Assembly: GCA_965215195.1 (NCBI GenBank)
Contig: CBDCDC010000002.1
Coordinates: 4,768,001 to 4,832,000, forward strand
DNA: 64,000 bases
Source of the DNA: Candidatus Latescibacterota bacterium
GTDB lineage: Bacteria; Latescibacterota; UBA2968; UBA8231
Direction of reading: 5' to 3'
Position numbers and translations under genes: made by a program
The notes under the pieces: model-generated
Seen by the model: the letters and a program-made list of their open reading frames with translations, nothing else
Told to the model about the DNA's origin: nothing
The model's database searches: none
Shown here: positions 1 to 64,000 of the stretch, in pieces
Layout: every line of letters begins with the position of its first letter
Position numbering within the stretch: position 1 is the first letter of the stretch

Positions 1-1
1 C

Positions 2-673
2 TTGGCCGAGCGCATCATTTTCGGCTGGAGTCCAGTGACCAACATTTTGTATTTCATGGAGGAACGGTTCGACGACCTCTTTTACGGGACCATCGAAAAT
101 AATTTCGATACGGTTGAGGTAACCTTGGACTTCGACCACAGCGGCGACGCCATTTTCCAGAATGTCCAATCGGCGGATTTGGATCCGGAGAGGTGGGAAG
201 GGGCCCTATCCCAGAATTACCGCTACACGCTGCACCAAGAAAATCACATGTGGCTCTGGGGAGGAGCTCCATGGGCTGGAGTCGAGCCTTATTCTGGTGC
301 TAAATGGAGTTTTGAGGGTGATATCAACGGCGGTGCCGGGACCCTGTTCATGGAAATGTGGTTTACTCCCTTTGACGACCTGCCCACTAGCTCTACGGGC
401 ATAGAAGACGAAGATGTGATCGTCCACACTATGCAGGCAGGCGAAATCATGGGTATTGGTTTTGCCGTTCAGGACGATGACGACGGTGCCGAAGGTTCGT
501 ACAACGGCTACTGGACCAATAGCGGCGACACGGAAATCTATTTCAAAGCTACCGCTATGGTTGACTATGTCCTGCTCCCCTTTGATGAGAGCATCTGGGT
601 AGCGGGTGAAGACGTGGGAACTGCTGTCGAGTCGGATAGCTGGGGGAACATCAAGGCGAGTTTTTCCCGCTAA
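2..673 (+). CDS. 5'-truncated acidic secreted protein, CBM9/DOMON-like sugar-binding fold, with C-terminal 'TAVESDSWGNIKASF' motif
   Basis: Open from window edge; GEIMGIGFAVQDDDDG resembles CBM9-like domains; C-terminal AVExxSWGxIK motif; followed by terminator. Confidence 0.6.
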   Translation: MAERIIFGWSPVTNILYFMEERFDDLFYGTIENNFDTVEVTLDFDHSGDAIFQNVQSADLDPERWEGALSQNYRYTLHQENHMWLWGGAPWAGVEPYSGAKWSFEGDINGGAGTLFMEMWFTPFDDLPTSSTGIEDEDVIVHTMQAGEIMGIGFAVQDDDDGAEGSYNGYWTNSGDTEIYFKATAMVDYVLLPFDESIWVAGEDVGTAVESDSWGNIKASFSR

Positions 674-703
674 GGAGAACAAGTAAGAGAACATGAGCAG
701 TTC

Positions 704-733
704 GGGGGCGAGGTTATCTTCGCCCCCTTTTTT
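704..733 (+). terminator. Rho-independent terminator
   Basis: GGGGGCGAGG-TTAT-CTTCGCCCCC stem (one G-U pair) followed by T6, 30 nt after the ORF1 stop. Confidence 0.85.
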
Positions 734-757
734 AATAATTTTGCCAAAGGATTGGGC

Positions 758-2707
758 ATGCTTTCACCTAAGTCAATTGGGTTCCTGTTACTCGCGTTGC
801 TAGGTGTTGGTCTCTGCTCTCAAAATGTCTCCGGCGTGGTCATTTATAGAATTGGCACGCCTTTTTCAATATCAGAAAAAGACAGCCTTGAAGGTCTCGG
901 CATCGACTTCAGGGAAATCGACTGGTCGGCCTCCCAACTACAGGATGGCCTCGATCTGGACTCTTTGCCGACTGGTTCACTGCAACCTAACTACTTTGAT
1001 GAGGACGAAGACATCGCCGCGACCCTACTGAGCAGGGGTGGCTGGGTACGGGTGCGGCTTTTCGCCAATCAAAATCAACTTATTGGAGAGGTCTTGGTCG
1101 ATGGCGATCCGACTACAGCCCTCATGTGGCCAGCCGTAGCTCCAGAGAGCTTTCAGGTGGGCACGGCTCGGACCCTCAGTGAACAATTGACTTTTGATTT
1201 AGGCGGGCGATTTCTCATCCGGGAAGTGAGATTCCGCCCTCTGGCGGAAAAGCCAGAGCACTTTTTGGAGCGGCTCTCCATTGGCACTCTCGATAGGAGG
1301 TTGGTCAATATTGGCAACAGAATGTCCAATCTCCCGACCGTAGCCGAAGTAAAAGAAAATACCGAACCTGAAGTCAGCGTGATTTTAGACCCGCCGATAT
1401 CGACTCAAACGGTCCAATTACTGATTTTTCGCGACACCCCCAAGGAAATAGGGCTCGCCGATTTTGAACTCTACGGCGGTGGTTTCTTAGCCCGATCCTC
1501 GTATGAGTCCGAAGTAGTCGATCTAGGCAATCCGGCCAGTTGGGGCGAGATTCGCTGGTCGGGCCGGCAAGATACGGACGCCCGAATCGATATCCGCACC
1601 CGGACGGGAACAGACCCACATCCCGATATTTTTTGGCAGTTGCGACCCGAGCAGCGAGACAGCGTACAATTTCGCGATGGCGGTGGCGACTTGACCCTGA
1701 GCGAATACAAGCACCGCTACAGCAAGCTGCTCGATGTCCTCAAGCCGGTAGAACCCCGGGATAGAGTGAGCCCGGATACGGAAAACTGGAGTTTCTGGTC
1801 CAGTCCCTATCTATTTGAAAACTCGGGGACTAGCATCGTTTCCCCTAGTCCGCGCCAATTTTTACAACTCAAAGTAGATTTCTTTTCCACAGTCGAGGAT
1901 GGAGGCAAGATCGATTATGTCGAGTTTAAGGCCTCAGTTCCGCCGGCCGTGCATGGCCTGGTGGGAGAGATTTTCCCGGTGGATACCCAAGTGGGGCAAG
2001 CGACGCATTTCACTTACTTCATCCGGCCGACCATCCGGGCCGGCGACACGGGCTTTGACGGCGTGGAGATTTCCACGCCCTCGGGGGTGACTTCAGTCGA
2101 TTCGCTACGCATAGACGGCATCAACTACAACGACTTTATCTGGGCAAGAACCGCGGATGGCCTAGGTTTTGAGATCGGCTTTCCGCGCAAGCTGGAACCG
2201 ACCGACAGCGGGGCCCTGATCGAGGTGGTGTTCAACGCGCCAGTGCTGCGGGAAGTGGGCACACTGTTTACTGGTAAAGTGTTCAATAGCGCCGAGCCGA
2301 ACGAGGTGCGTCAACGCATCAACCCAGGCAATGCCGCCGACGAGATTGAGAGCGACGGGATTGCAGTGAAAACATCGCTGAGCAGTTCACTGGTATTTGC
2401 ACCGCAGATTGGTCCCAATCCCTTTACGCCCAACGGCGATGCCCTCAACGATGTGGTGCATATTTCCTATAAACTCTTGCGGGTGACATCTCAGATTCCC
2501 GTCTCGGTGGAAATTTTCGATTTGTCCGGCCGGCTAGTTAAGCAAATATACGCCGGGGACATTTCCATCGGAGAGTATTCTCACCCTTGGGATGGGACAG
2601 ACCACTCCAACCGGCTGGTATCCCCGGGACTCTACTTGTATCGAATAGCGGTAGACATCCAATCAGAAGAGGGCATCAAAGGCGGCGTTATCGCCGTGGC
2701 CTATTGA
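758..2707 (+). CDS. Secreted protein with discoidin-like region and C-terminal FlgD-Ig/gliding-motility (T9SS type B-like) domain, paralog 1
   Basis: Signal-peptide-like N-terminus; PNPFTPNGDALND...IFDLSGRLV...WDGTD...PGLY; ATG 758 preferred over TTG 752. Confidence 0.75.
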   Translation: MLSPKSIGFLLLALLGVGLCSQNVSGVVIYRIGTPFSISEKDSLEGLGIDFREIDWSASQLQDGLDLDSLPTGSLQPNYFDEDEDIAATLLSRGGWVRVRLFANQNQLIGEVLVDGDPTTALMWPAVAPESFQVGTARTLSEQLTFDLGGRFLIREVRFRPLAEKPEHFLERLSIGTLDRRLVNIGNRMSNLPTVAEVKENTEPEVSVILDPPISTQTVQLLIFRDTPKEIGLADFELYGGGFLARSSYESEVVDLGNPASWGEIRWSGRQDTDARIDIRTRTGTDPHPDIFWQLRPEQRDSVQFRDGGGDLTLSEYKHRYSKLLDVLKPVEPRDRVSPDTENWSFWSSPYLFENSGTSIVSPSPRQFLQLKVDFFSTVEDGGKIDYVEFKASVPPAVHGLVGEIFPVDTQVGQATHFTYFIRPTIRAGDTGFDGVEISTPSGVTSVDSLRIDGINYNDFIWARTADGLGFEIGFPRKLEPTDSGALIEVVFNAPVLREVGTLFTGKVFNSAEPNEVRQRINPGNAADEIESDGIAVKTSLSSSLVFAPQIGPNPFTPNGDALNDVVHISYKLLRVTSQIPVSVEIFDLSGRLVKQIYAGDISIGEYSHPWDGTDHSNRLVSPGLYLYRIAVDIQSEEGIKGGVIAVAY

Positions 2708-2754
2708 TTTTTAATCGCCCCTTAGGGGAGTAAATACGTGGGAGACCCAATGCC

Positions 2755-5394
2755 ATGGCATGGCAGAGAACATTCAAGCTGGTGAGCACTAGCTTGGTCT
2801 GTCTCTTAGGTAGGATGGTGGCTTGGGGGCAAGAGGGCTTTTCTATCCAAGACAGCGCGGCTGTCATCGAGTCTAGGGATCACTGGGCTCGTTGGCAGTC
2901 GGTGGCAAAGACCGTCCAGATCACCGCGGAGGGCGTAAAACCAGCTTTTATACGCAAAAGTACCCAGCTCGAAATAGATGGCGTTGAACAGGTAGTCCCC
3001 GGCATTAACGCGGTCTTGAATGCCTCCGAGTTCGGCGGCGGGATATGGGATGCCGGCTCCAATCGCTTGAGCGCAGACAACCTCATGGACGGCAGGATGG
3101 ACACCTACTGGGAGCCGGATACTTCTACCCCCCTTAGGGATTGGTGGGTGCAAATCGATTTAGGGCGGGCCGTATCAGCCAATAAGATCGTCCTCAAGTT
3201 TGTCGGGGAGGATTTGGGAGACCCCTTTCTCCAATTTAAGGTCCTCACCTCTCAGGGGGAGACGATCATCGGCCCGCTGGTGTACAGGAAACGCTTCTCA
3301 ACGAACAAGCCCATCAAGAATGAACGGGTCTTTGAAGTCGATCTGACCCGCCAGTTGCCCACCAAATGGACACAGGTGCGCGGGGATTTTACCGGCGATG
3401 TGATCCGGTTCGTCTCGGTCGGCGTCACGGACAGCGACTTTGGCAAGGCAAGACCTGTTTCCCAGTCCGCTTACGAGGGCCTCGACCCGGACCAACAGGG
3501 CGATATAGAGTACTTCCGCCGAGAAACCTCGGGAAGGCTGAGATTGTTGGAGGGACGCGAGGATTGGGAGGCCTTGGCCGGCGGAGACAGTCAGGGTCCT
3601 GTCGTCTACTATCGCCGCGAGTTGCCCCGATTGGCGGAAGTGGAAGTCTGGTCAATCGGCGACAATATCGGCATTGGCGTACTGGAGCGGGGTGGCAAGG
3701 TAACGAGTTGGGAAAACAACGGTGCTGAGGGTGTGGTGGTAGACGGAGTAATCTATAGTGTAGAAAAGGCGTTGTACTGGCCTGCTCAAGGGGGGTACAA
3801 TCCCGATAGGCTGCTGCCTTCGGAGCCACCCGATGTCGAGCGTGCCTTAGTGGTGGATCTGGGAGGGGCCTTCTTCTTAGACAATATCCGCGTACTCCAA
3901 GCCAGCAGTAGCCCCCCTGGGCCTTTTCGCGCCTACCGCATTGAAGTCTCGGATGGCTCCACCAACGCCGGCGGAAGTCTGGCCTGGCAAACAGTAGGGT
4001 CGATCGACCACATCAACGGAAATGAATCGTACCACGATTTTAAGTTTCCGCTCACCAAAGTCGAGCATTTTTCTTTTACCTATAAACTCCATGTAGGGGC
4101 CGGACGCCACGGCTTGTCAGAGATTCAGTTTTTCGGCGAGGGATACATGCCCAAGGCGCGGCTCGAATCGGTCTTTGACGGCCCTTCGGCGTTCATAGAA
4201 TTAGGGGCCACTCCCCAAAATTTGGCGTCTATAGAATGGGATGCGGATAGGCCGCCGGGCACGGATATTATTCTTCAGACCCGGACCGGCAATACGGTCA
4301 AAACTACTACGCTCTATTACAAAAAGAACGGTGAGTTGTTTCCGGGCACCGAAGAAGAAGCAGCGGAAGCGCACGCTACGGACAAAAAGTTCTTTGGGGA
4401 TGCCTCTGTTGGACCCGTCGTTACCCAGACCAACCCGGGCAGCGACTGGAGTGGTTGGAGTCAACGCTATTTTAATTCGGGAGACAAAATCACCTCGCCC
4501 AGTCCGCGTAAATTCGTCGCCATCCGAGCGACCTTTCTCACGGAAAATCCCCTCGTGGCGGCTACACTCCGTTGGGTAAAACTCAACTTTGTAACGCCAG
4601 TCGCCAAAACAGTTGTTGGCGAGGTGCTGCCCGCTCAACTCGAAGTGATTGGCGCTGAGCAATCGTTTTCCTATTTCATCCGCACGACTTTCGAGCCAAC
4701 CAACGAGGGCTTTGACGAGATTCTCATTGAAGCTCCCCCCGGCGTCAAAATGAAATTCAAGCAAGCCCATGTGGACCTCACAGGGCAGCCGACTCAAACC
4801 TATACCGCCCAAAGCGAGGGTTTTGAGGTCGTGTCTGATGATTCCGATTCGCTTTGGGTGCGTCTGCCTGTTCCCATCAAGGGGACCGACGGGGCTGCGT
4901 TGATCGAGCTTCAGTTCAAGGCGACCATATTTGATTTTACCACATTCTTCAATGGCTCTATCGGCCATTCTTCCATTCCCAATTCATGGCAAAGAGTGGA
5001 CCCGGGCGATGCAAACGAGATCACGGATAGCGAAAAAACCGTGATCTTGGCCCTTGAAAGAGGTGCAGTACTGGGGGATATCGAAGTCAAAAACAAAATC
5101 TTCACCCCGAATGGCGACGGCATCAATGATGATATGGCTGTGAGTCTTTCACTCATGCGGGTGGAGTCATCAACGCCGTTACAGATGCAAATATACGATC
5201 TAAGTGGGCGTCTCGTTCACCAACTGCGCGATGAGGACATAACCACGGGACGGCATTCCGCGGTCTGGACCGGAGTCGATAACTCCGGAGCTTTGGTGGC
5301 CCCTGGCATATATGTGCTGAGGATCAACATTAAGGTCGATTCAAAATCGAGTAGAAATACCTCGGACTACCGCTTAGTACATGTCTCCTATTGA
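2755..5394 (+). CDS. Secreted protein with F5/8 discoidin-like domains and C-terminal FlgD-Ig/T9SS type B-like domain, paralog 2
   Basis: NLMDGRMDTYW...WWVQIDLG (F5/8-like); IFTPNGDGIND...IYDLSGRLV...WTGVD...PGIY. Confidence 0.75.
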   Translation: MAWQRTFKLVSTSLVCLLGRMVAWGQEGFSIQDSAAVIESRDHWARWQSVAKTVQITAEGVKPAFIRKSTQLEIDGVEQVVPGINAVLNASEFGGGIWDAGSNRLSADNLMDGRMDTYWEPDTSTPLRDWWVQIDLGRAVSANKIVLKFVGEDLGDPFLQFKVLTSQGETIIGPLVYRKRFSTNKPIKNERVFEVDLTRQLPTKWTQVRGDFTGDVIRFVSVGVTDSDFGKARPVSQSAYEGLDPDQQGDIEYFRRETSGRLRLLEGREDWEALAGGDSQGPVVYYRRELPRLAEVEVWSIGDNIGIGVLERGGKVTSWENNGAEGVVVDGVIYSVEKALYWPAQGGYNPDRLLPSEPPDVERALVVDLGGAFFLDNIRVLQASSSPPGPFRAYRIEVSDGSTNAGGSLAWQTVGSIDHINGNESYHDFKFPLTKVEHFSFTYKLHVGAGRHGLSEIQFFGEGYMPKARLESVFDGPSAFIELGATPQNLASIEWDADRPPGTDIILQTRTGNTVKTTTLYYKKNGELFPGTEEEAAEAHATDKKFFGDASVGPVVTQTNPGSDWSGWSQRYFNSGDKITSPSPRKFVAIRATFLTENPLVAATLRWVKLNFVTPVAKTVVGEVLPAQLEVIGAEQSFSYFIRTTFEPTNEGFDEILIEAPPGVKMKFKQAHVDLTGQPTQTYTAQSEGFEVVSDDSDSLWVRLPVPIKGTDGAALIELQFKATIFDFTTFFNGSIGHSSIPNSWQRVDPGDANEITDSEKTVILALERGAVLGDIEVKNKIFTPNGDGINDDMAVSLSLMRVESSTPLQMQIYDLSGRLVHQLRDEDITTGRHSAVWTGVDNSGALVAPGIYVLRINIKVDSKSSRNTSDYRLVHVSY

Positions 5395-5419
5395 TCTTCT
5401 GCGATTCGCGAGGAACAGG

Positions 5420-7144
5420 TTGAACAAACCCCCGTTGCTCAAGACCGCGTTATTGGCGTTTTCTTGTCTATTGCAGGGACTTGCGCCGGCCCAAGGCTAT
5501 GGGGAGCCGATTGTCATTGGAGGCGGTCTAGGTACTCTAGCGTGGGATGGCCATTATTCCGAGATATCGGTTATCGATTTTGACGCCAATCCCGGCCAAA
5601 TTCAGCCGGCTCAGACAGGTCCCGAAGACAATATCGCCCTGAAGATATTTGAAAGAGGAGGGGCCGTAACATCGCCCAACGCGAGAATAGTACTCGAAAT
5701 ATCCCAGAGTCTTTTGAATGAACAATTGGCGCATATGGTGAGCGGCGATACGACTAGGGCCTTTGAAGTAAAGGGGGGTTCCCCTACAGGCGTCATATTT
5801 AGAATAGATTTGGGCGAGCGCTTGGGGGTCAATCGGATCAAATTTTTCCCTCGGAAGGGGTTTGAAGAGTTTCTCCTGAAAGGCTATGAACTGCTGCTGA
5901 ACGACGGCAGCGAGGAGCAGAAAACCCTAGCCGGGACGCCGGACTTCAAGGTTTTTAGAACCGAGGAACGCAACCTCGAGCCAACTGTTGACCTAGACGT
6001 TCCCCTGCAGTTTGTTCGTTTCATAGAGGTGAAGCAACTGGTGCGCGGAGAGTGGGAGATCGACGAATTTCAAGTCTTTGGTGCGGGTTTTGCCTCTACG
6101 GCATCATATACCTCAAGAGTATTTGCTCAGGAACAGCCCGCTATCTTTGGCGACATAACATGGGCTAGGGGGAGCATCGGCGAACCAACGAAAACGGATG
6201 CCATCCTATTGACTCGGAGTGGCAACACACCAGATCCCAGCGATTCGCTGTCTTGGAGCGCTTGGTCCTCCCCCTATCCTGCCGGAGTGCATACCGCTAT
6301 TGAATCACCAGCTCCGCGTCGTTTTTTTCAATTCCATTTACTCCTTAAGACCAGCGATATTCTAGCGGCGGCGACCGTTGACTCCCTCGCCTTTGAGGTG
6401 TCTCCTGCCCTAGCCGATTCGCTGGTGGGCGAGATATGGCCCCAAAATGCTATGATCGGGCAGAATACCTCCTTTACCTATGCCGTGAGAACCGTCAATA
6501 GCCGCGGCTTCAACCGGCTCGAACTAAAGACTATGGCACCGGTAGATGTAGTGCGCTCCGTGCAAATAGACGGGACCGATGTCGAATGGGAAAAGACGGA
6601 TACAGAGGACGGGGCCCAAATTAGCTTCCCCCGGATTGTGGGAAACCGCACCTTGCGAGTGGTCTTTGAGAACGTGGCTTTGCAGTACAATACTTTTTTT
6701 GCCGGCAGAGTCTCCGATAGCCAACAACCGGACAATCTGTCCCAAGTAGTCACCGAGGGAGATGCAGTCTCTGATTTCGCGGCGCAGGGGGATGACCTTT
6801 CGGTCGAGATCGCGGTGGGCAAAGACCTCATTCATTCCATGAAAGTGACTCCCGTTCCTTTTACTCCCAACGGCGATGGCCTAAATGATGAAGTTTTGGT
6901 GACCTACGACATCGTCAACCTGACAGGTGGTGCTTTGGTTGCGGTGGCGATATACGATCTTGCTGGAAGACGTATAAAGGAGATCTATTCAGGGTTGGCT
7001 CCCAGTAGGAGATACCAAAGGGCTTGGGATGGGACGGCTGAGAGCGGTGCCAAGGTGCTACCCGGAATCTATTTGATGCGAGTGGAAATTGATGCAGATT
7101 CAGGATTCGAGAGTAAGACGAAAATTGTCCCAATAGTCTATTGA
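5420..7144 (+). CDS. Secreted protein with C-terminal FlgD-Ig/T9SS type B-like domain, paralog 3
   Basis: PFTPNGDGLND...IYDLAGRRI...WDGT...PGIY; start probably TTG 5420 after GAGGA (ORF is open from 5381). Confidence 0.7.
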   Translation: MNKPPLLKTALLAFSCLLQGLAPAQGYGEPIVIGGGLGTLAWDGHYSEISVIDFDANPGQIQPAQTGPEDNIALKIFERGGAVTSPNARIVLEISQSLLNEQLAHMVSGDTTRAFEVKGGSPTGVIFRIDLGERLGVNRIKFFPRKGFEEFLLKGYELLLNDGSEEQKTLAGTPDFKVFRTEERNLEPTVDLDVPLQFVRFIEVKQLVRGEWEIDEFQVFGAGFASTASYTSRVFAQEQPAIFGDITWARGSIGEPTKTDAILLTRSGNTPDPSDSLSWSAWSSPYPAGVHTAIESPAPRRFFQFHLLLKTSDILAAATVDSLAFEVSPALADSLVGEIWPQNAMIGQNTSFTYAVRTVNSRGFNRLELKTMAPVDVVRSVQIDGTDVEWEKTDTEDGAQISFPRIVGNRTLRVVFENVALQYNTFFAGRVSDSQQPDNLSQVVTEGDAVSDFAAQGDDLSVEIAVGKDLIHSMKVTPVPFTPNGDGLNDEVLVTYDIVNLTGGALVAVAIYDLAGRRIKEIYSGLAPSRRYQRAWDGTAESGAKVLPGIYLMRVEIDADSGFESKTKIVPIVY

Positions 7145-7183
7145 TTATTCCCATTTTTATCTGAAAGCTAGGGTGGAACTATC

Positions 7184-9895
7184 ATGCTGACCTGCCATAT
7201 TTGCAGCAATGTAACGCGCGGTATTAGTCTAGCTACTATAGTTTGCTCCTTACTCTCGTCCACGTTAGCTTTCGACGCCGACGCACAAGCCCAAGATGTC
7301 GATCCGATGCGTATAAAAGGTGTGCGCCGAGGGGCGGAACTCACCTTTGAACCAACTGGATCCGGTGTGCTGTTTGGTGCCTTGGACCCGGCGGTCAAGA
7401 AGTGGTACGTACCGCAAGAACTTTTCCTAGAATACCGCTGGAAACAGTGGGAATACACCAACTACGCTAGGGATCACTACGACCGCTACGTGGATATCAA
7501 TTTAGCTGGGGATTATTTCTACGATATTTACGGTTCCTATATCACTAGGGGATGGTTGCTTTACGACTGGTCCCAGACGCAGCCACAGCAAGGGGGCAGC
7601 AATTTATTCAAGACCGAGAGATTCCAAAACTTTTTCAACAATTTGGTCATTGCCTCCGATCAGAAGGGGCAGCACAACTTGGCCATAACCATAGGCAATG
7701 AGATCCGTTCGACCCTTACCCCAATGACTTTCTCAAAACCAGCCTTGGACGGAATCCAGGTGGACTACCAAGCCGACAAATACCAAGTCACGACAATCCT
7801 TTCTCGGATCTCTGCCCCCGGCGGATCCGGTCCTCGCAACCCTGCGGTCAACCAAACGACTAGCCTGACAACGCTGATGGGTGGGCGGGCCGTGGCCCAA
7901 GTGGGCGATTTCATCAGCATCGGGGCCAACTATGTAAGTGCCCACAATTCCTTTCAACTCTTAGATGCCTTTGAAGGAACCCCCAGAAGTGGTTCGATCA
8001 CTTCTAGTCAAAACGCTGAAAATATCACCCAGCTTTTCGTCCGTCTGACCGACGATTCGCCCGAAGATAAAGAAGGCGGCGCTACCCTCTTCGCTTGGGA
8101 TATGATCATAGAGGCCGACGTCGAAATCATTGATGAAGAGGGGGAACGGGCGTTTAGTCGAGAGGTTGTCCGGGCCAGCGAGGCCGGTCTCAAGCCCTCG
8201 CCTCAGGGCGGCTTTCAGCGCTCGGGTTTCTGGGAAGCCAGCGGTTCTGAGCAGATCGAATTAGTATACGACTTTTCCGAGGGAACCTACACCGGCCCCG
8301 ACCCCTCGGAGATAAGAAAGGTGACTTTTGAACTAGTGGTTGCCAACGACTACAGAATCGAGCTGTCTTCGAACCGCCAGACTAACCGGCAAAACAGCAA
8401 CGTGTTTCTGCTAGCGGCCAGAGCCCAAGAAAACGTCAAAGATGGCTCCAATCTCAGAGTCCTCAAGATCCCGTACGGTTTGCCGACCGCCAGCGAAATT
8501 TTCGGTTTCACTCTGGAGGCGAACAATATTGCGGGTCTTGATTTTTACGGCGAATTCGACCGCAGTAGGAGTTACCGAAAATACCCCAACAGGCAGCATA
8601 CAAAACACCTGTCGGCTTTTGACCAAGGCGATGGCTGGATGTTGAATCTGTCGAGAACCGTCCAGCCATGGTTCTTTTTTGGCGAGGCTTACAGTATGGA
8701 CCACAATTATAATACAAGCGCTATCTTGGCCCGGGGCGAGGTCAACATAGATTACGAGGACCGGACGAGATTCTACTACGAACTCGTCGACGACAACGAC
8801 GATCAGGATCGCTACCCCGATTGGCAGAGGATAAACGAAAGCATCGACTTGAATGTATTCCCCGGCTTGGATGAAAACGTCGATTTTATCTCCGATTTTA
8901 ATCAGAACGACAGCGAAGATCTGCCCAACTTAGTGCCTGACTACAACGAGCCTTTTCTGCGCTATTCTACGGACCGACCCGAGTATCTGTTCGGCATAGA
9001 TATGAACAATAATATATGGGTAGACCGGTTCGAAAACGATGATGAAGCAGATTTTCCCTATGGTCGAGATTTAAGCGGGTACAATTTTTATGCGGGCATC
9101 AACATTACTCCAGAGATGAGGTTGACGATCGGCCGCACCGACGAAAGTCTCATTGCCGGTGATGGAGAAAATACCACCCATTATTTGCTTTTTACCCTAG
9201 AAAAGGACTATCCCGGCCTAGGAAGGGTGAGGATTTTTGAGAATTTTAGACTGGCCAAGGACAATATAGAGAATGACCTCCGCCAGTGGGACGAATTCGA
9301 GCGGCGAAACGTCCCTACCATTGACCCTCTGGCGGCCCGGAATACGTGGATAAATTCGTCCTATATAAGCTTCCGCTATACCAAGCTGAAGAATCTAAAT
9401 CTGATCAACAAGCTGAAATACGACCGCTGGCATCAAAGGGAAAGACAGCCCGACTTGCGACGCGACTTCGTCTTTGTGGGCCTGATCAATAAAGTGGACT
9501 ATGTCCTCAAATTCATTAATCTCGATATCCAGCCCAAAATTAAAAACGAATTGAGGATAGAGTCTCCAGCACTTAAAGCAAATCCCAAACGCAGGGAAGA
9601 CACCCTGATTTTTACTTTACTGGCCCGGTGGCCATTATTTAATAACTCCACGATGCAGGCAGGCGTGGAGTATACCGTTTTCCAGCAGCTCAGAGATGCG
9701 GATACAGCGGTCAAGGAAGGGCTGCTAGACGACTTCAGTGAAATTGTGGGGGCGGCCCAGTTCTCCAATAATTCAAACTACTTGGGCTACAGTTTGACGA
9801 CCCTGATGGGACTCAGGCTGACTAGAAGAGCCATCGACAACGAAACCGAAACGGGCAGAATGGCTTTTGCCACGGTATTTGCCGGCTTGGAGTAA
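7184..9895 (+). CDS. Large exported hypothetical protein, probable outer-membrane beta-barrel with Ca-binding-like DxDxD loops
   Basis: Signal peptide ending AQA; alternating hydrophobic strands in the C-terminal third, ending TVFAGLE; DDNDDQDRYPD, DENVDFISD and DMNNNIWVD motifs. Confidence 0.55.
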   Translation: MLTCHICSNVTRGISLATIVCSLLSSTLAFDADAQAQDVDPMRIKGVRRGAELTFEPTGSGVLFGALDPAVKKWYVPQELFLEYRWKQWEYTNYARDHYDRYVDINLAGDYFYDIYGSYITRGWLLYDWSQTQPQQGGSNLFKTERFQNFFNNLVIASDQKGQHNLAITIGNEIRSTLTPMTFSKPALDGIQVDYQADKYQVTTILSRISAPGGSGPRNPAVNQTTSLTTLMGGRAVAQVGDFISIGANYVSAHNSFQLLDAFEGTPRSGSITSSQNAENITQLFVRLTDDSPEDKEGGATLFAWDMIIEADVEIIDEEGERAFSREVVRASEAGLKPSPQGGFQRSGFWEASGSEQIELVYDFSEGTYTGPDPSEIRKVTFELVVANDYRIELSSNRQTNRQNSNVFLLAARAQENVKDGSNLRVLKIPYGLPTASEIFGFTLEANNIAGLDFYGEFDRSRSYRKYPNRQHTKHLSAFDQGDGWMLNLSRTVQPWFFFGEAYSMDHNYNTSAILARGEVNIDYEDRTRFYYELVDDNDDQDRYPDWQRINESIDLNVFPGLDENVDFISDFNQNDSEDLPNLVPDYNEPFLRYSTDRPEYLFGIDMNNNIWVDRFENDDEADFPYGRDLSGYNFYAGINITPEMRLTIGRTDESLIAGDGENTTHYLLFTLEKDYPGLGRVRIFENFRLAKDNIENDLRQWDEFERRNVPTIDPLAARNTWINSSYISFRYTKLKNLNLINKLKYDRWHQRERQPDLRRDFVFVGLINKVDYVLKFINLDIQPKIKNELRIESPALKANPKRREDTLIFTLLARWPLFNNSTMQAGVEYTVFQQLRDADTAVKEGLLDDFSEIVGAAQFSNNSNYLGYSLTTLMGLRLTRRAIDNETETGRMAFATVFAGLE

Positions 9896-9934
9896 TCTAC
9901 CCGTGCGCAGGAATGCAGAGGAGATATGAGCTAA

Positions 9935-11596
9935 ATGCCAAGGGAAATGACTGTATTTTGGCTTTTACCACTCGTGCTTTTTACCGTGCTCATGGGGTGC
10001 ACAGTGGAAATGGGAGACCGGGTCGTTGCTCAGATAGGTGATGAGGGGATAACGGTTGGCCAGTTGCGGAAATTTATCGCTGGCCTCCCCGAAGATGCCA
10101 AGGCCGAGCACACTAGGGTAGAAGAAGCGAGGAATCATTTGAACACCATGATCAACATCGAACTACTGATCATGGAGGCGAAGGCGGCCGATCTCGACGA
10201 AAGCCCTGAATTTCTCGCCCGGCTGGCAAACGCCCGGCGAGAAAAGTTAATCAGCATTTTCCAAGATAGAGCGCTGGAAGTAGAGGAGGAAGTGGAGGAG
10301 AGCGAAGTGCGGGAATACGCTGAACGCATGGGGCTCACTAGAGCGGTCAGGTTGGCCGATATAATGCTCCCCAGCCGAGAAAATGCCTTGGCCGCCCTCC
10401 GCGAACTCAAAAATGGGGTGCCTTTTGGGCAAGTCGCCAAGAAATGGTCCATAAACAAAAAAACCGCGGCCCAAGGTGGGGACTTGGGCCGCTATACCAC
10501 CCGAGAAAACATGATCGCGCCCCTTCAGGACAAGCTGTTTTCCCTCGCCTTGGGCGAAATCACCGAGCCCATAAAAATCGGTGGGCGCTATTCGATTTTC
10601 ACGGCCATCGCCGATTCTACCATCGAACTCAGTCCCCAGAGGAAACTGGCGATCGAAATGGGACTAAAAAAGGAGAAAAAGCAGCGGGCGCAATCAATTT
10701 TAGTCGCTGAACTCAAGGAAAAATACCACCTCGAATTGGATCGGGAGGGCCTCGCGCTCATTGCCGAAAAAGTGCGTGGCGGTACATCTTTTGCCCCGGA
10801 GACTGAGCGCAATATAGTGCTCTATCGGTACGACGGCGGAGAAATAACTGCTCAAGACTTGACAGAAGCTGGTCGCGATGCCCTAGCCCAACTTAGCGAC
10901 TCCAGCCAAGTGATCGCTTTTGCCGAGCGCCATGTCGTACCCAATGCAATGCTCTTGGAAGCGGCCCTGCGCACTGGCATAGACGAGGAAGCAGAGACGG
11001 TTGAGTGGTTGGAAAATCAGGCAACGCAACTTTTGATAAGGGCCCTCAGGGCGCAAGTCCTAAGAGCTAAAGTGACCATCGCTGAAAACGAGTTGCGCCA
11101 GTTTTACGAGGTCCATGCGGCAAGGTATCTGCACCCCGAGCAAATCGAAGTACAGGAGATTTTGGTAGAGACGGAGGCCGAGGCCCTGAGGTTGATGGAG
11201 CAGATCCAAAAGGGGAGCCCATTAGGCGATTTGGCCAAGAAGTACTCTATCCGGTCGCTAGCGGATCGGGATGAAGAGGGCCGATTCCACTTCCACCTTT
11301 TTGAAAAGGCCTTTTTTGGTGGTTTTGTAGAAGTCGCCGAAAAAGCCGAGATAGGAGCACTCACCGGTCCGGCCAAGGTCAATGAAGGTTATTCTATATT
11401 TAAGGTGCTTTCTAGGGAACGCAAGCGGGAGACTTTTGCGGAGGCCGAGTGGAGAGTCCGCTCCCAACTTAAAAGAGAAAAAAACAGAAAGGCCTTCAAT
11501 CAATTTATCGAAGAAGTGCGGAATAAATACGCAGCGAAAGTGGTTATTCGGGAGGATAACCTCAACGCCGCTTTCGGGGGGAATGAGGGCCCATAG
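9935..11596 (+). CDS. Lipoprotein peptidyl-prolyl isomerase (PrsA/SurA-like, two parvulin domains)
   Basis: Lipobox LMGC; FGQVAKKWS...GGDLG and LGDLAKKYS parvulin motifs. Confidence 0.85.
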   Translation: MPREMTVFWLLPLVLFTVLMGCTVEMGDRVVAQIGDEGITVGQLRKFIAGLPEDAKAEHTRVEEARNHLNTMINIELLIMEAKAADLDESPEFLARLANARREKLISIFQDRALEVEEEVEESEVREYAERMGLTRAVRLADIMLPSRENALAALRELKNGVPFGQVAKKWSINKKTAAQGGDLGRYTTRENMIAPLQDKLFSLALGEITEPIKIGGRYSIFTAIADSTIELSPQRKLAIEMGLKKEKKQRAQSILVAELKEKYHLELDREGLALIAEKVRGGTSFAPETERNIVLYRYDGGEITAQDLTEAGRDALAQLSDSSQVIAFAERHVVPNAMLLEAALRTGIDEEAETVEWLENQATQLLIRALRAQVLRAKVTIAENELRQFYEVHAARYLHPEQIEVQEILVETEAEALRLMEQIQKGSPLGDLAKKYSIRSLADRDEEGRFHFHLFEKAFFGGFVEVAEKAEIGALTGPAKVNEGYSIFKVLSRERKRETFAEAEWRVRSQLKREKNRKAFNQFIEEVRNKYAAKVVIREDNLNAAFGGNEGP

Positions 11597-11599
11597 GTT

Positions 11600-13291
11600 C
11601 TATTCTGCGTAGATGTTGGTCCCCATCTCCACAAAGGCGTAGGGGCCGTTTTGGCGGACTACCAGCAGCTTATTGGCCGGTGCCGATGGCACTGCCTGAC
11701 GAATGCCGTCGGGCCAAGCGATCTCCACTTCATCTGCCCTTTCCGCCCCACCTAGACCGAAGAAAATACGCATATCATTGTAGGAGAGATAGCTGGAAGC
11801 GCCGTTAGCCGTGCGCCACTGGAGTCGGCCGCCGGCCAGCAAACGGATCTTCGCACCGACGGCGTCGCGATTGGGGCCACGGCCCAGAAGTTGGACTACG
11901 AGCCAGTTGTTGGCGGGGGCAAAATCGTTGCGCAACAGAGTTGCTGCCTCATCTAAATTGACGACGAAAATGTCCATATCGCCGTCGTTGTCGTAGTCGC
12001 CGAAACTGGCACCGCGGCTGACTCGTTTAAGGTCCATTCCCGGGCCAGCCGCAGCCCCTATATCGATTAGACGGTCGCAACCTTCGTTGCGGATCAACTG
12101 GTTGCGCTGGGGATAGAAAGTGCTCGCAATAGTGCTAGCCACCTGCGGATAAACATGGCCGTTAGCGACGAATAGATCCAAGTCGCCGTCCCTGTCATAG
12201 TCGAAGAATTGGGTGCCCCACCCCAGCATCCCAAGCGTGGGTTCTTCTAGACCGATCTGGGCCGTTATATCTTTGAAATGGCCCTGCCCGTCGTTGCGGT
12301 AGAAGGTATTACTCTCGCGAAAAAAATGGGTTATATAGAGGTCGAGGTCACCGTCGGCGTCATAGTCCCCACCGCTGACCCCCATACCCGCCTCTTCTTC
12401 GCCGTATTCGTTATACGCGATGCCTGCTTTGAGGCCAATTTCGCTAAAGGTGCCATCGCGATTGTTGTCGAAGAGCACATTGGGGGTTGCGTCATTGGCC
12501 ACGAAGAGATCGGTGTCGCCATCGTTGTCGAAGTCTTCGGGCAGTACACCCAACCCATAATAGCGGTTGGCCCAAGAGATACCCGAGGGACGAGTGACGT
12601 CGGTGAAGGTATTGTCTCCGTTGTTGCGGTATAACAGGTCGGCAGCTCCAGGTAGGCCCTGGGGACCGCAGAAGATGTCGATTCCCTCGTAGGTGCAGAC
12701 CTTAGCCGGAGGGGAGTCAAAATCGTAGACGAGATAGTTGGCGACGTATAGGTCGAGATCGCCATCGCCATCGTAATCAAAAAAAGCGGCGCTGGAGCTA
12801 TAATCGTTCCCTGCTACCCCAGCGGAAATATCCACAAAGGTTCCGTTACCGCGGTTGCGGTAGAGGATATTGGGACCATAATTGGTCACGTAAAGATCGC
12901 GGTACCCATCGCCATCAATGTCGCCCACGGTGCAGCCCATGCCCCAACTGCGATCCCCGACGCCGGCTGGCAAGGCCACATTAGCAAAGGTGCCGTTACC
13001 TCGGTTGCGGTAGAGGACATTGCCCGGGCCGGATTTTTGGCGGTAGGTATTGACCGTAGCGCCGTTGACCGCGTATAGGTCGAGATCGCCATCGTTATCG
13101 TAGTCAAAAAAAGCAGCGCCGCCGCCGGAGGTTTCGACAATGTGCTTTTTCTCAGGTCCGCCAGCCACGTATTGGAAGGCGATGTGCGCCGCCGCCGTCT
13201 GGTCGGTGAATTGGGGTAGGACCGATTTCGGCAGCAGCACGGCCAGCACCAAGGCACAGGCAAGGGTCCGGTGCTGATAAAAAAAATCCAT
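11600..13291 (-). CDS. CRTAC1-family protein (FG-GAP/VCBS repeats + ASPIC/UnbV)
   Basis: Repeated DYDNDGDLDLY motifs; C-terminal NRDAVGA...SYLSYN...FFGLG; likely start ATG 13291 (ORF open to 13414). Confidence 0.9.
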   Translation of the reverse strand: MDFFYQHRTLACALVLAVLLPKSVLPQFTDQTAAAHIAFQYVAGGPEKKHIVETSGGGAAFFDYDNDGDLDLYAVNGATVNTYRQKSGPGNVLYRNRGNGTFANVALPAGVGDRSWGMGCTVGDIDGDGYRDLYVTNYGPNILYRNRGNGTFVDISAGVAGNDYSSSAAFFDYDGDGDLDLYVANYLVYDFDSPPAKVCTYEGIDIFCGPQGLPGAADLLYRNNGDNTFTDVTRPSGISWANRYYGLGVLPEDFDNDGDTDLFVANDATPNVLFDNNRDGTFSEIGLKAGIAYNEYGEEEAGMGVSGGDYDADGDLDLYITHFFRESNTFYRNDGQGHFKDITAQIGLEEPTLGMLGWGTQFFDYDRDGDLDLFVANGHVYPQVASTIASTFYPQRNQLIRNEGCDRLIDIGAAAGPGMDLKRVSRGASFGDYDNDGDMDIFVVNLDEAATLLRNDFAPANNWLVVQLLGRGPNRDAVGAKIRLLAGGRLQWRTANGASSYLSYNDMRIFFGLGGAERADEVEIAWPDGIRQAVPSAPANKLLVVRQNGPYAFVEMGTNIYAE

Positions 13292-13435
13292 ACACTCATC
13301 GCTGTAGAGGTGAACTAAGTAGATAATGGCCGCAATTATAGAAATTACCCTTTGCTGCGGCAAGGCCGGGGATCTTTGCGGCTTTTTTGCTAAAAAGTCA
13401 TATACGCTCGCCATTCATGGGTCCAGAGGTGCGGA

Positions 13436-14230
13436 ATGAGGCAGATTCTTGCCGCCCTAATGATGGGCATCACGTGCGCGGCCACAGGGCGATCTGAGAA
13501 CACTGTTGTGGAACTTCGCGCCGGAGCTGCGATGGAATTTGTGTGGATCGAGCGAGGTACTTTTCTGATGGGATCGCCGGCCTCAGCCTCCACACGCGGT
13601 GAAGACGAAGGCCCACAGCACGAGGTCTCGATAAGCAAGGGATTCTACTTGGGTAAATTTGAGATTACCCAGGCCCAATGGGTCGCGGTGATGGGGACAG
13701 CGCCGTGGACCCGGCGCAAGTACGTCCAAGCTGAACCGAATCACCCGGCCGTCTACATCTCGTGGATCGATATGCAGGAATTTCTCCGCCGCTTGAACGA
13801 AGCCGCCGACGGGAATTTGTACCGCCTGCCCACCGAAGCCGAGTGGGAATACGCCTGCCGGGCAGGGACCACGACGAGCCGTTCCTTCGCGGACGACGAA
13901 AGCCAGTTGGGCGAGTATGCGTGGTACATAGGGAACGTGGGTGAAGCGGGGGGGAAATTTGCCCAGCCGGTGGGTTCAAAGCAGCCGAATCCGTGGGGTC
14001 TGTACGATATGCACGGCAATGTATGGGAGTGGGTGCAAGATTGGTACAGCAACGCCTATTCAAGTGCCAAACAGATAGATCCTACAGGTGCTGCTTCGGG
14101 CTCTACCCGCGTTATGCGCGGAGGCGGCTTTGTCAACTACGCCCGCAACGTGCGATCAGCCAAACGCTTCAGCTTTGATCCGTCGCTCCGCTACTGTGCT
14201 ATTGGAGCACGCCTAGTAATGACAAAATGA
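13436..14230 (+). CDS. FGE-sulfatase (SUMF1)-fold protein
   Basis: FLMGS, RLPTEAEWEYACRAG, NPWGLYDMHGNVWEW, RGGGF; lacks the FGE catalytic Cys pair. Confidence 0.9.
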   Translation: MRQILAALMMGITCAATGRSENTVVELRAGAAMEFVWIERGTFLMGSPASASTRGEDEGPQHEVSISKGFYLGKFEITQAQWVAVMGTAPWTRRKYVQAEPNHPAVYISWIDMQEFLRRLNEAADGNLYRLPTEAEWEYACRAGTTTSRSFADDESQLGEYAWYIGNVGEAGGKFAQPVGSKQPNPWGLYDMHGNVWEWVQDWYSNAYSSAKQIDPTGAASGSTRVMRGGGFVNYARNVRSAKRFSFDPSLRYCAIGARLVMTK

Positions 14231-14305
14231 ACGGCCTCTCTTTGTCATTCAAACGGCTTATCCATTAGTTAAAATACGACATATAATAGCCCATAGAGAT
14301 GAACA

Positions 14306-16294
14306 TTGAAAAAGAGAGTTCCGCTCCAATACCGCACCTGGCTAAAAAGACGCCAGCCGACCTACGGGGACGTTAAGGGTATCTCGGCTCGCGCCATCTT
14401 ATTGGGGGCGGTCCTCGCCTTTCTGCTAAATCTCCTCGACGCCTATGCTACGACCCTCATCCGAGGTTCGTATCTAACCCTGAACTTCAGCACCCCGGCG
14501 GCCCTGTTCTTCTTCTTTTTTCTCGTGCTTGCCAGTGCCTTGGTCGCTTGTCTCCGCCGTCCCCTAGCTTTGGACCAAGCCGAGTTGGTAACCATCTATA
14601 TCATGCTAGCGGTGGCCTGCTGTGTTCCCGGTATGGGTTTCACCCAATTTATCATACCCTGCTTACTGGGCTCCACCTACTATGCTACGCCCGAGAACAA
14701 CTGGGACTTTCTCTACAACCAGTACATCCCTAGCTGGATGATTCCCCGCGGCGAAAACGCGGCGCGTTTTTTCTTTGAAGGTCTGCCCGAGGGCGAGGCC
14801 ATCCCTTGGGGCATCTGGGTCGTACCGCTGAGTTTCTGGTATGGGTTTTTTTTAGTGCTCAGCTTCGCCATGATCTGCACCATGGTCATCGTACGTCAGC
14901 AGTGGATGGACCGGGAAAAGCTAGTCTATCCACTGGTTCAAGTGCCCATGGAGATGATCGGCCGCGAAAAGGAAGAAACGATCGGCCGGTCGTTTTTCAC
15001 CAACAAAGTCATGTGGGTCGGTTTTGCCGTATCATTCATTTTGCTCAGTGTCAACGGCCTGCACTCCTACTTTCCGAACTTTCCGCAGCTCACTAAAACC
15101 TTCACCTTGCCCTTGTTCCGCGATACGGTCGGCCTGAGTTTCTGGTTTAGTCCGCCTTGGACCGGTTTTTTCTATTTCGTCAACCTCGACATCACGGCTT
15201 CAATCTGGATATTCTACATCCTCACCACTGTCCAGCGGGGCATCTTCAACATCGTCGGCTTGCAGAGCACGCAGCGGATCGATTTCTACTCTATCGAACC
15301 TTTCCTCGCCCATCAGGGTATGGGCTCTATGATAGTCTTTGTGCTGGTGGGGTTGTGGGTGGGACGCGGCCATTTACAAAATGTATACCGCAAAGCCTTC
15401 CATGGCGCCGAAGAGGTCGACGACAGCGGCGAGATGCTATCCTACCGGCAGGCCCTTTTCGGCCTGCTAGCGGCGCTCGCCCTAGTGGTGGTCGGCCTAT
15501 GTATGATGGGACTAACTTTTCCCACGGCACTATTATTCATCTTTGGTGCCATGATGCTGTTTATAGGGCTAACTCGGGTAGTGGCTGAAGGAGGGATTCC
15601 GGCCATGCGACCCCCTATCATGACTTCGAGCTTTGTCATTTCGGGGGCCGGCGCCTCGGCCTTGGGTGCTTCGGGTCTGGTGGCCCTAGGCTTTTCCTAC
15701 GGCTGGCATTCCGAAGTGCGCTCCTTTGTCATGGCGTCTGTAGCCAACGGGCTGAAGATGGGGGAGATTATCACCGGTTCCAAGCGCCGACTATTCTGGG
15801 CCGTGGTCATTGCCATTGTGGTCAGTCTGGTCGGCTCGTCGTATATGACCTTAGTGCTGGCCTACAAATACGGGGGCATCAATCTCAATCCGCTCTTTTT
15901 CGTGGGGCAGGCCCCCACCTTCGGTCCTCGGGATATGGCGCCGCGCATCGCCGCAGACCTGCCCGGCCCCAGGCTGGACGCTTGGCTGTTCATGGGCATT
16001 GGTGGGGGGGTGATGGCCCTACTGATGTGGGCGCGGCACCAGTTCGTCTGGTGGCCACTCAATCCCCTCGGCTATACCATCAGCGCCAACTGGAAGACGG
16101 GACATATCTTTGGCAGCGCCTTTCTCGCTTGGTTCCTCAAACTGTTAATTCTGCGCTACGGCGGTCCCAAGCTGTACCGGAATTTGCGGCCGTTTTTTCT
16201 CGGCCTGATCTTGGGCGAGATCGTGGCGGCGGGCGGATGGCTGGTGCTGGATTATATAACCGGACACATGGGGAGCTTTCTCACTCAGGTCTAA
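14306..16294 (+). CDS. Polytopic inner-membrane protein (DUF6785-like putative transporter)
   Basis: Many hydrophobic helices; QWMDREKLVYPLVQVP, RVVAEGG, WWPLNPLGY and RPFFLGLILGE motifs. Confidence 0.7.
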   Translation: MKKRVPLQYRTWLKRRQPTYGDVKGISARAILLGAVLAFLLNLLDAYATTLIRGSYLTLNFSTPAALFFFFFLVLASALVACLRRPLALDQAELVTIYIMLAVACCVPGMGFTQFIIPCLLGSTYYATPENNWDFLYNQYIPSWMIPRGENAARFFFEGLPEGEAIPWGIWVVPLSFWYGFFLVLSFAMICTMVIVRQQWMDREKLVYPLVQVPMEMIGREKEETIGRSFFTNKVMWVGFAVSFILLSVNGLHSYFPNFPQLTKTFTLPLFRDTVGLSFWFSPPWTGFFYFVNLDITASIWIFYILTTVQRGIFNIVGLQSTQRIDFYSIEPFLAHQGMGSMIVFVLVGLWVGRGHLQNVYRKAFHGAEEVDDSGEMLSYRQALFGLLAALALVVVGLCMMGLTFPTALLFIFGAMMLFIGLTRVVAEGGIPAMRPPIMTSSFVISGAGASALGASGLVALGFSYGWHSEVRSFVMASVANGLKMGEIITGSKRRLFWAVVIAIVVSLVGSSYMTLVLAYKYGGINLNPLFFVGQAPTFGPRDMAPRIAADLPGPRLDAWLFMGIGGGVMALLMWARHQFVWWPLNPLGYTISANWKTGHIFGSAFLAWFLKLLILRYGGPKLYRNLRPFFLGLILGEIVAAGGWLVLDYITGHMGSFLTQV

Positions 16295-16319
16295 GACTCC
16301 CCTGCCCGTCTTGCGGGGC

Positions 16320-17603
16320 CTATTGACCGCGCAGGTACTCGTCTGGTTTGGCCGCATTGGGCGGCCAGTACCCGTCCCGCGATTGACGCCATTGCACACC
16401 GCACAAACCGCTGATCACGCTCCACTCGGACGGACTGGGATCCGGGTCTGGGTGAAAGAGAAAGCGCTGGGCACCGGCGGCCTGCGAGGCTTTGAGAATG
16501 CCGGCCAAGTCGCGAGCCGGCATGGCGTCTCCGGCGTGCGGGGCGCGGCCAGTGGATACCCAGAAGATGGTTTTGTCGACGTCTTTGATGGCCTCTAGCG
16601 CCCGCCGCGTTTCCCTGTACACGACTTCGGCGAAGAACTCGTCGGAGAAACCCAACTCCATGTCCAACAGGGACTCGACATTGGGCAGGCGCAGGCCGAA
16701 TAGCGATTCGACCAGCAGGAAGCAGTCGGCCTCAGTCAGGGAAGGATTCCACTCGGCGAACTTTTGCACCCAGCGGGCAATTGTGCCGTACATCCCGTCG
16801 AAGCCGCGATGCCAGTAGTAGTGCTTGGGGAAAATATAGTCGAAGTACGGCGGCATCTGCTGGTAATCTTGGCCGGTCAGAGAAGAAAAAGTGGTGATGC
16901 GCGGAATGCCGCCCAACTCGACGTAGCGGTTCACCCCGTCCAAGTCGGCGCGGGCCCGTTCCCAAGAACGCCGCGACCTTTCCCGCCGGGCCCGCAGCCA
17001 GTACAGGGCGTCTTCGTTAATATCAAAGAGATTCAGACCAGCCAAGGTCCCGCCCGGGGCCCAGTAGCGCACGAGATCCGGGGTGAGGTTGTGGAAACGC
17101 TGGTGCAGATGGGCAATGCCGCGCTCCAGCCGGTCGATGGCAAAGCCCAAGTTGGCGAACTCGCGGCGCTCGCCATCGCGCAATTCAAAGAGTTCGCCGC
17201 CGTGGTGCCAAGCTAGTTCGTAGTGGTTCTCGCCGGGCCCGTCAATGATCACTCCGTCGACCTCGGGATAGCGGTTTATCAAGCTCTGCACATGGGCGGT
17301 GGTGCCGCTGTCGAATACCATGATATGCCAACCGCGCCCGGCCGCGTCATCCAACATAGCGCTTAGTCCCCGCTCCTTTTCCAGATTGCGCGGCTGCTGC
17401 TCGGGCACTTTTAGGCCCAAGTCGGCGTAGGCTTTAGGATCTTGTGGAAAGGCGGGAATACGGCTGCCGTCGTCCTCCACGAAAAACATGCGCCCTACCA
17501 CAATGCCGCGCACTCCGCCCTCTTCCCAAGCGTCGAAGATATGCTTGTAGTTGGCCATGTAGCGTTCGAGCGGATTGAAAACGAAAATCCAGCATTGCAT
17601 CAT
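16320..17603 (-). CDS. Hypothetical protein, possible TIM-barrel/glycoside hydrolase-like
   Basis: Long ORF; AGGAGA RBS before ATG 17603; DGVIIDGPGE motif; function unclear. Confidence 0.55.
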   Translation of the reverse strand: MMQCWIFVFNPLERYMANYKHIFDAWEEGGVRGIVVGRMFFVEDDGSRIPAFPQDPKAYADLGLKVPEQQPRNLEKERGLSAMLDDAAGRGWHIMVFDSGTTAHVQSLINRYPEVDGVIIDGPGENHYELAWHHGGELFELRDGERREFANLGFAIDRLERGIAHLHQRFHNLTPDLVRYWAPGGTLAGLNLFDINEDALYWLRARRERSRRSWERARADLDGVNRYVELGGIPRITTFSSLTGQDYQQMPPYFDYIFPKHYYWHRGFDGMYGTIARWVQKFAEWNPSLTEADCFLLVESLFGLRLPNVESLLDMELGFSDEFFAEVVYRETRRALEAIKDVDKTIFWVSTGRAPHAGDAMPARDLAGILKASQAAGAQRFLFHPDPDPSPSEWSVISGLCGVQWRQSRDGYWPPNAAKPDEYLRGQ

Positions 17604-17662
17604 CCAATCTCCTATGTTTATGACTTCTTCAAGCCCAGATGGGAAAAAAGCGGCGTTGGTGA

Positions 17663-18718
17663 TTAAGCGGGCAGCACCTCGCGCAAGACCCGCAGATAAT
17701 TCCCGCCGCAGATTTTGCTCGCGTCCTCCTCGGTGAATCCCGCACTTAGCAAGCCCTCTACCACCCAAGGCAATACCGCACTGTTGAAGTGGGTGCCGAT
17801 CCCTACGCCTTCTACACCCATCACATCAGCGGCGTAGCGCACCTGTACCAAGGTCTGCTCCAACTGCTCTGGCGCGACCGCCCGATAGGGCGCGTCCCCC
17901 GGTGGCCGGGTGATCGGCGGCGGGATCCCCAACACACCTCCGCGCTCGGCCAACGCCCGCATAACCTCGTCGGGTGCCGACCTGAGACCGCCAACCAATG
18001 CCCGCGGATTCGAGTGCGAGTCAACCACCGGCTTTGTCGATACTTCGATGATATCGAGGGCACAGGGGTCATTGCTGTGGGCCAAGTCGATAAGGATTCC
18101 GGTCGCGTTCATCTCCGCAATCATCCGCACCCCCAACTCGGTCATCCGCCCGCCCGAACGGGTCTCATTGGAAGCATCCCAACCCAACTCGCGGGTCGCT
18201 TGGCCCAAGGTGATCATCCGCAGCCCGAGGCGGGCAAACATCCGCAGGATGCCAGGGCTATCGCCGAACCAGTCGCTGCGATTGGCACCCATCAATACCG
18301 CGACCTTGCCCGCCGCCCGCGCAGCATCCAAGTCTCGGGCCGTCCGCACCAGCAGCACCTGCTCGGGATAGGCTTCGACGTTTAGCAAAAAACGGTCGAG
18401 CACCCCCAGCACCAGTTGGGTCGAATTCTTGATCGCCAGACTCAGGAACATATCCTCGCCGCCGCGGCCCGGACGCCATTCCGACTCTTGGCGCCACAGC
18501 GGTTTGTAGTTGTCGTCGTAATAGGCCGCTCCCCCCTTGCACATCACCACCCCCACCCCCCATTCGGCAAACTTGGGAAAGTCGCCGCGACAAGTACTCG
18601 CATCTTTTTTGCCCAAGTCAATATCGTCAATCGCGAAACGAGGATGGGTTAGGTTTAACCCCAGCATATCGCATACTGGATGCGGCCAAATGCGGCCAGA
18701 GGACAATCTCATTGTCAT
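17663..18718 (-). CDS. Membrane dipeptidase (M19)-like amidohydrolase with divergent active site
   Basis: GRMTELGVRMIAEMN..GILIDLAH, DSHSN, ICGGNYLRVL. Confidence 0.75.
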   Translation of the reverse strand: MTMRLSSGRIWPHPVCDMLGLNLTHPRFAIDDIDLGKKDASTCRGDFPKFAEWGVGVVMCKGGAAYYDDNYKPLWRQESEWRPGRGGEDMFLSLAIKNSTQLVLGVLDRFLLNVEAYPEQVLLVRTARDLDAARAAGKVAVLMGANRSDWFGDSPGILRMFARLGLRMITLGQATRELGWDASNETRSGGRMTELGVRMIAEMNATGILIDLAHSNDPCALDIIEVSTKPVVDSHSNPRALVGGLRSAPDEVMRALAERGGVLGIPPPITRPPGDAPYRAVAPEQLEQTLVQVRYAADVMGVEGVGIGTHFNSAVLPWVVEGLLSAGFTEEDASKICGGNYLRVLREVLPA

Positions 18719-18769
18719 CTTATTCTCCGAGAGGTTGCCGGCGTTACTAGGGCCCAGCTCGCCGGTCGT

Positions 18770-20002
18770 CTACCGCCAATACGCCTGCTCCACTTTCGCA
18801 AACGCCTCCGCAATATCCGCCACCTCCTGCTCGGCAAAATTCTCGTGAATCGACAGGATGAAGTGGCTTTCAACCGCGGCGACGGCGTTGGGACAGGCGA
18901 ACTGTGCATTGCGGTCTCCCCCATACGCCGACAATCCCCACGGATAGTCGCTGCCCGGAAAGACCTGCCGCTCCCTAAACCAGATCATCTCGGAGGGGAT
19001 ATAGCGATACGTGGCCGTCACCGGAATGCCCTCGGCAGCTACTGCCCGGGCAAAGCCGTCTTTTTCTACCCGCAGCTTGGCAGCATCTACGTGGAAGCGC
19101 ATAAACCAGTACACTCCCTCGGACTCGGCCACCTGCCATCCCAACCGCACCGCCTTGCGCTCGGCAATGCTTTCGGCGATCTGCGCCGCTACCTGACGTC
19201 GCTTGGCGATCATCGGAGCGAGCTTTCTTAGCTGCACCCGCCCAATGGCGGCCGACAGATCGTTGCCGTTGAGGTTGAGCCCGGCGCGCAGGTTGGAGGT
19301 CGCGTCCGTATTAAAAGGCTTGCCCCGGTCGGCAAAGCGCTTGGCCTCCCAGCAGAGTTCTTGGTCGCGGGTAAAGACCACCCCGCCCTGCGGACCCGTG
19401 GCGTGGTGCTTGCCGCTCATGGTCGAAAAGGCCGCCACCGTGCCCAACGATCCCACCAGCCGCCCCTTGTAGCGCGCCCCGTGGGCCTGGGCGCAATCCT
19501 CGATGACCGGGACGCCGCGCTCCTCGGCTAGCGCCAAAATCGGCGTCATATCCGCTGGTTCGCCGGCAATGTGGGCCACGACAATGGCGCGGGTGTGGGG
19601 CGTCAGCACGGCCGCGATTTGCTCCGCACCAGCATTGAATGACCCCGGCGCAGCGTCGGCGACCACCGGCACTTGGCACAACAGGGCCGCGGGCATCGCC
19701 CCACCCGGATCCGTAATCGGCGGGATCACCACCTCGCCAGCCGCTTCTAGCTTTAATGCCCCCAATGCCGCGTAGAGTGCCGCGCTACCCGAATTGACCA
19801 AATCGGCGTAGCCACCTCCCATGAACGCGGCGAACTCCCGCTCATAAGCCAATTCCTCTGGGCCGCTGTAGCCAATCGCATCGCCGCTCTCCATCGCGGC
19901 AGAGAACAGCCGCAGCGCGGCCTGGCGCTCCTCAGCCCCAAAGAGATGCCGTTGGGGAAATGGCGTCTCGCGGACCTTTGGCCCTCCGTCTATTGCCAAC
20001 AT
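18770..20002 (-). CDS. DegT/DnrJ/EryC1/StrS PLP-dependent aminotransferase
   Basis: LAIDGGP, VIEDCAQAHGA, AFSTMSGKH (PLP Lys). Confidence 0.9.
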   Translation of the reverse strand: MLAIDGGPKVRETPFPQRHLFGAEERQAALRLFSAAMESGDAIGYSGPEELAYEREFAAFMGGGYADLVNSGSAALYAALGALKLEAAGEVVIPPITDPGGAMPAALLCQVPVVADAAPGSFNAGAEQIAAVLTPHTRAIVVAHIAGEPADMTPILALAEERGVPVIEDCAQAHGARYKGRLVGSLGTVAAFSTMSGKHHATGPQGGVVFTRDQELCWEAKRFADRGKPFNTDATSNLRAGLNLNGNDLSAAIGRVQLRKLAPMIAKRRQVAAQIAESIAERKAVRLGWQVAESEGVYWFMRFHVDAAKLRVEKDGFARAVAAEGIPVTATYRYIPSEMIWFRERQVFPGSDYPWGLSAYGGDRNAQFACPNAVAAVESHFILSIHENFAEQEVADIAEAFAKVEQAYWR

Positions 20003-20098
20003 TATAACCTTTCTTCTTCAACGCTATGCCACCGGCGCTAGCCAGAGGCATACAGGTAATTTAGGAACTGACGTTACGCAGCTTTGATCGTTTGCCGT

Positions 20099-20665
20099 TC
20101 ATCGAAGGCCCCTCGAATGGCCTTGAGATAAAGTCGGGCTCGGAGGGCAAAGGGATTGCGTTGAGGTTTGATCCGCAGACGCTCCAAGCACCCGGCGGCG
20201 ATACGTCGCAAAGACCAGCCCGTCTGCGCAGCGCCTTTCCACCGCCTCCCATTCGCTTTCGTCCCATTCTGGAAAGTACGCGTCGCCCTCCACTTTGATG
20301 GGCAGGTGCGTCAGGATCATTTCGTCGGCCAAGGGCAGGGCCTGCTCATAGACTTGAGCACCGCCGAGCACGAAGAGTTTTTCGCTGCCAATGCTGCGGG
20401 CGCACTGCAAAGCCTCGGCCAAGCTCTGGCAGACGACCACGCCCTCGGTGACCGCGTAGGCTGGATTGCGGGTGAGGACGAAGTTGCGGCGCTGGGGCAA
20501 GGGGCGCGTCTGAAAGGTCTCGTAGGTTTTGCGACCGGCCACGACCGCGTGGCCCCGCGTGACGCGGCGAAAGTGCCGCAGGTCGGCCGGGTAGTGCCAC
20601 GGGATGGCGTTGTCGCGGCCAATGACCCTGTTCTCGCTCAGGGCGGCGATGAGGATGGTTTTCAT
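20099..20665 (-). CDS. folA: Dihydrofolate reductase
   Basis: IAALSENRVIG..NAIPW, GRKTYET, LGGAQVY, EGDAYFP; ATG 20665 overlaps the upstream stop (ATGA). Confidence 0.9.
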   Translation of the reverse strand: MKTILIAALSENRVIGRDNAIPWHYPADLRHFRRVTRGHAVVAGRKTYETFQTRPLPQRRNFVLTRNPAYAVTEGVVVCQSLAEALQCARSIGSEKLFVLGGAQVYEQALPLADEMILTHLPIKVEGDAYFPEWDESEWEAVERRCADGLVFATYRRRVLGASADQTSTQSLCPPSPTLSQGHSRGLR

Positions 20666-21408
20666 GCGGACGCACCGGACGGGTAAAAAAAAGAGCGGAC
20701 GACCGGGTGCTCTGAGCACTTGGCCTCGGCGACCGCGCCGGTAAATGCCACGCGACCTTGGTCGAGCATGATGAGGCGGCCGTTGAGTCGCTCAATGCTG
20801 AGTAACTCGTGGGTGACAATGGCGATGGTAATGCCCAACTCGCGATTGAGCGTGAGGAGGAGTGCGTCGATCTCGGCGGCGGTGACCGGATCGAGGCCCG
20901 CGCCCGGCTCGTCGCAGAAAAGAATCTCCGGGTCCATGACCATGGCCCGCGCCAGAGCGGCGCGTTTGCGCATCCCGCCCGACAGCTCGCCGGGATAGCG
21001 GTCGCAGGCGTGCCCCAAGCCCACCGAGGCGAGCCGGGTGCGCGCGATCTCCCCAATCAGGGTTGGCTGCAAGTCCGTGTGCATTTCCAAGGGCAGGGCG
21101 ACGTTTTGCTCAACGGTCAAGGAGTTGAGCAGGGCGCCGTATTGGAACATGACGCCCAGCCGCTTGCGCAAGGCCGCCAGCTCCTCCTCGCCGAGGGCCG
21201 TCGCGTCTTGGCCGAGGATTGCGACGCGGCCCGAGACGGGTTGCACCAAGCCGATGATCGCCTTGAGCAAGGTGCTCTTGCCGCTGCCGCTGCCGCCGAG
21301 CACGACAGCGATTTCCCCCTCTTCTACATGTGCGTCAATCCCGCGCAGGACGGCCGTCTCGCCGTAGGACACGCAGAGGTTTTGGATGTCGATGGCGTGG
21401 GTCACCAT
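20662..21408 (-). CDS. mlaF: MCE-system ABC ATPase (MlaF/Mkl family)
   Basis: GGSGSGKS, LSGGMRKRAALARA, CDEPGAGLDP; start ATG 21408. Confidence 0.9.
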   Translation of the reverse strand: MVTHAIDIQNLCVSYGETAVLRGIDAHVEEGEIAVVLGGSGSGKSTLLKAIIGLVQPVSGRVAILGQDATALGEEELAALRKRLGVMFQYGALLNSLTVEQNVALPLEMHTDLQPTLIGEIARTRLASVGLGHACDRYPGELSGGMRKRAALARAMVMDPEILFCDEPGAGLDPVTAAEIDALLLTLNRELGITIAIVTHELLSIERLNGRLIMLDQGRVAFTGAVAEAKCSEHPVVRSFFYPSGASA

Positions 21409-22493
21409 TTTAGGTAAAAGACAATGCCCCAGAAGGCGTCGAGGACGATGATGCCAAACAGCGACGACACGACCGCCGATGTCGTCGCCCGGCCCACGCC
21501 TTCGGCCCCGCCGCTGAAATGGAGGCCGTGATGCACCGAGATGATCGCGATGAGCCACGCAAAGGACGCGCTTTTGACCAGCCCGGTGAGCAGGTCCTTG
21601 AGAAAGAGCGATGAGAAGACTTGGTTGAGAAACACCGCGACCGGGATGTCCAGCGACACCAAGCCGACGAAGGTGCCGCCGAGGATGCCGACGAAGTTGG
21701 CCATGATCGTCAAAAGCGGCATGCAGACGATCATGGCCCACAGCTTGGGCACGACCACAAAGCGCAGGGGGTCAATTCCCATAGTCTGTAGGGCGTCCAA
21801 TTCCTCGGTGAACTTCATGGTGGCGATCTCGGCGGCAATGGCCGACCCGGAGCGGCCAGACACCATGATCGCGGTCATCAGCGGCCCCAACTCGCGGGTC
21901 AGGCCAATGCCCAGCAGGTTGGCGACGAAAATATCGGCCCCGAACTGGCGGAGCTGGGCCGCAGACTGGAGGGCCGAAACCGCACCGACGAGAAAGAGAA
22001 CCAGCCCGACGATCTGCAGGGCCTGTGCGCCAATCGCGTACGCTTGCTCGCCAAAGCTGCCCCGGCGAATCTGGTCGCGGCGGAACAGGGTGCTAATCGA
22101 GAAAACGCTCAAGTCGGCCATCAGGTAGAGAAAGTCGGCGGCGCGGACGCCACAAGCGCGCACCCACGCACCGAGGCGCTCAAGGGCGGCGCGGGGCGGC
22201 GCGGGGCGGGCAGGCGGCGCGGGCGGGGCAAAGTCGAAAAAGGGCTGCAAGTGGGCGGGCAGTCCATTGAGGCGGAGGTCCTTGTCCAAGGCGCGGGCGA
22301 GGCCGGGCAGACCGCGCAGGAAGACGGCCCCGGCGGTGTCGAGGTGTTCGACCTCGCGCAAGTCGGCGCGGAGCGCGGAGCGCGGGTGCGCGGCGATGAG
22401 GGTGCGCGCTTGGGAAGCGAGGGCGCCGATGGTGTGTAGCGAAAGCGCACCTCCGAGCGCGATCCCCAAGTCGTCGCTCTGCACCCAAGTCAT
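21402..22493 (-). CDS. mlaE: MlaE-family permease with N-terminal STAS domain
   Basis: HLDTAGA (STAS); RELGPLMTAIMVSGRSGSAIAAEIATMK..EELDAL; GVGRATTSAVV. Confidence 0.9.
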   Translation of the reverse strand: MTWVQSDDLGIALGGALSLHTIGALASQARTLIAAHPRSALRADLREVEHLDTAGAVFLRGLPGLARALDKDLRLNGLPAHLQPFFDFAPPAPPARPAPPRAALERLGAWVRACGVRAADFLYLMADLSVFSISTLFRRDQIRRGSFGEQAYAIGAQALQIVGLVLFLVGAVSALQSAAQLRQFGADIFVANLLGIGLTRELGPLMTAIMVSGRSGSAIAAEIATMKFTEELDALQTMGIDPLRFVVVPKLWAMIVCMPLLTIMANFVGILGGTFVGLVSLDIPVAVFLNQVFSSLFLKDLLTGLVKSASFAWLIAIISVHHGLHFSGGAEGVGRATTSAVVSSLFGIIVLDAFWGIVFYLKW

Positions 22494-23992
22494 AGCAAAT
22501 ACACGAAGCGCAGCAAGACCTGTTGTTGCGATTGCAGCCTTCGCGTCGCCTTCTCGCGCTCAAAGTCGAAGACGATATCCATATTGACAAAGCGGCTAAA
22601 CACCAAGCGCAAGCGGTTTTCCCAAGCAAATTCCCAATCGTCGGCCGCCCGCCCCGGAATGATAATGTCAAACTCCGAGTCCAAGATGACCGATTGGGCC
22701 GGGCGCAGGTTGAGGATCAGCAGGGCTTCTAGGCCGGTCGTGGCCTCGTCCTTGAGGGCTACGGCGCGCGTGGATTTCAGGTCAAAGGTGTCGGTGAAGT
22801 ATTTCTGCCGCGCCCCAAAGCCCACGCGCATGTCGAGGGTGAAGGGGAAGCTGCGGACGACTTGGGAGTTGATACCAACGCCTTGGCGCAGCTCGAAGGG
22901 GCTGAAGGCCGGGGAGAGGGTAAATTCTTCCACGCCCGTCCTCTTGGTTACTCGGCCGTCGGCATTGAGAATTAGGAGGTCGCGCGGCGGGTCGAAGAGG
23001 ATCTCGGTAGCAAATAGCTTGGTATTGAATACCCCGCGCAAGTAGGGGCCAAGCCGCTCGGAGAGCCGATAAATATAGGTGGCGCGGACTTCAAATTCAT
23101 CCTCTGAATTGCGGAAGGCGTCGCCCTCTTCGAGGATAAAATCCTCCTCAAAAGTCAATCTCAGATTAAAGAAGTTGCGGTCCGTGTTATAGATGCTGCG
23201 ACCAAAGACTTGGGTGTCCAGCGAGAGGACTGAGCGGTCTTCGCCAGTGGCATTCTGCGATGTTGACAGCCGGGTCGAGCCACTTAGCTGCAAGGCGGTT
23301 TTCCAGTTAGAGCCGATCTTCTGACCGAGGAGGCCCTGCGGCGATGGCGGGTAAAAGCCGACGAAGGTATCGTCGCTGCTATCTACTACGAGGTTCCGCT
23401 GGACCAGTTCGCCCGGCGCTAGGCGCACGCTGAACTTGTGGATCGTCGAAATGTTTTCCCCCACCGGCACCACCGAATACACGCCCGGGGGCAACAGCCA
23501 CGTCTTAACCGCCTCGCCGCGCTCCTCTTCGACGCCAAAGCCAATGCCGTAGTTTTCCTGTTTGTCCTCCCAGTACAACTCGTACGATTCGTCGATGGCA
23601 TTGCGCTGCTCATTGATGACGTTGATCACCAAGCCCGACCAAAAGGGCTTGAGCAAGGTCGTCATGTTCTCGCGGATGGGCACGGTGCGGCTCGTCATCT
23701 GCGCGTCCGTGCCCGAGCCGATTAGCACCTCGTAGTATCCCGGCGAGAGCAGGACGCCGGTGCCGGGATAGGCTTCGCGGACGCGCTTTTTGCCCTGTAA
23801 GACGAGAAAACTCGGCTCGTTGAGGGAGCCGGTCATCGTCGGCACGAAGAGTAGGCCCTTGCCCTTGGGAATCAGCGTTGGATCCTGTTCGAGTTGGCCG
23901 CGCCCGGGTGGGGCGACCCACGTATAGCTGCTGCCCAAGACTGGGCTGGCGAGCAACGGCAGGGCGATCAGGATGTAGAGCCGCTTGTACAT
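22490..23992 (-). CDS. Exported hypothetical protein, probable outer-membrane barrel (DUF3078-like C-terminus)
   Basis: Signal peptide MYKRLYILIALPLLASPVLG; amphipathic strands ending LLRFVYLL; embedded in the MCE operon. Confidence 0.55.
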   Translation of the reverse strand: MYKRLYILIALPLLASPVLGSSYTWVAPPGRGQLEQDPTLIPKGKGLLFVPTMTGSLNEPSFLVLQGKKRVREAYPGTGVLLSPGYYEVLIGSGTDAQMTSRTVPIRENMTTLLKPFWSGLVINVINEQRNAIDESYELYWEDKQENYGIGFGVEEERGEAVKTWLLPPGVYSVVPVGENISTIHKFSVRLAPGELVQRNLVVDSSDDTFVGFYPPSPQGLLGQKIGSNWKTALQLSGSTRLSTSQNATGEDRSVLSLDTQVFGRSIYNTDRNFFNLRLTFEEDFILEEGDAFRNSEDEFEVRATYIYRLSERLGPYLRGVFNTKLFATEILFDPPRDLLILNADGRVTKRTGVEEFTLSPAFSPFELRQGVGINSQVVRSFPFTLDMRVGFGARQKYFTDTFDLKSTRAVALKDEATTGLEALLILNLRPAQSVILDSEFDIIIPGRAADDWEFAWENRLRLVFSRFVNMDIVFDFEREKATRRLQSQQQVLLRFVYLL

Positions 23993-24000
23993 GCCAAGTC

Positions 24001-24756
24001 CTAGGGGGCCAGCTTTCCCGGTATGAGCTCGTAGTAATCGGATTCTGTTTGCAGCGTATCTCGAGCCGCCGGTGCGGTTTCTTCGTCGGTTGCGACGAGC
24101 GCGGGTCGCTGCTTGTTGCGAAACTTGAAGTCGATCTCCTCGATGGCCTTTTTCATCTGTTGGCCCAAAATCCCGCTCAACGCGGCCACCGTGTATTTCA
24201 TGGCCGAGAAGAACACCTGTCTCTCCTCGGCGAAATCGGCCTGCCATATAACTTGGCCATCGGCCTGCCTCACTAGCTCCAGCGTCATAACCAGATGGGC
24301 CGCCCACAGGTCGCCGCTGTCAAAGCGCTCGATGGCTTTGACTGAGCCGCTGAGCACGTAATCCGGGCGGTGCTCAAAAAAGTCGCGATCCCCGCCGACA
24401 TAGGTAAAGAGGTCGGCTTGGCGCAAGTATTGCTCAACCGCGTCGGTGATCATGTCGCCGGGGCGCTCCATCCAGTGGTGGAGATTGTCGCGCCGCAACT
24501 CGTACTGGTCGCGGCGGCGGATGATGTGGGTGCGGTCATAGGCTCGGGGCACCTCAAAGCCCTTGACCTGCACTTGGAAAGGGTACGGACGCTCGGAACC
24601 TTCCAAGCTACCGCGCAAGGGTTCGATATGGAGCTTGAAGTAGCGCCGCTGCGGCAGCTTGGCGTCGCCGCCTAGCATTTGGGCGCAGCCGGATAGAGCG
24701 GCGGCCAAGACGAGGGCTTGACCGCAGCGGCGCACTCGGCTATTGGGCTGCACCAC
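24001..24756 (-). CDS. PqiC-like ABC transport auxiliary lipoprotein
   Basis: Lipobox LSGC; YDRTHII...HHWMERP; follows the MCE gene. Confidence 0.75.
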   Translation of the reverse strand: MVQPNSRVRRCGQALVLAAALSGCAQMLGGDAKLPQRRYFKLHIEPLRGSLEGSERPYPFQVQVKGFEVPRAYDRTHIIRRRDQYELRRDNLHHWMERPGDMITDAVEQYLRQADLFTYVGGDRDFFEHRPDYVLSGSVKAIERFDSGDLWAAHLVMTLELVRQADGQVIWQADFAEERQVFFSAMKYTVAALSGILGQQMKKAIEEIDFKFRNKQRPALVATDEETAPAARDTLQTESDYYELIPGKLAP

Positions 24757-25717
24757 TGCGACCTCGGATGAGCACCGCGGGGTTCTCGCGGATTAGTTCG
24801 GTGGTTTCGCGGATATTCTGCAAAGTTTCCTCCAGTTCCCGCATGGCGCGCAGGAGATTCTGCCGGCTGGCCCCCACCGTTTGGTCGATGCCCACAAAGG
24901 TCCGGTCGATATGGCTTAGCACGGTGTCCAGCCGTGCGACGAGCAGAGGGACCGGGCCGTCTAGTTGCTGGCGCAACTTGTGCATGGTCACTTGCAGGTC
25001 GTCAACCGTCTGTTGCAGCTTCGCGCCCACGAGCAAGGCGTGCAGGGAATCGGCCGTCACCGCCAACGTCGCGCTAGCCGCGGCCAGCGAGCGACTGGTG
25101 GCAACCATGTTGACCGCTGTCTCGTCGAATGCAGAGCGGTTGTCCTCGACCAGCGCGTTAGCCGTGGCCAGCAGATTGCCCGCGTTGTTCAGCGTCTCGG
25201 TAAAGACGCGCTGGTTTTCGCTGCTGAGCAGCGCACTTAGGTCGTCGATGACTTGTTCAACCTTGGCGCTGAGCACTTCGGCGCGCTCTTGCATGCTGCT
25301 AAAAAAGGTCTCGCCCGCGACAATTGTGGAGCCCGGGGGGAGGACCGGGGCGTCGTTGCTGCCCCCGTAAAGCTCAATGTACTTCAGGCCGGTAATCCCC
25401 AGCGAGGCCATGCGCGCTTGCGTGTCGGTGCGGATGGCGTTTGCGGCCAGCCGCCTCTCGAGCGAAATCTCCACGACCACGGTGGCGAGGTGATCCCGCG
25501 CGATCGCGATGTCCTCGACTCGGCCAATGCTGAAGCCCAAGTACTTGACGTCCGCGCCTTTGTTGAGGCCGCTGACCGGCGAGTTGGACTCAATGTAGTA
25601 GGTATCGCGCTGGCTCAAGAGATGGCTGCCGGCGACGACGATGAAGAAGAGCGCGAGGACCGCGAGCGAAACCAAGAAGAAAATGCCGAGTCGTATTTGC
25701 TGTGCTCGGGTAGCCAT
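24740..25717 (-). CDS. mlaD: MCE/MlaD-family protein with helical extension
   Basis: SGLNKGADVKYLGFSIGRV, GITGLKYIEL, ENPAVLIRG. Confidence 0.9.
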   Translation of the reverse strand: MATRAQQIRLGIFFLVSLAVLALFFIVVAGSHLLSQRDTYYIESNSPVSGLNKGADVKYLGFSIGRVEDIAIARDHLATVVVEISLERRLAANAIRTDTQARMASLGITGLKYIELYGGSNDAPVLPPGSTIVAGETFFSSMQERAEVLSAKVEQVIDDLSALLSSENQRVFTETLNNAGNLLATANALVEDNRSAFDETAVNMVATSRSLAAASATLAVTADSLHALLVGAKLQQTVDDLQVTMHKLRQQLDGPVPLLVARLDTVLSHIDRTFVGIDQTVGASRQNLLRAMRELEETLQNIRETTELIRENPAVLIRGRSGAAQ

Positions 25718-25768
25718 AAAGACGCTGTGAAATAAGTCGTGATTGAAATGCCGCCCCGTCGGGCAATA

Positions 25769-26674
25769 TCAGCAACGCACCCCCTGCGAGCAAGAACTCG
25801 GCACCACCACCCGCAGGGCGGCCGGGCTAATTTCCAGCACGAGCGGCGTCTGGCCAAAGTACTCGCCATCAGCATACGCGCTGTGCGGCGCGTCGGTGTG
25901 CAGCGCTAGGCGGGCCGTGCGCTCGATGCGCACGGCTGGATGGCGGACGTGTCCTCGCCAAAAGAGGCGGAGCATCAGCGACAGAATCGCCCGCCGCGGC
26001 ACCGCATTGACGACGACCACGTCGAATAGACCATCGCCTAAATCGGCATTTGGGGCAACGCACAAATTGCCTCCATAGTTCCGCGCATTGGCGGTAGATA
26101 CTTGCAGCACCTCTTGCTCAATCTCCCCGAAATCGCCACAGAGGCGGACCCAGACCGGCTGGTAGCGAACGACGTGCCGCAATGCTTCTAAGATATAGCG
26201 GGGCCGCCCGGCCCAAGGCCCTTGGGCGCTTTCCATGCGGCGATTGACTTCGGCGTCAAAGCCAAAGGCGACGATGGTGGCAAAGAAGCGGTCGCCGGCC
26301 CGGCCCAAGTCTATGGTGCGCACCTCGCCGCCCAGCAGGTTGCCTATGGCCGCTTCCACGCGCAGCGACACGGCGAGGGCGCGGGCCAAGTCGTTGCACG
26401 TGCCGCAGGGCAGCAGCCCCAAGGCCGTATGCGAGCCAGCAAGGGGCGCGAGCGTCTCGCCGATGGTGCCGTCGCCGCCGCAAACCACGAGCCGCTCAGC
26501 ACCCTCGGCCACGGCCTGCTGCGCCAGCTCAGTTGCGTGGCCTTTGGCCCGCGTGTAGCGCAACTCAACCGCTTGACCGGCGTCCTGTATAGCCAAGGCG
26601 GCTTGCTCGGCGACGCTGCGGGCGCGGGCGTTGCCCGCGGTTGGATTGGCTATCAAGACCCAGTGTTTGGACAT
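25769..26674 (-). CDS. Diacylglycerol/lipid kinase family protein (YegS/BmrU/DagK)
   Basis: NPTAG, GGDGT, PCGTCNDLAR, ADGE motifs. Confidence 0.9.
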   Translation of the reverse strand: MSKHWVLIANPTAGNARARSVAEQAALAIQDAGQAVELRYTRAKGHATELAQQAVAEGAERLVVCGGDGTIGETLAPLAGSHTALGLLPCGTCNDLARALAVSLRVEAAIGNLLGGEVRTIDLGRAGDRFFATIVAFGFDAEVNRRMESAQGPWAGRPRYILEALRHVVRYQPVWVRLCGDFGEIEQEVLQVSTANARNYGGNLCVAPNADLGDGLFDVVVVNAVPRRAILSLMLRLFWRGHVRHPAVRIERTARLALHTDAPHSAYADGEYFGQTPLVLEISPAALRVVVPSSCSQGVRC

Positions 26675-26740
26675 AGCTTGGGTTGTCCCATGAGCGGCCT
26701 TGCACGTAGATTAAAACTGCTAAAAAGATAACATCAAAAC

Positions 26741-26887
26741 ATGGCCAAGCGAAAACGAGACATCGAGTGGGCCGACCAGCGCCGCGAACTGGAAAAACAG
26801 GTCCAACACCCCTATATCACCAAGCAAGGGCTAGACCGGAATCGGCGCGGCGGCAAGGGCCGCAATCCTAGGCGTCCGGCGCAGTGA
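26741..26887 (+). CDS. Small basic hypothetical protein (48 aa), below the ORF-track cutoff
   Basis: MAKRKRDIEWADQRRELEKQVQHPYITKQGLDRNRRGGKGRNPRRPAQ; fills the gap after an AT-rich upstream stretch; no clear SD. Confidence 0.45.
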   Translation: MAKRKRDIEWADQRRELEKQVQHPYITKQGLDRNRRGGKGRNPRRPAQ

Positions 26888-26986
26888 GCCTCCTTGTCGC
26901 AGGGCATCCCGCTCTCTATATTACAGCGCTTTGAGCCTCCCACTCGCTGCACGGGATGGGGCTTTTGTCCGTTCCGCTATTCCGCT

Positions 26987-29900
26987 ATGATCAGAGAATT
27001 CTATCAGGGCCGCACCGTGTTGCTCACCGGCGGCACCGGGTTTTACGGGCAGGGACTAACGGCCAAGATCCTGCGCCATCTGCCCGGCGTGCGGCGCTTG
27101 TACCTCGTGTTGCGGCCCGGTCGGGGGCCTGGCGGGGCCGCGCTGCCGGTAGAGGAGCGGCTGGACGAGCTTTTCAAGCTGGTCGTCTTCGACCGCTTTC
27201 GCCGCGAGGAGCCAGCCACCTTTGCCGCGGCCCGGCAGAAGGTGCGTGCCCTCGCCTGCGACATGCAGCAGCCGGGCCTCGGGTTAGACCAAGCATCGCG
27301 CGACGAGCTGCTGGCGGAAGTTGATCTCATCATCGGCAATGCGGCCAGCGTCACCTTTGACGAACCGCTCGACTCGGCGATCCAATTCAACACCTTAGCG
27401 CCGCAGGAGCTTTTGCGGCTGGCCCGTGAAGGCCGCAAAAAGCCCGTCTTAGTACACGTCTCAACCGCGTACGTCAACGGTCGCCTCACCGGCACCATCT
27501 CCGAGCGAACACTGCCGGTTGACCGCACAGTTCAGCACCTAATCGACCGCAGCACACCTCCACAACCTTTCGTCCCGGAAGAAGAGATCGCCCAAGCGCA
27601 AGCCCTCTGCCGAGCCATTCGCGCCCAAGCGCAAAGCCCCGAGCAACAGCGAGCCTTCCGCCGCGAGATCGTCGAGCAGAGCCACCGCCGCACGCTCTCG
27701 GACAGCCGCTTGCAAAAGCTGATTGACGACCGCTGTCGTCGCTGGATCGAGCGCGAGCTGGTTGAGGAGGGGATGCGCCGAGCGCGGCAGCATGGCTGGA
27801 ACGACGTGTACACTTTTACCAAGGCCATGGGCGAACAGCTACTCGTCAAGCACCGCGGCCAAGTGCCGCTGGCCATTGTGCGGCCCAGCGTCACCGAAGG
27901 CGCACTCGAAGATCCGCATCCAGGCTGGATCCACGGGCTCAAAGTGACCGATCCGCTGGTGGTGGCCTACGGGCGGGGGATCGTCCCGGACTTCCCGGCC
28001 GCAGTCGGCGCACCCATGGACTTGGTGCCCGTGGACATCGTCGTCAATACCGTGCTGGCCGCGGCCACGCAGGCCACGGCCTCTAAAGTGGAGGTCTTCC
28101 ACGCGGCGACCAGCGAGGAAAACCCCCTGCCCAACACCCGAATGTTCAAGTACATCAAGTCCTATTTTGAGGAACACCCCCTCCTCAACAAGGACGGCTC
28201 GCGGCCCGAGCTAGTGGATTGGACCTTCCCGACCGTGGCCCGCTTCCAGCGCATCTTCAACTGGAAGTACCTCTATCCGCTGGAGGTAAGGCAAAAGCTC
28301 TACGAGTACCTGCCCGAGCGCTGGGCACCGGCCCAGAAGAAGCGCCGCTTGGCCGCGCTCAAGATGCGCCTCAAGCGCGTCCAGTACTTCACCGACCTGT
28401 TCAGCCCGTACACGACCCTCGATTGCCGCTATGAGACCAAGCGCATGTTGGCCCTGTACGAGTCGCTGCCCCCAGAAGAGCAGCGGATCTTCAACATGGA
28501 CGTGCGGCGGATCGACTGGTATCAATACTATCAAAAGACCCACCTGCCCGGCCTCCGGCGCCACGAGCTGGGCGGGGCCGACGACGACCGAGAGCCGTTG
28601 GGCGCGGCACCGGGCGAAGTGGGAGGCGAAGAGCAGCGCTGGCGCATCGAGGAAAGCATCCGCACCATCCCGGACCTGTTGCGCTGGGCCTGCGGCCGCT
28701 ACGCCGCCAGAACGGCCTTGCAAATTGAGCACCGAGCCGGCTGGACGCGGATCAGCTACGACGAGTTGCTCACCCGCGCCGAGCGCACAGCGCGCAGTTG
28801 GCAAGCACAGGGTGCGTCGTCCGGTGCGCGGGTCCTGCTGTGCGGGGACAACGGGCCGGAGTGGGTCGTCGCCTACATGGCCGCCAGCCTGCTCGGGCTA
28901 GCGGTCGTGCCCATCGGCCCGCAGACGCGCGAGGAAGACATCTGGAGGCTGGGCGACTTTGTCGGAGCGCGGGCGCTAATCGCAGCGGAAAAGCGCTTTT
29001 CCCAGCTCTCGCCCGAGGGCGTGGCCGCCCACAAGGAAATGGCCTTTTTCAACATAGATCGCGACGGCCTGCCATTCGGGCACGCTCCCGAGCCAATCGC
29101 GTCCGCCAAAGAAGGCCGTTGGAAGCCGCCGCGAATTGAGCCAGCCGCCACCGCGTCGATCCTCTTTACCTCCGTCGTCGAGCCGCGCGGGGTGATGTTG
29201 AGCCATCGCAACCTCATCTCCAACGTCCTCGCCCAAGGGGAGGTGCTGCGCATCTACGAATCCGATCGCATGCTCTCGACCCTGCCCCTGCACCAGGCCC
29301 TCGAATTCACCGGCGGCTTGCTGCTGCCGCTGCTCGGCGGGACCACCATCACGTATTTAGAGGCCGTCAACAGCCGCGAGATGCTCCGCACCCTGCGCGA
29401 TACGCGCACGACCGTGCTGTTGACCGCGCCGCGCCTGTTGCGCGTCTTGGCCGACCGCGTCGAGCGCCTCGGAGCCGAGGCCACGGCTGCGCTCGCCGCT
29501 CTGAGGCGAGTCGTCAGCGTCGGCGCGGCCCTGTCCGACGACCTCAGCGGCGCTTATGAGCGTCTCGGCGTGGCGATTTGCCAAGGCTACGGCCTGAGCG
29601 AAGCGGCCTCGATCGTAGCGGTCAATGCGCCCAAGCAGGGCAGAGCCAAGTCGGTGGGGCAGGTGCTGCCCGGGCAGCAAGTGCAGATCGCCGAGCCGGA
29701 CGAGCGCGGCGTCGGCGAGGTTTTGGTGCGCGGTGCCAACGTCATGGAGGGATACTTCTCCCAAGAGGAGCTGACCCAAGCGGTGTTGCGCGATGGGTGG
29801 CTACACACCGGCGATCTCGGCCGCCTAGACGACGCAGGCTATCTCTTCGTCGAGGGGCGGAGCAAAGACCTGATCGTCAACGGGGCCGGCCACAACGTCT

Positions 29901-31183
29901 ATCCACGCGAAGTCGAATCGCTCTACCGCGGCTTGCCACACGTGGCCGAGCTGAGCGTGGTCGGCGTACCTTCGGCTCGCACCGGGGGCGAAGAAGTACA
30001 CGGCGTGGCCGTGCTCAACAGCGACGCCGAAGAGGCCGAGGACTTGCGCGAGGCCATCCAAGTGCGCTCATACGAGATTTCGCGCACTTTGCCCAGCTAT
30101 CACCGGATCCAGTGCCTGCACTTTTGGACCCGACCGCTGCCGAGGATGGACGACGGGGCCGTGGACCGCCAAGCCCTGTTGTCCGCCATTGAGCGCGAAG
30201 AAAGCCCAGGCGCTGCCCTGCCAGAATGGGAGCGGGCGATCCAGCGCCAAATCGGCCTGCTCGCGGGTCTGAGCAGCGGGGAGGTAGCAGCGCACCTAGA
30301 CGCGCCGCTCGACACCTTGTTGGATTCCCTGATGGCGGTGGAGTTCGCCGCGTGGCTCGGCCAGCGGCTGGGGACTCAAGTCGATAAGCTCTTGCAGCCA
30401 CAGGACACGCTCCGCAGCGTCTTGGCGCGCATAGAGGCCCACTTGCGCGATGGGGTGGACTGGGAGGTGGAGCAGTCGCCCGCGTACTGGTCGGGCATTT
30501 TGCACGCCGAGCCAAGTGCCGAGCCAGAGAGCGAGGCCGGTAAAAAGATGCTGCAAGAAATCTTGTGGGAGACCGGCGGCCCCTTGTTCCGCCGCTTTTT
30601 CGACCTCCGAGCCGGCGGCTTAGAGCACCTGCCGCAAGATCGGCCCTACCTGATTGCCGCCAACCACGCCAGCCACCTCGACGGTGCTTGCGTGTACGCG
30701 GCCGTGCGCTCCCATGTGGATCACCTCAATATCGCAACCAGCGAGCACTACCTCGCCGACTCCGAGTTTCGCTGGTTTTTGTCCACCTTTGCCAACGCCA
30801 TCCCCTTCGACGGCCGCGGCGATTTTGCCGCCGGCTTGGTGCGGGCGCGGCAATTGATGGGGGTGCGCCGCCCGCTGCTGGTCTTTCCTGAAGGCACGCG
30901 CTCGGTCAATGGCCAGCTACAGCCGTTTAAGGCGGGCGTGGGGCTTTTGGCTTACGAGCTAGATGCGCCCGTAGTGCCCCTGCACATTGCCGGCACCCGC
31001 GAAGCCCTGCCCAAGGGGACGCGCACACCAACGCGCCACCCCTTGCGCCTGCTCTTTGGCTCCCCCGTGGCAACCACCTCTTTCAAGGGGTGCGCCACGG
31101 CATTGAGCCCCTATGAGATTTACTACGAGATCGCCGCGGCTCTCAAGCGACAGATCGAGGCGCTGGGCCGCAAAAATATCTGA
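26987..31183 (+). CDS. Multidomain fatty acyl reductase-adenylation-ACP-acyltransferase (ElbD-like ether-lipid enzyme)
   Basis: TGGTGFYG and YTFTK (FAR); GYGLSE, GWLHTGDLG (AMP-binding); LDSL (ACP Ser); NHASHLD and FPEGTRS (PlsC-like); start ATG 26987. Confidence 0.85.
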   Translation: MIREFYQGRTVLLTGGTGFYGQGLTAKILRHLPGVRRLYLVLRPGRGPGGAALPVEERLDELFKLVVFDRFRREEPATFAAARQKVRALACDMQQPGLGLDQASRDELLAEVDLIIGNAASVTFDEPLDSAIQFNTLAPQELLRLAREGRKKPVLVHVSTAYVNGRLTGTISERTLPVDRTVQHLIDRSTPPQPFVPEEEIAQAQALCRAIRAQAQSPEQQRAFRREIVEQSHRRTLSDSRLQKLIDDRCRRWIERELVEEGMRRARQHGWNDVYTFTKAMGEQLLVKHRGQVPLAIVRPSVTEGALEDPHPGWIHGLKVTDPLVVAYGRGIVPDFPAAVGAPMDLVPVDIVVNTVLAAATQATASKVEVFHAATSEENPLPNTRMFKYIKSYFEEHPLLNKDGSRPELVDWTFPTVARFQRIFNWKYLYPLEVRQKLYEYLPERWAPAQKKRRLAALKMRLKRVQYFTDLFSPYTTLDCRYETKRMLALYESLPPEEQRIFNMDVRRIDWYQYYQKTHLPGLRRHELGGADDDREPLGAAPGEVGGEEQRWRIEESIRTIPDLLRWACGRYAARTALQIEHRAGWTRISYDELLTRAERTARSWQAQGASSGARVLLCGDNGPEWVVAYMAASLLGLAVVPIGPQTREEDIWRLGDFVGARALIAAEKRFSQLSPEGVAAHKEMAFFNIDRDGLPFGHAPEPIASAKEGRWKPPRIEPAATASILFTSVVEPRGVMLSHRNLISNVLAQGEVLRIYESDRMLSTLPLHQALEFTGGLLLPLLGGTTITYLEAVNSREMLRTLRDTRTTVLLTAPRLLRVLADRVERLGAEATAALAALRRVVSVGAALSDDLSGAYERLGVAICQGYGLSEAASIVAVNAPKQGRAKSVGQVLPGQQVQIAEPDERGVGEVLVRGANVMEGYFSQEELTQAVLRDGWLHTGDLGRLDDAGYLFVEGRSKDLIVNGAGHNVYPREVESLYRGLPHVAELSVVGVPSARTGGEEVHGVAVLNSDAEEAEDLREAIQVRSYEISRTLPSYHRIQCLHFWTRPLPRMDDGAVDRQALLSAIEREESPGAALPEWERAIQRQIGLLAGLSSGEVAAHLDAPLDTLLDSLMAVEFAAWLGQRLGTQVDKLLQPQDTLRSVLARIEAHLRDGVDWEVEQSPAYWSGILHAEPSAEPESEAGKKMLQEILWETGGPLFRRFFDLRAGGLEHLPQDRPYLIAANHASHLDGACVYAAVRSHVDHLNIATSEHYLADSEFRWFLSTFANAIPFDGRGDFAAGLVRARQLMGVRRPLLVFPEGTRSVNGQLQPFKAGVGLLAYELDAPVVPLHIAGTREALPKGTRTPTRHPLRLLFGSPVATTSFKGCATALSPYEIYYEIAAALKRQIEALGRKNI

Positions 31184-31185
31184 TT

Positions 31186-31938
31186 ATGTACCCCTATCTA
31201 TTCGAAATCGGCCCCATTAGCATCGGCACGTTTGGCCTCATGGTCGCCCTCGGCTTCCTAGCGTCCCTGCACGTGCTCAACCGCGAATTCGAGCGCCAAG
31301 GGCTGCACCCAGAGCTGGGATCGACGATTGTCACCACCGGCATGATCGGCGGGCTCGTCGGGGCCAAACTCTACTTTGTGCTATTTGAAACCTCGCCTGA
31401 GACTTGGGGCGAGGTATTCGACCTGACATTTTCCGGCTACGGCTTGACTTGGTACGGGGGGTTTGTCGTGGCCGCTGGCGGCGTGCTTTGGCAAATTCGC
31501 CGCCGCGATGCGCCGCTGGGCCAAGTTGCCGACTCAGTGGGCATTGCCCTTGCCGTGGGCTACGGGGTCGGGCGGATCGGTTGCCAGCTCGCCGGCGATG
31601 GCGACTACGGGGTGCCGACCGATCTCCCTTGGGGCATGGCCTATCCCAACGGGGTGGTGCCGACCCTTGAAAAGGTCCATCCCGCGCCAGTGTACGAAAC
31701 CCTCGCGCACTTGGGAATCGCGGCCTTGTTGTGGAAGATGCGGACCCGCGTTGAGCCTCCGGGCCTGTTGTTCAGCTTCTATCTCGTCCTCGCCGGGCTG
31801 GCGCGGTTCGCAGTGGAGTTCATTCGGATCAATCCGCGCGTACTGTGGGGCCTGAGCCAAGCCCAGCTTCTCAGCATCGCCATGATTGTCTGCGGCTTGG
31901 GGCTGATGCTGTATCTGCAACGCCGGAAGGCTTCTTGA
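31186..31938 (+). CDS. lgt: Prolipoprotein diacylglyceryl transferase
   Basis: [34 protein letters not shown]. Confidence 0.92.
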
Positions 31939-33395
31939 TGGCCAAGGCGCGCTACCCGCGCATCTCCAGCTTTAAGCAGGCAGCCGACTTTCGCGCCCAC
32001 TTGGCTCATTTGGGCGCGGAATTGCCCTGCGACGATCAGATCAAAACCGCTCCCACTTCCCCGCTGGCCCAAGCGGCCCACGCCGGCCGCATCTGCATTG
32101 GCAACCGCTTTGCTATTCAGCCGATGGAAGGGTGGGACGGGACTGAAGACGGTCAGCCCAGCGACTTGACGCGCCGGCGCTGGCGGAATTTCGGCCGCAG
32201 CGGGGCCAAGCTGATATGGGGCGGGGAGGCTTTTGCCGTGGTGCCCGAGGGCCGTGCCAACCCGAACCAGCTCATGGCGTGCGAGGAAAACCGCGCTGGC
32301 ATGGCCGAGTTGCGCGACATCCTCCTGTCGGCGCACTGCGAGCGATTCGGCACCACCGACGACCTGCTCCTCGGCCTGCAACTGACGCATTCCGGGCGCT
32401 TTTGCCGGCCCTATCGCAAGGACCAAGCCGCGCCGGCCATCCTCTATCACCACCCGATCTTGGATCGCAAATTCGGCCTTGCCGCGGACCATCCGCTCCT
32501 GACCGACGCCTATATCGAGGCGTTGATCGACCGCTACGTCGCCAGCGCGCAAATCGCCCACGAGCTGGGCTACCACTTCGTGGATATTAAGCATTGCCAC
32601 GGCTACCTCGGGCACGAATTCCTCAGCGCGTTTACCCGGCCCGGCCCCTTTGGCGGCTCCTTTGCCAATCGCACGCGCTTCGTCCGCTGCATCATCGAGG
32701 GAATTCGCAATCGAGCACCCGGCCTCGGCATCGGGGTGCGGCTGAGTGCGTTCGACTTGGTGCCCTTCCGGCCCGATCCAACCGCGAGGAGGGGGCGCGG
32801 GGTGCCCGAGCCTTATCAAAACTGCCTGCCCTACGAGTACGGCTTTGGGGTTGATCAGGGCGACCCGCGGCAAATGGACCTGTGTGAGGCCGAGCAGTTC
32901 ATCGCCTTGTTGGAGAGCTTGGGCGTGGACCTGTTTAACGTGTCCTGCGGCAGCCCTTACTACAATCCGCACATCCAGCGGCCGGCGCTCTTTCCCCCGT
33001 CCGATGGATACCTGCCGCCAGAAGACCCGCTGTGCGGGGTGGCGCGGCAAGTGGCGGTGGTCGCCCGGCTCAAGGCGCGCTTCCCGCGCAGCCTGTTCGT
33101 CGGGTCGGGTTATTCCTACTTGCAGGAGTATCTGCCGCACGTGGGGCAGGCCCTCGTGCGGGCGGGCATGGTGGATTTTATCGGCTTGGGGCGGATGGTT
33201 CTGTCCTATCCCGACCTGCCCAGCGACGTGCTGCAAACGGGCCAACTGCAACGCCGCCTCATCTGCCGCACGTTTTCCGATTGCACGACCGCGCCGCGCA
33301 ACGGCATGATTTCGGGTTGCTTTCCCCTCGACTCGTTTTACAAGCAGCGCGAGGAAGCCCAGCGCTTGCAGGCACTCAAAAAGGGAGCGCAATGA
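31938..33395 (+). CDS. NADH:flavin oxidoreductase (old yellow enzyme family)
   Basis: [33 protein letters not shown]; TGATG coupling with lgt. Confidence 0.88.
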
Positions 33396-34126
33396 TGCGG
33401 CAATTCGCCGACAAAGTCGTCCTAGTCACCGGCGCGGGCACTGGGATCGGCGCGGCCATAGCGTGCGGTTTTGCTGACGCAGGGGCGCGGGTGGCGTTTG
33501 TCGGGCGACGTCCCGAGCCGCTCGCGGCCGCGGCCGCCGGCCTCGATGCTGACCGGGTCCTAGTCCGCGCCTGCGACGTATCCGACCGCGGTGCCGTCGC
33601 GGCCTTAGCGTCGGCTGTCGCGGCCGAGTGGGGTGCCGTTGATGTGCTAGTCAACAACGCCGGCATCAACACCAATCCGCGCTCGGTCGGCGCAGTAGCA
33701 CCCGCGGACTGGGACCAGACCATTGCCATCAATCTCACCGGGGTGTACAACATGGTGCGGGCGGTGTTGCCGGGAATGCGGCAACAAAACGACGGCCTCA
33801 TCATCACCATTTCGTCCATTGCCGGCCTGCGGGCCAGCAAGCTAGCCGGTGCCGCGTATTCGGCCTCCAAGCACGGGGCAGTGGCCCTGACGAACTCGAT
33901 CAACGAGGAGGAAGTCGCGTCCGGCATCCGCGCCTGCGCGATTTGCCCTGGCGAGGTAGAGACGCCGATTTTGGCCCAGCGGCCCGAACCCGTCAGCGCC
34001 CAACGCCGGGCCGCCATGCTGCAACCCGAAGAGTTGGCCCAAGCCGCGCTCTTCGTGGCTGCGCTGCCGCCCCGCGCCTGTGTGCCCCTCTTGGTGATCA
34101 AGCCGACGGTGCAGTTGTTTCAGTAG
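33392..34126 (+). CDS. Short-chain dehydrogenase/reductase
   Basis: [17 protein letters not shown]; ATGA overlap with the upstream gene. Confidence 0.92.
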
Positions 34127-34128
34127 GG
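34071..34128 (+). repeat. Direct repeat copy 1 (3' end of the SDR gene), 58 bp
   Basis: 55/58 identical to 35860-35917. Confidence 0.95.
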
Positions 34129-34255
34129 CGTTACTAGAAGTATCTCGTAAATATCACCACTAGTTATATTGTAATAGTCTTTACTCCTTGTCACAAACAT
34201 CATGCTTGCTGGCACAGGAGCTCATGTGAGGCGCATATAGCCGAATGAGGATGTT

Positions 34256-35335
34256 ATGACTCTGACAAAAGTAAAATTGAGACGCTTTACTGCGTTCTCG
34301 AACTTGGAATTGGAGCTTTGCCCCGGCATTAACGTTTTAGTGGGTGCAAACGGCACAGGCAAGACCCATTTGATGAAGGTCCTATATGCGGCATGTGACT
34401 CTTCTAAAGCAGACGTCCACTTTGCCGAGAAGTTGATGCGGGTGTTACTTCCGTCGGGCCGCTTCCTAGGGCGACTAGTCAAACGGCAGCCGGGCAGTAC
34501 CAAGAGAGCCAAAGAAAACAAGGAAGCCAAGGAAATCCATGGCCTGATTGAGATATTAGCTAGCAGTCCGGTCGCATTCGTGGATGTGTATCGCGGCGAC
34601 CGGCGATTGAGAGTCCAGTTCTCCAATCGCATCAAATTACCAAATTCCGCCTACGTTTCTATAAGTGGTGCTGATTCTTGGAAAGATTCTTCATTAAAAA
34701 GTATCTATATTCCAGTGAAGGAGATGCTCTCTAACGCACCCGGCTTTCGCTCACTTTACTCGGAACGCGAAATTCACTTTGAAGAAATTTATGCGGACAT
34801 TCTGGACCGGGCTTACATCCCATTACTGCGCGGCAAATCGGATGCTTTACACAGGCGTTTGCTCACTCGTCTGCAAAAAGAGATCGACGGAAAAGTGATG
34901 ATCAAAAATGAGGAGTTTTTTCTAAAAAATAAAAAAGGAACCTTGGAGTTCACCCTGCTTGCTGAGGGCATGCGCAAGCTGGGATTGTTGTGGCTTTTAA
35001 TACAAAATGGCACTTTGCAGAGCGGCTCAGTACTGTTTTGGGATGAGCCTGAGACCAACCTGAACCCGAAGCTGTTAGGTACGCTAATTGATGTCCTGCT
35101 GCAACTGCAACGCGCTGGTGTTCAGGTATTCTTGGCGACCCACGATTACGTCATTCTCAAGGAGATTGATCTCCGTATACGCGATGAGGATGCGGTAGCC
35201 TTCCATTCATTTTACTTTGACGAGATGGGCGAGATAGCCTGTCACACGGCAAGTAACTATCTCGACATCCATCCCAACGCGATTGCGGATACCTTCACCG
35301 ATCTTTACAACCGGGAAATTGAGCGCGACCTATAA
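34256..35335 (+). CDS. ABC/AAA_21-type ATPase (defence/TA-associated)
   Basis: GANGTGKT Walker A, LAEGMRK signature, FWDEPETNLNP Walker B, ATHD H-loop. Confidence 0.88.
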   Translation: MTLTKVKLRRFTAFSNLELELCPGINVLVGANGTGKTHLMKVLYAACDSSKADVHFAEKLMRVLLPSGRFLGRLVKRQPGSTKRAKENKEAKEIHGLIEILASSPVAFVDVYRGDRRLRVQFSNRIKLPNSAYVSISGADSWKDSSLKSIYIPVKEMLSNAPGFRSLYSEREIHFEEIYADILDRAYIPLLRGKSDALHRRLLTRLQKEIDGKVMIKNEEFFLKNKKGTLEFTLLAEGMRKLGLLWLLIQNGTLQSGSVLFWDEPETNLNPKLLGTLIDVLLQLQRAGVQVFLATHDYVILKEIDLRIRDEDAVAFHSFYFDEMGEIACHTASNYLDIHPNAIADTFTDLYNREIERDL

Positions 35336-35856
35336 TGACCGTTCTTGAGGAAGGGGATCTGCAAATTACCATCGGCGACGCGATCAATGCGCGAAAGTTC
35401 GACGATGCCAACCACGGACTGAACAACTGTATGAAAGCGGTGGATTTCATCGTTGAGCTTCTTGACTGCTACCTGTTCATTGAAGTCAAAGACCCACAAG
35501 ATCCTCAGATACCTAAGCAAAGTCGCAACAACTTTCTTCGCAAAATTAAAAGCGGTGAGCTTGACGAGGATCTCAAATACAAGTACCGAGATTCCTTTCT
35601 CTACGAATGGGCGTCGGGCCGAGCCAACAAGCCCATTGACTACCTAGTACTGATTGCCATGGACGCCCTAGATAACGCCCTTTTACTGAATAGGACGGAA
35701 GATCTGAAGCGGAAGCTGCCCTTATTGGGACCGAGGGCACGTCCTTGGCCTCGCCCGACTGTTCGGAGTTGTGGCGTATTCAACATCGCGTCGTGGAGCA
35801 ACCGCTTCCCGCAGTATCCTATCAGGCGACAGAGTGCGGGAACGACGCATCCTTAA
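35335..35856 (+). CDS. Putative PD-(D/E)xK nuclease, partner of the ATPase
   Basis: KAVDFIVE...LFIEVKD; TAATG overlap with the ATPase. Confidence 0.65.
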   Translation: MTVLEEGDLQITIGDAINARKFDDANHGLNNCMKAVDFIVELLDCYLFIEVKDPQDPQIPKQSRNNFLRKIKSGELDEDLKYKYRDSFLYEWASGRANKPIDYLVLIAMDALDNALLLNRTEDLKRKLPLLGPRARPWPRPTVRSCGVFNIASWSNRFPQYPIRRQSAGTTHP

Positions 35857-35859
35857 TCG

Positions 35860-35917
35860 CCCGCGCCTGCGTGCTCCTCTTGGCGATCAAGCCGACGGTG
35901 CAGTTGTTTCAGTAGGG
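35860..35917 (+). repeat. Direct repeat copy 2: orphan duplicate of the SDR 3' end including its stop codon
   Basis: Encodes [17 protein letters not shown] versus [17 protein letters not shown]; begins 3 nt after the nuclease stop. Confidence 0.95.
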
Positions 35918-36059
35918 AGGGACAGTGGCGTCGGAGAAGATGCCGACTAAAGAGCGATACTGTACTATACTTGCTGAACGTTCTCTTGCGTCTAGAAGAA
36001 TTCCGCAAAGTAAAATTCGGTTGTGCATCGCCCTATGACAACGCAGACGAAGCCGATTG

Positions 36060-37307
36060 ATGATAACACTAGTTGAAGCCTTGAATTATCGCTGTTTGCG
36101 GTATGTGCATAGGCCGCTGCGCCCTTTTCACGTCCTCGTAGGGCCGAATGCCTCTGGCAAGACAACCTTTTTGGACGTTATCGGTTTTCTCTGTGATTTG
36201 TTGTATGAAGGCTTGGATACGGCGATCGCAGAACGCACTCAGAACCCCCAAGACCTCTTCTTCCGGCGTCAGGGTGATAGACTAGAGATAGCAGTGGAGG
36301 TACGCATTCCCGATAAGCTACGTTCTCAGACAATAAAACCAGATTTGGACACGGCGAGGTATCAGGTAGCGATTGGGTTTAACGAAACACACCGCCAATT
36401 CGAGTTCAAGTCCGAGACGGTTTTACTAAAAAAATTTGCGGACTTTGCAATGCCACAACGCTCTTTATTTCCAGTGTTAGCAGACGCCCCGAATTCATTA
36501 TTGGAGCGCATTGGGCGGAAAGACAGCAAGGTCGTCATCAATAAGACAGCAGGAGGAAACGACAGCTTTTATAGCGAAACAGATAAAGGCTGGTCACCAT
36601 CGTTCAAATTAGGGCCGCAGACATCGGCTTTCGGCAACCTGCCTGCTGATATAGAGCGATTTCCCGTTGCCACATGGTTTCTAGAGTATCTAACCGGCGG
36701 TGTCCAAGAGTTTGTACTGCATAGTAATGCCATTAAGCGCCCCAGTTCTCCAATGAGGGGGTCTGGTTTTCTGCCGGACGGTTCAAACCTGCCTTGGGTG
36801 GTCTCTCATTTGCGAGAAAAAACTCCCCAGCGGCACCAAGACTGGATTGCACATTTGCGCACGGCCCTGACCGACTTGGTCAACATCGAGACATTCGAGC
36901 GTCCAGAGGACAGGCACTGCTACATGATCTACGAGTATGAAGGCGGGCTAAAGGTGCCTTCGTGGATGGTTTCCGACGGTACGCTGCGACTGACAGCACT
37001 CACTCTGCCCGCATATTTGGCCGATCTACGAGGTATCTATCTAATAGAGGAGCCAGAGAACGGGATACATCCTCGAGCGGTCGCCACTGTGTATGATTCG
37101 CTCTCTTCAATGTATGAGGCTCAGGTCTTATTAGCGACTCATTCGCCGGTAGTGCTGAGCGCGGCCAGCATGGATGACGTATTGTGCTTTGCCAAAAACG
37201 ACGACGGCTCAACCGACATTGTTCTAGGCACCGAACACCCCACGCTACGGCAATGGCAAGGCCAAGCCGACCTTGGCACACTACTTGCCTCTGGGGTTTT
37301 GGGATGA
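36060..37307 (+). CDS. ABC/AAA ATPase, MADS MAD3-like
   Basis: GPNASGKT, VSDGTLR, LIEEPENGIHP, ATHS; N-terminus MITLVEALNYRCLRY recalled as MAD3-like. Confidence 0.75.
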   Translation: MITLVEALNYRCLRYVHRPLRPFHVLVGPNASGKTTFLDVIGFLCDLLYEGLDTAIAERTQNPQDLFFRRQGDRLEIAVEVRIPDKLRSQTIKPDLDTARYQVAIGFNETHRQFEFKSETVLLKKFADFAMPQRSLFPVLADAPNSLLERIGRKDSKVVINKTAGGNDSFYSETDKGWSPSFKLGPQTSAFGNLPADIERFPVATWFLEYLTGGVQEFVLHSNAIKRPSSPMRGSGFLPDGSNLPWVVSHLREKTPQRHQDWIAHLRTALTDLVNIETFERPEDRHCYMIYEYEGGLKVPSWMVSDGTLRLTALTLPAYLADLRGIYLIEEPENGIHPRAVATVYDSLSSMYEAQVLLATHSPVVLSAASMDDVLCFAKNDDGSTDIVLGTEHPTLRQWQGQADLGTLLASGVLG

Positions 37308-37957
37308 ACGAGAAAGACCTCGTTGTTCTCGCGGCCGACTCCAATATAGAACAGGTACTAATTGGGTTGTTTACGCGACCAGAGGCATTGGGTATTCGCC
37401 CGATTGACGTGAACATTTCCGTTCATCCGCAACGCGATCCCGGCTGTGCTACACGCGGCGTTGATTTCCTATCCAATCTATCGGAACTGTATCTCCACGG
37501 ATTGCTCATTTTCGATCGCGAAGGCAGTGGCAGAGAACAGAAGCAGCCCCAAGAAATGCAGAAAGAACTCAACCGTGAGTTAAAGGATTCGGCGTGGGGC
37601 AAACGAGCGAGGGCCATCGTGCTCGACCCAGAACTGGAGGCGTGGGTCTGGAGCGATTCGCCTCATGTCGACGACGTAGCGGGATGGAAAAATCGACGAC
37701 CTCCGCTGCGTCGCTGGCTGACCAGTCAGGGCTATTTGCAAGAAGGGGCAACCAAACCCGAGCGGCCCAAGGAAGCATTGCAAGCGGCTTTGCGCACGGT
37801 GCGAAAGCCTCGCAGTGCCTCCTTGTATCGGCAGCTTGCAGAAAAGGTTTCCCTGCGCCGCTGCAATGATCCATCGTTCTTGGAACTCAAAACGGTCCTA
37901 ACAGCTTGGTTTCCAGCAGGCAGCCCAGTGCTCGGCGAGGTCGAAAGAGCAAGGTAA
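37304..37957 (+). CDS. MAD4-like / DUF4276-like TOPRIM-fold partner
   Basis: KDLVVLAADSN, HPQRDPG, IFDREG, DPELEAWVW; ATGA overlap with the ATPase. Confidence 0.65.
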   Translation: MNEKDLVVLAADSNIEQVLIGLFTRPEALGIRPIDVNISVHPQRDPGCATRGVDFLSNLSELYLHGLLIFDREGSGREQKQPQEMQKELNRELKDSAWGKRARAIVLDPELEAWVWSDSPHVDDVAGWKNRRPPLRRWLTSQGYLQEGATKPERPKEALQAALRTVRKPRSASLYRQLAEKVSLRRCNDPSFLELKTVLTAWFPAGSPVLGEVERAR

Positions 37958-37959
37958 AA

Positions 37960-38211
37960 ATGACAACGCGGAAAATCGCAATCGATGTTCCAGAAAGTGT
38001 GCTGCTGGCTGAAAAGACCGACGAGCGCACTTTTGCACGTGAACTTCGCATGCTGGCCGCGGCCAAGCTCTATGAGCTCGGCCGTCTTTCGTCCGGGCGA
38101 GCTGCGGAGCTTGCTGGGATGGCGCGCGTGGAATTCCTATTGACGCTTGATCGCTACAAGGTCTTTCCACTTGAGACGGAGTTGAATGACCTAGAACGCG
38201 AGCATGTCTGA
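37960..38211 (+). CDS. UPF0175-family putative antitoxin
   Basis: AAAKLYELGRLSSGRAAELAGMARVEFL; ATG 37960. Confidence 0.85.
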   Translation: MTTRKIAIDVPESVLLAEKTDERTFARELRMLAAAKLYELGRLSSGRAAELAGMARVEFLLTLDRYKVFPLETELNDLEREHV

Positions 38212-38251
38212 GTTCATCAGCAACACGTCACCGCTGCTGTATCTTTATCGC
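38204..38251 (+). pseudogene. N-terminal remnant of a DUF3368-type PIN toxin
   Basis: MSEFISNTSPLLYLYR matches the (S)NTSPL start of DUF3368 PINs and overlaps the antitoxin stop; similarity then ends and the frame stops at 38341. Confidence 0.7.
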
Positions 38252-38300
38252 AAATCCATCGTCATGCGTCTTTCGTGGAATGAAATAATTGGAGAATACC

Positions 38301-39806
38301 ATGAGCGAACAACAGAAGCCGCAGAAAAAACACCCATTTAAGTTGCTTGCCTTGATCTTAGGCATGGTTGCTCTTTTGGGCGTTGGGGGCAAAATGTATG
38401 TCGATTACGCCGAGAAGCAACGTCAGGAGGAGGTATTTGTCGCAGAGGTGGGGCGTATGCCACATCCGAAGGGTGCGAACAAGGGAGAGCCTGACCTACA
38501 TATTGCAGCGAGACTGAACTTGCCCGCGCTGACAGTATCCCTGCTTAATCAGGGGGCCGATGTCCATGCTAAAAACAGCGATGGCTGGACATTGCTACAC
38601 TGGGCGGCGCGTAATGATGCTTCTTCGACGGCTGCGGTATTACTTGAGTCGGGGGTTGATGTCCATGCTAAAAACAACACTGGCTGGACGTCGCTATACA
38701 TAGCGGCGCGCAATGATGCTTCTTCGGTAGCAGGGTTGTTGCTCAAGCAGGGGGCCGATGTCCACGCTAAAGACGACTACGGCAAAATGCCACTACACGC
38801 TGCGGCGGCGCATAATGCTGCTGCTGTGGCTGCGGTATTGCTCAAACAGGGGGCCGATATTCACGCTAAAGACGACGGTGGCGAAACGCCACTGCACGCT
38901 GCGGCGGCGCATAATGCTACTGCTGTTGCTGCGGTGTTACTTGAGTCGGGGGCCGATATCCATGCCGAAAACAACGATGGCGAAACACCACTGCATAACA
39001 TTTTTGGCTATGACATGAATGCAGCAAGAGTTGCTGGAGCAGCCGGATTTTCTGAGGTGGCCGCTCGTTTTCTCAAAAAAAGACGGGGGGTGACACCAAC
39101 TGACGCTGTCAATACACCGCTGCACCATCTGACGACATCTGAGGATGCTGCTGCTGCTGCTGTTGCTGGTATGTTGCTTAAGGCAGGAGCCGACGCCAAT
39201 GCCAAAAACAATGATGGTTCTACGGTTCTGCACTGGGCGGCGGCGCATAATGCTGCGGCTGTTGCTGCGGTATTACTTGAGTGGGAGGCCAACGTCAACG
39301 CCAAAGACAACTTTCACATGGGCTGGACACCACTGCACTGGGCGGTGAGTGAGGATGCTTCAGGTCTTACCGGTATGTTGCTTGAGTGGGGGGCCAACGT
39401 CAATGCTAAAGATAGCCGTAAGGGCTGGACACCGCTGCATGTTGCGGCGCAGCAGAATGCTTCTGATACGGCCGAGATATTGCTCAAGGCAGGAGCCAAT
39501 GTCCATGCCAAAGCCGACTTCTTAGACTTCATGCCACTACATGTTGCGGCGGAGTATAATGCTTCTGATACGGCCGAGATATTGCTCAAGGCAGGGGCCG
39601 ACGCCAATGCCAAGGGAATCTATGGTACTACACCGTTACACTGGGCGGCGCAGCAGAATGCTTCTGATACGGCCGAGATATTGCTCAAGGCAGGGGCCAA
39701 TGTCCACGCCCAAACAGACAACGGCAGGACGCCGCTGAGATGCGCGATAGAGGAGGAGGATTTAGAGACAGCCGCGGTTTTGCGTCGTTACGGTGCCCAT
39801 AGGTGA
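38301..39806 (+). CDS. Ankyrin-repeat protein with N-terminal membrane anchor
   Basis: About 12 GxTPLHxAA...LLxxGADV repeats; hydrophobic LLALILGMVALLGVGG; GGAGA RBS before ATG 38301. Confidence 0.95.
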   Translation: MSEQQKPQKKHPFKLLALILGMVALLGVGGKMYVDYAEKQRQEEVFVAEVGRMPHPKGANKGEPDLHIAARLNLPALTVSLLNQGADVHAKNSDGWTLLHWAARNDASSTAAVLLESGVDVHAKNNTGWTSLYIAARNDASSVAGLLLKQGADVHAKDDYGKMPLHAAAAHNAAAVAAVLLKQGADIHAKDDGGETPLHAAAAHNATAVAAVLLESGADIHAENNDGETPLHNIFGYDMNAARVAGAAGFSEVAARFLKKRRGVTPTDAVNTPLHHLTTSEDAAAAAVAGMLLKAGADANAKNNDGSTVLHWAAAHNAAAVAAVLLEWEANVNAKDNFHMGWTPLHWAVSEDASGLTGMLLEWGANVNAKDSRKGWTPLHVAAQQNASDTAEILLKAGANVHAKADFLDFMPLHVAAEYNASDTAEILLKAGADANAKGIYGTTPLHWAAQQNASDTAEILLKAGANVHAQTDNGRTPLRCAIEEEDLETAAVLRRYGAHR

Positions 39807-39849
39807 AATAAGATGATTCTATTTCTAATCGAGTCGGAGGCGGATGTCC

Positions 39850-40000
39850 ACACTCGCCGATCTTACGCCCTAGACGCAATGCTGCCCGATCTGCGCTGGT
39901 ACGCTTCGCCTCGGAGCGAGAACGCGTGGAACATCTGTTTGCGCTTTACGAGCGGCTGCAAGCTCCGTTGGCGGCGGAAGCAGAGGGGAAGCGGAGGTGA
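39850..40000 (+). pseudogene. Degraded C-terminal remnant of an MmeI-like type IIL restriction-modification enzyme
   Basis: Frameshifted TLADL..DAM.PDLR followed by in-frame RFASERERVEHLFALYERLQAPL...* (39902-40000). Confidence 0.7.
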
Positions 40001-40036
40001 GGAGGCGAAAGATAAAGAAGCGTTGAGCTTGCTGCG

Positions 40037-43000
40037 CTACCGGGAGTCCCACCGTCGCTTCAATTCGAGAAATTTTTCGTTAGTTTTCAGAGTAGGATCG
40101 GCTTTGATTATCGACGCTAGTATATCTTCTATACCAAAGGGCCAATATAAAATGTTGTCCGGCAGCACTGCATACAAGAGATCTAGCGTCTGACGAGGGT
40201 GTTTTTTGGCGATGTTCTCAGACAATGGCAAATGAAGGTGCTCTGCCTTAGTAAGAAGCGGGAGAATTGTTTCTACTAATTCTGGAAATAGCTCTTCTTT
40301 GCAGAACGCTAAGTCAAATAAAGATGCGGACATTGCTGGCGAGTTCGCCTTTCTCTGACGAGGCCATACATCTCTCAAGAACTCTGGCAACAATAATGTC
40401 CATTTGTCTCTAGTCCTTTCTTCTGTGCATGACCTCCTCATAGCATGTAACACATGAGATCGAAATTCATCATCCGTCTGCACCAGCACATCCCTGAGTT
40501 CCTCATTGGAAACACAACGATTGCTTGTTCCTTCAATAAAGCTCCCCCACCCGGACAAAATAATACTTGAAAGCCCTTGGCGATACTCGCGGCGAGTTTG
40601 ACCATCCTCTCTTGCAAGCTGAAGCAAATGCGTCTTTAAGCGCATAAATAGCTCTTGGCATGGCGTGTACGCGAGAGAGCCTCCCCAAAAAGCCTCCCTA
40701 TCGAGCCCACTGGAATCAAGAGCCGAAAGTAGATTATCTTCTGACCATTCGCGATTATTCGTATAAAACCAATTTATCCGGTATGTGAAAATTGCTAACG
40801 CGTACCGGCGCAGATCACCGGGCAGAGCAAGCAGTTCATCTGCATACTCTAGATGCTCTAGAGGAAAGTCCCCATCCATCTTCATGCCGTTTGTCTGCGA
40901 ATTACGAAAGAGAGCTTGTGCAATCTGTCCTACCGGTGCATTAAGTGCCGTCGTCATCCAGTCCCGGACTCCATCGACCTGCCAGACCCCCGAATCACTA
41001 CTTTCCGGTTCTTTTGCTAGGGCTTGGATCAGCGCACTCGTTACCTTGTGAAAACCTGCTGGATATTGATCGAAGAGGCGATCACTCACGTTCATAAGCC
41101 AGCTTGCTGCTGGCCAGACGAGTTCCGTAGCACCATTACCCAGATAACCAGCTAAACGCTCGGCGATCAACGCCATAAATCTGGGCTTGTCGGTCTTTCG
41201 CTCCTCCGCATTCAGAAAGATGCTCCACTCCCAATCTGGAAAATCTCCCCTGCTGGCCGCTGTCCTGAGAGCAGAAAATGCTCTGACAGGACGGGCATTC
41301 GACAATCCGCTGAAGGGGTTGTATCCGACGAAAGGCTCATCTCGTCTCCCACTCAGACTTTGTGCCTCTGACAGCACTGAAGCAAGAGGTATATCCAATA
41401 ATGCTGAATAATCAGTTTCAGTGTTCATTGTCCCAATTCTAGTTCCCCAATATGCTACTATTTTATCGACATGTTCCGGCTTCCAATCCGGTACGAATCC
41501 CCGAAGCCGATCGGTTTCTTCCGCAAGATTGAGATGTAATTTGCATCCTTTTTGAGACAACCAAGTTATCCGAGCTAGTATTGACAAAGTACGCTGTTTC
41601 TCGAAATCCTCTTCTTGTTTTCGGCGCGAACGTCCTTTCAGAAGCCGTTTTTCGATCGCGACACGAGTATCGGCACTCAATCTATCCCACCGAGCCAACA
41701 GCGTATGCAACAAATCCCACTCGTGGCTACGGTCCCAAAAGATGTCATCACTCATATCGACAAGCATAGAACCAAACTGATCATCCGACACCAAGTCGGG
41801 TTTGCCTGCGGCCCATATTCGCAGCCTTGCAAATATCGCGTCGTCTTCACTCAACCATTTTGAAAACTCGTGCCTTGCCGCCTCTATGTCGATCCGTATG
41901 AGACGCTCAAAGACCGATGTAAATTCAATGACGGCTCCAGACAGCCTAAGTTTGCGATCGCTGGCTGTATTCTGGTCTAGAACAATAGAGCTTATATGAC
42001 CAAGGCCACCTCTGTCGATTTCGGTCTCAAGCTCGAGAGCAGTCTCGAGATTCTTACGCAATACTACTACAACAGGAGCAACCCATTCATTAGGAATGTC
42101 GATTCTTTCACTGTTATCTGCCGGATACACCACATCCAAACCAATAAGCTCGCTGCGACCTATCTCTCCCTGCTTTTCAGGTGGCTTGGGATTGCCCAAA
42201 AGTGGCTCCACCCGCAAATAAGGGCGAAAACATGCAGCATAGGCGCGAACAACGCTTCTGCTCCAACCGTCCTTTGAAATTCGTCTTTTCAATTCATTCC
42301 AACCGACTAAATCGGCATCCCTATTTCTACCTTGTTCCCAGTATTCGAGCAGATAGTACCAAGCCTCACGAACAGCGGGAGATATGGGCCGTTGTGAGCG
42401 TGTAAGAGTCCAACGTATTCCGCTTCGAATTTCGGGATGCAGAGGGGTTGTTCGCACTGCCCACCAAACAGCCGCGGGCTGGCTCGCAACACCTCTTATC
42501 CACGCACCCATTTGGCGGAGCCGCGGAGGAAGAGGCAGCACGTTGTACGCCCAACGACCTGTTATCGACGGAAAATTGTCATTCCTCAAGGTGGTTTTGT
42601 CGATGCGGCTCAGATTAAAAGCATCCCAAGCATCGGTTGGCACCTCACGTTCAGAGGAATGACCTGCAGGATCAGATCTGTCTGGCGGCATGTCTGAGTC
42701 GATGTGGTAAAGATCAAATGGATCGACGTATGGTCCCTCCTGCAAAAAGCCACCTAACTTTCCCGGTTCACCATAGCGCCTGTACTTATCGAAAACACAC
42801 AGCCACTCTGCCGGAGGCAGTTTTTCTCCCTCCGAGAATTTTTTGACTCCCTCAACCGTCGAGACGATGTGAGCAACTTGCCCTCGTTCATGTGGCGAAA
42901 GACTTTTGGGACCTTGCTTCGCTTTATTGATGACCTCCGAATACCACTTATCGAGATCTCGCGCTCTCTGCGCCCACGCCTCTAGCGTGTTCCAAAGAGC

Positions 43001-43834
43001 AGCATGGTCGGAATCTTCTGCATAGGAAATGGCCTTAACCCCTCTGTGCCCCCATTTAGAGGCGGCATCGTCCGCATTACCCGGTTGAAAAGCATAGACT
43101 TGGCGTTCATTGATCTGTCTGTTTAGTCCTTCTAACAGATAATGAACAGGAGGATCGTCCGCCGCGTAGCCGATGAAGACAACGACGTACCTGTCAATGA
43201 TTTCCCGAAAGAAGGAAGTAGCCCAACCCTCCGAAAGATACGCCTGTCCAAATTGGGAACTGGACAGAACAAATCCATCGTCTTCAGCCCTTTGGTAATC
43301 AGGTGTAGCCTTACCGTGAAGATAGATAATGCCGTTCATATCATTCGGCCGCGACGGATCAGGCAAACGAGGTCGTTGCCACGATGAAAGGCCGCGATCA
43401 CAATCATCAAACAGGCGATCAAAGTTGGTCGTTACGACATGAACCAAACCTTCCATAGTGGTTGCGAGGTCGAGGATTATGCGATGGGCCGTCAAATCCG
43501 GTTCATTATCCGGTCGCAGCGCGAAAGCCACCGCCTCTTCTATAACGTCCATGGAAAACTCGCGCTCAAGCAGGCCGAATATCCGGTCTGCGGGGATTAC
43601 ACCAGCGACACTGGTTTGGGCCTCAATACTACGCGCTTCATCAAGTAGCTTCCGGGCTGGGCTATCAGCTAGGACCCCAAGTGTCTCCATAACTTTTTTT
43701 GCCAAACCAAAGAAGTCCGGCAGCTTTGCCTTAGCCCGTGAGACCCCAGCCCCACAGAAGAAAACTACTCGGCCCTCATCGCGGGCATGGAGCAGCTCAT
43801 CTGGAATCGCCGGGCCATTGTCCAAAAACCGCAT
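40037..43834 (-). CDS. Defence-associated sirtuin, Dsr1-like (SIR2 NADase + long helical region)
   Basis: NGPAIPDELL..RDEGRVVFFCGAGVS, TTNFD, YLHG, FIGYAADDPP; 1265 aa. Confidence 0.8.
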   Translation of the reverse strand: MRFLDNGPAIPDELLHARDEGRVVFFCGAGVSRAKAKLPDFFGLAKKVMETLGVLADSPARKLLDEARSIEAQTSVAGVIPADRIFGLLEREFSMDVIEEAVAFALRPDNEPDLTAHRIILDLATTMEGLVHVVTTNFDRLFDDCDRGLSSWQRPRLPDPSRPNDMNGIIYLHGKATPDYQRAEDDGFVLSSSQFGQAYLSEGWATSFFREIIDRYVVVFIGYAADDPPVHYLLEGLNRQINERQVYAFQPGNADDAASKWGHRGVKAISYAEDSDHAALWNTLEAWAQRARDLDKWYSEVINKAKQGPKSLSPHERGQVAHIVSTVEGVKKFSEGEKLPPAEWLCVFDKYRRYGEPGKLGGFLQEGPYVDPFDLYHIDSDMPPDRSDPAGHSSEREVPTDAWDAFNLSRIDKTTLRNDNFPSITGRWAYNVLPLPPRLRQMGAWIRGVASQPAAVWWAVRTTPLHPEIRSGIRWTLTRSQRPISPAVREAWYYLLEYWEQGRNRDADLVGWNELKRRISKDGWSRSVVRAYAACFRPYLRVEPLLGNPKPPEKQGEIGRSELIGLDVVYPADNSERIDIPNEWVAPVVVVLRKNLETALELETEIDRGGLGHISSIVLDQNTASDRKLRLSGAVIEFTSVFERLIRIDIEAARHEFSKWLSEDDAIFARLRIWAAGKPDLVSDDQFGSMLVDMSDDIFWDRSHEWDLLHTLLARWDRLSADTRVAIEKRLLKGRSRRKQEEDFEKQRTLSILARITWLSQKGCKLHLNLAEETDRLRGFVPDWKPEHVDKIVAYWGTRIGTMNTETDYSALLDIPLASVLSEAQSLSGRRDEPFVGYNPFSGLSNARPVRAFSALRTAASRGDFPDWEWSIFLNAEERKTDKPRFMALIAERLAGYLGNGATELVWPAASWLMNVSDRLFDQYPAGFHKVTSALIQALAKEPESSDSGVWQVDGVRDWMTTALNAPVGQIAQALFRNSQTNGMKMDGDFPLEHLEYADELLALPGDLRRYALAIFTYRINWFYTNNREWSEDNLLSALDSSGLDREAFWGGSLAYTPCQELFMRLKTHLLQLAREDGQTRREYRQGLSSIILSGWGSFIEGTSNRCVSNEELRDVLVQTDDEFRSHVLHAMRRSCTEERTRDKWTLLLPEFLRDVWPRQRKANSPAMSASLFDLAFCKEELFPELVETILPLLTKAEHLHLPLSENIAKKHPRQTLDLLYAVLPDNILYWPFGIEDILASIIKADPTLKTNEKFLELKRRWDSR

Positions 43835-43882
43835 TTACTCTCCTAGTTGGAGCCTTGACTCACCTTTGCTCTTCTTCTAAAA

Positions 43883-43993
43883 TTTTGTCATTCGCCTTGT
43901 CAAAGTCAATGACATATCTTTTTTTATTTATTAAAGATAAATATCATTAACTCTTTTATAACAATGAGTTATGATGACAAAAGCCATGACAAA
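43883..43993. promoter_or_regulatory. AT-rich divergent control region with clustered TGTCA/TGACA half-sites
   Basis: TTTTGTCAT 43883-91, TTGTCA, AATGACA 43908-14, ATGACAAAA 43974-82, ATGACAAA 43986-93. Confidence 0.45.
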
Positions 43994-45158
43994 TAAGCGG
44001 CCATACGAAGCGTCGCATCCTTGGCTTACCTTCGCTCTCGACCTATCGCATCTAGACTACAAGACCTGGATCGCGCTCGGCGCGGTGGCGGCAAAATGCG
44101 ATCACATCGCCAATGCGATGATGGATCCTGAGGTAGCGCAGAGTGTTCACAGGCTGTATCTGGCAAAGGGCGCGTTGGCCACCACAGCGATCGAAGGCAA
44201 TACGCTGTCCGAAGAAGAAGTCACAGGGCTGCTCGCAGGCTCGCTCAAACTGCCGCCGTCGCGGGAGTACCTCGGCCAAGAGATCGAAAACATCGTCAAT
44301 GCCTGTAACGCACTGACCGACGATATTGCCACAAGCGGCACCAAGCCGCTTACAGCCGCGATCATCAAAAAAATGAATCGGGCTGTACTAAACGAACTCG
44401 AAGGCGAAGCCCATGTCGCGCCCGGAGAAATCCGCACCACAGATGTGGTCGTAGGTAGATACAAATGTCCTCCGCATCAGGATTGCGTCTTTCTACTAGA
44501 TCGCCTGTGCGACGTATTGAACAAATTTCCGCTCGCCGAGGACCACCCCATCGCCTATGCGGTCCTGAAGGCCATTTTCGCGCACCTCTATCTGGCTTGG
44601 ATCCATCCCTTCGGCGATGGCAACGGCCGCACGGCGCGATTGCTGGAATTTTACATCCTAATTGGTGCTGGCCTACCGCAGCCGGCCTGCCACCTATTGA
44701 GCAACCACTACAACCAAACGCGGTCGGCCTATTACCGCCAACTAGACCGCGCTCGCCAAACGGACGACGGCGTTGTGCGCTTCATAAGCTATGCCATTGA
44801 GGGGTTGGTGGACGGCCTAAGCGAACAAATCGGCCTAATCCGCGAGCATCAATGGGATGTCGCATGGATCAACCACGTACACGAGACTTTCCGTACGGTC
44901 TCAGGCTCTGCGGCGAGCCGCCAACGGACGCTGGCGTTGAGCCTATCTCGCGCAAAGGCACCGGTCCGCATCGCCGATATTCCCACGCTAGATGCCGATT
45001 TGGGCCGTGCCTATGCAACTGTCACGCCCCGCACGCTGCACCGCGACATCGAAGCCCTAATCGGTTTGGAACTTGTGGTGTATGAAGATAGAACGGTGCG
45101 GTCCCACCGCGAGCGGCTGTTGGCGTTCCTGCCCTGGCGCAACCTAGCCAGCCGCTGA
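43971..45158 (+). CDS. Fic-family protein with probable C-terminal HTH
   Basis: HPFGDGNGRTAR catalytic motif; TTAIEGN inhibitory motif; TPRTLHRDIEAL. Confidence 0.92.
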   Translation: MMTKAMTNKRPYEASHPWLTFALDLSHLDYKTWIALGAVAAKCDHIANAMMDPEVAQSVHRLYLAKGALATTAIEGNTLSEEEVTGLLAGSLKLPPSREYLGQEIENIVNACNALTDDIATSGTKPLTAAIIKKMNRAVLNELEGEAHVAPGEIRTTDVVVGRYKCPPHQDCVFLLDRLCDVLNKFPLAEDHPIAYAVLKAIFAHLYLAWIHPFGDGNGRTARLLEFYILIGAGLPQPACHLLSNHYNQTRSAYYRQLDRARQTDDGVVRFISYAIEGLVDGLSEQIGLIREHQWDVAWINHVHETFRTVSGSAASRQRTLALSLSRAKAPVRIADIPTLDADLGRAYATVTPRTLHRDIEALIGLELVVYEDRTVRSHRERLLAFLPWRNLASR

Positions 45159-46436
45159 AACCCGCAGTGCCTGCCGCGTCCCCACCAAGTCGAAACAGGC
45201 CTCTTGGTTGCCGCGCATGAAGCGGGTCGCCAGCTCTATGGCTGCGGCCTCGGTCAGCAGGCCGTCGTCTATCTCGCCTTGGAGGGCGCGGGTGAGCCAG
45301 CGACGCGCCTGCATTGCGTAGGCCACCGAGCTGGTCGGCCAGCCCGTGTCGCCGCCAAAGGCGAAGAGCTTGGACGCGGGAGCCGCGTGGATAAAGCGGC
45401 GCACAAAGTCGCACGCGCTGTACGGGTCAATGGACCACGCCCAGCAGAGATCCGCGTACACATTGCGGTAGTGCTTGGCCAGCGCGACCAATTCGTTGGA
45501 ATAGGGATAGGCAATGTGCATCAGCACAAAGCGGCAATCGAGGTAGCGGGCCAGCAAGGGGCAGAGGTGGCCGCTTTTGATGCGGTCAACCGGCATGCGG
45601 TCGTTGCCAGCGTAGTAGCCGGTGTGGATCTTGAACGGCAGCTCGTATTCGATCGCCAGCTCAGTGCCCCGCGCCCAGCACCAATCGCCCAAAAGCAATC
45701 GGCTCGGCTCGTCGAGTTCTGTGCCTTGGAGCAGGCGTTGGAGCACGCGCTCGGCATCGGCGTCGGTGCGCTCTTCCCAGCGCAGTGTGCGGTTGTACGC
45801 ATGTTGGGCTTTGACCGCGATGGCATGGGGGCCATGCTGGGCGAAGATAGCTTCCATGCCCTGCTTGAGGCTAGCCAAGTCGGTGACGGCCACGCCGGTT
45901 TCTCGCTCAATGGCCTCGGCGTCGACTTGGCCGTTGCAAAAGCCGGCCCAGGACAAGTCGTAGAGGAAGAAATCCACGCCGGACTCGTCGGGCGGGCAGG
46001 GCCAGCAGAAGTCGTCGGTCTGCACGTGGTCTAGCCGGCCTATTTGGCTGAGCAGCGTGCGCCGACCGCCGGGCCGACGCCAAGCATTGAGCTTTTCTTG
46101 CGCCTTGTGCAGCTCGTCGTCGCTAAAATCGGCCATGCCATAGACTTCGTGCGCGAGGATGCGCACGGCCTCGCCGTAGCCGGTGAAGCGAATGGCCGCA
46201 AAGGCCGAGCGGATGCGGTCAAAGCGCGCACCCAAATCCGGGTCGGACGCGTCGTTGAGCTTGTGTAGGTCTTCTGCGGTGGCACCGGCCGCGATCAGGT
46301 CGGCGGGCACGTAGTTGCCGAAGAGGTCTTGCAGGATGTCCGGGCCGTTCTCGACCCAGTCTCGCTCCTTGCGCAGGTGCTCGTGCGTGTCGATTAGCAG
46401 CGCGTCGGCGATGTGTTGGCACAGGTCCGTAGCCAT
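45144..46436 (-). CDS. Amidohydrolase family protein (uronate isomerase-like)
   Basis: IDTHEH, KIHTG, LMHIAYP, FGGD. Confidence 0.85.
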   Translation of the reverse strand: MATDLCQHIADALLIDTHEHLRKERDWVENGPDILQDLFGNYVPADLIAAGATAEDLHKLNDASDPDLGARFDRIRSAFAAIRFTGYGEAVRILAHEVYGMADFSDDELHKAQEKLNAWRRPGGRRTLLSQIGRLDHVQTDDFCWPCPPDESGVDFFLYDLSWAGFCNGQVDAEAIERETGVAVTDLASLKQGMEAIFAQHGPHAIAVKAQHAYNRTLRWEERTDADAERVLQRLLQGTELDEPSRLLLGDWCWARGTELAIEYELPFKIHTGYYAGNDRMPVDRIKSGHLCPLLARYLDCRFVLMHIAYPYSNELVALAKHYRNVYADLCWAWSIDPYSACDFVRRFIHAAPASKLFAFGGDTGWPTSSVAYAMQARRWLTRALQGEIDDGLLTEAAAIELATRFMRGNQEACFDLVGTRQALRVSAAG

Positions 46437-46492
46437 GGGGCATGCTCCGGTTTGAGGTGTTGCGTTTCCAAGCTGTCATTAACAATAACAAT

Positions 46493-46921
46493 ATGGACTG
46501 GCATCCCTTCATCGTCCACTACCCCATCGCGCTCTTGTCGCTGAGTCCGCTGTGCGATCTAGGCGCGCTTTTGCTGAGACGCCGCGCCGGGCATCACTTA
46601 GCGTACGGCTTGCTGGTGGTGGGCGTACTAGCGGCGACGGCCGCCGTGCTCAGCGGCAACGCGGCCGCAACCGAGGCTTGGGAGGGGCCGGCCGCCGCGC
46701 CCTTAGCCACGCACGAATCCCTCGCTACTTGGACCTTGCTGTTGGGGTTGGGGGCTGTCTTAGGGCGCTTGCCCTTGCATCTCAAGGGGCGGCTTGAAGG
46801 ATGGCCGCTCTATGGGTGGATCGCGGTCGGCCTGCTGATCGGCGGCTTGGTCTTGTGGACGGGCTACTGCGGCAGCGAATTGGTCTATGTACACGGCTTG
46901 GGCGTGCGGGCCGATGGCTGA
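46493..46921 (+). CDS. DUF2231-family membrane protein
   Basis: HPFIVHYPIAL, THE, GSELVYVHG; ATG 46493. Confidence 0.8.
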   Translation: MDWHPFIVHYPIALLSLSPLCDLGALLLRRRAGHHLAYGLLVVGVLAATAAVLSGNAAATEAWEGPAAAPLATHESLATWTLLLGLGAVLGRLPLHLKGRLEGWPLYGWIAVGLLIGGLVLWTGYCGSELVYVHGLGVRADG

Positions 46922-46997
46922 TCGGCGGCTGGTTGGCGGAATTTTTTTCGCTTATCTTCGCCCGCAATTCTTCACATCTGTAAACTAGGAGCAACCC

Positions 46998-48398
46998 GTG
47001 AACCGCCCCAACATACTGCTCATTATGACGGACGAACACGCGCCCATGTACAGCGGCCCCTACGGGCATCCGCTCGTGCAGACGCCCTTTATGGATCAAT
47101 TGGCGGCCGAGGGCGCGACCTTTGCCAACGCCTATTGCAACTCTCCGCTCTGCCTGCCGTCGCGGATGTCGTTTATGACCGGCCGCTACATCAGCCGGAT
47201 CGCTGCCTTTGACAATGCCAGTCCCCTGCCATCGGATGCGGTCACTTGGGCCCATCGGCTGCGCGCTGTCGGCTACGATGTGGTGCTATCGGGCAAGCAG
47301 CACTTTTGCGGCCCGGACCAACTACACGGCTTCCGCGCCCAGCTAGCGCGCGATTTGCACGCCGAGCTGTGGACCAAAGATGGCGTTCTGCGCGGTACGC
47401 CCGACTGGAGCAAGGGTACGCTGCCAGCCGACAAGCCTTGGGGCGGCGTGGCTGAGGCCGGGCCGGGGACGACCTTGGAGATCGAAGTCGATGATCTGGT
47501 GGAGGAACGAGCACTGGCTTACCTACGCGACCCGGCCCGCAAGGAGCGGCCTTGGGCACTGAATGTCTCGTTTATTGCGCCGCATTTTCCACTCGTAGTG
47601 CCCGAGCGGTTTTTCAATCTCTATCCCCTCGACCAGATCGACATGCCGGAGATTCCCCCCGGCCATCTCGAAAGCCAGCACCCCGTACACCAGCGGATGC
47701 GGGCCATGTTCGGGGCGGTCGATTTCCCCGCAGAACAGGTGCGCCGCGCCCGCGCCGGTTACTACGGGCTGATTACTTATCTCGACGAGAAGATCGGCCG
47801 CCTGCTCGCCGCCCTAGAGGAAACCGGACAGCGCGACGACACGCTCATCGTGCATTTCAGCGATCACGGGGAAATGAACGGCGAGCACGGCATGTGGCGG
47901 AAGTCGAGCATGTACGAGGCGTCCGCGAGGGTGCCGCTGCAAATGGTCTATCCCGGGCACATCCCGGCCGGTCGGCGCATCAGCGGGGTGGTGTCGTTAG
48001 TGGATCTAGTGGCGACCATCGTCGAACTCGCCGGCGCGTCCAGCGCGGGGCCGCTGGACGGCGGCAGTCTGGTGGGATTGCTGCAAGGGCAAGACGCAGG
48101 CTGGAAGGACGAAGCATTTTCCGAGTACCTAGCCCACGGCGTGGCGCGGCCCACGGCCATGCTGCGGCGCGGCCGCTACAAGCTCCACTACAGCTTGGGA
48201 GACCCACCCCAGCTATACGACGTAGAAGCCGACCCCAACGAATTCGACGATTTAGCAAACCATCCATATCACGCGGCCACCTTAGCCGCCCTGCAAGAGC
48301 GGCTGTTGTCCGAGTGGAACCCGGTCGCCTTAGAGACCCAAGTGCGGCAAAGTCAGCAGGATCGGCTCTTGATTGAACGGGCCGCACGATTCGCCTGA
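46998..48398 (+). CDS. Sulfatase (choline-sulfatase-like)
   Basis: PNILLIMTDEH, CLPSRMSFMTG (CxPxR), GKQH, SDHGE. Confidence 0.9.
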   Translation: MNRPNILLIMTDEHAPMYSGPYGHPLVQTPFMDQLAAEGATFANAYCNSPLCLPSRMSFMTGRYISRIAAFDNASPLPSDAVTWAHRLRAVGYDVVLSGKQHFCGPDQLHGFRAQLARDLHAELWTKDGVLRGTPDWSKGTLPADKPWGGVAEAGPGTTLEIEVDDLVEERALAYLRDPARKERPWALNVSFIAPHFPLVVPERFFNLYPLDQIDMPEIPPGHLESQHPVHQRMRAMFGAVDFPAEQVRRARAGYYGLITYLDEKIGRLLAALEETGQRDDTLIVHFSDHGEMNGEHGMWRKSSMYEASARVPLQMVYPGHIPAGRRISGVVSLVDLVATIVELAGASSAGPLDGGSLVGLLQGQDAGWKDEAFSEYLAHGVARPTAMLRRGRYKLHYSLGDPPQLYDVEADPNEFDDLANHPYHAATLAALQERLLSEWNPVALETQVRQSQQDRLLIERAARFA

Positions 48399-48430
48399 GC
48401 GTTTAGTCAGTGGCTAGCGGCCGTACGCCT

Positions 48431-49513
48431 CTAGGTGTCCGGCTCGTACTTGGGCTGCCGCGGTGCGCGAGCCCGCTCCAGTCGGTACTTGCTCCCGTCA
48501 AGCGGTAGCCCTATGCGAGCACCGCCGCGCTGGTGCGATTCGACAAACGCGAAAATTAGCTCGGTATTGGCCCGCGCCAGCTCGGCGCCGCCGCGTGGCG
48601 GCTCGCCCGTATCGAGCGAGTGGACCAGATCCTCGACCAAGCAGAGGGTCGAAGCCCGGTGCTCGAAAGCAGGAAATTCCACCGAGCCTAAGGTATCGCG
48701 GCCCCGATGATCGCGTGCTACCGGGGCCCGCAACTGCCACTCTTTATCGTGGCCCAGTGCCGTCACCACGCCCTTTTCGCAGACAGCCTCCACTTCCAAT
48801 CCCCGACCCGAATTGAGCGCGTACGCGGTGACCCCGTTGGCGAAGTGGATGATGCCGTGCCCGACCGGATCCTCGCGCAGAATAGCCCCGTCGATGATCG
48901 CGTCGCCATTGGGCAAATGCGCTTGCACCCAAGCGGCCGGGGTATCGGAGTTGAGGCGCTGGAGCAGGTCAAAGCTGTGGCTGGCACCGTTGAAGAGTGC
49001 ACTGGTCTGGTGGATGATGAGGGTTTGCAACGCGCCGATTTCCCCGGAGTCAATGACGGCCTTCATCTGGTCGTAGCCGGGGTGGAAGCGGCGATTGGTG
49101 CCCATGTTGAGCGCGACGTTGTGGCGCTGGCAGGCTTGGACCATGCGGTCGGCTTCGGCCAGCGAGGCCGAGAACGCTTTTTCCGCGTAGATGGCGCGGG
49201 CCCCTGCTTCGGCTGCCGCGATGACGATCTCGGCCCGCTGCTCGGGCTGGGTGGCGACGCTGACGATGTCTGGCTCTTCGCGGGCGAGCATTTCTCGGTA
49301 GTCGGTGTACTGCTTGTCCGCGGGAATGCCGTAGCGCACACCGACCTTTTCCATTACATCGGGGCGCAGGTCCGAACAGGCGATGAGGTCCGTGCGTTCA
49401 CAAGCCTCGTATCCAGCGGCGTGAGAGTACGGGCGCATCGCGGGCGGGACTTCGTTGTCGATGAAAGCCCCCATGCGGCTACAGCCGATGAGGACAGCTT
49501 TGTATTGGTGCAT
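48431..49513 (-). CDS. Gfo/Idh/MocA oxidoreductase
   Basis: LIGCSRMG, YAEKAF; GGAGGAG RBS before ATG 49513. Confidence 0.85.
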   Translation of the reverse strand: MHQYKAVLIGCSRMGAFIDNEVPPAMRPYSHAAGYEACERTDLIACSDLRPDVMEKVGVRYGIPADKQYTDYREMLAREEPDIVSVATQPEQRAEIVIAAAEAGARAIYAEKAFSASLAEADRMVQACQRHNVALNMGTNRRFHPGYDQMKAVIDSGEIGALQTLIIHQTSALFNGASHSFDLLQRLNSDTPAAWVQAHLPNGDAIIDGAILREDPVGHGIIHFANGVTAYALNSGRGLEVEAVCEKGVVTALGHDKEWQLRAPVARDHRGRDTLGSVEFPAFEHRASTLCLVEDLVHSLDTGEPPRGGAELARANTELIFAFVESHQRGGARIGLPLDGSKYRLERARAPRQPKYEPDT

Positions 49514-49524
49514 TTTCTCCTCCT

Positions 49525-51162
49525 TTACCAAAATTTGGCGACGTTTTCTTCCGCCTTGGTCATCGCCTCCACCAAAGCGGCGCGGCCTTGGCGGTTGGCC
49601 GCGAGGGCGCGTTGGATGGCCGCTGCCAAGTTCGGGGGGGCTTCGACGCGCTCGGCGTGGGCACCGAGGGCCTCGGCCACCTGTGCGTAGTGGCCACCGA
49701 GCCGGTTGCTCTGATAGTGCTCGCTGGCGTAGGGCATGTGCTGGTCGTAGTGGGTCATTACGCCGTTGTTGAGCACCACCGTGAGAATGGGAATTTCTGC
49801 GCGCACAGCGGTCTCTATGTCGAGACCCGCCATGCCAAAAGCCGCGTCGCCCATGACGTTGATGACCTGCTTGTCCGGCGCGGCTAACTTGGCCCCCAAT
49901 GCCAGGCCCAAGCCGTAGCCGAGCTGAGTCGATTTGCCCCAGCCGATGTACCCTCTGGGGATTTGGGGCCGCCAGAACGGCACGAGCTGATCGCGGGGAT
50001 AGCCCGAGTCGTGGGTGATGATGGTGTTGGGCACATCCACGGCGCGGGCGAGCTCGGCGAAGACCCGGTAGGGGTTTATCGGCACCTCGTCCGAGCGGAA
50101 TTTAGGAGCCCATGTGGCGTTGAACTCAGCGCGGATGGCTGCGATCTCGGCCGCAGTCCCGCGCCCATCGGCCCGCCCGTCGGCCCCGAGCTGCCGGCGA
50201 ACTTCCTCGACGATCTGATCCAGCACGATCCGCGCATCGCCGATGGCCCCGAAGTCGATCCGGTAGTCCTTGTTGAGATCCTCGGCGCAGTTGGTCACCT
50301 GCGCCAAGACAGCGTCGCTGGGCATGGGGGCATTGAAGGCCGAGATGGTAAAGCTGGTGCCCACGCCCAAGACGAAATCGGTCTTTTGCAGGAAGCGATC
50401 GACCATCAGGGTGCCGGTGTGGCCGCCAGTGCCCAGCGCGAGCGGATGATTTTCGGGAAATGCGCTCTTGCCGGCCAAGGTGGTCATAACGGGTGCGTTG
50501 AGCAGCTCGGCGAGGGCTACGAGTTGCTCGGTAGCCTCGGCCCACAGCACGCCGTGCCCGGCGTTGATGACCGGGCATTCGGCCTTGACCAGCGCGGCAA
50601 CCAAGTCGCGCACCGCGTCTGGGTCGGCCCCGGACTTGTAGGCTTTGATTGGTTGGTAGTCGAGATCACCGGAGAACTCGGCGGCTCCTAAATCGCTGGG
50701 GATTTCCACCAGCACCGGCCCGGGGCGGCCGTGGGCGAGCTGGCTAAAGGCGCGGCGCATCAGCTCGGGAATGCGCTCAACTTGGTTGATGTTGGCGGCC
50801 CATTTGGTAATGCCGCGATAGTTGGCCACCGCGTCAAAGTTGGGCGGCACTTGCGTGCGGGCCGTGGGCACGCCGCCGGGTAGGAGCAGCAGGGGAATGG
50901 AATCGGCGTACGCCTGAGCTGCGCCGCCAAGGGCGTTTTCAGCCCCCGGCCCGGTCTGCATGGTGAAGACGCCAAGGGGGTGGCCATTGGTGACGCGGCT
51001 GAAGCCGTCGGCCATGTTGACGCCCGTCCGCTCTTGGCGGCAGATAACGGGCCGAATCCCAGCGCGGGCCGCCTCGTCGATGAGCGACTGGGCGGGAAAA
51101 GCCGACAGCCACGCAACGCCTTCGGCCTTGAGGATGTGGGCAATGGCTTGGTTGCCGTTCAT
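49525..51162 (-). CDS. Thiamine-diphosphate-dependent enzyme (acetolactate synthase-like)
   Basis: RQERTGVNMADG, GPGAEN, GDAAFGM...NNG; ATG 51162. Confidence 0.9.
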   Translation of the reverse strand: MNGNQAIAHILKAEGVAWLSAFPAQSLIDEAARAGIRPVICRQERTGVNMADGFSRVTNGHPLGVFTMQTGPGAENALGGAAQAYADSIPLLLLPGGVPTARTQVPPNFDAVANYRGITKWAANINQVERIPELMRRAFSQLAHGRPGPVLVEIPSDLGAAEFSGDLDYQPIKAYKSGADPDAVRDLVAALVKAECPVINAGHGVLWAEATEQLVALAELLNAPVMTTLAGKSAFPENHPLALGTGGHTGTLMVDRFLQKTDFVLGVGTSFTISAFNAPMPSDAVLAQVTNCAEDLNKDYRIDFGAIGDARIVLDQIVEEVRRQLGADGRADGRGTAAEIAAIRAEFNATWAPKFRSDEVPINPYRVFAELARAVDVPNTIITHDSGYPRDQLVPFWRPQIPRGYIGWGKSTQLGYGLGLALGAKLAAPDKQVINVMGDAAFGMAGLDIETAVRAEIPILTVVLNNGVMTHYDQHMPYASEHYQSNRLGGHYAQVAEALGAHAERVEAPPNLAAAIQRALAANRQGRAALVEAMTKAEENVAKFW

Positions 51163-51200
51163 GGGTATGGCGTCCCTTTCCGGGGTTTGTTGTTGGGTCA

Positions 51201-51260
51201 GGGCCGCCACAAGGGACGGCCCCTACGGGATTTTGTAGGGGCAACCCCCTGTGATTGCCC
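51201..51260. repeat. GTAG-type REP doublet (inverted pair)
   Basis: GGGCCGCCACAAGGGACGGCCCCTAC-N8-GTAGGGGCAACCCCCTGTGATTGCCC, intergenic. Confidence 0.7.
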
Positions 51261-51304
51261 ACCCGCAAAATTTGCATAGAACGTTGGACACAGACCTAGC
51301 TGCG

Positions 51305-52582
51305 TCAAGAGGCTCGCCGCCCGCGCCCGATGCTCCACCAGACGACCAAGGCCTCCACGGTGTGGCCGCTAATTAAGGCCCCCACGGCCTGGGTCGCGCC
51401 GTGGAGGTCGAAATTGGCAAGCAGGGCCAGCATCAACAAGACGGTCGCCACCCGCGACGGAGCGCTCGGTGCCATGGCTTGGGTGCGGTGCTGGAGCAGG
51501 CCAATGCCGTGGAAGTAGCTGCGCAGGCTGACGACAAAAGGAAAGCCCGTAAACAGGAGCAGGGGCGTCTTGCAGTCGGCGATCAACTCCGGGCCGATGC
51601 CGATCCAAGCGCCGAGTATGTAGTGGACAGCCGGCGTCCAAAACAGCACCACCATCCACGCACAGGAAAACAGACAACAGCCCCAGCAGAAGCGGCGAAT
51701 TTTGCCCAAATCCCCTTCTTGGCGAAAGGCCGTCGGCAGGTTGCGCAGTTCGTTGAGCCAGCCATAGGGGATGTGGCCGAGCGCATAGACGATGGTCAGC
51801 ACGGCCAGTGCTTGGGTGCCGTCGGCACTGCGGGCGACGAACACGTTGATCAGCGGCCGGGTGCCGGCCTGCACGGCCATGATCAGGGCCAAGGGCCAAA
51901 AGAAGCGCAGGACGTAGAGGTAAGTCAGGGCCGGTGCCGTAGCTTGAGCAGGCCAGCGCACCAAGCGCCAGCGGCCCCACGCGACCACGCCCAGCTCGGC
52001 GAGGGCACCTGTGTACGTGGCGAGGACCGGCAGTAAGATGGGGGTCTGGCGGACGAAGCCGAGCGGCAGCAGCGCAAAGACCGCGAGGATGCTAAGAGAG
52101 ATCCCGGTGATGGTGGCGTAGGCGGGGATGTCGGTGCGGCGGATGCGGATGAGTGCGCCGCTGTAAAAGCGCGTCATCCCGTGCAGGACGGGGAAGGGAA
52201 CGAGCCACAGCAGGGCCACGCGCACGGCCTCCCCGAGCGCGGGATCGACCCCGTGCAGATCGTTGATGATCCAAACCCCCAAAGGCGTCAGGGCCAAGCT
52301 GGCTAAAATGCCGGCCAATAGCAGCCCGGCCGCGAGCACGAAGCGGCAGCAGACTCGGTAGCCTTGGGTGTGCTCGACGAGGACTAGGCCGAGCTGTCGC
52401 ACTTGGGACAGAGTGCCGGAGAGGAATAGAGCCAAGCCAAAGGCCAGGCCAAAGGCGGCCAGCGTTTCGACCGCCCGCGGCATGCGCGCCATGCCGCCGT
52501 TGAGGAACTGGCCGCTAAGCTCTTGCACCAGCGCCGTTACCACTAGGGGCAACATGAAGCGGGTTAGCTGGGCATAGGTCAT
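51305..52582 (-). CDS. ANKH-like (MATE/MOP-fold) membrane transporter
   Basis: RFMLPL...AVETLAAFGLAF and FFWPLALI...RPLINVFVAR...GHIPYGWLNELR resemble animal ANKH motifs as recalled. Confidence 0.75.
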   Translation of the reverse strand: MTYAQLTRFMLPLVVTALVQELSGQFLNGGMARMPRAVETLAAFGLAFGLALFLSGTLSQVRQLGLVLVEHTQGYRVCCRFVLAAGLLLAGILASLALTPLGVWIINDLHGVDPALGEAVRVALLWLVPFPVLHGMTRFYSGALIRIRRTDIPAYATITGISLSILAVFALLPLGFVRQTPILLPVLATYTGALAELGVVAWGRWRLVRWPAQATAPALTYLYVLRFFWPLALIMAVQAGTRPLINVFVARSADGTQALAVLTIVYALGHIPYGWLNELRNLPTAFRQEGDLGKIRRFCWGCCLFSCAWMVVLFWTPAVHYILGAWIGIGPELIADCKTPLLLFTGFPFVVSLRSYFHGIGLLQHRTQAMAPSAPSRVATVLLMLALLANFDLHGATQAVGALISGHTVEALVVWWSIGRGRRAS

Positions 52583-52639
52583 CTACGCATCCGAGCGGTT
52601 ATACGTCCCACAAAAGCGGCGATGCGGTGTAGATTAACT

Positions 52640-55273
52640 TCAATTGTTCGCCGGGATGATCTTTTCTACTAATTGCTGCCGCATGTCCTTCCCATCAACC
52701 ATTTTTTCTACGACCACGAACAGGCCCTTACTGTTGCTTTCCCGCTCCCACAATGCGCCAATGGTCCGCTTTTCGTTGGTATCTGATCCTTCGGCGATAT
52801 GTGCGCCCTTGTATTCGACGACGAGGAGACGACCGTCGTCTAGCAAGGCGACAAAGTCCGGGTAGAATTTGTCTGTTGCGGTGGGCAGCCAAAACGAGTT
52901 GGGATGACGCGCTACATTGCGAATCCAGTACTTCACTACCGACAGACTGTCGATGATCTGAGCGCATTGCACTTCCTCGCCGTCGTCCGCACCGTCAAAG
53001 GCGGGAACGCGATCCGGGCCCAAAAAATGCTTGCGCGGTTTCCAGCTACCGCGATAGTGCCGTTGATCCCAGTACATGTCGTCGGCAAATGTGAAGGCCG
53101 TGTCGAACGAGACCGTTGTGTTGGCCTCGGATTCAAAGAGGTACTGCTGATAGACATTGCTCCGTTCCGCTTGGCGAATGGCCGCGATCTTGTTCTCGAT
53201 TTTCTTGGCGAGCAGAAATTTGCAACGCATTAGCACGGCAATGGACATGCCGCGTGTGTTGAGCAGGTGATCGACTAGTTGGCGCAGCCATTTGAGCAAT
53301 TCGCTCTGGTGAATATCCATCTGGCGCACCTGCCGGTCGAGCCACAGGACGAGCGCCTCGGCGGTCCAGCCTTCGACGGCAATGTCCAGTGCCAATTGCT
53401 CCTCTTCGCTGGCGAACTGGTAGGTGATGCGGTTGCCGTCGAGGTCAATTTCAAAGCTGCGCGCCGTCTCGCGGATAGTGAACTCCTGCTCGTCCATTTT
53501 TGGCGAATAACCGGACAGGGACCAGTCGTGGTATTCCATGAACACATCTGTATCGGCGAATTCTAGGGTGCCCTCGATTTCCGCCATGAGACGCGGAATT
53601 TTGAATGGCTGCCCTTGTTCGACCGGGGATAGGTGCTCTTTGACTGCGGCGCGGTGTTGGGCAATGGCTGTGGCAAATCCTTTTCGCTCCTGCTCGGACA
53701 ACGTCTTGTAGATTGCCTGCTCGCGCTCTTGATTGATCCAGCCGGTAAGCGCGATTTCGACCTGTCCTTCAGCGGTTTCGCGCACTAGCAATCCCTCGTG
53801 TTCAGCCTCTTTGAGTTCAGACAGGATTTCCGGGGTTGCCGGGGTCGTATATCTGAATACCGGCTCCAGCTTTTCCTGCGGACCAAACAAGTCTCTCTGA
53901 AAGTCAAGTGTGTGCTGCACCGGCTCGATATTGTCGAGAGCTTCGTCTTCCTCAAAGCCCATGTCCACCAATTTGTCGGCCAAGGCGCGTGCCGCCTCGC
54001 CAAAAGACGGCTCGGACAGGAAGGCGTAGGCTTTGTTGAGGTCGGCTGTTTGGCGTTGCTTGGCGTAGGGCATCCGCAGTACGCGGCCGAGCAGTTGCTC
54101 GACGTCGGTTGCGCTTTGGATTCGCGATACCGAGCAGAAAATGTAGGCGAAGGAGCAGTCCCATCCTTCTTTGAGCGCCTCGACTGTAATGACGTATTCG
54201 ATAGGACAGGTGCGGTCGAACAAGTCGATGCCGTTGAGTTCGCGCTGGTCGCCCGTGGCGATGGCGATTTTACTTTCGGGGATCTGCTCAATATCCATCA
54301 GGTGCTTTTTCAGGGCTGCGACTGTTACCTCTTGGTTTTTCGGCTGGGCTTGGAACAAGACGATGGGACGGATGTAGTCGGCATCGTTCTTGGCGGTCTT
54401 GGCAAGCGAAGCACAGGCGGAGATGGCTCCGCTCACCGCGCTTTGCCAAGCGTCGTGCTCGGCAAGCATGATGGGCAGTTTGATCATTTCCTCGCGCTTG
54501 AGTTCTTGGGCGGCGACGCTGTACAGGATGTTCGACTTGCGCTGTGGGGTCGCCGTGAACTCGACGATGGCACAGGGATTTACCCGCACCTGCATTTCCC
54601 GCGTCAGGCCGGTGACCGCGTTGTGCGCCTCATCGACGATCATCAACGGACGGTGCCGGTGCAGCAGGTTGGCAAAGGAGAATTTGACGGTGCCATTGTC
54701 CAGCGTTTCCAAGCCCGGCGCTGTTTGCGGCACCGCGGCAAAGTGCGGTTCCATATCCTCATTGTGGGCATACACCTTGCGCCCTTCGGTGCTCTTCACC
54801 CGCAGCGTTTGAATGGTGCCGACCACAATGCAGCAGTGGTCGTGCAAGTCGTGCGGGCGGATATGGGTGAAGTCGGCGATGTCGAATACACGCACCCGGC
54901 CGTCGAAAGCCTCGTCTAGCACTTGCCGATAAGCATGGCGGGTGTTTTTCAGGGCTTCGGCTGTCTGCCGGCGGATGGTGTTAGTCGGCACTAGCCACAG
55001 CACCAGTGGATAGTCCTTTTCGATATAGGCATTGCGGGCGATGGAGACAGCGTGGGCGGCGAGGACTGTTTTGCCGCCACCAGTAGGTAAGCGCAGGCAG
55101 ACGTAGGGAACGCCTGGCAATTCTTTTAGCGGTGCGTAAGATTCGAGCCGCGTAGTCTGCTCGGGCTCTTTTGTTATAGCTTCGTAGGCGTTTTTGGGAC
55201 CGGCGATACGCGTTTCCTCAAAGAAGCGGCGCAGGATGGCGAGGGTGTCGGCTTGATATTGTTTTAGCTGCAT
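52640..55273 (-). CDS. res: Type III restriction endonuclease subunit
   Basis: PTGGGKT, DEAH, EGWD, QLLGRVLR, YPDF...VEYKG. Confidence 0.92.
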   Translation of the reverse strand: MQLKQYQADTLAILRRFFEETRIAGPKNAYEAITKEPEQTTRLESYAPLKELPGVPYVCLRLPTGGGKTVLAAHAVSIARNAYIEKDYPLVLWLVPTNTIRRQTAEALKNTRHAYRQVLDEAFDGRVRVFDIADFTHIRPHDLHDHCCIVVGTIQTLRVKSTEGRKVYAHNEDMEPHFAAVPQTAPGLETLDNGTVKFSFANLLHRHRPLMIVDEAHNAVTGLTREMQVRVNPCAIVEFTATPQRKSNILYSVAAQELKREEMIKLPIMLAEHDAWQSAVSGAISACASLAKTAKNDADYIRPIVLFQAQPKNQEVTVAALKKHLMDIEQIPESKIAIATGDQRELNGIDLFDRTCPIEYVITVEALKEGWDCSFAYIFCSVSRIQSATDVEQLLGRVLRMPYAKQRQTADLNKAYAFLSEPSFGEAARALADKLVDMGFEEDEALDNIEPVQHTLDFQRDLFGPQEKLEPVFRYTTPATPEILSELKEAEHEGLLVRETAEGQVEIALTGWINQEREQAIYKTLSEQERKGFATAIAQHRAAVKEHLSPVEQGQPFKIPRLMAEIEGTLEFADTDVFMEYHDWSLSGYSPKMDEQEFTIRETARSFEIDLDGNRITYQFASEEEQLALDIAVEGWTAEALVLWLDRQVRQMDIHQSELLKWLRQLVDHLLNTRGMSIAVLMRCKFLLAKKIENKIAAIRQAERSNVYQQYLFESEANTTVSFDTAFTFADDMYWDQRHYRGSWKPRKHFLGPDRVPAFDGADDGEEVQCAQIIDSLSVVKYWIRNVARHPNSFWLPTATDKFYPDFVALLDDGRLLVVEYKGAHIAEGSDTNEKRTIGALWERESNSKGLFVVVEKMVDGKDMRQQLVEKIIPANN

Positions 55274-55276
55274 GGG

Positions 55277-56803
55277 TCAGGTGCGCGCTTTGATATCGTA
55301 GGGCGTCTGTTTGAAGACAATGTCCTCCCGGTCAAGCGTCGCTGGCGTCAAGCGCGACTGCTCGCCATAGACCGTGAGCGGCCCGGCGAAATGGGCATCC
55401 TTGCGCGCAATTTCTTCCCGAATTACAGCGAGTGTTGCACGGGTCAAGACATTGCCTTTGTCGCCGAGGATGCCGTTGTACAGCAGGGCATAAGCGCGAC
55501 CGTCGTGCAGGCCGAGGAAAGGCGAATCGCCGTTGCCGCGCCACGGACGCCCGGTCTCGCTGAAATAGACGTGGGCGGCCAGCACGGAAAAGCGAATGTC
55601 CGAGCGGATATGCCCTTCCTCGTCGAACACGGGCGGGCCGAGGCGGTAGAAGCGAAAGCCGCCGCCGCCTTGCCAGCCGACGCTTTTGGAGATGCCGCCT
55701 TGTTCGCCTTCTATGACTTTGTTCAGGCGCGGGACGCAATGGCTGATGGTATGCTCGCCCATTTCAATGCCGATGTAGCGGCGACCCATTTTGTGCGCGA
55801 CGGCTGCGGTGGTGCCGGAGCCGAGGAAGGAGTCGAGGACGAGGTCGCCGGGGTTGGTGGCGATGTGGAGGATGCGTTGGATGAGGCGTTCGGGCTTGGG
55901 CGTTGGAAAGACATTATCGAGATTAAATTCCTTGACCTCTTTCTTTGCATCCTGATTATGACCCACCTCAATATGAGGCCATATTGTAACCGGGGTAATG
56001 CCATCCTGAGTTTCTGAAAGAAACTTCTTAATTCTTGGAACATTATTTCCCTTCCTGCCAAACCATATTCGATTGTCCTCGACAAGATCAATAAACCGTT
56101 CTTTAGAAAATTGCCAACTTCTGCCCTTCGGCGGCCAAAATTCTTTCCCAGATAGATTTTGAATCGGATAAATATATTTTTCATTCGGTGTTTTAACTTG
56201 TATAGGCTGTGATGCCCACGGCCCTCGGGGATCATCATCAGGATTGGAAAAACCTCCCCTCTGTTCTTCACTTCGAGGAAGCAAGTTGATCTTCCAGTTT
56301 TCCTTCCTCTTTGCATGGACAACTATATGGTCATGATTATCGCTGAACCACCGCGCATCATTGGCACGAGTGTGTTTTTTTTGCCATACCACATTTGCTA
56401 CAAAGTTACCCCGTCCGAAAATTTCATCCATAATGATTTTTAGGTAATGCCCCTCGTCGTCATCAATAATTACCCAGATAGATCCTTCCTCTGTTATCAG
56501 TTCACGCAATAATTCCAAGCGGGGATACATCATCTCCAACCACTGAGCATGTTCCAAATTGTCGTCGTAATGCTCAAAGTCCTTGCGAGTGTTATAAGGC
56601 GGATCAATAAAAACGCACCTCACCTGTCCGGCGTAGAACGGGAGCAACGCCTTGAGCGCGTCCAGATTGTCGCCTTGGATGAGCATGTTGCCAGCGTCCG
56701 GGTCGCCGGCCGACAGGTCAGGGGCTTCTGCGAGGAGACGATAGGGGACGTGTGAGGCGGCGTGGATGTCGGCGTCGCGTGTTAGCCAGTGTAGGGTCGG
56801 CAT
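55277..56803 (-). CDS. mod: Type III DNA methyltransferase subunit
   Basis: IQGDNL, IDPPYN, TPKPERLI, DSFLGSGTT. Confidence 0.93.
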   Translation of the reverse strand: MPTLHWLTRDADIHAASHVPYRLLAEAPDLSAGDPDAGNMLIQGDNLDALKALLPFYAGQVRCVFIDPPYNTRKDFEHYDDNLEHAQWLEMMYPRLELLRELITEEGSIWVIIDDDEGHYLKIIMDEIFGRGNFVANVVWQKKHTRANDARWFSDNHDHIVVHAKRKENWKINLLPRSEEQRGGFSNPDDDPRGPWASQPIQVKTPNEKYIYPIQNLSGKEFWPPKGRSWQFSKERFIDLVEDNRIWFGRKGNNVPRIKKFLSETQDGITPVTIWPHIEVGHNQDAKKEVKEFNLDNVFPTPKPERLIQRILHIATNPGDLVLDSFLGSGTTAAVAHKMGRRYIGIEMGEHTISHCVPRLNKVIEGEQGGISKSVGWQGGGGFRFYRLGPPVFDEEGHIRSDIRFSVLAAHVYFSETGRPWRGNGDSPFLGLHDGRAYALLYNGILGDKGNVLTRATLAVIREEIARKDAHFAGPLTVYGEQSRLTPATLDREDIVFKQTPYDIKART

Positions 56804-56871
56804 GGGTTAGTAAATGTGCTTTCAGGAGAAAGTTTAAAAATTCTATTAAACGGACCCTAAGGTAGTGTTTT

Positions 56872-57528
56872 CTAGCGTCTCGATCTCGCTACTCTCTCCA
56901 TCTCTTGAACTTCGTCTAAACAACAACTCTTGTACTTTGCACCGCTACCACAGGGACAAGGTTCATTTCTTCCAGCTTTATGTCGAGCGATATGGAATAT
57001 ATTCCTTGCGTGTTCCATGAATCCCAAATCTCCATGTGAATACTCATCCCACAGATTCTTTCGAGCCGCTTCGATCCCAAACTGATCGGTATATGACATT
57101 CGATACAAGAAGGGAATAACCAAATCATAAAGAAAACGGGCAATCGTCAGATTTTTCTCACGCGCATACCTAATACCTAAACAGCATGAATCGTCACAGG
57201 GGTTAACGTGTAAATCGATCTTCTTTACGCCGCATTTCTTCGCAATCGCATTGGATCTTCCACCTATCTCAAACACTGTAGGCCAGCCATTGGGATGTAC
57301 GGCATCAGTGTCTAGACGGATCTCAATCTCAAACACGTCGCAAATAACACTATCTGAGTTTCTAATAGTATCATCGCGCTCAAGTCTTTCGATTAGCATC
57401 CTTTTGGTTACACCATCAAAGCAAGCGCAGAAGTCCAATTCTCCAACGATCCTCTGAGCATTTTGATCGTACACCAAACTAGGGAAAGAATATCTCAGCC
57501 ACTCGACATCGCTATTCGTCAACTTCAT
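56872..57528 (-). CDS. CBASS-associated E2-like protein with C-terminal SEC-C zinc motif
   Basis: WPTVFE...LHVNPCDDSCCLG (E2-like H/C), EYSHG, GRNEPCPCGSGAKYKSCC; ATGA overlap with the CD-NTase. Confidence 0.7.
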   Translation of the reverse strand: MKLTNSDVEWLRYSFPSLVYDQNAQRIVGELDFCACFDGVTKRMLIERLERDDTIRNSDSVICDVFEIEIRLDTDAVHPNGWPTVFEIGGRSNAIAKKCGVKKIDLHVNPCDDSCCLGIRYAREKNLTIARFLYDLVIPFLYRMSYTDQFGIEAARKNLWDEYSHGDLGFMEHARNIFHIARHKAGRNEPCPCGSGAKYKSCCLDEVQEMERVARSRR

Positions 57529-58499
57529 CGCGCATACGGCTTCCTAGGCGTTACCGTGACGGTGCCTACCCCTGTTCCTCGACGGCCCCCACTATTCCCA
57601 CCGCCACCATCACCTCGCCTTTTCCCAAAACTATCTCCAAACACGTCGCGCCACTTTTCGATGCTGTCATCATGTTCTACGGCATCGAAAGCTTTGTTGA
57701 TCTTGTCGTTGTAGATTTTGAACAGAGCCCTGAAGTGAGCGTACTTCTTTTGATCCCAGTGCCGCGTGAAATCTTCTTTCGGTAAGACGGGATTGGTGAT
57801 CCTCGGCATCACTGGGTTGCTTTGCAAGAAATCGTTTATGCGATTCGAGACCGTCTTCAGGGCATCAGGCAAAGTTCTGAAGAGGTAGCCATCATTTTCA
57901 CCATACACGGTGTGACCTATAAGCGTGGTCAAGAGAATTGATTTCGCAGTGAAATTCCCCTTGTGGTCTCTGAGATATTTCAAGAGCCTCGTGACCCGTT
58001 TGAGGTTTCCGTGTGTGACCGTGGTCTTATCGTTGAACCAATCCCTGTACCCTGTTCCATCGGTTGGCTCGAATTTGTTGGTCTCGTTATTGCAGATGTA
58101 CTGATCCCTGTTTCTCGAAGGTATGCACGGGACAATGTCTAGGTGGAAATCGCCCGCATAGTCTAGGACCACGCATCTGGTTTTCCGACGCGCTTTCTCC
58201 GCATATACCCCGTTTTCTCTGAGGCATTGGTATAGCTCGTTGATGTAGTCCCTAGGATATTTGCTTATATACTTTATATACAGCAATACGTCGGCATCAT
58301 ATTCTTGGTTCTCTCTGACGGGTTTGATGATCGTACGTAGGGCATACGACCCTTGGCGTTCGATCTTTATGTAAGAGTCCAAGTTTCTGGACAAAAATTC
58401 GCTGATAGCCTTCACACTATCATTTAATCTGTCGAGCCGTGAGGGATTGAGATTTACCTCACCGTCGAGAAAGTCGTTGAAGAACTGAGTATGCTTCAT
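57525..58499 (-). CDS. cGAS/DncV-like nucleotidyltransferase (CD-NTase/SMODS)
   Basis: QGSYALRTIIKP, EYDADV, FHLDIVP, RLLKYLRD, NPVLPKEDF. Confidence 0.92.
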   Translation of the reverse strand: MKHTQFFNDFLDGEVNLNPSRLDRLNDSVKAISEFLSRNLDSYIKIERQGSYALRTIIKPVRENQEYDADVLLYIKYISKYPRDYINELYQCLRENGVYAEKARRKTRCVVLDYAGDFHLDIVPCIPSRNRDQYICNNETNKFEPTDGTGYRDWFNDKTTVTHGNLKRVTRLLKYLRDHKGNFTAKSILLTTLIGHTVYGENDGYLFRTLPDALKTVSNRINDFLQSNPVMPRITNPVLPKEDFTRHWDQKKYAHFRALFKIYNDKINKAFDAVEHDDSIEKWRDVFGDSFGKRRGDGGGGNSGGRRGTGVGTVTVTPRKPYAR

Positions 58500-58585
58500 G
58501 TCGAAGATCCTCCTATTGGGTGTTCTTTATGGTGAATGCTGGAGCGGAATTTACAACAAATGGATGGTAGTAAGCAATTGGTATT

Positions 58586-59569
58586 TTATTCACTGTGGCT
58601 ACCCCTTTCGATAGCGAGGAATTCGGCAATCCTTGGTGATTGGTGGGTAAAGATATGGTCCGCCTTTGAGATCCAATCGTCTCGCTTTCGCACATCGTCC
58701 AAGGGCAATGGCTGGTCCGATTCAAAGGTCAACCGAAAAATTTTCTCTGACCTGAGCGGGCTCTCACCCATGAGTAAGCAAAGCATGTTGTGGGCACTTT
58801 CGGACTGAAGGTTGAAGATAACGTTGATGAACTTGCTGCGCTGCCAGCGAGTCAGCAGGCCCCACCCTTGCCAGCTATAGAGTAAACAGTCTTTCCATTT
58901 ACCTTGGCTCCGAGGATAGAATACCTTGCTCTTACCAGTGCCAATGGAGAGGACTCGCACTCTTTTAAGCGGAATTTTGAGGCGATAATGAGCATCAATG
59001 ATCGCCACGAGAGATGGATTATTGGCCCAAAGGCCACCATCAGCGAGTTGGTACTTGTTATCAACTACGACAGGGTCGAAGTACGTCGGAGCAGAGCAGG
59101 AGGCTAAGACCGCATCCGACACACGCACATTAGGATCCCGAACAAAGTCGTCGTGGTATTTTGTTTTGAAAACATGTACACAACCGTTGCCAATGTCAAC
59201 GGAAGGTAGGATAAGTGGGATTTCAACTTGACCCAAAGTCATCTCGCCCAACATTTCCTCAAGGCGCGTCTTGAGGTTTTTACTCGAATATCGGCTCGTG
59301 AAAAGCTGTAAGGGACCGAGACTGGCTCGTAGTCGAGGGGCGAAGATCGCTTTGCCATGAGTTTTATAGAAGTCGGCCAATTGCACGGCCGTCTTGCCAC
59401 AGGCCAGCCCGGCGGCCAGAATCGCTCCTGTACTGGTGCCAGCCAATAGGTGAAAGTGGCTTCTCCAATCGAGTTGCCACTCCTCTTCCATTCTTTTTAA
59501 TAGATGGGCAGCAAAGAGTCCTCGAAATCCACCCCCATCAATAGCTAGGATGTAAAATGGCTCATTCAC
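58586..59569 (-). CDS. capV: CBASS patatin-like phospholipase effector
   Basis: DGGGFRG, GTSTG, SAPTYF, DGGLWANNP; GTG 59569 after GGAGG; adjacent to the CD-NTase. Confidence 0.88.
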   Translation of the reverse strand: MNEPFYILAIDGGGFRGLFAAHLLKRMEEEWQLDWRSHFHLLAGTSTGAILAAGLACGKTAVQLADFYKTHGKAIFAPRLRASLGPLQLFTSRYSSKNLKTRLEEMLGEMTLGQVEIPLILPSVDIGNGCVHVFKTKYHDDFVRDPNVRVSDAVLASCSAPTYFDPVVVDNKYQLADGGLWANNPSLVAIIDAHYRLKIPLKRVRVLSIGTGKSKVFYPRSQGKWKDCLLYSWQGWGLLTRWQRSKFINVIFNLQSESAHNMLCLLMGESPLRSEKIFRLTFESDQPLPLDDVRKRDDWISKADHIFTHQSPRIAEFLAIERGSHSE

Positions 59570-59642
59570 GATAATCGCCTCCAAAATTACGCATCAGATC
59601 GCGAAAACTGGTAAGCCTCGATCTGATGCGATACCTCGCCAC

Positions 59643-60098
59643 CTACTCGGCAAGAAACCCGTCGGCGTCTTCGAGAGTCAGGTAGCCGGCCTTGATTAAT
59701 TTCAACACCAAGTCCTCCGTCTGATAGATTACCAAGTCTCTACGCCGGCGTTGCCCTTCAACGCATGCCCTTCGGTCCTGAAGTCCGGCGACCCAATTCC
59801 GCGTAAGCGCAACGGCCAGAACGGCGCACTCGCCGGCTCCAAGCCGCCCACCTGCCCGAAGCTCAGCAAATAGGGCGACCTCCACCGGATTGCGAACACT
59901 TTGTAAATCAAGTATGCCCTCAGCCACAGCATCTTCAACCGCCTCTTTTTGTTCTGGACGCCTTATTTCACCAAGCACTTGGTCGGGCAACACGACCGGT
60001 GTGCCAAGCTGACCGAGTAACTCAACACGACCGATTTTCACGAAATTCAGCAAGACCGACGCATCGAGGACAATCGGCACCGCGCTTGTCTGCTGCAT
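59643..60098 (-). CDS. PIN-domain protein (DUF3368-like), possibly shortened by a premature stop
   Basis: VLDASVLLNF, LGAGECAVLA, QDRRA. Confidence 0.75.
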   Translation of the reverse strand: MQQTSAVPIVLDASVLLNFVKIGRVELLGQLGTPVVLPDQVLGEIRRPEQKEAVEDAVAEGILDLQSVRNPVEVALFAELRAGGRLGAGECAVLAVALTRNWVAGLQDRRACVEGQRRRRDLVIYQTEDLVLKLIKAGYLTLEDADGFLAE

Positions 60099-60108
60099 TC
60101 AAAGTACC

Positions 60109-61338
60109 TCAATCCGAATCCGCCAAATCGAACATCGTCTCGTCGTCAATATCCAACAATCGCCCCACTTCGAGTAGCCGGCCCTGCGAAATTTCCCCAC
60201 GCCACCACGCTTCCAGAACCAGCGACAGAATCTGCCAATCCAATTCGCGGTCCCAATGTGCCTCGTCTGCGGAATTTTCTACATCGGAAAATGCTCTTAC
60301 CGCACGCTGGTATTGATTAGCCTCTGCGGTCTGGTCGAGAAGCGTTTGGGCTTGTTCTAGGCTCACGAGGTTCAAGCCGCGCAACCGCCAAACCGCCGCG
60401 GCATAGCTCACCTCAAAATGCCAAGCCAAAAGTGCCACGTCTGCGTAGGTTACATGCTGTGAGCGCGCCGGGCTACGCAACTGACCTTGGATACCCTCTT
60501 CGGTGACCGCATCCAGCGCCGCTTCCTCGCGACGCGTACCCCTCCCTTTGCCCAAGTTGTGCAGAAAATCTCGTACGCCCTCTTCGGGCATGAGGAAGGC
60601 GGCGGCAAAGGCATTGGCCCGCTGCTCGGTTTTCGTCTTGGCATTGTGGGCACTCGTAACCGTGGCCGGCTCATCGCGGTCCATGAGTGCGTGACCGTGT
60701 TCGTGGGCGTAGGAAAACCGCCGCCGCACCGGTGCTTGGGTGAGGTTGGCCAAAATCGCCAAGCCAAAGTCGGGACTGCTCAGAAAGAGACCAGAGATTT
60801 CATCCGGCAGAGGCAACGCGGCCGCCCATATATTCTGGTGGGCTAAGGTCTCAGGCACTTTAACGGGCGCATGGCCCAAATCGAGACGCCGACGCTCCTG
60901 CTCGGCTACGAGTTGACCTTGGTCAATGGCCTGTCCGACCGATCGAGGGGGCGGCAACTCGTAACGTGGCAGGGAAACGACGGCCCTGCGGCCAATTAGC
61001 TGTCGCAACGACGCCCCTTCTCTGAGCAAGCGCAAACAACGCGACGCTTGCTTTTGAACGACCTCGCCTTGCAAGCCGGGTTCGGCGCGAAAGAGCGCGA
61101 CGACCGGGTCTTCCTTTTGGACCGAGATATGCGGATCGACGAACCACTCGATCGGCCGACCGTACAAATCCGCAAGACGAGTTAGCTCGAGCGTGGAAAC
61201 CTGCCGCTGGCCGGATTCCATGAGGCTGATCGCCGATCTCCGTAGGCCGAGTGCCGCACCGGCGACCTCCTGCGTGAGTTGCCGACTTTCCCGTGCCACG
61301 CGCAATCGCCGCCCGATTTCTTCAAGGGTAATGAGCAT
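60109..61338 (-). CDS. XRE-HTH + ImmA/IrrE metallopeptidase fusion
   Basis: LTQEVAG...SAISLMESGQR HTH; RRRFSYAHEHGH; EQRANAFAAAFLMP; GGAGG RBS before ATG 61338. Confidence 0.92.
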   Translation of the reverse strand: MLITLEEIGRRLRVARESRQLTQEVAGAALGLRRSAISLMESGQRQVSTLELTRLADLYGRPIEWFVDPHISVQKEDPVVALFRAEPGLQGEVVQKQASRCLRLLREGASLRQLIGRRAVVSLPRYELPPPRSVGQAIDQGQLVAEQERRRLDLGHAPVKVPETLAHQNIWAAALPLPDEISGLFLSSPDFGLAILANLTQAPVRRRFSYAHEHGHALMDRDEPATVTSAHNAKTKTEQRANAFAAAFLMPEEGVRDFLHNLGKGRGTRREEAALDAVTEEGIQGQLRSPARSQHVTYADVALLAWHFEVSYAAAVWRLRGLNLVSLEQAQTLLDQTAEANQYQRAVRAFSDVENSADEAHWDRELDWQILSLVLEAWWRGEISQGRLLEVGRLLDIDDETMFDLADSD

Positions 61339-61368
61339 GGAGCACCTCCGAGTCAATGACGGCAGTAG

Positions 61369-61397
61369 AGTTTAGATTATCGAACGAATCTTGTCAA
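61369..61397 (-). promoter_or_regulatory. Sigma70-like promoter with an imperfect palindrome in the spacer
   Basis: Minus strand TTGACA-N17-TAAACT; AGATT-N8-AATCT at 61374-61391. Confidence 0.7.
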
Positions 61398-61624
61398 ATA
61401 TAGACATATTCAAAGCGAAAGAGATGTACGAGATATTTTTAGTTATTGCAGTAATCCGCGTTACGCCTGTTGACATAAATCTCGCGGCGGGCGGGGGGAT
61501 CAGTGAGCTAGGGGGTCTCTTGGCTTGGTACGACGCGAGACCGCAAAGCTGGTCCGTCCCCCGCCACCCGTGTAATTTTCAAAGTGACCCACCTACTACA
61601 CGACACCAGCCCTCAGCCTGCCAA

Positions 61625-61671
61625 GGATCGAGGGCATCTTGCCCTCGGCGAGGGCGGGACGCCCGCGATCC
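61625..61671. repeat. REP-like imperfect GC-rich palindrome
   Basis: GGATCGAGGGCATCTTGCCCTC-GGC-GAGGGCGGGACGCCCGCGATCC (18/22 Watson-Crick complementary). Confidence 0.6.
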
Positions 61672-61761
61672 CGGACCCAGCGGAAACCGCAGAAAAGGCG
61701 TACTCAAAGTAAGGGGTGCCTACTTTAGGTGGCGTGTACTAAGGTGACCCACTACCAACGC

Positions 61762-61915
61762 CCGGTGCGGCCCGGACGATCTGTCCGGCGCGGCTGTTGG
61801 CTATTTCGCCTTGTTCAACGGCGATCCGCCCATTGACGATTACCCAGTTGATGCCCTGCGGATAGCGGTAGGGATCGGCAAAGTCGGCGCACTCGCCGAT
61901 AGCTGCGGGATCGAA
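61762..61915 (-). pseudogene. Orphan duplicate of the 3' end of the D-aminoacylase gene (154 bp)
   Basis: 148/154 identical to 62526-62679; the frame continues GVGSGSP* to 61739 instead of AST*. Confidence 0.95.
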
Positions 61916-61925
61916 GAAAGCTGTC

Positions 61926-62138
61926 TCAAGTGTCTGCAACAAGCTGCTGAGCCTGTTGGTCAAGCACCCTAATGGTGCCCTGAATTGCGTCGACCTCGCG
62001 CTCCTCGAAGTACGCCTCACCGCACTGAGCGCAGACCCAAGCCGGGACTGTGTCGAGGACCAAGTGATAGCCGTTGCGGTCGACGTGGAAGGGTGCTTTC
62101 GCGCGCTTCATCTGCCCATGACAGTGGATGCAGTTCAT
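61926..62138 (-). CDS. YgiT-type zinc-finger protein (putative antitoxin)
   Basis: MNCIHC...VPAWVCAQCGEAYF; ATGA overlap with the upstream gene. Confidence 0.88.
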   Translation of the reverse strand: MNCIHCHGQMKRAKAPFHVDRNGYHLVLDTVPAWVCAQCGEAYFEEREVDAIQGTIRVLDQQAQQLVADT

Positions 62139-62461
62139 TTTGGTCTCCTTGTTCGCAAGTCTTGTTCCCACTCGGCCTCTGTGGGAAGGTACGCTGTGAT
62201 TACTGCGAGAAAATCCTCCTTAGGCGCACAAACTACATGGATATCTCGCTGGTCAACTCCGTGGCCATGCAGCAGGCAGCTATGGCCGCGTGCGTTCTCG
62301 GGATAGTCCTCAATTAGCTCGCCCTGCATGATAACAACTCTAATCTCATTTGGTCTAATCATTCTGTCCGGTCGTGCCATTTGGCGAACTGCATGGGGAA
62401 GAAAGAGCACACGTTGAGTAGCGGCGCGTTGTACTTGTTCAAGAAATTCTTGTGAAGCCAT
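62135..62461 (-). CDS. DUF4258 protein (RelE/BrnT-like putative toxin)
   Basis: LPHAVRQM, GELIEDYP..RGHSCL, IHVVCA, VITAYLP. Confidence 0.85.
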   Translation of the reverse strand: MASQEFLEQVQRAATQRVLFLPHAVRQMARPDRMIRPNEIRVVIMQGELIEDYPENARGHSCLLHGHGVDQRDIHVVCAPKEDFLAVITAYLPTEAEWEQDLRTRRPK

Positions 62462-62514
62462 TCCCATACTCGCCTAAAATTTCGGCAGCCGACATCAGTA
62501 CCTCAAAGGCTAGC

Positions 62515-64000
62515 TCAGGTCGAAGCCGGTGCGGCCCGGACGATCTGTCCGGCGCGGCTGTTGGCTATTTCGCCTTGTTCAACGGCGATCCGCCCATTGA
62601 CGATTACCCAGTCAATGCCCTGCGGATAGCGGTAGGGGTCGGCAAAGTCGGCGCACTCGCCAATAGCTTTGGGATCGAAAACCACGAGGTCGGCCCAGTA
62701 GCCCTCGCGCAATAGACCGCGTGCGCCTAGGCGGAAGCGGGCAGCCGGGTGGCCGGTGAGCTTGTGGATGGCCTCTGCCCAGCGCAGCGCACCCTGCTCG
62801 CGGACGAAGCGGCGCAGGAAGTAGGGGAAAGCCCCATAGGAGCGGGGGTGGTGCTTGCCCTCGGCCAAGGTGCCCTCGGGCACCAGCGAGAAGCCGTCGG
62901 AGATGACGCCGCCGGCCGGATGGCGGGCGATGTTGAGGAAGTCCTCCTCAGACACGTCCTCGGCCAGCATCCACGGCCGCGCACGCTCTTCGACGAGGAT
63001 GTCGCAGACCGCGTCGTGGGGCTGCTGGCCGCGCCGCCGACCGATCTCGGCAAAGCTCAAGCCAACTAGGGCGGCGTTTTGCTCGGCGCTGCCCAGCCAG
63101 ATCTTGTCCCATTGCCCATCCCGCGCCAAGTTGCGCTTGCGGCTGCCGCCGCTCTCGGCCCCGTACTGCCGGGTGTCCTGCTCGATCTGGGCGCGGGTCT
63201 CCGGGTCTTGTAGCCGCCGGAGCAGGGCCTCGTCGCCGCCGGCCAAGGCCCACGGGGGCAACAGCGACTTTAGGGTAGTGCTGCCAACCGTATAGGGAAT
63301 GGCGTCGCAGCTAATGTCGCAGCCTGCGCGGCGCTTCTGGTCAATGGCGGCGAGCAGGTCGCGGGTCGCGCCGATCATGGGCGCACCAGGCTGCATGTGC
63401 GAGACGTGGGCGGCAACCGCAGCTTGCTCGCCAACGGCCATGACCTCGCCGACAGCTTGGGCAATCGACTCGGTCTGGTTGCGGATGTGCGAGGTGTAGA
63501 TGCCGCCGTACTCAGAGACGACCTTGCCCAACTCGACGAGTTCCTCCAGCGCCGCATACGGGCCGGGCGCGTAGGCCAAGCCCGACGACAGCCCCATTGC
63601 GCCGTCTTCCATTGCGCGGGCCACGAGTGCCTTCATTTGCTCCATTTCGGCCGCAGTCGGCGGGCGATCTTCGTAGCCCATGGCAGCGACGCGCACATTG
63701 CCGTGGCCGACCAACGTCGCGGCATTCGTGCCCAGTCCATGGGCTTCGAGCCGTTGGAAGTAGTCGCCGAAATGGGTCCAGTCGCACGCCAAGCCGCGGG
63801 TCATGGCCGGGTCGAGCGGGCCGTAGTACGGCTCGTAGTCGCGGGTGGGCGCGGCCGAGACGCCGCAGTTGCCCATGACTTGGGTCGTAATGCCCTGCAT
63901 CAGGGAACTGAGCGCGCGGCCGTCGAGGGCGATGGTCAGGTCCGAATGCGTGTGGATGTCGATAAAGCCGGGGCAGGCGATGCGGCCCTCGGCGTCAATG
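62515..64000 (-). CDS. N-acyl-D-amino-acid deacylase (5' end outside window)
   Basis: PGFIDIHTHSD near the window edge, GNCG, SHIR, HPRSYGAF, ADLVVFDP. Confidence 0.92.
   Translation of the reverse strand, partial: IDAEGRIACPGFIDIHTHSDLTIALDGRALSSLMQGITTQVMGNCGVSAAPTRDYEPYYGPLDPAMTRGLACDWTHFGDYFQRLEAHGLGTNAATLVGHGNVRVAAMGYEDRPPTAAEMEQMKALVARAMEDGAMGLSSGLAYAPGPYAALEELVELGKVVSEYGGIYTSHIRNQTESIAQAVGEVMAVGEQAAVAAHVSHMQPGAPMIGATRDLLAAIDQKRRAGCDISCDAIPYTVGSTTLKSLLPPWALAGGDEALLRRLQDPETRAQIEQDTRQYGAESGGSRKRNLARDGQWDKIWLGSAEQNAALVGLSFAEIGRRRGQQPHDAVCDILVEERARPWMLAEDVSEEDFLNIARHPAGGVISDGFSLVPEGTLAEGKHHPRSYGAFPYFLRRFVREQGALRWAEAIHKLTGHPAARFRLGARGLLREGYWADLVVFDPKAIGECADFADPYRYPQGIDWVIVNGRIAVEQGEIANSRAGQIVRAAPAST

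Follow-up and report, generated by a model that had tools for sequence, protein, structure and literature searches.

How does a bacterium outside the Bacteroidota use a compact row of genes in which three paralogous secreted proteins, each with a tail resembling a type IX secretion system (T9SS) sorting signal, stand beside a very large predicted outer-membrane barrel? The question is raised by the first six genes of a stretch of 64,000 nucleotides (hereafter the window), all of which lie on the + strand between positions 2 and 11596 and encode exported proteins, here named m (of which the window holds the 3' end), PA, PB, PC, B and P. The organism belongs to the Latescibacterota, in agreement with the placement outside the Bacteroidota that an initial annotation of the DNA had proposed. 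Knowledge of the T9SS and of its carriers comes almost wholly from Bacteroidota. Literature searches found no description of the cassette, and no paper joining Latescibacter* with type IX secretion or with FlgD; none of the 10 papers listed for the group with outer membrane and T9SS mentions Latescibacter*, and in a paper on Latescibacterota genomes from sponges (PMC12993501) a term search met neither ‘secretion system’ nor ‘type IX’, and neither ‘outer membrane’ nor ‘adhesi’. The reading that we favour, with a probability of about 0.5, is that the three paralogues (the C proteins) are type-B-like T9SS cargo kept on a cognate giant barrel, which takes the place of PorP/SprF, and served by a private chaperone.

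The cassette and its copies in the genome

The unit from m to P is tightly packed, with intergenic gaps of 39–78 bases and a single overlap of 14 bases between PB and PC. That these co-oriented secreted genes form a conserved unit, as had been proposed, is borne out by nine loci of close orthologues, in which the order is unchanged, and by most of 80 loci in other genomes, which share the composition; the order m-C-C-C-B-P is conserved in loci L017–L025. Among 10 close orthologues no hypervariable patches were found, mean column variability being 0.03–0.09 and highest in P. Neither Rfam nor a tRNA scan gave a match in the window. Loci of close relatives occur in marine and sponge-labelled RNA libraries.

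Read as a single special locus, the cassette was misjudged, since it is one of ca 38 in the genome. Indeed, this 6.1-Mb genome (95.2% complete) holds 53 B-type open reading frames (ORFs) in 38 loci along with 129 C-type genes, such that B and C coding sequence together amount to 434,691 bp, or 7.1% of the genome. At least two C genes are present in 34 of the 38 B loci, an m-type ORF, recognised by its SWG tail, in 30 and a parvulin lipoprotein of the peptidyl-prolyl isomerase (PPIase) type in 26, the last of which agrees with the suggestion that the unit carries a dedicated PPIase gene. A tree of the 129 C proteins places PA, PB and PC in clades 2, 4 and 1, respectively. Twelve of 42 cassette rows have one member each of clades 1, 2 and 4, and in eight a pair from clade 0 is joined by one of clade 4; in other genomes, 50 of the 58 loci with full flanks have exactly classes 1, 2 and 4. 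The cassettes thus appear, from these trees, to keep one member of each old C class. Across families, B and C are both present in 40/40 genomes of f1, in 0/29 of f2 and in 0/13 of f3, and the overall picture suggested by sequence comparison is of a cell-surface module that occurs in many copies and is confined to a single phylum.

It could be argued that these genes are co-inherited neighbours which form no complex, with B acting as a porin of general kind while PA, PB and PC are ordinary T9SS cargo. The evidence for linkage is all genomic, and the co-diversification and co-occurrence of B and C are also expected under simple co-inheritance; this applies to the correlation between distances among B proteins and among their cassette-mate large C proteins (Mantel r = 0.896, reached by none of 2000 permutations, 21 cassettes), which nevertheless tells against independence. 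We regard the absence of any complex as very improbable: each B is accompanied by one protein from every one of three C classes in those 50 of 58 loci, the tail subtype is confined to the C family and lies within 12 kb of a B gene in 108 of 128 cases, the genes are closely spaced with one overlap, and 53 paralogous ‘porins’ with lectin sets of their own are hard to account for.

Beyond P lie three further genes. At 11600..13414 (−) is an FG-GAP/ASPIC-UnbV protein belonging to a 120-ORF single-linkage cluster of TPR and FG-GAP/ASPIC-UnbV proteins, which is represented in the flanks of 31 of the 38 loci and of whose 120 members 65 lie no more than 5 kb from a B or C gene, a zone comprising 16.8% of the genome; the FG-GAP/ASPIC-UnbV gene is also kept beside orthologous cassettes. 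There follow a secreted protein with an FGE-sulfatase domain at 13436..14230 (+), itself a conserved cassette neighbour, and a polytopic membrane protein at 14306..16294 (+) with DUF6785 and DUF6784 domains (419.5 and 102.6 bits).

The C proteins and a proposed type IX route

PA (752..2707 (+), 651 aa, class 2) has a signal peptide, a discoidin-like domain, beta-sandwich domains and a type-B-like C-terminal domain (CTD); PB (2755..5394 (+), 879 aa, the large class 4) carries an additional N-terminal F5/8 type C domain ahead of the shared core and the same kind of CTD; and PC (5381..7144 (+), 587 aa, class 1), whose start overlaps the PB stop by the 14 bases already given, is built as a chain of beta-sandwich domains and likewise has a type-B-like CTD. 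The three had been described as paralogues with an ordered series of shared motifs and a terminal tyrosine, and on each count the description stands. BLASTP aligns PA with PC at 2e-60 (29% identity, 606 columns) and PA with PB at 2e-48 (28%, 588 columns); TR.G, WS.WS, SP.PR.F, VGE..P, F.Y..R, GF, FTPNGD..ND, I.DL.GR, W.G and PG.Y are invariant in a three-way alignment; and the proteins end in VAY, VSY and IVY, respectively. On these comparisons, the motifs common to the three are not due to chance.

With regard to the N-terminal domains, PB residues 103–169 match F5/8 type C families (PF00754, 42.4 bits, cut-off 28.2; PF22633, 43.3 bits, cut-off 27.8). The AlphaFold2 (AF2) model of PC is all-beta with a mean pLDDT of 83.4, its best Foldseek matches being a MAM-Ig-FN structure (8a1f_B, 4.9e-8), galactose oxidase (9g43_A, 2.1e-7), C5a peptidase and PorU, and a PC family profile searched against the PDB places FlgD (3osv, 1.1e-6) on the tail and CBM6 (2yb7, 3e-4) on residues 99–224. 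The discoidin-like domain of PA is a putative assignment made via homology to PC and PB only.

The tails had been taken for T9SS type B CTDs, a claim of which one part stood. All three pass CHU_C (PF13585; PA 33.6, PB 35.7 and PC 27.5 bits against a gathering score of 27), as do 5 of the 10 longest C paralogues, and have the TPNGDGxND motif and the final tyrosine; on the other hand, their scores with the type B model TIGR04131 (27.6, 22.7 and 20.1 bits) are below its cut-off of 35 bits. They pass FlgD_ig as well, at 27.2–35.7 bits. In the genome as a whole, 209 ORFs have a C-terminal CTD, 128 of them in the C family and 81 elsewhere. PNGDGxxD is found in 93 of the 128 C-family tails and a final tyrosine in 122, and for 20 of the 128 ORFs the nearest B gene is more than 12 kb away; among the 81 other proteins, which are varied, PNGDG is absent throughout, as is a final Y or F, and six are near a B gene. 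Seven of 10 tails drawn at random from these others pass the type A model TIGR04183. What emerges is that the C-tail subtype is confined to the C family within this genome, and that the genome has two types of tail, type-A-like on the 81 varied proteins and type-B-like on the 128 C-family proteins.

The initial annotation had proposed docking on a barrel of the cassette's own; the cassette is no alternative to the T9SS, in that the genome has SprA over cut-off, a PorU (628.6 bits) adjoining a PorV-like gene, and a PorZ-like gene. Given these genes, PA, PB and PC are most simply T9SS cargo. The presence of SprA does not itself discriminate, because it is nearly universal in the phylum (116 of the 121 genomes sampled, and 40/40 within the present family), including in families without cassettes. 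PorP/SprF, normally encoded beside its type B cargo, gave no match in the genome with TIGR03519 at E ≤ 0.01 or with PF11751 at E ≤ 0.1, and the control genomes were also below cut-off. Similarly, GldM/PorM was not detected and GldK gave generic FGE-domain matches only, which is weak evidence for a possibly non-canonical T9SS, since the control genomes too were negative with these models.

According to the available parts of the respective papers, type B cargo is bound by PorP-like barrels (PMC9143113) and exits the translocon on alternative carriers, the translocon including a PPI subunit (PMC10994853), and cognate shuttle pairs are known (PMC12618676). The cassette resembles pairs such as SprB–SprF, PG1035–PorP and Fjoh_3952–Fjoh_3951 (PMC9143113, PMC12618676) in that its cargo has a C-terminal beta-sandwich, a TPNGDGxND-type motif and a CHU_C pass, the cargo gene adjoins an outer-membrane barrel gene, cargo and barrel diversify together, and type-A-like cargo with a separate PorV/PorU route is found in the same genome.

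The predicted barrel protein and the parvulin lipoprotein

B (7184..9895 (+), 903 aa) has a signal peptide and is predicted to form a large beta-barrel in the outer membrane; its family is unnamed. More than 1104 homologues and 1007 representative clusters were found, and B matches no family in Pfam or NCBIfam at E ≤ 0.01. The proposal that it is a barrel is supported by model and fold comparison alike, the AF2 model, Foldseek and VIA-align all pointing to a barrel of outer-membrane type. The model has a mean pLDDT of 65.8 and a pTM of 0.61, with block means of mostly ca 70–90 in the strand regions (residues ca 230–530 and 630–890), and places ca 26–30 long strands between residues 154 and 902. 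Segments ca 40–160 and ca 537–626 are strongly conserved and yet poorly modelled, the latter being acidic, Asp/Asn-rich and nearly invariant; from their conservation, these two segments would be the likeliest functional sites. Foldseek gave 76 matches at E ≤ 0.001, and the best 50 of the 76 are all outer-membrane barrels, led by LptD (3.2e-8) and SlpA/SDBC (9e-8). VIA-align gave Z scores of 11.5–14.4 across 50 barrel entries, among them FimD (Z 14.4, rmsd 6.0, 336 residues), FhaC and TamA (13.3–14.3), SlpA (12.1, 419 residues aligned) and LptD (12.0). FhaC, TamA, CymA and the Occ porins all come within ca 2 Z units of FimD; as such ties extend across many unrelated barrel families, no fold match is specific for B.

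Other approaches to the identity of B were uninformative. Neither the profile of the B family nor that of distant B relatives found a meaningful match among PDB sequences. A reduced-alphabet mean-field direct coupling analysis aimed at strand ladders (336 B sequences, effective number 173) was set aside, as it gave as many parallel as antiparallel ladders and was dominated by gap artefacts. Longer fused forms of B were absent among proteins of 1582–4515 aa, itself weak evidence. DUF6029, the nearest named cluster in the ESM Atlas (0.88), was rejected as an identity because PF19494 matches a different gene in the genome. The only Pfam family with recurrent weak similarity to B is SlpA_C (PF21620), from the barrel of the S-layer deinoxanthin-binding complex of Deinococcus-Thermus: 10 of 23 distant B relatives score 14–30 bits, all three matches in the genome are within B paralogues, and SlpA takes Foldseek ranks 2, 4 and 5 and the longest structural alignment. 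However, every one of these scores is below the 35-bit cut-off and covers profile positions ca 200–308 of 656, B itself has no match, and B contains neither an SLH domain nor a coiled coil.

P (9935..11596 (+)) is a 553-aa lipoprotein with the lipobox LMGC and two parvulin PPIase modules of SurA/PrsA type, as had been recognised; Rotamase scores 65.7 bits (cut-off 21.7) in two stretches and Rotamase_2 61.4 bits. Every NCBIfam equivalog score is under its cut-off. From its position and domains, P may be the private periplasmic chaperone of the cassette.

The resemblance of B to FimD raises an alternative in which the T9SS is uninvolved. Here the cassette would be an autonomous assembly platform akin to chaperone-usher or two-partner systems, with B as the pore that secretes the C proteins and m into a surface fibre or coat, P as the chaperone, and the endings V-x-V-x-Y-COOH (on C) and TAVExxSWGxIKxxF (on m) as signals for recognition or strand complementation. 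The parallel with FimD/PapC and FimC/PapD extends to barrel size, FimD as top VIA-align match with FhaC and TamA close by, lectin-bearing subunits, a first gene followed by a terminator as in a pilus operon, a dedicated periplasmic chaperone gene (the PPIase at 26 of 38 loci), and a terminal tyrosine after an alternating hydrophobic strand on those 122 of 128 C tails. We nevertheless judge it improbable, as B matches no Usher, POTRA or TPS family in Pfam at E ≤ 0.01, the fold matches are unspecific, P is a parvulin of SurA type with no PapD family match, and the subunits are multi-domain proteins of 590–880 aa whose tails are homologous to T9SS/FlgD-type CTDs, in a genome that has the T9SS core genes.

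The T9SS-carrier reading has its own difficulties. B is unrelated in sequence to PorP/SprF, with no match to PF11751 or TIGR03519 at E ≤ 0.01, and at ca 900 aa and ca 26–30 strands is ca threefold larger; each barrel has three distinct cargo proteins, from three fixed classes, instead of one; and the model of B is of moderate confidence only, with its two most conserved segments unmodelled. The cassette further differs from PorP/SprF pairs in tails that end in tyrosine and score below the type B cut-off, in the addition of a private parvulin lipoprotein and of a CBM9-like protein with a tail tag of its own, and in its host, a member of the Latescibacterota with ca 38 loci per genome.

Probable capture at the cell surface

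The first gene, m, occupies 2..673 (+), where 223 of its 309 codons are found, and starts at G000:C2:4767744, 257 bases upstream of the window. Its designation as CBM9-like is weakly backed: the present copy has no match to PF06452, nor to any other Pfam or NCBIfam family, whereas CBM9_1 matches occur in 3 of the 24 members of its family (best E 3.9e-5). A family profile gave no meaningful match to PDB sequences. Residues invariant in the family are H26, directly after the signal peptide, D51, D110, D129, H132, E204, D244, D246 and D274, together with the tail, such that the mature protein is predicted to begin with histidine. The tail itself, TAVESDSWGNIKASFSR in the present copy, belongs to a pattern, TAVExxSWGxIKxxF, which is found at the C-terminus of 57 proteins of ca 20 families; a literature search with SWGRIK-type strings found no paper. 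Between m and PA, at 704..737 (+), lies a hairpin resembling an intrinsic terminator, with a 10-bp stem, eight G-C pairs and a following TTTTTT. Such a hairpin with T-run occurs 3' of 29 of the 57 ORFs with this tail, as compared with 18 of 129 C, 10 of 53 B and 5 of 33 PPIase genes and with 78 of 600 ORFs taken at random, and in the present locus it is probably an attenuator that allows m to be made in excess.

Because a very large barrel is paired with three surface proteins of sugar-binding type and special tails, the cassette probably builds a device for capture at the cell surface, as judged from its domains. In a reading akin to the polysaccharide utilisation loci (PULs) of Bacteroidota, B would serve mainly as a channel for substrate, with polymer caught above it by the C lectins and m, and the DUF6785/DUF6784 protein would bring the product across the inner membrane. 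The expansion of the cassettes resembles in scale that of SusCD in Bacteroidota, and by this analogy a role in nutrient uptake may be suggested; there are likewise a barrel of ca 900–1000 aa accompanied by binding proteins at the surface, domains of carbohydrate-binding type (F5/8 type C in PB, CBM6 and a galactose-oxidase-like match in PC, CBM9_1 in the three m members), and sulfatase and FGE genes nearby. DUF6785 proteins, with 46 copies in the genome, are found at 26 of the 38 loci, 18 of the 46 lying no further than 5 kb from a B or C gene as against 7.7 expected, and the protein is a possible inner-membrane partner of the cassette. This enrichment is moderate, however, and in the present locus an opposite-strand gene separates the DUF6785 gene from the operon; the protein gave a chance-level match only in the PDB, and a search for DUF6785/PF20581 found no paper. 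Moreover, B has no TonB box and no plug, TonB_dep_Rec or TonB-receptor match in Pfam or NCBIfam, SusC (Foldseek rank 22) and BtuB being generic barrel matches only, and the cassette has no TonB/ExbBD genes, SusD-type lipoprotein, enzymes of the PUL kind or regulator, nor, at the present locus, any glycoside hydrolase or lyase. Uptake as the chief role thus seems to us doubtful, but it concerns function and could be compatible with anchoring by the T9SS.

A bolder proposal, which we consider unlikely as a whole, is that of a self-contained, phylum-specific envelope machine, more than T9SS cargo on an unusual anchor and the Latescibacterota counterpart of the Bacteroidota PUL, in which a new family of giant barrels with calcium loops would assemble a fixed lectin hetero-trimer and conduct the captured material, TAVExxSWGxIKxxF would be a new sorting tag, and the mature N-terminal histidine of m, an abundant subunit, would form with His132 a metal site resembling a histidine brace.

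Returning to the reading that we favour, in which B is the anchor of T9SS cargo, assembly might proceed as follows. PA, PB and PC, one from each ancient class, would cross the inner membrane via Sec and be held export-competent in the periplasm by P, the SurA-like lipoprotein. The SprA translocon would then take them across the outer membrane with the type-B-like CTD as signal, after which their uncleaved tails would be passed to B, as carrier and anchor in the role that the small PorP/SprF barrels have for type B cargo of Bacteroidota. The discoidin and CBM-type domains would face outward, their ligand being a glycan or a glycoprotein; m would be an abundant accessory binding subunit, joined through its own C-terminal tag; and the many diverged cassettes would provide a multitude of ligand specificities.

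In terms of resources, the B family, with its 1007 representative clusters, and the m family and SWGxIK tail are without Pfam or NCBIfam models, all of which could be defined from the present data. The fixed make-up of three classes predicts a defined hetero-oligomer. Were the metal site in m real, oxidative or metal-dependent chemistry would be added at the cell surface. If the B barrels are indeed carriers or anchors, they would represent a second, and much larger, solution to the sorting of type B cargo, and would account for ca 7% of the genome in a widespread uncultured lineage.

Layout of the cassette and its three paralogous proteins

Six open reading frames, all on the + strand, occupy positions 1-11596 of the window. 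The first encodes m, a secreted, putatively CBM9-like protein of 309 aa, of which the final 223 codons fall inside the window (2-673); its start lies 257 bases before the window, at C2:4767744 of the window's own genome (G000, with contigs C1 and C2), and the full m gene lies at L097:12744-13673. There follow three genes for members of one protein family, here the C proteins, namely PA (752-2707, 651 aa), PB (2755-5394, 879 aa) and PC (5381-7144, 587 aa), and then those for B (7184-9895), a predicted outer-membrane barrel of 903 aa, and P (9935-11596, 553 aa), a lipoprotein with two parvulin modules of SurA/PrsA type by Pfam. The intergenic gaps measure 39-78 bases, the start of PC falling 14 bases ahead of the PB stop, and all six proteins have an N-terminal signal peptide, with a lipobox, LMGC, on P.

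The initial annotation had read PA, PB and PC as paralogues sharing an ordered series of motifs, and this is borne out, since BLASTP relates PA to PC at 2e-60 and PA to PB at 2e-48 (28-29% identity over ~600 columns), and when the three proteins are aligned the motifs and the final Tyr fall on invariant columns; the series is therefore real rather than a product of chance. The C-terminal domains of all three exceed the Pfam gathering scores for CHU_C (27.5-35.7 bits vs 27) and for FlgD_ig, and at 20.1-27.6 bits they do not reach the type B cut-off of 35 in NCBIfam TIGR04131. PB bears an extra F5/8 type C domain in Pfam, and in the PDB a profile of the PC family matches CBM6 and FlgD. As modelled by AF2 (mean pLDDT 83.4), PC is a chain of beta-sandwich domains, and Foldseek ranks MAM-Ig-FN ectodomains, galactose oxidase, C5a peptidase and PorU highest among its matches.

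The predicted giant barrel, two tail types and the T9SS

B matches no family in Pfam or NCBIfam. It has more than 1104 homologues, those with a source name being called hypothetical protein, and 1007 representative clusters. In its AF2 model (mean pLDDT 65.8, pTM 0.61) some 26-30 long strands span residues 154-902, where block means of pLDDT are mostly ~70-90; a strongly conserved N-terminal part (~40-160) and a nearly invariant acidic part (~537-626) are not confidently modelled. All 50 of the Foldseek matches listed are outer-membrane barrels, among them LptD (3.2e-8), SlpA/SDBC (9e-8), chain B of the Mtr complex, FimD, SusC and SprA. Against 50 barrel entries VIA-align gives Z scores of 11.5-14.4 from which no family stands out: FimD reaches Z 14.4 (rmsd 6.0, 336 aligned), SlpA 12.1 (419 aligned) and LptD 12.0 (343 aligned). 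Failure to model as a barrel had been set beforehand as the result that would count against the claim, and, because of the AF2 model and the barrel-only matches listed, with VIA-align in agreement, B is predicted to be one. A PUL-like uptake function, which is compatible with anchoring of the C proteins at B, is unlikely.

The genome as a whole contains two tail types, one of them confined to the C family. A C-terminal domain of T9SS type (CTD) is present on 209 open reading frames, 128 of the C family and 81 others. The C-family consensus, vfTPNGDGvND...iyDLaGR...WDGRD..G.lVpPGlYL...vaVAY, comes with PNGDGxxD in 93/128 and a final Tyr in 122/128, and for 108/128 a B gene is no more than 12 kb away. 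The consensus of the other proteins is YPNPFNP...LtiYnvLGQ.VR...WDGRD...VAsGVYlYrL...rKmtlL, with neither PNGDG nor a Y or F end in any of the 81 and only six near a B gene. Ten of these others, taken at random, have varied N-terminal domains (WD40/Big_1, MXAN_6640-type metalloprotease, LTD, FG-GAP, DUF3179, He_PIG, PorZ-like); the type A model, TIGR04183, accepts seven of them, as against none of four C-family proteins tested at E<=0.001.

Components of the T9SS itself are present in the genome. SprA (C1:253047-258179) scores over cut-off at 499 plus 97 bits, and PorU, likewise over cut-off at 628.6 bits, adjoins a PorV-like gene that is under cut-off at 147.6 bits (the pair at C2:1738461-1742757); a PorZ-like gene lies at C2:1237573-1239765. 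PorP/SprF was not found by TIGR03519 or PF11751, which are Bacteroidota models. GldM was not found either, and GldK only by way of generic FGE domains, absences which are weak because these models were silent in control genomes too. Across the phylum SprA occurs in 116 of 121 sampled genomes, a near-universality that is compatible with T9SS dependence and does not discriminate.

In published work, type B cargo is anchored at the surface by binding to PorP-like barrels (PMC9143113), and cargo and shuttle form cognate pairs that are often neighbours (PMC12618676); from the SprA translocon type B cargo exits on alternative carriers, and that translocon has a PPIase subunit whose role is given as unknown (PMC10994853). 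Given this work, the simplest reading is that PA, PB and PC would be T9SS cargo with a type-B-like tail, for which B would serve as cognate carrier or anchor in place of PorP/SprF, while P would act as a private periplasmic chaperone and the lectin-type domains of the C proteins would face outward. To this reading as a whole, docking of the tails on B included, we assign a probability of about one half. An autonomous platform of the usher-like or two-partner-like kind, to which the FimD match might point and against which stand the CTDs of the C proteins and the SprA and PorU genes, is quite improbable.

The m protein, its C-terminal tail and the genomic surroundings

The window's copy of m has no family match; CBM9_1 is matched by three of 24 relatives, with a best E of 3.9e-5. 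In all 24 aligned members, drawn from many loci, a His stands straight after the signal peptide, as it does in 28 of the 34 m paralogues of the genome, and His132, in the motif DxDHSGG, is invariant in the same alignment along with seven Asp/Glu residues. This conservation suggests a possible metal site, similar to a histidine brace, in which the mature N-terminus would take part; it is offered as a lead and not as a finding.

At its C-terminus (620-670, + strand) m carries the tail TAVExxSWGxIKxxF, more generally (T)AVExxSWGx[IVL]KxxF, which in this genome occurs within the last 25 residues of 57 open reading frames where 4.7 are expected; the core motif turns up 71 times in the full set of open reading frames, 57 of them in these tails. 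Of its carriers, 34 are of the m family and the other 23 fall into 19 further groups, FGE-sulfatase, PD40, LTXXQ, Cache, HmuY, Fasciclin and WD40 proteins among them. Because of this spread the tail looks, from sequence, like a modular tag for sorting or docking that has not been described before; it is without an NCBIfam model and was not found in the published literature.

The spacer between m and PA contains a strong hairpin resembling a terminator (704-737), and such hairpins follow 29 of the 57 tail-bearing frames, compared with 13-19% in other gene sets. Three studies contribute four RNA libraries with contigs 90-95% alike over the cassette locus, records of one library, X16, spanning 439-5727 and 6058-12000 of the window. 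Over m, short RNA contigs have a word depth 10-100 times that of its neighbours (2152 vs 200 and 22; 956 vs ~30; 276 vs ~6; 278 vs 14.5). Since contig depth is a poor measure and RNA libraries can contain DNA, these depths are no more than a hint at overproduction of m.

Around the cassette extends a ~22-kb tract of low G+C, 0.50-0.57 compared with 0.60-0.65 in the flanks, which takes in the whole extended module (window 1-16000; approximately C2:4,762,000-4,784,000). Among the 53 B genes in the genome, GC3 averages 0.764 (sd 0.056) and is lowest, at 0.604, in the one of the window. Recent transfer from a relative of lower G+C, or a different codon usage, is a possible cause.

Certain neighbours recur at cassettes across the genome. 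TPR/ASPIC-UnbV proteins are enriched, at 31 of 38 loci, and a polytopic membrane protein family, DUF6785/DUF6784, on which no paper was found in the published literature, has 46 copies, occurs at 26 of the 38 loci and lies within 5 kb of cassettes in 18 of 46 cases vs 7.7 expected; the window's member is at 14306-16294. A 259-aa lipoprotein family with no Pfam or NCBIfam match, absent from the window's cassette, numbers 20 copies, and 18 lie no more than 5 kb from a B or C gene (for example C2:271843-272619 and C2:1889057-1889836). The stretch from ASPIC to DUF6785 is kept whole in nine close orthologous loci. At two loci of other genomes, L030 and L034, the flanking DUF6785 protein is 90% and the next gene 93-95% identical, whereas the cassette genes between are only 48-73% so; the far better conservation of the flanks suggests that, at a fixed position in the chromosome, the cassette has been replaced or has evolved faster.

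Further along, the window contains two defence islands. One (34256-45158) encodes a HEC-02A-type ATPase, a HEC-01A/mad3-type ATPase, an ankyrin-repeat protein, SoFic and, on the - strand, a 1265-aa SIR2 protein of Dsr1 type. The other (52640-61356, - strand) holds a type III restriction-modification pair, a CBASS cyclase with a patatin phospholipase effector, and an RmrA/capP-like M78-HTH protein.

Multiplicity and distribution of the module

The genome (6.13 Mb, 95.2% complete) contains 53 open reading frames matching B, 129 matching C proteins over most of their length and 33 matching P above 80 bits, and the B and C genes together make up 434,691 bp, or 7.1% of it. The B genes fall into 38 loci, of which 34 have at least two C genes, 30 a tail-bearing frame and 26 a PPIase; between loci gene order is permuted and make-up kept. 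Orthologous loci of 93-96% identity were found in Latescibacteria/Latescibacterota and in one record labelled Gemmatimonadetes. Among the 121 sampled genomes of the phylum, B-type genes occur in 70 and PC-type genes in 58, with an equal pattern by family (f1 40/40, f2 0/29, f3 0/13); f10 departs most from it, having distant B relatives only (12/13) and PC type in 0/13, and in f7 and f8 the two counts differ by one genome each.

The tree of the 129 C proteins resolves five supported clades, with PA in clade 2, PB in clade 4 and PC in clade 1. In twelve of 42 cassette rows, clades 1, 2 and 4 are each represented once, and in eight a pair from clade 0 accompanies one member of clade 4, the remainder being partial or from tandem-B loci. 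In other genomes, exactly classes 1, 2 and 4 are present in 50 of 58 loci with full 10-kb flanks, these loci being the best matches to this B subfamily and hence mainly of this cassette type. Divergent B paralogues, 22-29% identical to the window's B, occur in tandems of two or three with clade-3 C proteins (C1:173462-182111, C2:2518586-2529020, C2:3767890-3776704 and C2:1886094-1895964), and are a different architecture of the same families.

Over 21 cassettes, distances between B proteins correlate with those between the large C proteins of the same cassettes (r = 0.896, reached by none of 2000 permutations), so each cassette diversifies as one unit. Cognate partnership would account for this, and so would plain co-inheritance; that the co-inherited proteins form no complex at all is held to be very improbable.

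No description of the module was found in the published literature searched. The proposal of the initial annotation is supported in part, in that the locus is a conserved surface module outside Bacteroidota which combines a giant predicted barrel with type-B-like cargo. The module is present in many copies and is most likely dependent on the T9SS.

Follow-up and report, generated by a model that had tools for sequence, protein, structure and literature searches.

Insertion with long target duplication has been described for restriction-modification (RM) systems by Furuta, Abe and Kobayashi (2010, PMC2853133), who reported long, variable duplications that often span start or stop codons and cited Nobusato et al. 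(2000, Gene 259:99) for this type of insertion. According to that article, the inserts measure a few kb, carry no mobility genes and are flanked by target-derived direct repeats of 30-423 bp; the empty site is found in related genomes, and the target gene stays intact. The article leaves the mechanism open, and its authors suggest that the restriction enzyme introduces double-strand breaks. Among the matches listed in our literature searches, no title on long target duplication concerned toxin-antitoxin (TA) cargo, and nothing relevant was found on partial duplication of flanking genes together with TA genes. An addictive module is reportedly not simply replaceable by homologous DNA: in a laboratory experiment attributed to Handa et al. 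in 2001, said to have tested a single RM system in a model species of bacteria, the survivors reportedly retained the module and carried rearrangements. Homology-facilitated illegitimate recombination in natural transformation was reportedly studied by de Vries and Wackernagel in 2002 and in later work. It combines one homologous anchor with one illegitimate joint of little or no microhomology, is integrase-free, and in its classical products deletes recipient DNA between anchor and joint. In Rhs/CDI genes, orphan toxin-tip/immunity modules are displaced downstream through homologous recombination within the conserved region. PMC3031569 credits Handa et al. (2001, Mol Microbiol 40:932) with the observation that RM complexes on the chromosome resist being replaced.

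The window analysed here, a whole stretch of 64,000 nt, belongs to a 6.1-Mb metagenome-assembled genome (MAG) from a mixed population. At the locus under study, all genes lie on the minus strand, and the D-aminoacylase-like amidohydrolase gene extends past the window end (gene call up to 64134 in window coordinates). The repeat search found a two-copy direct-repeat family of 154 nt with 96% identity between a gene-attached copy (T) and an orphan copy (T'), and a script comparison showed that identity drops sharply at both edges. The repeat has exactly two copies genome-wide. All six mismatches fall in the gene-proximal 58 nt, and the distal 96 nt are identical. T' begins 10 nt past the YgiT stop codon (61926-61928), and reading through it gives ...RAAPGVGSGSP* (asterisk, stop), compared with ...RAAPAST* in the intact gene. 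These results agreed with the original prediction of a gene-end fragment recurring around a TA pair with a different tail. A diversity-generating retroelement was considered for T and T' and rejected: by eye, the six mismatches are not adenine-specific, and the cassette lacks a reverse transcriptase.

Table 1. Features of the amidohydrolase locus and of the SDR locus, in window coordinates.
Feature	Position	Strand	Basis
Island of ~10 kb, amidohydrolase stop to ANKH-like gene start	52583..62514	-	Pfam + PADLOC
MITE-like dispersed repeat, core 61594-61743, abutting T'	61577..61764		BLAST
Novel tail GVGSGSP* after T'	61739..61761	-	Read from sequence that longer copies of the adjacent dispersed repeat contain
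T', orphan copy, displaced amidohydrolase 3' fragment	61762..61915	-	148/154 versus T
Mobile TA unit, 590 bp: 43-nt leader, toxin, antitoxin, 5 nt past stop	61921..62510	-	G018 copy, L101 boundary, X1 ends
YgiT-type zinc-finger (MqsA-like) antitoxin gene, 71 aa	61926..62141	-	TIGR03831, 42.2 bits versus cut-off 20.2
DUF4258-family toxin gene, 110 aa	62135..62467	-	PF14076, 70.3 bits, E 1.7e-19
Ancestral sequence of 17 nt between T and cassette (last 3 codons, stop, ~6 nt)	62509..62525	-	Alignment with empty sites of G018, G005
Intact D-aminoacylase-like amidohydrolase gene (core gene X), 3' part	62515..64000	-	Pfam Amidohydro_3/Amidohydro_1
T, gene-attached copy, codons FDPKAIGE...RAAP	62526..62679	-	Repeat search
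SDR repeat copy T: last 18 codons + stop of SDR gene 33392-34126	34071..34128	+	Repeat search
SDR-case cargo: HEC-02A ATPase (AAA_21) gene + HEC-02B gene	34256..35856	+	PADLOC 406 and 202 bits; Pfam AAA_21
SDR orphan copy T', 58 nt, 95%	35860..35917	+	Repeat search

To judge the junctions, we compared the amidohydrolase locus with contigs of other runs, leaving out the stretches of X1 and X2 that lack contig cover. Contigs of X18 and X20 (737 nt, 0 differences) cover both T/T' junctions, and those of X1 and X2, two runs of a separate study, likewise bridge both. The junctions were spanned in runs from two studies. The orthologues of the amidohydrolase gene in 17 genus genomes share 80-93% nucleotide identity; the tail ...AAPAST* also occurs in G005, and G018 has ATPALT*. 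In both of these relatives the site is empty: the gene end is followed by ~100-140 bp and an HTH-M78 gene, with neither cassette nor second repeat copy. The match of G018 at this locus extends to 62508. The 17-nt ancestral piece is absent from T', which is continued by the MITE-like repeat instead of the ancestral downstream sequence. T and T' both carry a G000-specific 'aac' codon when compared with relatives, and T' has the G018 state at five of the six bases at which it differs from T.

The YgiT gene also gave a weak match to Pfam MqsA_antitoxin and overlaps the end of the toxin gene by a few nt. By family domains and gene layout, the DUF4258/YgiT pair is a predicted type II TA module; its toxicity, neutralisation and addiction are assumed here as predictions from family annotation. 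The edges of the unit are reproducible: a copy in G018, matching 61918-62510 of the window, lies at another locus with 89% identity, a Terriglobia MAG locus (L101) has the left boundary in common, and in run X1 the unit is delimited by a joint at 61921 and by a loose end at 62511. No mobility gene was found in the unit, the open reading frames of which are DUF4258 and YgiT only, and because it ends 5 nt after the antitoxin stop, there is no room for an integron attC. Relatives of the toxin occur at 34 loci across phyla (52-88% amino acid identity). Three of these 34 loci in other phyla have long flanking repeats, a result at odds with the suggestion of a feature of this lineage. Neither the G018 copy nor four YgiT-bearing loci had flanking repeats bracketing the cassette. 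Because the cassette stands at unrelated loci in relatives such as G018, another route of movement is also needed.

A 280-nt query (61521-61800) gave 125 BLAST matches genome-wide, mostly to the core of the dispersed repeat, and some copies align as far as 61764; a search of 61350-61950 returned no Rfam family, only chance-level matches far below gathering scores. One contig of X1 (depth 7.9) joins 61576, where homology picks up again, straight to 61921, so that the cassette is kept and orphan and MITE are missing (61577-61920); the single contig behind this orphan-less form extends just 30 nt (the k-1 overlap) to one side of the joint, and joints of this kind are flagged unreliable. The window-type form in X1 has a depth of 9.8, and the cassette contig common to both forms a depth of 15.8. 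The island holds HTH-M78 (RmrA/CapP-like), PDC-S70, CBASS (phospholipase effector, cyclase and E2) and a type III RM system. In G010-type relatives, there is an overlap (GGGCATGA) between the amidohydrolase and ANKH-like core genes; the match to ANKH picks up exactly at the ATG at 52582.

Set beside the RM insertions as described in PMC2853133, the locus likewise has target-derived repeats longer than 30 bp (154 bp), empty sites, a two-copy repeat, no mobility gene and addictive-type cargo. The footprint is therefore not new, contrary to the expectation of an undescribed feature: it matches insertion with long target duplication, which has so far concerned mainly RM genes. Unlike in those insertions, the cargo at the amidohydrolase locus is a TA pair and not an RM system. 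Islands integrated by recombinases at gene or tRNA 3' ends share the direct repeats derived from the gene 3' end; unlike these, the present cases have no integrase, no common core sequence and a cargo of 0.5-3 kb. The arrangement of intact gene, small protective cassette and displaced 3' fragment of the same gene is also that of Rhs/CDI, where the fragment is a toxin domain and the cargo its immunity gene, whereas here the genes are unrelated housekeeping core genes and the module is self-contained.

To assess recurrence, we searched the whole genome for two-copy short-range direct repeats. Among 57 pairs, 25 have the same 3'-end geometry and 6-9 mirror it at the 5' end, so the claimed recurrence holds well beyond the window. 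The gene-side copy ends no more than 12 nt from the stop of an open reading frame of at least 150 aa in 16 of the 57 pairs, whereas 2000 random relocations averaged 2.0 such pairs and never exceeded 7; the gene-end placement is not due to chance. Since the rough gene caller missed low-scoring genes, including SDR and DUF4258, the 17 'other' pairs may hide further gene-end cases. TA/RM-domain reading frames made up 16 of 63 in the cargo versus 8 of 137 in 20 random regions (Fisher p 2.3e-4), which confirmed the predicted enrichment. Clear TA/RM cargo was seen in 15 of 33 events, and events 8 and 11 carry RM genes. Unlike the RM insertions, the cargo here is mainly type II TA and other defence genes besides RM, with more than 30 events in one genome. 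No integrase, transposase, resolvase or DDE domain was found in the inserts of these events, no common terminal motif or inverted repeat was found at the cargo ends across 33 junction sets, and the repeats are unrelated in sequence (43 to 273 bp), in line with the claim of an integrase-free process with unrelated repeats. The SDR locus, said to have equal geometry, does show it: gene 3' end, HEC-02A/HEC-02B cargo and a 58-nt orphan (Table 1). The SDR gene ends 2 nt short of the end of its repeat, and the orphan is followed by an HEC-01A/mad3-like gene and then a mad4-like gene. Few cases, an unenriched cargo or unspanned junctions would have spoken against the original prediction; the results pointed the other way on all three.

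We propose, at roughly even odds (a probability of about 0.5), that the 154-bp orphan is the scar of a recombination event belonging to the class known as insertion with long target duplication, and that it formed at a hotspot between the D-aminoacylase-like and ANKH-like genes by allele merging stabilised by addiction. Two alternative alleles behind the amidohydrolase gene, one with the 590-bp DUF4258/YgiT cassette right after the stop codon and the other with the MITE at the gene's end, would have merged without either replacing the other. The merger would have paired a normal homologous crossover within common flanking DNA with one illegitimate, near-blunt joint, probably just beyond the stop codon of the antitoxin. 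A cell that lost a TA or RM module would be harmed (post-segregational killing), so that replacement or deletion would be counter-selected and additive products with a duplicated core-gene piece would survive. The same addiction might guard the cassette against deletion between the direct repeats, and successive events could pile modules and orphan fragments at gene ends. The proposed anchor, blunt joint and lack of an integrase resemble homology-facilitated illegitimate recombination, unlike which the joint here would duplicate recipient DNA and leave the resident cassette in place. Unlike the experiment of Handa et al., these are natural scars with mostly TA cargo, known from sequence. Allele merging also needs an extra MITE-linked event, because the amidohydrolase orphan lacks the last 17 nt. 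ComEC, the sole competence gene checked, is present, and by itself does not demonstrate competence.

Three observations bear on this route. Differences between T and T' fall at codon positions 1/2/3 as 40/27/82, and pairs with no more than five differences place 35 of 49 on position 3; copies that differ mostly at synonymous sites suggest allele merging, not a staggered cut. Certain inserts differ from the RM insertions in holding pieces of the core gene on the opposite flank: in case 48, 74 nt of core gene X lie within the inserted block (T'-cargoB), where G018 and G012 have an uninterrupted X-Fic-Z order, and the insert of case 41 includes 48 nt of the downstream core gene. The third is the orphan-less form. 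Together, these sequence features favour a putative homology-anchored merging of hotspot alleles; the homology-anchored route that had been suggested thus gains several pointers. The sequences themselves establish the scar, its recurrence, the cargo bias, the empty sites and the joint structures, whereas the order of events, the part played by addiction and the arrival of donor DNA remain inferences. Another possible source of the synonymous bias is homologous exchange into the gene-attached copy at a later time.

The joints are blunt, with a microhomology of 0-3 nt. Canonical non-homologous end joining was considered for them and rejected, since the genome search gave 0 matches for Ku and the LigD primase-polymerase scored 23.7 bits, below the cut-off of 27.4. 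Blunt joints would also suit a true long target-site duplication, in which an incoming cassette is ligated into a break with nicks staggered by 50-270 nt and fill-in duplicates the target. This explanation accounts for the perfect X-T-cargo-T-Y order at cases 33 and 41, where the second copy runs on into the ancestral downstream sequence and relatives have the empty site (a single T in four of five relatives for case 33; seven of 30 genus genomes for case 41), as well as for cassettes at other loci in relatives and for repeat pairs that are 100% identical. Against it stand the pieces of the other core gene inside inserts 41 and 48, the skew to third codon positions, the amidohydrolase orphan that is not continued by ancestral downstream sequence, the cassette-bearing orphan-less form in X1, and the search results for Ku and LigD. 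We consider it unlikely as the general explanation. Clean cases such as 33 are equally compatible with a plain staggered-break duplication.

A spontaneous tandem duplication of the interval bounded by the end of gene X and the beginning of gene Z may instead have come first, with one cargo copy then swapped for another allele by ordinary double crossover and two different addictive cargos holding the duplication. The Zfrag|T' joints of cases 41 and 48 are exactly of this kind, and both repeat pairs are highly similar. Two steps are required, however, a fragment of the second flanking gene is absent in 23 of the 25 3'-end events, and this route alone does not account for the orphan-less form, which makes it a still weaker candidate. 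Site-specific integration, with the repeats as attL and attR of small integrase-less elements mobilised by a tyrosine or serine recombinase in trans (as in CIMEs and gene-3'-end islands), would explain the geometry and the tight, reproducible edges of the 590-bp unit; the unrelated repeats of varied length, the lack of a shared motif across the 33 junction sets, the inserts without a recombinase gene and the G018 cassette copy without flanking repeat render it improbable. Concatenation of two strain haplotypes of polymorphic hotspots during assembly is very improbable: the structures do resemble two alleles in series, the MAG is of a mixed population and the joints of cases 41 and 48 are known from the source genome only, but both amidohydrolase junctions are internal to contigs from the two studies, events 14 and 39 are common to genomes of other species, and isolate genomes show the same footprint (PMC2853133).

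Research on defence islands has yet to settle how TA and defence genes enter and accumulate at chromosomal hotspots that lack an integrase or transposase. What is new here is TA/defence cargo at high density, together with clues to mechanism from the synonymous differences, the other-core-gene pieces and the orphan-less form. The source genome supplies over 30 natural scars whose joints can be resolved; sister species show empty sites, and some events are stacked. These scars widen the RM-gene footprint to TA and other defence cargo and suggest a testable model in which a homologous anchor and a single illegitimate joint are combined with addiction-based selection. We suggest tentatively, and below even odds, that addictive modules (TA, RM and some defence systems) convert attempts to replace alleles at inter-gene hotspots into additive, duplication-forming recombination, that orphan fragments form a genome-wide datable record of 'failed replacements', and that this integrase-free route is a main one by which defence/TA islands grow in Latescibacterota and probably many phyla. 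If the model were true, acquisition events in any genome could be located and put in order by using orphan gene-end fragments as markers. Loci 0 and 14 had no clean empty site, only hotspots with differing contents; event 14 is also found in G012, and the cargo of event 0 also in G005. At C2 3394307-3397760, events are stacked, with three copies of one gene's 5' end around two cargos.

A direct repeat of 154 nt was resolved by a repeat search and by our own count. The two copies were identical at 148 of 154 positions, had sharp edges and formed exactly one two-copy repeat at this site, in agreement with the original prediction of a gene-end duplication around a toxin-antitoxin (TA) pair. On the minus strand, the order was amidohydrolase gene, DUF4258 gene, YgiT-type gene and orphan copy (table). 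The C-terminal reading was ...RAAPGVGSGSP* in the orphan versus ...RAAPAST* in the intact amidohydrolase.

Features at the duplicated gene ends and their surroundings (window positions)
Feature	Position	Strand	Basis or remark
D-aminoacylase-like amidohydrolase gene (Amidohydro_3)	ends 62515	minus	Pfam domain
Gene-attached copy, T	62526-62679		
DUF4258 toxin gene (predicted)	62135-62467	minus	family domain
YgiT-type zinc-finger antitoxin gene (predicted)	61926-62141	minus	family domain; overlaps DUF4258 gene
Orphan copy, T'	61762-61915	minus	10 bases past YgiT-type gene
MITE-like dispersed repeat, ~150 bp	61594-61743		longer copies span 61577-61764
Second short repeated element	61521-61592		between MITE and HTH-M78 promoter
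Defence island	52640-61356		type III RM, CBASS, PDC-S70-like gene, HTH-M78 regulator
ANKH-like gene	starts 52582		
SDR gene	33392-34126		end within SDR repeat
SDR repeat	34071-34128		
SDR orphan	35860-35917		
Ankyrin-repeat gene, 99-bp periodic repeats	38289-39806		

The cassette formed a 590-bp unit (leader, two genes and five bases) that was met in several contexts. Window 61918-62510 was found at a different locus of the related genome G018 with 89% identity and no flanking repeats at that copy; the left boundary was common to a Terriglobia MAG locus; and the metagenome run X1 marked the edges by a loose end at 62511 and a joint at 61921. Relatives of the cassette proteins (52-88% identity) occurred at 34 loci from many phyla. 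In loci L079-L112, from MAGs of Nitrospirales, Binatia, Entotheonella, Gammaproteobacteria and Latescibacterota, protein identity was 75-88%; nucleotide homology scarcely extended past the two genes, a pattern indicative of recent transfer between phyla.

G018 and G005 had the same gene tail (AAPAST*/ATPALT*) next to an HTH-M78 gene, and the cassette, second copy and MITE were absent. On sequence comparison these are empty sites for the event, so the tail of the intact copy is ancestral, as are the 17 nt that follow T, and the cassette starts 5-7 nt past the stop codon. For event #33 (NYN cargo of 933 bp; T of 96 bp ending exactly at TGA), a single T with both flanks was found in four of five relatives tested (G001, G018, G005 and G012), and the joints had microhomology of at most 2 nt. 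For event #41 (VapBC-like cargo of 795 bp; T of 206 bp), both flanks and T without the insert were found in 7 of 30 genus genomes. Events #39 and #14 were common to our genome and other species; thus some scars are old. At the hotspot of event #48, G001 carried its own orphan of the downstream gene's 5' end with a different cargo of ~3.8 kb (C1 6381073-6387252), which suggests that the same process also operates elsewhere in the genus.

Self-megablast of the 6.13-Mb genome yielded 335 short-range direct-repeat pairs, and 57 remained after filtering for two-copy repeats of 40-500 bp, at least 90% identical and 200-8000 bp apart. One copy lay at a gene 3' end and the other was a downstream orphan in 25 of the 57 (24 assigned from their gene context, and the SDR case). 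The mirror geometry at a 5' end was clear in 6 and ambiguous in 3; a further 6 were repeats inside one gene or between paralogues, and 17 were other or unclassified. In 16 of 57 pairs, the gene-side copy had its distal end within 12 nt of the stop codon, compared with a null mean of 2.0 and maximum of 7 (2000 relocations). These results confirmed the predicted genome-wide recurrence, and the SDR case was equally real, with a HEC-02A/HEC-02B pair between gene and orphan. At C2 3394307-3397760, the 5' end of one gene was present three times, with two stacked cargos between the copies. A duplication of another type, linked to IS elements, was seen at L039 (C2 4136763-4143160), where two HlyD-family gene segments were copied 5.4-5.9 kb downstream, the fragment was internally deleted, and IS4/IS5 transposase genes lay between segments and copy.

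The cargo included TA or toxin-like domains, namely DUF4258 (three events), PIN (two), Fic/DOC (two), ParE, HicB, BrnT, Gp49+HTH_37, SocA_Panacea and NYN, as well as restriction-modification (RM) genes for an N6_N4 methylase and an Eco57I-type enzyme. By a strict domain list, TA/RM domains were present in 16 of 63 cargo ORFs; across 20 randomly chosen regions of 6.5 kb, the figure was 8 of 137 ORFs (odds ratio 5.5, p 2.3e-4). Clear TA/RM cargo was seen in 15 of 33 events. The expected TA/defence enrichment was therefore borne out for TA/RM.

The same footprint, insertion with long target duplication, has been described for RM systems. According to the available text of Furuta et al. 2010 (PMC2853133), the duplications exceed 30 bp (46-423 bp in tables), involve all RM types in several phyla, carry no other mobile element, often cover a start or stop codon so that the target gene stays intact, and lean to naturally competent species, with the mechanism given as unknown. 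The available part of the review by Mruk and Kobayashi (PMC3874152) states long target duplication for RM and, for TA systems, only that regular chromosomal positions also hold them; among listed papers using the phrase, none had TA cargo by title. The predicted recurring, integrase-free, homology-anchored route was supported in substance, but its footprint is of a known kind. Nor was it lineage-specific: among 34 cassette loci in other phyla, 3 had long repeats on either side. The novelty lies in a cargo that extends to TA and further defence genes, in how densely the events occur within a single genome, and in structural features that bear on the mechanism. Cassette relatives in Acidobacteriota MAGs were bracketed by a 219-bp duplication of 3' end type (L104 1170-1383/3557-3775) and a 259-bp duplication of 5' end type (L106 2340-2597/3627-3884).

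True staggered-break duplication remains a rival, but four clues go beyond plain target duplication. First, differences between T and T' by codon position were 40/27/82, and in pairs with at most 5 differences 35 of 49 fell at position 3 (p 2.8e-4 against 0.46, the share assumed if an orphan decays next to a gene under constraint); because the differences are mostly synonymous, T and T' resemble a pair of functional alleles. Second, at #48, G018 and G012 carry upstream gene X, Fic and downstream gene Z uninterrupted, and the block inserted relative to them, 74 nt of X plus cargoB, is bluntly joined to a 373-bp duplicate of the Z start; at #41, the last 48 nt of the insert duplicate part of the downstream core gene. 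These core-gene pieces indicate that the donor DNA came from the same hotspot. Third, the orphan of our 154-nt repeat continues into a tail read from the MITE-like repeat, without the ancestral 17 nt. Fourth, in X1 (another study, ~96-97% identical), a contig of depth 7.9 ran from 61576 straight into the end of the cassette (61921), the orphan/cassette joint lay on a contig of depth 9.8, and the shared cassette contig had depth 15.8. This hints at a second allele, present alongside the first, that has the cassette and lacks both orphan and MITE; it is taken as no more than a hint because the joint has just the 30-nt graph overlap on one side.

Taken together, the four clues favour a merger in which two alternative alleles were combined through a single homologous exchange and an illegitimate joint immediately beyond the addictive genes. 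Such an event would be a duplicative version of homology-facilitated illegitimate recombination, or a case of 'resistance to replacement'. The additive products would be selected through post-segregational killing, which would later guard the cargo against deletion between repeats. Ku was not found in the genome, a LigD primase-polymerase match fell below its cut-off, and ComEC was present. Tandem duplication followed by allelic exchange also remains as an explanation. Trans-acting site-specific recombination remains too, but no motif common to the junctions was found, and domain searches detected no integrase or transposase in inserts of the gene-end class. Assembly artefact is excluded at our 154-nt repeat, where contigs from two studies spanned both junctions, and remains a candidate explanation only at the other loci.

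The defence island lay downstream of the orphan. Its type III RM consisted of REase_III and MTase_III and its CBASS operon of an E2-like gene, a cyclase and a phospholipase (patatin) effector; the HTH-M78 gene was an RmrA/CapP-like regulator. The amidohydrolase gene was matched at 80-93% in 17 genus genomes (30 relatives searched), and in most of these its stop overlaps the ANKH-like gene start (GGGCATGA). Given this overlap and the position of the ANKH-like start in the window, the ~10-kb island lies exactly between two core genes.

BLAST of a 280-nt query over the MITE-like repeat returned 125 matches across the genome, of which ~30 were full-length (≥90% identity), and no Rfam family matched. 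Copies lay in or beside several gene-end islands (e.g., C2 1599982-1600132, 3396215-3396386 and 4652403-4652552). The second short element had copies at C2 2867083-2867153 and 2681082-2681138 (85%). Past the SDR orphan, window 36057-43834 held a HEC-01A/mad3-like ATPase with a mad4-like partner, a UPF0175 gene, the ankyrin-repeat gene and a 1265-aa Dsr1-type SIR2 gene.
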